Of a DNA stretch of 20,000 bases, positions 1 to 20,000 are shown in pieces. How positions within the stretch are numbered: the stretch's first letter is position 1; every line of letters starts with the position of its first letter. Under the pieces are notes generated by a model. The model searched no databases, was not told where the DNA came from, and saw only the letters and a list, made by a program, of their open reading frames with translations. The translations under genes were made by a program, and so were the position numbers. The stretch is from an uncultured virus (IMG/VR IMGVR_UViG_3300012346_000469) (lineage: Duplodnaviria; Heunggongvirae; Uroviricota; Caudoviricetes), in the IMG/VR virus record IMGVR_UViG_3300012346_000469. One strand, written 5' to 3'.

Positions 1-908
1 AAAAGCCAACCGCCGAAAGCGTGAATGCTGGCATTGCCGGCCTTCTGCCACCTGAGCTGCAAGATGCAGCCCGCAAAAAGCGCGCCGAAGAAGCTCAGGC
101 TCGCATGGCTGAATCCCAAAAGGCATATGAATCTTCCAAGCCGAGCGGCCTGGATAACCTGATCCGAACGTTTGGCCAAGCTGGCCAGTACAAAGGCCTG
201 TCTGGCCTTGGCCCAGCCTACACGCAAGCCCAAGACCAGCAGCGCGCCCGTGATGCAGCCTTCCGCAAAGAGCAGGAAACCATGCGTTCTGGTGCAGAAA
301 AGCAGCAACTTGAAGAGGCAGCAGGCCTGTTTGGCGCTCGCTCCAAACAATACGCCAGCGAGATGGAAGGGTATCGTCGTGAGCTGGCAAGCCGCAAGGA
401 AGCCTTGGCAAGCATTGCTGGTGCAGATCAACGCGCCATTGATGCTGCCTTGGGTCGCATGAATGACGCCGAGCTGACAAAGCTGAAAATTGCCGCTGAC
501 AAAGCCAATGCATTGCGCCCAGGCGAAGGCATGCAAGTGACTGCTCAAATCCTAAAGCTGCGCGCAGAAGGCAAGAACAAAGAAGCTGATGCCTTGCTGG
601 AAACTTTCACCCAAGTGAAGTCCGTTGGTGTGGCTGGCGTTGGTTCGGAGCGAAACGCAATCCAACAGAAGCGCCTGCAGTTGCAATCCTGGAAAGACAT
701 TCGCGAAAACGGCGAAACTGATGCCGAGCGCAAAGAGGCGGCTCAAAAGATTTTGCAGATCACTCGCGATATTCAAAAACTTGAATCTGGTGAGGATGTG
801 GCGCCATCCATGACAATGGATGATGTGCGCGCAACGGCCAAATCTAGTGGAAAATCAGAGGCCGAAGTCATCGCTGCAGCAAAAGCTCGCGGCTACACCA
901 TCAAGTAA
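1..908 (+). CDS. Probable internal virion/DNA-ejection protein (5' truncated by window edge)
   Basis: Frame stays open to the left edge (KPTAES precedes GTG at 21). Ala/Gln/Lys-rich helical sequence directly upstream of the giant polyvalent protein. Confidence 0.6.
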   Translation, partial: KPTAESVNAGIAGLLPPELQDAARKKRAEEAQARMAESQKAYESSKPSGLDNLIRTFGQAGQYKGLSGLGPAYTQAQDQQRARDAAFRKEQETMRSGAEKQQLEEAAGLFGARSKQYASEMEGYRRELASRKEALASIAGADQRAIDAALGRMNDAELTKLKIAADKANALRPGEGMQVTAQILKLRAEGKNKEADALLETFTQVKSVGVAGVGSERNAIQQKRLQLQSWKDIRENGETDAERKEAAQKILQITRDIQKLESGEDVAPSMTMDDVRATAKSSGKSEAEVIAAAKARGYTIK

Positions 909-917
909 GGAGAAATC

Positions 918-3900
918 ATGGCCGGTCGTGATCTGAGTGCGGAGCTTTTTGGGAGCCCCGCAAAACCTGGGGCTGGTCGTGATTTAAGCGCCGAACTCTT
1001 TGGAGAAAAACCAAAAGAAGAAGGCTTCTTCAGCAACATTGGCAAGCTGGCCTACGAAGGCGGTGAGCGTGCAATTGGCGCGGCCAAGGTGTCGCCGTCC
1101 GTCATCTCTGGCAACGTCGGCCCAGAGCAGGCCGGCATCATTTCCCAGCAGCTGTCGATGAAGCCTGCTGTTCAACCCAAAGAGCTGACCGAAGTGCAAG
1201 GCGCATTTAAAGACGAAGCGGAAGCTCTGACCAAGGCCAAAGGCTTCACCGAGAGCGTGGGCCCTGCTCTGCAATTCATGGGCGAGCTTGGCAAGCAGGC
1301 CCTCACAAACCCAAAGGGTGTTGCATACCTGACCGCTCAGAGCGCAGCCAATATGGCGCCATCGATCGCGGGCATGATTGCCGGCGGCAAGGGTGGTGCT
1401 GCACTGGGGTCGCTTGCTGGGCCGGGCGGCGCTGGCATTGGCGCATTGACTGGTTCGATTGCCGGTGGTTTTGCTGGCAGCGCCCCCATGGAGATCGGCT
1501 CCGAGTTCATGGACAACGTTGGCAAAGAGCTGCGCACCCGCGGCATGGAGCCCACCGAAGACAACGTCAAGGCTTTGCTGCAAGACAAGGCGTTCGTCGA
1601 CAAAGCTGTGTCCGAAGCCCGCACCAAAGGCGTCACAACTGCTGGTGTTGATGCCCTCACAACCGCTGGTGCTGGCCGATATGCCACCGGTCCTGCGCGC
1701 GCCGCGATGAAGACCGCCCAGGCCGAGCTTGGCGCTGTTGCAGACGCAGCAAAAGTCGCCTCGCGGGCCGAAGAAATTCTCAAGCAAGGAACCAAGGCTG
1801 AGCGTGCCGGCCGTGCCGTGAAGCGTGGTGCTGGCGCCGTCGGCATTGACGTGCTTGGCGGTGGCGCATCCGAGGCCGCTGGCCAGTACGCCGCCTACGG
1901 TGAAGTTGATGTCGCATCGCTTGGCCCTGAAATGCTGGGCGAGCTGGGCGGCTCTGCCATTGAGGTGCCCGGAGCAGCCTATGCCACCGGCAAAGACGCC
2001 CTCAGAAGCAAGGCCAAAAAGGATGCGGCCGAAATCCTGAGCAAGGAGCAGCCCGCTCAGCCCGAGCAGCCAAAGGACATTGCATCTGCACTCAAGGCTG
2101 CCGGCATGCAAGAAACGCAGCCCACCGACCTGGATGAGCTCGAGCGCCGCACGGGCATGGCCAGCTTCAAAGAGGAGCCTGCCGCCGAGCCGGTCAAGCC
2201 TGCCGCCACCGTGACGCCTCCTGCGCCCATTGCTGAGCCGGCCAAGGCTGCCGCGCCAGCAGCTCCAGTATTTGAGCCAGCAGTGACTCCGGTTGAGGCT
2301 GCCGCACCAGTTGCAGAAAAGCCTGCCGTCGAAGAAACACCAGAGCAAAAGCTGAAACGCCTGTCGCAGCGCCAAGCTCGAATGAGCGATGCTTTCCGAG
2401 AGGGCGTCATCACCAATCAGGAATACGAATCTTACAAAGCTGAGCTTGAGGCTGCCCGCGCTGCAGCCAAAGGCGCGCCAGTTGATGTCGGCACACTGAG
2501 CCCCGCCAAGCAAGAAATCCTCAAGATCGCTGACCAGCTTGAGGCGGCTGGCGTCAAGGGAATTCCAGACGGAATGCGCTTGAATGCCAAGCCCGAATCT
2601 CGTGAGCCGACAGAACAGCAATTGGACTTCTACCGTTCCAAGCTGAACGAGCTGGCAAAGCCAAAAGAGAACGCAGAGGTCGAGCAAACTCCATACGGCT
2701 TGCCTGAGTTCTTTGCCGACAATGCCAAGGATTTGGCGCGCATCAATGGCCTGATGAAGTCTGGCCAGCCAAAGGTGCGTTTTGCACTGGGCGAGGCAAG
2801 CGATGCAATCCAAAAGCTGGCCGACACAATTCAGAATGCAGGCTACAGCATGGACAGCCTGGTGCCCGGCCAAGTGCCGCCAGCCATCCTCCGCTTAAAG
2901 ACCCAGATCGGCCAGATTGCCGCAGGAGCCAGTCGCCTTGCCAACAACGCAGAGGCTGTTCAAAAAGGTCACAAGCGTGCCAACCCAGGACGCATCAAGA
3001 CCGATGCTCAAGAGTTGCTGAACGACATTCAGAACGCCGACGAGCTGACGGCATACGACCAGAACATCCCCACTGCCACCGAGCAGATGGAAGGTGCTGA
3101 GGTCCCGACGTCGCCAGAGGTTGAAGAGCTGATGGACAAGCAGCGCAAGGCCACCGCAGACATTGAAACTTTGAGCAAGCGCACGGCCGGCACCAGCTTG
3201 ATGAAGGTGCTGGAAGGCCAGCTGGCGGATGGCGAAATCTCTGAGCTCGGCGGCAAGGCACGCAAGATCGGGAAGAACCCGTTCATCTCGCTCGTGGCCA
3301 AGAAGGGCAAGCCTGGCGCCTCCATGGAAAACATGGTGGAAAGCGGCTCGCTTGACCTGTTCCTGCCAGAAGAGATGCGCCCAGGGGCAGAAGGTTACGA
3401 CAACCAAGAGTCGGCCGAATACATCCGTGAGAAGCTGCGCGCCGGCGAGTTCTATACGAACGACATGCGTCAGGAAATCGATGCCGTGCAGCGCGGCGTC
3501 TGGGAACTCGAAAAAGAGATCGAAGAGCTGCTGACCATCGAAGACATCAACAAGGAGATTCAATATGCCCTCGAAGAACAAAGACGAGCTGATCAAGAAG
3601 CTGCGGAGCCTGCCGCCCCAAAAGAGACTGGAGCTGCTGCGCAAGGCCCTGAGCAAAAAGCAGAAGAGCTGATCACCTCACAGACGGAAGAAGAGCTCAA
3701 GCGCAAGCAAGCTGAGATCGACCGTCTGAGCAAAGAGAACGAGCGCCTGGCCAAAGAGGCTGAGCGCAAAGCCAAGGCCGACGAAGAGGCGAGCGACTTT
3801 GTGCTGACCGGCAGTGACCGCACAGCTGACAAGGCTGCTGCGCGCGGCCAGATGGAGCTGGTTGAAGAGCCTGTTGCGGAGGAGTACCCGGACACTTACA

Positions 3901-6900
3901 TGGGCGCACTTCAATCTGCTGGTTTCAAGAAAATTCCAAGAGGTAACAATCGAGCGTACAAAGATGCGGACGGGAAAGAATACACAACGCTTGAGCGAGA
4001 TGGTGTTCGCGTTGTTGTGCGCTCTGCGACATCATTGCAAACAGATGATCTTGGCGGCGTTGATGTTTATCAGGGCGATCCAAATGAATGGACGATCCAA
4101 GCTCTGATCGTTGACAAAGACAAACGCAATCAAGGTTTGGCATCCCAGGCAATGCAGGACATTGTTGATGCCGCCGGCGAGTACGACATTGATTTGTACC
4201 TCGAGCCGACTGCAATTGAAGGCGGCAAGATGTCGAAAGACGAGCTTGCAAACTTATATTCAAAATTTGGCTTCAAGTACCAGTTCGGGACTCTTGGCGG
4301 AAAGTCCGTCATGTTCCGTGAAGCAAAAGGCGACGGCACAGAGTCTTTGCAGGCCGCCGAAAAAGGCCAGACCGGCTACAACATTGATCCCGAAGATCAA
4401 CGCATTGAGAAAGAGCTGACCGGCAAGACCATGCTGCAGGCTGCAGACTGGTCGGTGAAGAACGCTCCGAACGCTTTCATGCGTGTGATTGCGGAGAAGG
4501 TGCGCAATCGCCTGCGTGAGCTGGAGCGCCGCGGCGTCGAGTTTGAGTTCAAGGTCGAAGGCGGCAACATGCGCAGCCGCGATATGTTCAGCGGCCGTGG
4601 GATCACGAATTTCAAGTGGGATGAAGAGCAGTCCAAAATCAGCGTCAGGCTAAATGGCGCTGCTGTTATGGACAACCAAAATGGCTATCCACCTGGTACG
4701 CGTTACGAGACATTGCTGCACGAGCTGCTGCACGTTGCAACTCGCGCCCAGTTCAAATTCCTGTCGCCAGACAGCAGCATGGGCAAGCAGCTGGTCGAGT
4801 TGTCTGATGCCATCATCAAGCGCTACAACGCTGACGCCAAGGCCGGCAAGCTGCCTCCCATCATGGAGCGGTATTGGAAAAACCGGAACAACGTACTGGA
4901 AGACCCAGACGAAATCCTGGCCTGGGGCCTGACCAACAAAGAAGTTCAGGAATATTTTGCCGACATCAAGGTGGGCGAGAAGTCCGCCATGACTCGACTG
5001 GTCGAACTGATCCGCGAAGTGCTGGGTCTGGGCAAGCCATACGAGTCGGCACTTGATCGCCTGGTCACGGTGTCTGAGTCCATGCTGGACACGAACGTTG
5101 GCGAGATCGAGTCGCTCATGAGCGTGCGCGGCAAGAAGCTGGGCAAAGCAAGGGCGCCCGTGCAGGAGAGTCTGTTCCAGCGTGAAAAGACATTGTCAAC
5201 AGGCAGCCCTGCATTCAAGCGTTGGTTCGGCAAGAGCAAGGCTGTTGACGCCAACGGCAAGCCTTTGGTGGTTTATCACGGCACGCAAAATGATTTCAGC
5301 GAGTTTAGTCTGCGCAATCGCCGCAAGGATCAGGGCAACAACCAGTTTGGCCCGGGCTACTACACAACCACAAGCGCAACCGGTGCTGGCGGCTATGCAA
5401 GCGGAGATGGCGCAAACATCTTGCCGCTGTACCTGAGCATTCAAAACCCGATTGATCTTGACACGCCAGCTTTTGGCCGATCAGTGATTGAGCGGTTGAT
5501 GCGTGCCTCGCCTGACTTTGACGACTCTTTGTCCAACTTTGGCGATGTCGGCTACGAAGGTGAGCGCAAGGTTTTGCGTGGCGCTATTGATGGCTTTTCT
5601 GGGTACGAAAATGCACTCCAGCAACTGAGCACACTCCAGCGAGACTTCTGGCCTGGCAATGAGGATGGATTCCTCAAGGCGGCCAAAGAAATTACAGGTC
5701 ATGATGGCGTTGAAGTTGACAACGGTGGGGCGGGCAAGTTTTTCATTGTCTGGACACCCGAGCAAATCAAATCCGCCACCGGAAACCGCGGCACCTACGA
5801 CCCCGCAGACCGCGACATTCGCCACCAGCGTGAAAACGTTTTGGGCGAGCCTGTCGCTGGCAACTGGACGCTGCAGCCCGACACCAAGCTGGACTTGAAA
5901 GACGGCTTCATCTACAAGATGCTCGACAAAAACATCGACATCAAGCGCGTCATTGAGGCCATCACCAAAGAGTCTGGCGAGCTGATGTCGCGCTGGAATC
6001 CGTACCTTCAGGAAGAGCTGTACCACGGCCGCACGGCCAAGGAAACTCAGGACTTCATGTCCAAAGAGATGAAGCCTTTGCTGCAAGACATGAAGCGGGA
6101 CAACATCACCATTGGTGAGTTTGAGCAGTACCTGCAGAACCGTCACGCCGAGGAATACAACAAGCAAGTCGCCAAGGTCAACAAGGGCAACGACGACATG
6201 CAAGACGGCGGGTCAGGCATCCTGACCGAAGACGCGCAGAAGTACCTGGCTGATTTGCCTGAAGACAAACGTTCCAAGTACGAGGCTTTGGCCAAACGCA
6301 TCGACTCCATCACCAAAGGCACGCGAGAAATCTTGGTCAAGAGCGGCATGGAAAGCCGTGAGACGATTAACGCATGGGAAGCAGCCTTCCCACACTACGT
6401 GCCGTTGCAGCGCGAGGACGGTGACTTCGAGTACACCACCAGCAGCACCGGCACCGGCCGCGGCTTTGATGTGCGTGGCGCCTTCAGCCGCCGGGCAATG
6501 GGCTCCAAGCGACAGGTCGTGGACATCATGGCCAACATCGCTTTGGCTCGTGAGCGCGCCATCGTTAAGGCTAATAAGAACAGAGTGGCCCAGGCCGTGT
6601 ATGGCCTCGCTGTGCAGAACGCAAACCCTGACTTTTGGCTGGCCGTCAACCCGTTGGCCGAGAAGGTGCCGCCGTTAGCGATCGAAGAGCTGCGCGACAT
6701 GGGCATCGACGAAGAGGCGATCGAGTTCTTGATGAAAGAGCCCCGCCAGCGCGCCGTTGATCCAAAGAAGGGCCAGGTTGTCAGCCGCATCAACACGATG
6801 CTGCGCAACAGCGACTACGTCCTGTCGATGCGCTTGAACGGCGAGAACCGCTACGTGTTTTTTAACCAGAGCGACCCACGCGCAAAGCGTGCCGTCACTG

Positions 6901-8537
6901 CGCTGAAGAACCTGGACGCCGAGCAGCTTGGCGCGGTGATGGGCACTCTTGCCAAGGTCACGCGCTGGATGGCTGCGGTCAACACCCAGTACAACCCAAT
7001 CTTTGGCGCGTACAACTTCTTGCGCGACGTTCAGGGCGCCGCCTTGCAGTTGTCTGACACGCCACTGGCTGGTAAGCAAAAGCAAGTGATTGCTGGAACT
7101 ATGCCCGCCTTGAAGGCCATCTACGCCAGCATGCGCGCCGACCGCAAAGGCAAAGAGGCGGACACAGAGATGGCCAAGCTCTGGGCTGACTTCCAGAAGG
7201 CTGGAGGCCAGACCGGTTTCCGCGACATGTACAGCCGATCACAGGATCGCGCAGAGGCCCTGCAAAAAGAGCTGGCCATGATGTCCGAGGGCAAGATCAA
7301 TGGAGCCCGCCGAGCCGTGCTTGGTTGGCTGTCGGACTACAACGACACCATGGAAAACGCTGTTCGTCTGTCGGCATACAAGGAAGCACTGGACAGCGGC
7401 ATTGGTCGCGACGAAGCTGCATCGATTGCCAAGAACCTGACGGTCAACTTCAACAAGAAGGGCCAGATTGCAACACAGGCTGGCGCGCTGTACGCCTTCT
7501 TCAACGCGGCCATGCAGGGCACCGCTCGCTTGCACAAGACTTTGACTGGCCCAGCCGGCAAGAAGATCATGGCCGGTGGCTTGCTGCTTGGCGCAATGCA
7601 GGCAGCGCTTTTGGCATTCGCTGGCTTCGATGACGAAGAGCCACCAGAGTTTGTGCGCGAGCGCAACGTCATCATTCCGATCGGCGGCAAAAAGTACGTC
7701 ATGTTCCCAATGCCCTTGGGCTACCACGTCATCCCCGGCACCAGCCGCATCATGACCGAGTGGGCCATGTCCGGCTTCAAGAACACCGGCGACCGCATTG
7801 CGTCGCTGACAGGCATGTACCTGGAAGCGTTCAACCCGATCGGCAACGCCGGCTGGTCTGTGCAGACAATCGCTCCAACCTTTGCTGACCCGATCGTGGC
7901 GCTGGCCGAGAACCGCGACTGGACGGGCAAGCCGATTGCCAAGAAGGACTTCAACAGCCTTGATCCAACGCCAGGCTACCTGCGCGCCAAGGATGCGGCC
8001 AGCTGGCTGTCAACGAAGTTGGCCAAGTTCATGAACTACGCCAGTGGCGGCACCAAGTACCAGCCTGGATTGGCCAGCCCAACACCAGACCAGATCGACT
8101 ATCTGATTGGCCAGGCCACCGGCGGCTTGGGTCGCGAGTTGCTGAAGGCGTCAACCAGCGTGGAAAAAACGTACACAGGTGAAGAGCTGCCCGTGTACAA
8201 GATTCCAGTGGTTGGTCGCTTCTACGGTGAAACCACCGGCTCGGCCGCGGAGGCAAGTCGCTTCTACAAAAACCTGGAGCGTATCAACAAGCTGGAAAAC
8301 GAAGTCAAGGGGCGCCGCGAGAACAAAGAGCCGCTTGGTGATTTCATTTCGGAAAACCCAGAGGTTCGCCTGGCCAAGCGTGCTCACGAAATTCAGAGCG
8401 ACATCAAGAAGCTGCGTGAGCGCAAAGAGAAGCTGGTGGACCGCAAGGCGCCTCGCGAGTCGGTCAAAGTGGTGGAAGAGCAGATCACTCGGAAGATGAA
8501 ATTGCTCAATGATCGGGTGGCTGAGTTCAACAAGTGA
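918..8537 (+). CDS. Large polyvalent protein (probable ejected virion protein) with GNAT, zincin metallopeptidase, ART-PolyVal-like and LPD38-like domains
   Basis: SD AAGGAG at 907-912. GNAT motif VDKDKRNQGLAS...LYSKFGF (nt ~4090-4275). HELLH at 4719-4733. FKRWFG..GKPLVVYHGT..GPGYY..YLSIQNP..DGV..QIKSATGNRGTYD (nt ~5200-5820). C-terminal FPMPLGY..NRDWTGKPI..PDQIDYLI..TGGLG resembles LPD38. Confidence 0.85.
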   Translation: MAGRDLSAELFGSPAKPGAGRDLSAELFGEKPKEEGFFSNIGKLAYEGGERAIGAAKVSPSVISGNVGPEQAGIISQQLSMKPAVQPKELTEVQGAFKDEAEALTKAKGFTESVGPALQFMGELGKQALTNPKGVAYLTAQSAANMAPSIAGMIAGGKGGAALGSLAGPGGAGIGALTGSIAGGFAGSAPMEIGSEFMDNVGKELRTRGMEPTEDNVKALLQDKAFVDKAVSEARTKGVTTAGVDALTTAGAGRYATGPARAAMKTAQAELGAVADAAKVASRAEEILKQGTKAERAGRAVKRGAGAVGIDVLGGGASEAAGQYAAYGEVDVASLGPEMLGELGGSAIEVPGAAYATGKDALRSKAKKDAAEILSKEQPAQPEQPKDIASALKAAGMQETQPTDLDELERRTGMASFKEEPAAEPVKPAATVTPPAPIAEPAKAAAPAAPVFEPAVTPVEAAAPVAEKPAVEETPEQKLKRLSQRQARMSDAFREGVITNQEYESYKAELEAARAAAKGAPVDVGTLSPAKQEILKIADQLEAAGVKGIPDGMRLNAKPESREPTEQQLDFYRSKLNELAKPKENAEVEQTPYGLPEFFADNAKDLARINGLMKSGQPKVRFALGEASDAIQKLADTIQNAGYSMDSLVPGQVPPAILRLKTQIGQIAAGASRLANNAEAVQKGHKRANPGRIKTDAQELLNDIQNADELTAYDQNIPTATEQMEGAEVPTSPEVEELMDKQRKATADIETLSKRTAGTSLMKVLEGQLADGEISELGGKARKIGKNPFISLVAKKGKPGASMENMVESGSLDLFLPEEMRPGAEGYDNQESAEYIREKLRAGEFYTNDMRQEIDAVQRGVWELEKEIEELLTIEDINKEIQYALEEQRRADQEAAEPAAPKETGAAAQGPEQKAEELITSQTEEELKRKQAEIDRLSKENERLAKEAERKAKADEEASDFVLTGSDRTADKAAARGQMELVEEPVAEEYPDTYMGALQSAGFKKIPRGNNRAYKDADGKEYTTLERDGVRVVVRSATSLQTDDLGGVDVYQGDPNEWTIQALIVDKDKRNQGLASQAMQDIVDAAGEYDIDLYLEPTAIEGGKMSKDELANLYSKFGFKYQFGTLGGKSVMFREAKGDGTESLQAAEKGQTGYNIDPEDQRIEKELTGKTMLQAADWSVKNAPNAFMRVIAEKVRNRLRELERRGVEFEFKVEGGNMRSRDMFSGRGITNFKWDEEQSKISVRLNGAAVMDNQNGYPPGTRYETLLHELLHVATRAQFKFLSPDSSMGKQLVELSDAIIKRYNADAKAGKLPPIMERYWKNRNNVLEDPDEILAWGLTNKEVQEYFADIKVGEKSAMTRLVELIREVLGLGKPYESALDRLVTVSESMLDTNVGEIESLMSVRGKKLGKARAPVQESLFQREKTLSTGSPAFKRWFGKSKAVDANGKPLVVYHGTQNDFSEFSLRNRRKDQGNNQFGPGYYTTTSATGAGGYASGDGANILPLYLSIQNPIDLDTPAFGRSVIERLMRASPDFDDSLSNFGDVGYEGERKVLRGAIDGFSGYENALQQLSTLQRDFWPGNEDGFLKAAKEITGHDGVEVDNGGAGKFFIVWTPEQIKSATGNRGTYDPADRDIRHQRENVLGEPVAGNWTLQPDTKLDLKDGFIYKMLDKNIDIKRVIEAITKESGELMSRWNPYLQEELYHGRTAKETQDFMSKEMKPLLQDMKRDNITIGEFEQYLQNRHAEEYNKQVAKVNKGNDDMQDGGSGILTEDAQKYLADLPEDKRSKYEALAKRIDSITKGTREILVKSGMESRETINAWEAAFPHYVPLQREDGDFEYTTSSTGTGRGFDVRGAFSRRAMGSKRQVVDIMANIALARERAIVKANKNRVAQAVYGLAVQNANPDFWLAVNPLAEKVPPLAIEELRDMGIDEEAIEFLMKEPRQRAVDPKKGQVVSRINTMLRNSDYVLSMRLNGENRYVFFNQSDPRAKRAVTALKNLDAEQLGAVMGTLAKVTRWMAAVNTQYNPIFGAYNFLRDVQGAALQLSDTPLAGKQKQVIAGTMPALKAIYASMRADRKGKEADTEMAKLWADFQKAGGQTGFRDMYSRSQDRAEALQKELAMMSEGKINGARRAVLGWLSDYNDTMENAVRLSAYKEALDSGIGRDEAASIAKNLTVNFNKKGQIATQAGALYAFFNAAMQGTARLHKTLTGPAGKKIMAGGLLLGAMQAALLAFAGFDDEEPPEFVRERNVIIPIGGKKYVMFPMPLGYHVIPGTSRIMTEWAMSGFKNTGDRIASLTGMYLEAFNPIGNAGWSVQTIAPTFADPIVALAENRDWTGKPIAKKDFNSLDPTPGYLRAKDAASWLSTKLAKFMNYASGGTKYQPGLASPTPDQIDYLIGQATGGLGRELLKASTSVEKTYTGEELPVYKIPVVGRFYGETTGSAAEASRFYKNLERINKLENEVKGRRENKEPLGDFISENPEVRLAKRAHEIQSDIKKLRERKEKLVDRKAPRESVKVVEEQITRKMKLLNDRVAEFNK

Positions 8538-8540
8538 TGA

Positions 8541-8576
8541 GGGACGGGAACTTATTTAAATAAGTTGCCGTGTCCC
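8541..8576. terminator. Palindromic hairpin at the convergent gene junction, possible bidirectional terminator or binding site
   Basis: Perfect palindrome AACTTATTTAAATAAGTT at 8549-8566, extended by GGGAC/GTCCC. No clear U-tract. Confidence 0.45.
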
Positions 8577-8592
8577 GAAAGTATTCAATCTG

Positions 8593-8859
8593 CTAATCGA
8601 TTGAATCTATAAGACGCTCAATTGTGACGTTGAGCGCATCCAATTCGTCCATCTTTTTGATGGCCCACATGCGCTTTTGGCCATGCCACCCGAGCACTGG
8701 GCCCTGGTGGCATGACTTGCACAGCGCAACGCACAGGTACTGCGATTCCTGCTTGATGTGGTGGGCATCACTGGGGCCGGCGGCGTCGCACACAGAGCAT
8801 GGCAGCATCTTCACCATGCTGATGTGCGCGCGCTGCTTGGCGGTCAGCTTGTTGTTCAC
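8593..8859 (-). CDS. Small Zn-binding HNH-like nuclease (Ref/DUF968-like)
   Basis: LPCSVC..SDAHHIK..LCKSCHQG motif pattern. Confidence 0.7.
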   Translation of the reverse strand: MNNKLTAKQRAHISMVKMLPCSVCDAAGPSDAHHIKQESQYLCVALCKSCHQGPVLGWHGQKRMWAIKKMDELDALNVTIERLIDSID

Positions 8860-9191
8860 TTGGACTTGCCCACGTCAAACCCAGCCTTGAGCCAGAACTT
8901 GCGCTCGCTGCGCAGCCGCTTGATTTCCGTGATGGCGGACAGCATCATGGATTTCAGCGGCGTGTCCTTTTGCTCGCGCATGTTGTCCTCAAGGATTGGA
9001 ACCACGTCAATGCCTGAATCAGCCCCTTGGCGGGCTGCCCATGCCATGGTCTTGTCGATGGCCTCCTTGGCCGCTGTGGCGCGCTCCTGAAGGCCTTCGT
9101 ACTGCTTGTGCAGCAACTGCTTCTCGATCGCCTTCAGCTGCACCTCTGCGCGCATCATGTGCGTGCTCCAGTCGTCCAGTTCAAAACTCAT
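8856..9191 (-). CDS. Hypothetical phage protein
   Basis: ATGA overlaps with both neighbours. Helical composition. Confidence 0.7.
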   Translation of the reverse strand: MSFELDDWSTHMMRAEVQLKAIEKQLLHKQYEGLQERATAAKEAIDKTMAWAARQGADSGIDVVPILEDNMREQKDTPLKSMMLSAITEIKRLRSERKFWLKAGFDVGKSK

Positions 9192-9412
9192 ACTTCCCTC
9201 GCTTTCAGCATGGCGTCTGCCAATTTGTAGGCATCCTCAGCGATGCGTTCAAAGCTGTGACCAGCCATCATCTGCATCGCCTTGGCCGCAAAGTAGTCGC
9301 GCAGGGTCATGCCCGATTGCTCACTTACTGCCCAATCAAGACCACTGCCGTTGTCGATGTATTCAAACGGTGCGCGTGGAAACGCTGGACCGCCTGTGTT
9401 TGTGTTGCTCAT
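9188..9412 (-). CDS. Conserved small phage protein (GGPAFP...GMTLRDYFAAKAMQ type)
   Basis: Recognisable widespread phage motif. ATGA coupling. Confidence 0.8.
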   Translation of the reverse strand: MSNTNTGGPAFPRAPFEYIDNGSGLDWAVSEQSGMTLRDYFAAKAMQMMAGHSFERIAEDAYKLADAMLKAREV

Positions 9413-9636
9413 ACTGCTCTCCGTTTCAACATTTCGTCCGCATGATCAAAGGCTGCCGCGTGAATGCTTGTGCGGCTGTCATCGTCAATGATGGCGCTCT
9501 TGTCGCCGTAATAGGCCAGCAGGCCCTGCAGCGCAAAGGCGGCAAAGAAGTCCTGCATCGTCAACTCCTGAATCGACACGGGGTCTTGCTTTGCAACCAA
9601 TGCCTCCAGGCCTTCACCCTTTGGTTTTCTTGCCAT
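9409..9636 (-). CDS. Small phage protein, paralog of the adjacent RDYFAA-type protein
   Basis: LTMQDFFAAFALQGLLA...AFDHADEMLKRR parallels TLRDYFAAKAMQ...AYKLADAMLKAR. Confidence 0.75.
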   Translation of the reverse strand: MARKPKGEGLEALVAKQDPVSIQELTMQDFFAAFALQGLLAYYGDKSAIIDDDSRTSIHAAAFDHADEMLKRRAV

Positions 9637-9937
9637 TGCTTTTCCCCTTCACGTTTTGAGAAACAATCATTGGTGACAGCTGCTCTTCAAGGTAGTACGC
9701 AAAGCTCTGGCCTTCGATGCCAAGCACCTTGCACCACTGATCGTCATGCAGTGCGGCGATCACGTCGCGGATGGCCTTGTTGTAGCCGCCGTTGAACTCG
9801 TCGTCGCCGTCAACGATGATGGTGATGGCATCGCGCACCAGGGCCGAGGCCTTGCGGTTGCCGGCAGCCTCTTTCAGCTTGTTGTAAACGTGCTCTGGCA
9901 GATGCACGCTGTACGGGATTAAGCGCTTAGTTTCCAT
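9614..9937 (-). CDS. Ribbon-helix-helix-like DNA-binding protein
   Basis: N-terminus YSVHLPEHVYNKLKEAAG..SALVRDAI fits the RHH/CopG pattern. Confidence 0.6.
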   Translation of the reverse strand: METKRLIPYSVHLPEHVYNKLKEAAGNRKASALVRDAITIIVDGDDEFNGGYNKAIRDVIAALHDDQWCKVLGIEGQSFAYYLEEQLSPMIVSQNVKGKSNGKKTKG

Positions 9938-10338
9938 GCTTGGAACTCCTGTTCAATGGCTGCAAGTTTTTTCGCAGCCTTGTGGTTTTCTTTCAGCTCC
10001 GTGCGCGACTGGATGTCCAGCTCTGTACGCAGCCATTCAACGACCGTTGACTCTTTCGCATCAAGCGTGTGGCCAACGGTCAGCAGGTATTCGGCAAACT
10101 GTTTGTCGCGGCAAAGAATGCCTGCTGTGCGGACTGCATCTCTGCTGTATTCCGCATCACGATTCATTGGTTTTTCTTCGCCGTTCAGTCTCACCATAAC
10201 TACCTGATACCTTGCACCGACAAAGTCACGCAGCAGTGACTCTGGGACTTCGTCGGGGTGTACGTTCAAAGTCAAGATGTAGCCAGTCTTGTCTTGCTTC
10301 ATGGCTATCTTGACCGCTTCGTATTGCAGCGTCTGCAT
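9919..10338 (-). CDS. Hypothetical phage protein
   Basis: 139-aa ORF starting 2 nt after the ssb stop, in the operon orientation. Confidence 0.75.
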   Translation of the reverse strand: MQTLQYEAVKIAMKQDKTGYILTLNVHPDEVPESLLRDFVGARYQVVMVRLNGEEKPMNRDAEYSRDAVRTAGILCRDKQFAEYLLTVGHTLDAKESTVVEWLRTELDIQSRTELKENHKAAKKLAAIEQEFQAWKLSA

Positions 10339-10340
10339 GA

Positions 10341-10733
10341 TCAGAAGGGGATGTCGTCATCCATGTCGTCAAACGATTCCTGCTGCTTCTTGGGCGCTGG
10401 GCGCTGGCGCTCTTGTTGAGGCTCAGCATCCTTGCGACCACCTTGCAACGCAACGTCGTTCACACGCACATCCATGGACTTGCGCTTGTTGCCTTCTTTG
10501 TCAGTCCACTCGCGCTCGGACACGGTGCCTGTCACAGTGACAGCCTGGCCTTTGACAAGGTACTGGGACAGCGACTCTGCGCGCTTGCCGTACAGGCCGC
10601 AGTTCCACCAGATGGTGCCTTTGTCGCGGCCCATTGAATCGGCAACAGAGAAGTTGCAGATGTAGTCGCCGCTGTTGAGCTGCTTGAGCTCAGAGTCTTT
10701 GCCGAGCGTACCGGCGATAGTGATCGTATTAAT
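10341..10733 (-). CDS. ssb: Single-stranded DNA-binding protein, probable non-canonical ATT start
   Basis: (I/M)NTITIAGTLGKDSELK..NFSVA..YLVKGQAVTVTG..WTDKEG..DDMDDDIPF. SD AAGGAG (10741-10746) lies 7 nt before ATT at 10733. No in-frame ATG/GTG/TTG between ATT and the upstream stop at 10794-10796. Confidence 0.9.
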   Translation of the reverse strand: MNTITIAGTLGKDSELKQLNSGDYICNFSVADSMGRDKGTIWWNCGLYGKRAESLSQYLVKGQAVTVTGTVSEREWTDKEGNKRKSMDVRVNDVALQGGRKDAEPQQERQRPAPKKQQESFDDMDDDIPF

Positions 10734-11358
10734 TTTGATTCTCCTTAAAAATTGAAAGTGCTTTTTCGAGCGGCCATTCTTGCAATCGTTGTATCAATGT
10801 TGAGACGCTGACGCCAAGATGCTTTGACCAGTCGGTTAAGCACATTTCCAGGCCGTTGAATTCCAAATATCTGTTGTTGCGTTTGTTTCTTGATTGCTTG
10901 TAATCGTTTGCCCATCTGCAATTTTCTTTGCAGTAATCTCCATGTACATCAATTCTGTCTATCGACTTCATTCCGTCTGGTTTTTTGCCCATGTCCTCAA
11001 AAAAAGCCTCAAAAGAATCCATCCACCTTTGGCACATTTTTATTCCACGACCTCCATAATCAGGAAAGTCTTTGTGGTTTGGGTTGGTGCATCTTGCTTT
11101 GATGTGCGCCCATGACCTGTACTCTGTGGTTTTTGTCATCCCATGCTTACGATTTGAGTTGCCCTCTTTTTTTATGCATCCGCAAGACTTCGAGCCCCCA
11201 GAACGCAAGGCATTTAGCCTTACGTCTGTTTGCACTCCGCAATCACAAATGCAAGCCCACAAAACATGTTTTCTGCTTGGGCAGATTTCATGTCCATTGG
11301 GGTAAAGGGCGGTGAGTTTGCCAAACTTCATTCCAGCGATGTTGAGTTTTGCTACCAT
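10729..11358 (-). CDS. HNH-type homing endonuclease-like protein
   Basis: KFGKLT..WACICDCG..SKSCGC..KHGM..YGGRGIKMCQRW..SIDRID..YCKENCRWA..RNKRNN. Visibly more AT-rich than its flanks. Confidence 0.85.
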   Translation of the reverse strand: MVAKLNIAGMKFGKLTALYPNGHEICPSRKHVLWACICDCGVQTDVRLNALRSGGSKSCGCIKKEGNSNRKHGMTKTTEYRSWAHIKARCTNPNHKDFPDYGGRGIKMCQRWMDSFEAFFEDMGKKPDGMKSIDRIDVHGDYCKENCRWANDYKQSRNKRNNRYLEFNGLEMCLTDWSKHLGVSVSTLIQRLQEWPLEKALSIFKENQN

Positions 11359-11389
11359 GATAGATTATGAACAAGTTGTTCATGCAATA

Positions 11390-11413
11390 TTAGCATACTG
11401 TGATGACGTTCAT
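11390..11413 (-). pseudogene. Orphaned original 5' end of ssb (MNVITVC*)
   Basis: ATGA-coupled to the erf stop with SD AAGGAG (11419-11424). MNVITV parallels INTITI at the present ssb start. Confidence 0.7.
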
Positions 11414-12123
11414 GCTTGCTCCTTGAATTTGTTGCGTGCTGTTTTGAATTCTTCCATGAGGGCGTCGTAAGCAGAGCTGCCTGGCTCCGCCTTCATGCGG
11501 TCGTAGATGTTTTTGTTGTTGCGGAAGATGGCCATCACATCAGCTTCTGTGGCGGCTTGCTCGAGCCCCAGCTTGGTTGCCTCCATTACGATGTCTGCCC
11601 AGTCCGTGAACTCACCTTCTGGCTCAATCGAAACCTTCAGCTGCCATGGTCCTTCTTTGCCTTCAATCTTGGCTGGCGGCTTGGCTGATGGCTCGGCCTG
11701 CTTCACTGGCTTGGATGCCGAACGCGGTGCTGGCTTGACTGGCTCTTCGTAACCGGTGCTGGCGTCCAGGATGTCGTGCTCAACAATCTCCATGGCGGTC
11801 ATCCACAGGTAGCGGCGCTGGTAGGTTTCCACGGCACCCAGGTTCTGGATGGGGTGCGTGCCCTTCAGGTTTGCTTCGGCCATGGGGCTGCTGATCGTGA
11901 TCATGGTGCCGTCTTCGACATCGGTGATGGCGAGCTCAGCATAGTCCTTTGTGTACGAGACAACGCCGCACAAACCGATCCGGTTGAAGATCGATTGGAT
12001 GACGGGCAGGAAGTCGCCCAGCTCGAAATAGCTGTAGCCTGCGAACTTGTTCAGTCCAGACTTTTTCAGCTGCGTGCCCTGCAATTCAATGCGGGCTTCC
12101 ATCAGTTTTTTATGAACGCTCAT
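11410..12123 (-). CDS. erf: ERF-family single-strand annealing recombinase
   Basis: KKSGLNKFAGYSYFELGDFLP..IQNLGAVETYQRRYLW..DILDA signature. Confidence 0.85.
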   Translation of the reverse strand: MSVHKKLMEARIELQGTQLKKSGLNKFAGYSYFELGDFLPVIQSIFNRIGLCGVVSYTKDYAELAITDVEDGTMITISSPMAEANLKGTHPIQNLGAVETYQRRYLWMTAMEIVEHDILDASTGYEEPVKPAPRSASKPVKQAEPSAKPPAKIEGKEGPWQLKVSIEPEGEFTDWADIVMEATKLGLEQAATEADVMAIFRNNKNIYDRMKAEPGSSAYDALMEEFKTARNKFKEQA

Positions 12124-12320
12124 TTTGCGATTCCTTCATCACGGTTCTTTTTGAAATCGTAGTCGTTACGATATTCGGTTGGGGGTGTCCAGCCATGCTT
12201 GCGCCATGTTTGCTGGACGTTGGAGCCTTTCTTGAAAACAAAAAAGGGATCATCCAATGATGGCACCTTTGGGGTCGACGCCACTTCAACGATTGCAAAT
12301 TTTGCTTCACGCTTTTTCAT
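12120..12320 (-). CDS. Hypothetical protein (66 aa)
   Basis: MKKREAK..QQTWRKHGWTPP. ATGA overlap with the erf start. Start chosen at ATG 12320. Confidence 0.6.
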   Translation of the reverse strand: MKKREAKFAIVEVASTPKVPSLDDPFFVFKKGSNVQQTWRKHGWTPPTEYRNDYDFKKNRDEGIAK

Positions 12321-12696
12321 CTGGCACCTCGTCAGTGATTCGTAAAACTTCAATTGTCTTGCCGTCTTTACCATGGCACGTTGTGTAGGTTTTCCTTCCC
12401 CAGACGGTGGAAAGATAGCTGCACACACCAGAGCGAATATCTTCCGCTTCGTAGTCACCAATTTTGACGATCTGCACAGAGCCAACAGCGGCCTTCAGGT
12501 CAATCTGCGAGCCGTAAAACTCACGCAGCTCGCCATACGGAAATCTGTTTGGAGCCCTGCGCTTTCTTTGCTTTGGAGTGACCACTTCAAGTTCTCCGTA
12601 TTCGTTGCCGTCTGGGTCGATGATCTTGAACTTGCAGCCAATGCCTTCAATGAATTTGATGGAGCGGGTCAACTCCTTCAGTTGAATTTCTTTCAT
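12307..12696 (-). CDS. Hypothetical protein (129 aa), putative sRNA target
   Basis: Strong SD in AAAGGAGAAACACC before ATG at 12696 (MKEIQLKEL...). Confidence 0.75.
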   Translation of the reverse strand: MKEIQLKELTRSIKFIEGIGCKFKIIDPDGNEYGELEVVTPKQRKRRAPNRFPYGELREFYGSQIDLKAAVGSVQIVKIGDYEAEDIRSGVCSYLSTVWGRKTYTTCHGKDGKTIEVLRITDEVPDEKA

Positions 12697-12713
12697 GGTG
12701 TTTCTCCTTTGGT

Positions 12714-12881
12714 TTAGAACCAACCGAACCAGATTCCGGTTCCGTGAATCCATGCGATTGGGAACACAATGGCTCCGGCAATCAAGAATCCCCACGAAGC
12801 CGTTTTCAGGCATACAACGATGTGCGTGATCCATGAAAAGATCACCCAGATGGCCAGGCCAATTGGAATTAAGCCGTTCAT
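12714..12881 (-). CDS. Small two-TM membrane protein (55 aa, not in ORF track)
   Basis: MNGLIPIGLAIWVIFSWITHIVVCLKTASWGFLIAGAIVFPIAWIHGTGIWFGWF. ATGA overlap with the upstream gene. Confidence 0.75.
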   Translation of the reverse strand: MNGLIPIGLAIWVIFSWITHIVVCLKTASWGFLIAGAIVFPIAWIHGTGIWFGWF

Positions 12882-13087
12882 ACTTCCATCTCCCCTTGGT
12901 TTGTTTCGCCATAGGTTTCCACCTTGGTGCCATTGCTCAGTGCTTCGACCAGATCATCTTGCGATGCGACCTTGACGCTGAATGCAGACTTGGCCACATG
13001 GGTGATGGCTTGTGATGCGACAGAGGCTTTTACGAGGCGGCTGCCTGTTGGGCCGTTGACGAGATAGATGCGTGTTGCTGTTGCCAT
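12878..13087 (-). CDS. Hypothetical protein (69 aa)
   Basis: MATATRIYLV..RLVKASVASQAITHVA..VASQDDLV. SD AAGGA upstream. Confidence 0.7.
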   Translation of the reverse strand: MATATRIYLVNGPTGSRLVKASVASQAITHVAKSAFSVKVASQDDLVEALSNGTKVETYGETNQGEMEV

Positions 13088-13097
13088 GATGATTTCC

Positions 13098-13901
13098 TTA
13101 TTTAACGTGGATGAAAGGGGTGACGCCACCGGCGTTGGTAGTCGGCAATTTGCCGTCCCATTTTTCGATGGCTTTGAGTTGGACGTAGTCGGAACCGCCT
13201 TGTGCAGAAATCGCTGAAGCACGCAGTCGAATGGCGTCGGCTTCACCTTGCGCTTCAACTCGTTTTCGATCGGCTTCTGCTCGGGCAAGCTCAACTTCTT
13301 TTTGCTTGGCTGAGATTTGAAAGTTTCGGTTTGCCGATTCCTTGATTGCCTGCTCAAGTGCTGGGTCGGTTACAAGGTTGCGGACGTTGGCGCTGCGAAC
13401 AAAGAACATACCCTTGCCAGCGGATTCATCGAGGTCGGCTTGCAAAGACTTCACGATGTCCGCAGAGATGCTCACGCGCTCGGTGTGTACGGTTTCAGAA
13501 CCATACTTGGCGACTGCGTTGTAAACGGCTTCACGGGCCTGGCGTGTGACGTAGCCATTGCCAATCCGCACACCGTCTTCGCCCTTGAACTCAACGGCAT
13601 CGCCTGGCCATTTGGTCATGATCTCTGGAGCCTTGGATGGATCGATTTGGTAAAAGATGTCCACGTCCAGGTCGGCCAGCGTGATCTTGTCTTTGGTCTG
13701 GGGCTTCATGTCATCAAGCGACAGGCGTAGCTCTTTGGCGGACACTTCGGTCACGCGCTTGAACAGGCTGAAGTACACGCCTGGCGGCATGGTTTCTTTT
13801 TTGACCTGGCCCAGTGTTGCCTCAACGCCGACGTTGCCGGTATCGATCTGGGTACATGCAGTCAACGATGCGACTGCAATTGCTGAAATGATTCTTTTCA
13901 T
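13098..13901 (-). CDS. SPFH/band-7 (prohibitin-like) lipoprotein
   Basis: Signal peptide with lipobox LTAC. IDTGNVGV..AEADRKRVEAQGEADA..AIEKWDGKLP is typical of phage SPFH proteins. Confidence 0.85.
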   Translation of the reverse strand: MKRIISAIAVASLTACTQIDTGNVGVEATLGQVKKETMPPGVYFSLFKRVTEVSAKELRLSLDDMKPQTKDKITLADLDVDIFYQIDPSKAPEIMTKWPGDAVEFKGEDGVRIGNGYVTRQAREAVYNAVAKYGSETVHTERVSISADIVKSLQADLDESAGKGMFFVRSANVRNLVTDPALEQAIKESANRNFQISAKQKEVELARAEADRKRVEAQGEADAIRLRASAISAQGGSDYVQLKAIEKWDGKLPTTNAGGVTPFIHVK

Positions 13902-13905
13902 GGTT

Positions 13906-14097
13906 TTACAAAAGTTGGGTTGATGGAACATTGGCGGCAACCACTACGAGTAGAAGCAAGATGCCGATGAAAAAGCCAATCCGGAAAGCGTGCTGTGTGA
14001 TGGACTTGATGGCCACCCTTCTTGCCTTTGGATCAGCCAAAGTCCAGACTGCGTAAACAGCCACGACTAAGACAACGAGTAAAAGCAAGTGCCTCAT
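13906..14097 (-). CDS. Small two-TM membrane protein (63 aa)
   Basis: Two hydrophobic segments separated by a basic loop. ATGA coupling. Confidence 0.7.
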   Translation of the reverse strand: MRHLLLLVVLVVAVYAVWTLADPKARRVAIKSITQHAFRIGFFIGILLLLVVVAANVPSTQLL

Positions 14098-14321
14098 GAC
14101 CAGGTGACAGCTTTTACTGCCCACATCTGGGCGGTCTGGGCTTCCGTGATTGCAATGCTCAGCATGCGCTTTGCTTCGGGTGATGCGTCGCTCAACAGGC
14201 GGTGCTCATTCAGAAGGTCAACGACTTCAGCAAACTTGCGCTTGATGAGGTCAACGTCTTCGCGTCCGCCTGGGTTAAAGCTAACGCCGCAGGCCTTTTG
14301 GCCAAATGTCAATTCATTCAT
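14094..14321 (-). CDS. Acb2/Tad1-like helical-hairpin protein (candidate nucleotide-signal sponge)
   Basis: SFNPGG..IKRKFAEVVDLL..RMLSIAITEAQTAQMWAVKAVT resembles the Acb2/Tad1 hairpin pattern. Confidence 0.6.
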   Translation of the reverse strand: MNELTFGQKACGVSFNPGGREDVDLIKRKFAEVVDLLNEHRLLSDASPEAKRMLSIAITEAQTAQMWAVKAVTWS

Positions 14322-15217
14322 GGTGCTTCCTTGGTTTTGAGATAGGCTTGGTATTGCGTGCAGAACGGTGCCACTTGGCAAAAGCCAGAGCAGCGCGTCC
14401 GATCGCCTTCCCTTACCTCGATTGAAAAGCTCTCACCTTTCTTGGCCTTGGCCACAGATTCAGCAAGAGCAGCTTCGGCATTGGCGCGCACTTCATGCAC
14501 GCTCTTTGCGCGAACGTTGCCGTCTTTTTTGACGGCGTAATAGGTTGGCTTTTCCCACATCTCTTCAGCCGTGCATTCAGGCATTTCACCGCCGGCATGG
14601 ACTGCGAAGTAGGCATCGTTGTGCAGCGACAGACGGCCCTCGACGTAGGCCTGACGCTTCTCAAAAGTCCACAGAGGGATGTCAATGACATGGATGGGTG
14701 ACTTGGGGTAGCCTTCCTTTGTCAGTGCATCACGGCGCGACCAGTCACGCACGATGGCCACGATGTTCAAAGCCTTGATCGGCACGCCTTTTTTACGCTC
14801 TATCAGCCAGGCGTAGACGTTCAGCTGGTTGTGCCAATCATCTTTCTCGTTCATCACGGCCCATGCGCCAGTGACTTTGTAATCGCTGATGATCACGCCG
14901 TCTTCATAGACCTCTTGCAGGTCGATGGCGCCGCTGATGCGCCAGCCGTGGTGCTCGGTAAAGATGCGCTCTTCAACGATGTGGTGATCGCTCTTGCCGT
15001 GCTGCAAGATTTCGTGGACGGCCGAGCCAAACAGTGACCAGACCATCTCGCTTGCGTCTTGCTCGAGCTCATCCCAGTGCTTGGCCTTGAGCTGCACGAT
15101 GCGCGGGCTGTTCAGGATTTCCGTGGCAGAAATCTGTGAGTCGCCTTTGGTGTAGGTGGGCCGCTTGATCACGTTGATGAACGTGTCGGGCAGCTCAAAC
15201 TTGTTGGTCAGCTTCAC
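14318..15217 (-). CDS. PD-(D/E)XK (Cas4-like) phage exonuclease
   Basis: GTG start with SD AAGGAG. GSAVHEIL, ISGAIDL, SDYKVT, QLNVY and C-terminal RCSGFCQVAPFC motifs. Confidence 0.85.
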   Translation of the reverse strand: MKLTNKFELPDTFINVIKRPTYTKGDSQISATEILNSPRIVQLKAKHWDELEQDASEMVWSLFGSAVHEILQHGKSDHHIVEERIFTEHHGWRISGAIDLQEVYEDGVIISDYKVTGAWAVMNEKDDWHNQLNVYAWLIERKKGVPIKALNIVAIVRDWSRRDALTKEGYPKSPIHVIDIPLWTFEKRQAYVEGRLSLHNDAYFAVHAGGEMPECTAEEMWEKPTYYAVKKDGNVRAKSVHEVRANAEAALAESVAKAKKGESFSIEVREGDRTRCSGFCQVAPFCTQYQAYLKTKEAP

Positions 15218-15465
15218 TGCATCTTCTCCTTGCTCAGGTGAATCGTGTGCTTGTGAATCTCCATGAAGATACCGATGATGTCGTGCATCGTCATGTCGGC
15301 AGACAGGCCAAGCGTTGACAAAATGATGCAAGCCGCTGCAATGGCCTCGCGCGGGTTTCCATCTGAATCTTCCAAAATTCCGGCGCCGTGTTTATTGGCG
15401 ATCTGGGCAGCATGCTTTAGGATGAGCATGCCCGCTTCGCGCTGCTCTGGGGTGAGTTCTTTCAT
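15214..15465 (-). CDS. Hypothetical protein, first gene of the leftward operon
   Basis: GTGA overlap with the exonuclease gene. Follows the predicted promoter. Confidence 0.7.
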   Translation of the reverse strand: MKELTPEQREAGMLILKHAAQIANKHGAGILEDSDGNPREAIAAACIILSTLGLSADMTMHDIIGIFMEIHKHTIHLSKEKMQ

Positions 15466-15495
15466 GTGTTGATCCTAACTGTTGGGTGGGACTCT

Positions 15496-15537
15496 AATGT
15501 AACAGGTATAAACCAACAACACAACACCTGCTACGAT
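15496..15537. promoter_or_regulatory. Divergent sigma70-like promoters
   Basis: Leftward TTGTGT (15524-15519), 17 nt, TACATT (15501-15496) with extended TG. Rightward extended -10 TGcTACGAT (15529-15537). CAGGT/ACCTG inverted repeat overlaps both. Confidence 0.5.
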
Positions 15538-15570
15538 GAATGCAATATATTTTTTTCATAGGTGTTTTCC

Positions 15571-15855
15571 ATGAGAAGAGCAGCCAGGCGTGACACCAAC
15601 GAGCCAGAGATCATCAAGGCCATGCGCGACATGGGCGCCTACGTCAAGGTCATCAACGACGAGGGCTTGTTCGACCTGCTGGTGAGCTTCCGCGGGGAGA
15701 CGCTGCTGATCGAGGTCAAGGACGGGGCCAAGCCGCCATCGGCCAGACGGCTCACGGACGCAGAGCAGAAGTTCCACGACGAATGGCCAGGATCAGACCT
15801 GTACATCGTCAACAGTGTTGAAGAGGCTGTTGCTCTGTTGAAAACTTGCGGTTAA
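15571..15855 (+). CDS. VRR-NUC-like PD-(D/E)XK nuclease, possible resolvase
   Basis: RRAARRDTNEPEI..DLLV..LIEVKDG..LTDAEQKFH..W. Confidence 0.8.
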   Translation: MRRAARRDTNEPEIIKAMRDMGAYVKVINDEGLFDLLVSFRGETLLIEVKDGAKPPSARRLTDAEQKFHDEWPGSDLYIVNSVEEAVALLKTCG

Positions 15856-15858
15856 GAT
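15830..15858 (+). promoter_or_regulatory. sigma70-like promoter for the candidate sRNA
   Basis: TTGCTC (15830-15835), 17 nt, TAAGAT (15853-15858). Confidence 0.6.
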
Positions 15859-15863
15859 TGAGG

Positions 15864-15949
15864 CGCGGCATAGGGGTATGTCGTGTTTCATGAGTGTTTC
15901 TCCTTTAGGTTGGGATTGCCCCTCTGCTTAGCGGCAGAGGGGTTTTCTT
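15864..15949 (+). ncRNA. Candidate trans-acting anti-RBS small RNA (~85 nt)
   Basis: 5' hairpin 15864-15885, unpaired anti-SD/anti-AUG seed 15886-15911, intrinsic terminator. Seed is complementary to the mRNA at 12691-12714. Confidence 0.65.
15919..15949 (+). terminator. Rho-independent terminator
   Basis: CCCCTCTGC-ttagcg-GCAGAGGGG followed by TTTTCTT. Confidence 0.8.
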
Positions 15950-15956
15950 CTGAAGG

Positions 15957-16201
15957 GCCAACACGCATGAGCCTTTCTGCGGAGCTCTCAAGCCGGCTCT
16001 TGGGCGCAGTGATGCAGACGGGTTCAGTCGTGTTGGCAAGAGTCGGCCGAAAGGCAAACAGTTTTGGTCTGTTGACTCACAGTGCGAGTCGAGAAGTCAA
16101 CCGGCATCTGGGGCCGTTCGCACACCAGAACCATCACTTTGCCCAGGGGTCGTTCCCCGCAGCGCGAAGTCCTGGAGTGGCCAGGTGGGCAAAGTGATGG
16201 T
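15957..16201 (+). ncRNA. Cluster of structured RNA elements upstream of the tRNAs
   Basis: Long hairpin 15957-16037, three-way junction 16040-16078, and a 16-bp perfect stem (16130-16145/16186-16201) enclosing two hairpins. Confidence 0.5.
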
Positions 16202-16254
16202 CAAGCGCAACACTTGCGTCGGACTGGGGGTTCTCGGTCGCCATCAATCATTGT

Positions 16255-16333
16255 CGCGGGATAGAGGAGCCCAGCCGTCCTCGCCAGTTTCATACGCTGG
16301 AGATCGCAGGTGCGAATCCTGCTCCCGCAACCA
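16255..16333 (+). tRNA. tRNA-fMet (CAT), atypical
   Basis: Acceptor CGCGGGA/TCCCGCA with C1:A72 mismatch, A11:U24 pair, loop TT-CAT-AC, encoded CCA. Confidence 0.85.
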
Positions 16334-16389
16334 ATTCATGTACAATCCGGCCCATCATGAAAACGTCTTTCCTTCCGCGACCGACCAAG

Positions 16390-16465
16390 CTGTGTGTAGC
16401 TCAGCTGGTAGAGCGCGCGCTTTGGGAGCGTGAGGTCGCAGGTTCGATCCCTGTCACACAGACCA
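16390..16465 (+). tRNA. tRNA-Pro (TGG)
   Basis: Acceptor CTGTGTG/CACACAG, loop TT-TGG-GA, GGTTCGATCC T-arm, CCA. Confidence 0.95.
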
Positions 16466-16495
16466 ATTTCACAACGACACGAAACTGATACCCAT

Positions 16496-16571
16496 TCTGG
16501 GGTAGCACAGTGGTAGTTGCATCTGGCTGTTAACCAGAATGTCGTTGGTTCGATCCCAACCCCCAGAGCCA
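16496..16571 (+). tRNA. tRNA-Asn (GTT)
   Basis: Acceptor TCTGGGG/CCCCAGA, anticodon arm TCTGG-CTGTTAA-CCAGA, G73, CCA. Confidence 0.95.
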
Positions 16572-16576
16572 AATAA

Positions 16577-16653
16577 GCCCTCGTAGCTCAGTCGGTAGAG
16601 CACCTGTTTTGTACTCAGGAGGCCGGGCGTTCGATTCGACCCCGAGGGCACCA
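16577..16653 (+). tRNA. tRNA-Thr (TGT), atypical
   Basis: Acceptor GCCCTCG/CGAGGGC, loop TT-TGT-AC, U31.U39 mismatch, bulged A in the T-stem, CCA. Confidence 0.88.
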
Positions 16654-16662
16654 AAATATCTC

Positions 16663-16692
16663 TTGCACGTCCACCAACGTCTTTGCTATACT
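16663..16692 (+). promoter_or_regulatory. sigma70-like promoter
   Basis: TTGCAC (16663-16668), 18 nt, TATACT (16687-16692) with extended TG. Confidence 0.7.
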
Positions 16693-16697
16693 GGCCT

Positions 16698-16823
16698 CGT
16701 TGCCGTAGGAAGCGACGAAAATTGAGGCCGTTTACACATGCGTTCCGCCTTACCTGATGACCAGTTGAAGAGTCATGAGGTAAGGTTCCTACCGGACGCA
16801 GTTGTAAGCGGCCTTTTTCATTT
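16698..16823 (+). ncRNA. C4/CI-like antisense or attenuator RNA
   Basis: Leader hairpin loop GTAGGAA (16705-16711) is complementary to the bulge TTCCTAC (16786-16792) of a long irregular stem 16725-16814 that ends in a T-run. Confidence 0.6.
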
Positions 16824-16835
16824 CTACGTCAGCTC

Positions 16836-17190
16836 TGCGCTGATCCTTTTGGTGATACGAACGTTCTTGTTCAGCGCGAGAGCCATAAGAACTATCGACG
16901 TGGCAAGCGCGGGTGGGGATAGCGCTGATTGTTGGGTAAACCGCCAGAACGGAACCAGGTCGAGAGATTGGGGTGATCCGGGGCAACGGCAGCAATCAGG
17001 TCGAGCTTGGTCAGTGCGCTAAGAAGGGGTCTCACAATGGGCCTAAATGTCTGACAGCTGCGGCGGAGCATTGAGAGATGACCGCAGCCAAAAAGCGACG
17101 GAGCGACCGATGGGCGATTCCAGCATTTTGATCTTCAGCCAACCTCGCGTTTTGTGAGCTAGGGGTGGGCTGTGTCCGATTGCTCTGTCA
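16836..17190 (+). ncRNA. Large multi-helix non-coding element
   Basis: Nested helices 16836-45/17009-18, 16925-34/16990-99, 17052-57/17185-90, 17057-63/17082-88, 17101-06/17180-85, 17136-40/17168-72. No credible ORF. Confidence 0.45.
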
Positions 17191-17224
17191 CTCGGTCCGG
17201 GCGATAACCAGTGTGGAGATGGTG

Positions 17225-17821
17225 ATGTCAGAGAAGATGGAAGCGAGTAGGGTGAAGAGTAGTGCGCTGCCTTGGTACATCACATCCAGGGTGTGTGCTG
17301 CGGAGAGGCAAGGGCTGAGCGAGATAGAGCAGGCCTGCCTGGCCTTAGAGATAGACGGCATGCCCTGCCCCATGGCCACTGATCCAGAGCAGTGGGTGCG
17401 CGAGAACTTCTCATACATCTGTTTCAAGTACCGCGAAAAATATCCGCGGAATGCCGTGGCCACCGGCAAAACAAAAACTCAAAAGAAGCGCAAAAAGCAT
17501 CGTGCTTTGGAGCGACGTCAATCTGTACCAAAACCAGTGGCGCAAAGGCCCATCAAGGTGGCTGGCGTCGATGTGGCATCAGATGCCTTCCTGTCCACGT
17601 TTGAGTGGCGCAAAGTGCGCATGGAGGCCCTAAAGAAGTATGGCCCAAGGTGCCAGTGCTGCGGCGCCACTCCGGCCAATGGTGCCGTGATGAACGTTGA
17701 CCACATAAAGCCGCGCAAAAAGTGGCCAAGCCTGGCGCTTGATGTCAACAATTTGCAAATCCTTTGCCACGATTGCAACCATGGCAAAGGCAATTGGGAT
17801 GAAACGGACTGGCGGGCGTAA
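17225..17821 (+). CDS. HNH endonuclease (McrA-like, Zn-binding) with N-terminal extension
   Basis: GGAG 6 nt before ATG 17225. EWRKVR..RCQCCG..VDHIKP..NLQILCHDCNHGKGN. Confidence 0.88.
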   Translation: MSEKMEASRVKSSALPWYITSRVCAAERQGLSEIEQACLALEIDGMPCPMATDPEQWVRENFSYICFKYREKYPRNAVATGKTKTQKKRKKHRALERRQSVPKPVAQRPIKVAGVDVASDAFLSTFEWRKVRMEALKKYGPRCQCCGATPANGAVMNVDHIKPRKKWPSLALDVNNLQILCHDCNHGKGNWDETDWRA

Positions 17822-17846
17822 AAAAACCCGCCACTGAGGACGGGTT
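17819..17846 (-). terminator. Rho-independent terminator for the convergent (-) operon
   Basis: Minus strand reads AACCCG-tcctcagtgg-CGGGTTTTTTT. Confidence 0.7.
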
Positions 17847-17850
17847 CGGT

Positions 17851-18021
17851 TTACTCGGGGTCGTTCCAGATGTCCGGCGTCGCCCAGGCGAATAGGTGCT
17901 GCCACATGCTGATGCAGTCGCCACACTTCTCGTACATGAACTTGGCCAGCTCCAGTTGGTTTTTACGCTCCTGGAGCCACCACTCATGCGCCGTGTATGG
18001 TGGGTACTTGCGCATGCTCAT
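17851..18021 (-). CDS. Hypothetical protein (56 aa, not in ORF track)
   Basis: MSMRKYPPYTAHEWWLQERKNQLELAKFMYEKCGDCISMWQHLFAWATPDIWNDPE. Stops just before the terminator. Confidence 0.6.
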   Translation of the reverse strand: MSMRKYPPYTAHEWWLQERKNQLELAKFMYEKCGDCISMWQHLFAWATPDIWNDPE

Positions 18022-18445
18022 CGCCCAGCTTCAATACGGCGTAGCCTGTTAACGTCTTCATCAGCATCAGTCCGTGGAAGCTCAGGTCTTCTGCTATTTG
18101 CTTCCATTCCGGCTCCCGAGCAGGTGCTGCGAGTTCTGCTTTCAACAAAGCGATGGTCATGGCTTGGTCTGCCGCAATTGCTTCCCAGTCCTCCACTGGC
18201 GAACTGGAAGTTTTTTCTTGGTTCGCCAATTGCTCCCTTTTAAGTTCGCCATAGTTCCACACGGCTTCGCTCAGCCAGCCTTCTGTTTTGGTCAGCCTTG
18301 CTTCCAAGTCCTTTGCCGCTTCTTGAGCTTGGAACAACGCGGACTCGAGCGTGCCGATGCGCTTGTTAATCCAGTCGAGTTCGAGCTTGGTCCACACCCA
18401 TCCACCAACGAAGTCGGGATGATCTTCTGGTTTGATATTGCTCAT
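17984..18445 (-). CDS. Hypothetical phage protein, coiled-coil
   Basis: SD AAGGAG and ATGA coupling. Confidence 0.7.
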   Translation of the reverse strand: MSNIKPEDHPDFVGGWVWTKLELDWINKRIGTLESALFQAQEAAKDLEARLTKTEGWLSEAVWNYGELKREQLANQEKTSSSPVEDWEAIAADQAMTIALLKAELAAPAREPEWKQIAEDLSFHGLMLMKTLTGYAVLKLGDEHAQVPTIHGA

Positions 18446-19173
18446 GTGTTCTTCTCCTTGATTGCGGCCTCAATGGCACGGGCAAATGCCAAGGCCAAAC
18501 GCTCGTCTTGTGGTCGCAATGTTTGGTTCGTTGCCGTTATGTATGCCGTGTAAATCTCTCCGTTCGTCAGTGGCACGGCTGGCTGTTTTGCAGGTTCTGG
18601 GTATGCGTAGAGAGGCAATGCACGATGCTCGTTGGTAAAGTCTTCCGGGTTGTCGGTCACGCAGACAGACGTTCCATCAAGCGTGTAAACCATCCACGCC
18701 ACAGGATTTTGCTTCGCTTGCTCGGCCAGCAACTCCGTCCTCCCAGTGCAGTACCCATTTAGGTAGTTTGTCTTTTGCTTCTCAGCCGCATCAGTGGCAG
18801 CATCTCGACGGCCCTTCGCCATGCCGTCCATGTAGCCACGCTGGTATGCGGACTCGGACTGTTGCTGTGCGGGTGGGGTGGTGTCAAAATTGTTGCGCGG
18901 GTCAAGTCCGCCATCAGAAACGATGTCGCTGTATTGCGCCACCTTCTCCTGCATAGGTGCTGGTTTGTAGATGGCCTCAAGGGGGATCGGTTTGGCCATC
19001 AGTTTTTCGCCATCCCACCAGACTTTTGACACCTGTGTTCCGCCTGCTGGCTCATAGTCCAACCCCAACTCACGGGCATTCTCAGACATCTTGTTGAGGG
19101 CGCTTTCCACGGCCTGTTTGCGCATCTTGGACTCACGCTCGATGCGGTTGAACTCTTCGTCTTCGTCAGTCAT
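18442..19173 (-). CDS. Hypothetical mosaic phage protein (243 aa)
   Basis: Start ATG 19173 with SD GGAGG. Contains ENARELGLDYEP, PVAW..PLY and PLT..EI..FARAIEAA motifs common in phage accessory ORFs. Confidence 0.75.
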   Translation of the reverse strand: MTDEDEEFNRIERESKMRKQAVESALNKMSENARELGLDYEPAGGTQVSKVWWDGEKLMAKPIPLEAIYKPAPMQEKVAQYSDIVSDGGLDPRNNFDTTPPAQQQSESAYQRGYMDGMAKGRRDAATDAAEKQKTNYLNGYCTGRTELLAEQAKQNPVAWMVYTLDGTSVCVTDNPEDFTNEHRALPLYAYPEPAKQPAVPLTNGEIYTAYITATNQTLRPQDERLALAFARAIEAAIKEKNT

Positions 19174-19334
19174 TCGTCGTCCTCCATTTCGGTAATTTGA
19201 TCGTTCAAGATTTGCATCTTGGCAACTTCCATGCAGCCAATTGCAGTGGCTGTCAGCATGGACTCGCTGTACTTGTAGACCACTGCGATGATTTCGTCCA
19301 CAAGACCCTGGGCGATTGCTGCGTCGTATTTCAT
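19170..19334 (-). CDS. Hypothetical protein (54 aa, not in ORF track)
   Basis: MKYDAAIAQGLVDEIIAVVYKYSESMLTATAIGCMEVAKMQIL... with ATGA overlaps at both ends. Confidence 0.75.
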   Translation of the reverse strand: MKYDAAIAQGLVDEIIAVVYKYSESMLTATAIGCMEVAKMQILNDQITEMEDDE

Positions 19335-19576
19335 GCTTCATTCCTTTTGTTGATGCCGGCCAACAAGCCAGCGATGGTGTCAAACTCTTCGCCTGTGTCG
19401 AGCAACTTGAATGTCGCTTCACCGCTGCCCCACTCGCCGGTGCTGATCTTGCGTGGCGTGTAAACCTGCTTGGCAATCTTGTGCTCCTGGTTGACGTACT
19501 GGCGCAGGGCGTGATCCTCGGCGCTGTAGCCAAACGTGTATTGCAGTGGAATCTTTTGCAGGTCTTCCAGGGTCAT
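19331..19576 (-). CDS. Hypothetical protein
   Basis: SD GGAGGAG and ATGA overlaps at both ends. Confidence 0.75.
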   Translation of the reverse strand: MTLEDLQKIPLQYTFGYSAEDHALRQYVNQEHKIAKQVYTPRKISTGEWGSGEATFKLLDTGEEFDTIAGLLAGINKRNEA

Positions 19577-19728
19577 GGCTTCTCCTCCAAAACAATGCGC
19601 TCCAGCACACTCATGGAGCGCTGAATATCGTCAACAAGGTAATCTGGCAATCTGGTGGCCTGGCTGAACGCCCACGACTCCAGCGCGGACAGCAGCTTGA
19701 TGGCTTGCAGTGCTTCTTCTTTGCTCAT
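19573..19728 (-). CDS. Hypothetical protein (51 aa, not in ORF track)
   Basis: MSKEEALQAIKLLSALESWAFS..LPDYL. SD AAGGAG and ATGA overlaps. Confidence 0.75.
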   Translation of the reverse strand: MSKEEALQAIKLLSALESWAFSQATRLPDYLVDDIQRSMSVLERIVLEEKP

Positions 19729-20000
19729 GCTCTCGCTCCTTCAACGATGACCCATTGGGTCTTTGGTTTTTTGTAATGCGTGCCCCACTTCTGGCGATCT
19801 TTGGGGTGAGGGCAGTCGTCGGGCACAGGCACCGCAACCCACACCTTTTCAAACTGACCGCGCTTGCCGACCCGCCAACGGTCAACATACACATCCGGCA
19901 TGGCACGCAGCGCCGTCCGCACGTTGGACACATGCACGCCGGTGATCTCGGCAATCTCCGCTGGCGTCATGCCGCTTGGGCGTGAGCGCAGCAGTGTGCG
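19725..20000 (-). CDS. Winged-helix/HTH-like protein (5' truncated by window edge)
   Basis: RTLLRSRPSGMTPAEIAEITGVHVSNVRTALRAM. Frame is open to the right edge. Confidence 0.7.
   Translation of the reverse strand, partial: RTLLRSRPSGMTPAEIAEITGVHVSNVRTALRAMPDVYVDRWRVGKRGQFEKVWVAVPVPDDCPHPKDRQKWGTHYKKPKTQWVIVEGARA

Follow-up and report, generated by a model that had tools for sequence, protein, structure and literature searches.

A conserved candidate small RNA of tailed phages that mirrors ribosome-binding sites and is encoded next to a divergent, putatively early operon

The antisense RNAs sar of phage P22 and OOP of phage lambda each overlap a single target in cis. Most known phage small RNAs, as far as the accessible part of one compilation covers them, come from temperate enterobacterial phages and act on one or a few specific targets (PMC12197685). 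An architectural precedent for the element considered here, with a similar mode of working, is provided by the double-hairpin RNAs of Burkholderia (RF02278; ncS03, ncS05, ncS27 and ncS62), as presented in the available text of two reports (PMC5688073, PMC4603805). The Neisseria RNAs NmsRa and NmsRb (RF02877), the c4 antisense RNA of phages P1 and P7, the lambdoid pR' transcripts including StxS, and the antisense RNA aQ are further points of reference. A full-text literature search, covering few subscription papers and main texts rather than supplements, yielded no description of a phage RNA family like the one reported here; the 38 unassigned phage small RNAs in Table S1 of PMC12197685, a source available in part, may bear on its novelty.

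The window, i.e., the whole stretch of DNA analysed, comprises 20,000 nucleotides of the uncultured virus IMGVR_UViG_3300012346_000469 and represents part of a tailed phage genome, with a polyvalent protein gene, a leftward operon, a divergent nuclease gene, the element under study, a structured RNA, and tRNA genes:

918–8537, plus strand, gene of a polyvalent protein of 2,539 aa with GNAT, ART-PolyVal (ADP-ribosyltransferase) and LPD38 domains
8856–15465, minus strand, leftward operon with genes for an exonuclease, a Band 7 protein, Erf, HNH and SSB, and small genes
10729–11358 and 17165–17821, two HNH endonuclease genes
12307–12696, minus strand, gene of a charged, soluble 129-aa phage protein with an alpha/beta C-terminal domain, of no known family and sporadic in relatives
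12691–12714, minus strand, best pairing site of the window, from the Shine-Dalgarno sequence to codon 2 of the 129-aa gene
15214–15465, minus strand, 83-aa gene without a family assignment that opens the divergent leftward operon
15571–15855, plus strand, small PD-(D/E)XK-type nuclease gene, 94 aa (PHROG 93 endonuclease, E 2.8e-4)
15957–16044, plus strand, long conserved hairpin that adjoins the terminator of the element and contains a 2x2 internal loop; several structured RNAs, of which it is the first, precede the tRNAs
16255–16653, plus strand, cluster of tRNA-Met, -Pro, -Asn and -Thr genes downstream of the element on the same strand

The polyvalent protein probably enters the host together with the DNA. 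The leftward operon is presumed to be early because it consists of recombination genes and small genes with strong ribosome sites; database matches of its first gene were confined to unnamed phage clusters. The nuclease, which we take to be VRR-NUC-like, is encoded by a single copy per genome in all five related genomes. These five records (G001–G005; 60–66 kb, 93–100% complete) served as stand-ins in the target search, which in this phage itself covered the 20-kb window. One related record, of which 35 proteins were scanned, encodes portal, terminase, capsid, helicase and primase. Judged by terminase, the nearest cultured phages are DSL-LC04, HTVC027P/HTVC023P and Pag-Yong1 (45–56% identity); neither the nuclease gene nor the small RNA unit was found in the whole of DSL-LC04, in 23 of the 58 kb of HTVC027P, or in about 31 of the 65 kb of Pag-Yong1. 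A scan of genome contigs for a host returned two short bin contigs, which we do not trust as host evidence.

The near-identical phage L001 has neither the HNH gene at 10729–11358 nor the Band 7 gene region, and several genes that lie right of the tRNAs are missing there as well; the HNH genes, the Band 7 region and the genes right of the tRNAs are mobile inserts. In the closest relatives, L085 and L165, a 527-aa gene and a single-strand annealing gene of another kind substitute for parts of the leftward operon, which is a mosaic of cassettes sharing similar ribosome sites. The Band 7 gene start (13901, minus strand) has an A/C-rich leader without a Shine-Dalgarno match, in contrast to its neighbours. 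In the divergent promoter region (15466–15570) and its counterparts in relatives, CAGGTA and TACCTG motifs recur across distant clades and are candidates for an operator or early-promoter element.

The element itself occupies the end of the nuclease gene and the adjoining intergenic sequence:

15830–15835, plus strand, −35 box TTGCTC, within the last codons of the nuclease gene
15853–15858, plus strand, −10 box TAAGAT after a 17-nt spacer, its TAA being the stop codon of the ORF 15571–15855
15864–15885, plus strand, 5' hairpin of 9–11 bp, optional across the family
15886–15911, plus strand, seed, consisting of an anti-AUG (CAU), a spacer complement, an anti-Shine-Dalgarno stretch (UCUCCU) and a leader complement
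15918–15950, plus strand, intrinsic terminator with a stem at 15918–15943, followed by an interrupted U tract (four U, then C)

Promoter, hairpin, seed and terminator had all been named in a preliminary description of this DNA, and each is present where it was placed. The promoter agrees with the −35 consensus at three of six positions and is absent from the listing of a consensus promoter scan; since the match is too weak for such a scan, the promoter call rests on conservation. The terminator ranks first among 25 terminator-like sites of the window, and the element folds with z = −4.5, none of 200 shuffled sequences folding equally well. An RNA of about 85–88 nt is predicted. Whether its seed would be unpaired, as had been claimed, depends on the start site: with a start at 15862–15864 the unpaired probability is 0.72–0.75, whereas a start at 15865–15868 would leave the seed about half-buried in a rival fold (0.46–0.55).

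Related loci were collected with the nuclease and the exonuclease as anchors. Both genes occur in 164 of 243 loci plus the window; 128 of these are distinct, 11 end too soon, and the remaining 117 were examined. A parser recognized the unit of promoter, seed and terminator in 100 of them, and among its 17 misses 13 show the unit by eye, two lack it, and two are unclear or cut. TAnnnT is found at the nuclease stop in 92 and TTG at the −35 place in 81 of the 117 relatives, and the full promoter signature (TAnnnT at the stop and TTG 17 nt upstream) in 74, as compared to two of 1,212 control ORF stops. The −35 codon ends in T, a synonymous choice, in 74 of 78 cases, versus 269 of 998 (27%) CTN or GTN codons elsewhere in the nuclease gene. 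Between promoter and terminator, 91 of the 100 parsed elements contain CTCC or TTCCT; CAT, the AUG complement, precedes this anti-Shine-Dalgarno core in 41 and GTTGC occurs in 38. A 5' hairpin is predicted, at −4 kcal/mol or lower, for 48 elements, and alignments of the homologous hairpin of relative L164 reveal changes from A-U to G-C and from G-U to G-C. The anti-Shine-Dalgarno core has a mean unpaired probability of 0.58, exceeding 0.5 in 51 of 93 elements, and predicted RNA lengths in the relatives range from 49 to 99 nt.

A bidirectional terminator can be rejected, because all 100 terminators are one-way and none has an A run before its stem; they comprise 62 hairpins distinct by sequence, all facing the same way. 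The preliminary description had allowed that the seed might be the relic of a duplicated gene start. The minus-strand frame that begins at the seed AUG spans 2–74 aa in shifting frames (41 cases), and with neither frame nor length conserved, both a relic gene start and a minus-strand small peptide are rejected. The seeds also contain more G and T, and less A and C, than antisense sequences of 519 real starts do. A conserved promoter, an anti-Shine-Dalgarno core and a one-way terminator occur together without a conserved minus-strand frame; this combination is the signature of a genuine small RNA gene in which the anti-Shine-Dalgarno core is what stays constant.

The U tract of the terminator varies with what lies downstream. 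A U run of at least 7 is present in only two of the 38 elements that precede a promoterless hairpin RNA, in 17 of the 19 that precede a promoter-like site, and in 33 of the 43 remaining elements. In all seven clades containing both kinds, the U run is shorter before the hairpin, and near-identical small RNAs (L002/L005 versus L004, and L122 versus L125/L201) differ in having an interrupted or a full U tract, the cassette downstream changing with it. This correlation suggests deliberate partial read-through into the cluster of structured RNAs and tRNAs, and the terminator at 15918–15950 is probably leaky. To call the small RNA gene self-contained, as had been done, is therefore too strong: its terminator appears to be built for leakage into the downstream RNA genes.

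The hairpin at 15957–16044, which recurs in 38 of the 100 related elements, has conserved arms (ACACGCATG on the left), and its 2x2 internal loop encloses inserts of widely varying length and sequence. It gave no Rfam hit; it is likely a read-through product and may represent either a stem for processing or an RNA family not yet described. Further structured non-coding stretches lie at 16045–16254 ahead of the tRNAs (z = −5.95 for the whole region), and structured stretches downstream of the long hairpin were also seen in L003, L022–L030, L118 and L200. Many relatives carry a motif GGGTTAGCG in the structured stretches before their tRNAs; it has no Rfam hit and presumably resembles target sequences of the C4 system.

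Given these observations, the element might be nothing but a leader, i.e., a promoter with an attenuating terminator for the structured RNAs and tRNAs, comparable to lambda pR'/tR', with the seed an idle leftover or a copy of a gene start homogenised by recombination. The dependence of the U tract on downstream content fits such a role, as do the shortest versions of less than 55 nt and the fact that seed and leftward starts are direct DNA repeats whose fit declines with distance. We nevertheless consider it quite unlikely that the element is a leader only. Where a separate promoter follows (19 cases), the unit is kept and its terminator is stronger; retention of the short RNA with a tight terminator where the cluster has its own promoter indicates that it is not merely a leader. 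Moreover, a leader would not account for the anti-Shine-Dalgarno core in 91 of 100 elements, or for the wobble bias on the transcribed strand (see below) without a conserved frame on the opposite one.

In the window, the seed equals 12691–12714 except for two extra As, a direct DNA repeat that had been noticed correctly in the preliminary description. Its duplex with this site is the best on both strands, the element itself aside (−33.8, as against −27.2 for the next). Net of opening energy, the start at 12696 reaches −23.4 kcal/mol among the 21 gene starts of the window, followed by 15465 (−12.4 kcal/mol), 19576 (−11.3 kcal/mol) and 12881 (−11.0 kcal/mol); the first leftward gene start, 15465, is thus the second-best site. 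Among 543 starts, that at 12696 ranks first for its own seed, and this seed ranks first among 67 for the 12696 start. In the close relative L164, whose contig does not extend far enough to reveal the gene, the seed is identical to the 24-base site, and in L083 CATGAT replaces CATGGT in both the seed and the start of the 129-aa homologue. On the strength of this complementarity, pairing with the 12696 start is probably real in this isolate.

This stand-out site with its reciprocal first ranks, together with the seeds of L164 and L083, also speaks for the function originally proposed, a dedicated repressor or a type I antitoxin-like guard of gene 12307–12696. However, the gene is sporadic, being present in one of the five near-complete relatives, all of which contain the small RNA; 18 of 244 sequences match it, four of them from this phage or a near twin, and 15 homologues are found in the protein collection. 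Its start is generic and strong as a ribosome site: the viral collection contains the exact 22-mer eight times, in each case where an ORF begins, and four unrelated proteins follow. Seeds of other phages pair with this start almost equally well (L011, −36.0; L010, −33.7; own seed, −36.7), and the L010 genome lacks the 129-aa gene. Among 36,381 pairs, 27 reach −33 or better, and a single one of these, the 12696 pair, is cognate, roughly the number expected from the share of own starts (623) in the 36,381 pairs.

Type I toxins are short, mostly hydrophobic peptides of under about 60 aa. The 129-aa product is a charged, soluble alpha/beta protein without a toxin-like fold match. It belongs to no PHROG or Pfam family, its matches in the Atlas and BFVD are unnamed phage proteins only, and a comparison with the PDB, in which residues 1–50 were barely covered, gave no match at E 0.001; the best VIA-align Z score, 5.9 over 66 residues with an rmsd of 2.7, lies in the range of a common arrangement. 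A type I toxin-antitoxin pair is not supported on either count, the nature of the protein and the separate travel of RNA (5/5 near-complete genomes) and gene (1/5). Pairing with the 12696 start is, by these comparisons, not what the RNA family is kept for, and a dedicated partnership with this gene, whether as repressor or as guard, appears very unlikely.

Fit between seeds and gene starts was examined across the family by pairing 67 seeds with 543 leftward starts, excluding loci with less than 3.5 kb upstream or fewer than six starts; starts were called by a simple script requiring a Shine-Dalgarno-like motif, and the duplex energies take no account of Hfq or kinetics. With one representative for each of 23 clades, own starts pair better by 2.3 kcal/mol than row and column effects predict, and still by 1.95 kcal/mol when this window is left out (p at its floor of 0.0025). 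No own-seed excess was found at Shine-Dalgarno-like sites inside genes (p 0.14–0.86; 23 clades). The fit is strongest at the first leftward gene (−3.6, p 0.003), p values at other gene ranks being 0.03–0.91, and it is significant at p < 0.05 in two of 13 orthologue groups. Transitions between seed and first-gene start were wobble-compatible in 45 and incompatible in 19 cases (p 0.0008; 23 clades). G/U-rich seeds and changes that keep G-U pairs are expected of an RNA selected for loose pairing with multiple sites, not of a drifting DNA copy.

As to the covariation of seed and target that had been suggested as a check, a preferential fit is seen at the first leftward gene across 23 clades, but not genome-wide, where 21 foreign seeds do as well as the own one (ranks 5–22 of 22 in five genomes). 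Without a genome-wide preference the fit is local, and recombination between seeds and starts, rather than selection for pairing, could explain it; local recombination with neighbouring starts could yield at least part of the fit. Leftward starts beat rightward ones in only three of five genomes, and many foreign seeds (8–12 of 22) likewise favour leftward starts; the leftward preference is partly a generic effect. For many relatives, even the strongest duplex with the phage's own genome amounts to a modest −15 to −25 kcal/mol, opening costs not yet deducted. What survives of the preliminary description is its central proposal, a trans-acting small RNA directed at ribosome-binding sites, perhaps the timing switch envisaged there, which is supported by the promoter, anti-Shine-Dalgarno core and terminator conserved in about 100 relatives and by the fit of seeds to own starts.

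The same anti-Shine-Dalgarno core could be directed at the host. As a phage counterpart of the "toxic" double-hairpin RNAs of Betaproteobacteria, the RNA might damp host mRNAs with strong ribosome sites, such as those for transport, metabolism or defence, and its fit to phage starts would then follow from the tuning of both phage and RNA to one and the same host ribosome. In support, overexpression of a double-hairpin RNA slows growth, and 55–80% of predicted sites are located at starts, according to the available part of the report (PMC5688073). Besides, the 22-mer targeted by the seed is a generic start common to unrelated phages, own genes are not preferred genome-wide, and RF02278 is the best Rfam match for both the window (23.8 bits) and L010 (25.3 bits). 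With the gathering cut-off at 50, however, the score of the window remains below half of it, and tuning to the host alone does not predict an excess fit centred on the adjacent first gene. A general agent of this kind, which would be compatible with the reading we prefer, seems rather unlikely as the main function. Still less is to be said for a protein decoy, in which the U-rich single strand and the terminator tail would sequester Hfq, ribosomal protein S1 or a host small RNA. The U-rich seed and the tail of U would suit such a function, and VpdS of phage VP882, as outlined in the accessible part of PMC12197685, competes with host small RNAs for Hfq; the fixed UCC core, the AUG complement and the fit to own starts are, on the other hand, left unexplained, and we regard a decoy as highly improbable.

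We favour, with a probability of roughly 0.6, the interpretation that the element encodes a multi-target small RNA against ribosome sites which damps the divergent early operon, and whose leaky terminator feeds the downstream RNA and tRNA genes. According to this model, the host sigma-70 RNA polymerase would start the RNA at the promoter in the end of the nuclease gene and would halt at the intrinsic terminator, both steps being suggested by conservation. The single-stranded, U/G-rich seed would mirror a strong translation start, i.e., leader, Shine-Dalgarno sequence, spacer and AUG, and could pair with several starts by G-U wobble, possibly with the help of Hfq. Upon accumulation, the RNA would cover ribosome sites of the leftward operon (exonuclease, Erf, SSB and many small genes), above all that of the 5' gene; the strongest coverage in this isolate would fall on gene 12307–12696, and early protein synthesis would be turned down. 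Where a promoterless cluster of structured RNAs and tRNAs lies downstream, the shortened U tract would allow some transcripts to read through, as the repeated correlation implies.

A bolder version, which we put forward tentatively and consider possible at best, is that of a widespread tailed-phage family in which a fixed, consensus anti-Shine-Dalgarno/anti-AUG small RNA acts as a global governor of translation. Through RNA alone it would silence the strongly translated early operon, and perhaps strong host mRNAs too; it would co-evolve with the first-gene start of that operon and serve at the same time as leader of an RNA/tRNA operon, with read-through tuned by U-tract length. A conserved, multi-target RNA against ribosome sites would in any case give a large group of uncultured tailed phages of 60–70 kb a means of timing early shut-off, or of capturing host ribosomes, by RNA only. 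With less than 90 nt and its own promoter and terminator, the element is amenable to synthesis and to reporter assays without phage culture, and about 100 natural variants constitute ready-made swaps of seed and target.

At the gathering level, a search against Rfam retrieved only tRNAs. The RF02278 RNAs and the phage element share an unpaired, CU-rich reverse complement of the ribosome-binding site; the bit scores given above and a different layout nevertheless place the element outside this family. RF02278 RNAs consist of two hairpins, the second an intrinsic terminator, whereas the 100 parsed phage RNAs all have the terminator and 48 of them the 5' hairpin; the RF02278 model starts at the core, leaving its first hairpin unaligned, while the phage 5' hairpin precedes the CU core. 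RF02278 RNAs are chromosomal, with 3–5 copies per genome, in contrast to the phage RNA with its one fixed locus: no second copy was detected in five related genomes with a search pattern that also missed the known element in three of the five. In further contrast, the phage seed adds an AUG complement and follows the phage's own early starts, and the promoter overlaps a gene end. NmsRa and NmsRb resemble the element in their exposed CU-rich anti-ribosome-site stretches and in multi-target repression, but differ in being a tandem chromosomal pair with two CU stretches and TCA-cycle gene targets, as far as the available text describes them (PMC5688073); the RF02877 match of 18.6 bits, on a UUUCUCC core and the terminator, falls short of the cut-off of 52.

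Among phage RNAs, c4 of P1 and P7 likewise targets phage genes in trans, close to their ribosome-binding sites; according to the accessible part of PMC12197685, however, it pairs via specific loops with ant mRNA and sets immunity, whereas the seed of the phage element is a generic mirror of Shine-Dalgarno sequence and AUG. Identity with c4 was rejected, no C4 row appearing at E up to 10 for the element or at E up to 5 for positions 12000–20000 of the window. The c4 target is an antirepressor/icd operon of a temperate phage; the putative targets of the element have no family, and the 35 scanned proteins of the related genome G002, which represent part of its genes, include no antirepressor or integrase. 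StxS and lambda pR'-tR' share with the element a short RNA from a phage promoter, an immediate terminator that gates downstream transcription, and a role as small RNA, but late genes are opened there by Q antitermination (PMC7547250, available in part), whereas here the length of the U tract seems to set read-through. Lambdoid pR'/tR' RNAs (6S, StxS) lie between a Q antiterminator gene and late lysis or structural genes; the element is none of these, having a nuclease-like gene upstream and structured RNAs and tRNAs downstream; in G002, the terminase is encoded about 15 kb further on. P22 sar, lambda OOP and aQ are, like the proposed RNA, phage antisense RNAs that set timing; as summarized in the accessible text, aQ overlaps its single target in cis, whereas the phage element overlaps no target start (PMC12197685). 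With its own promoter and terminator and without a conserved reading frame, the element conforms by conservation to the broad kind of anti-ribosome-site small RNAs, and comparative sequence evidence thus points to a conserved, hitherto undescribed phage small RNA family that is like the known anti-ribosome-binding-site RNAs in kind.
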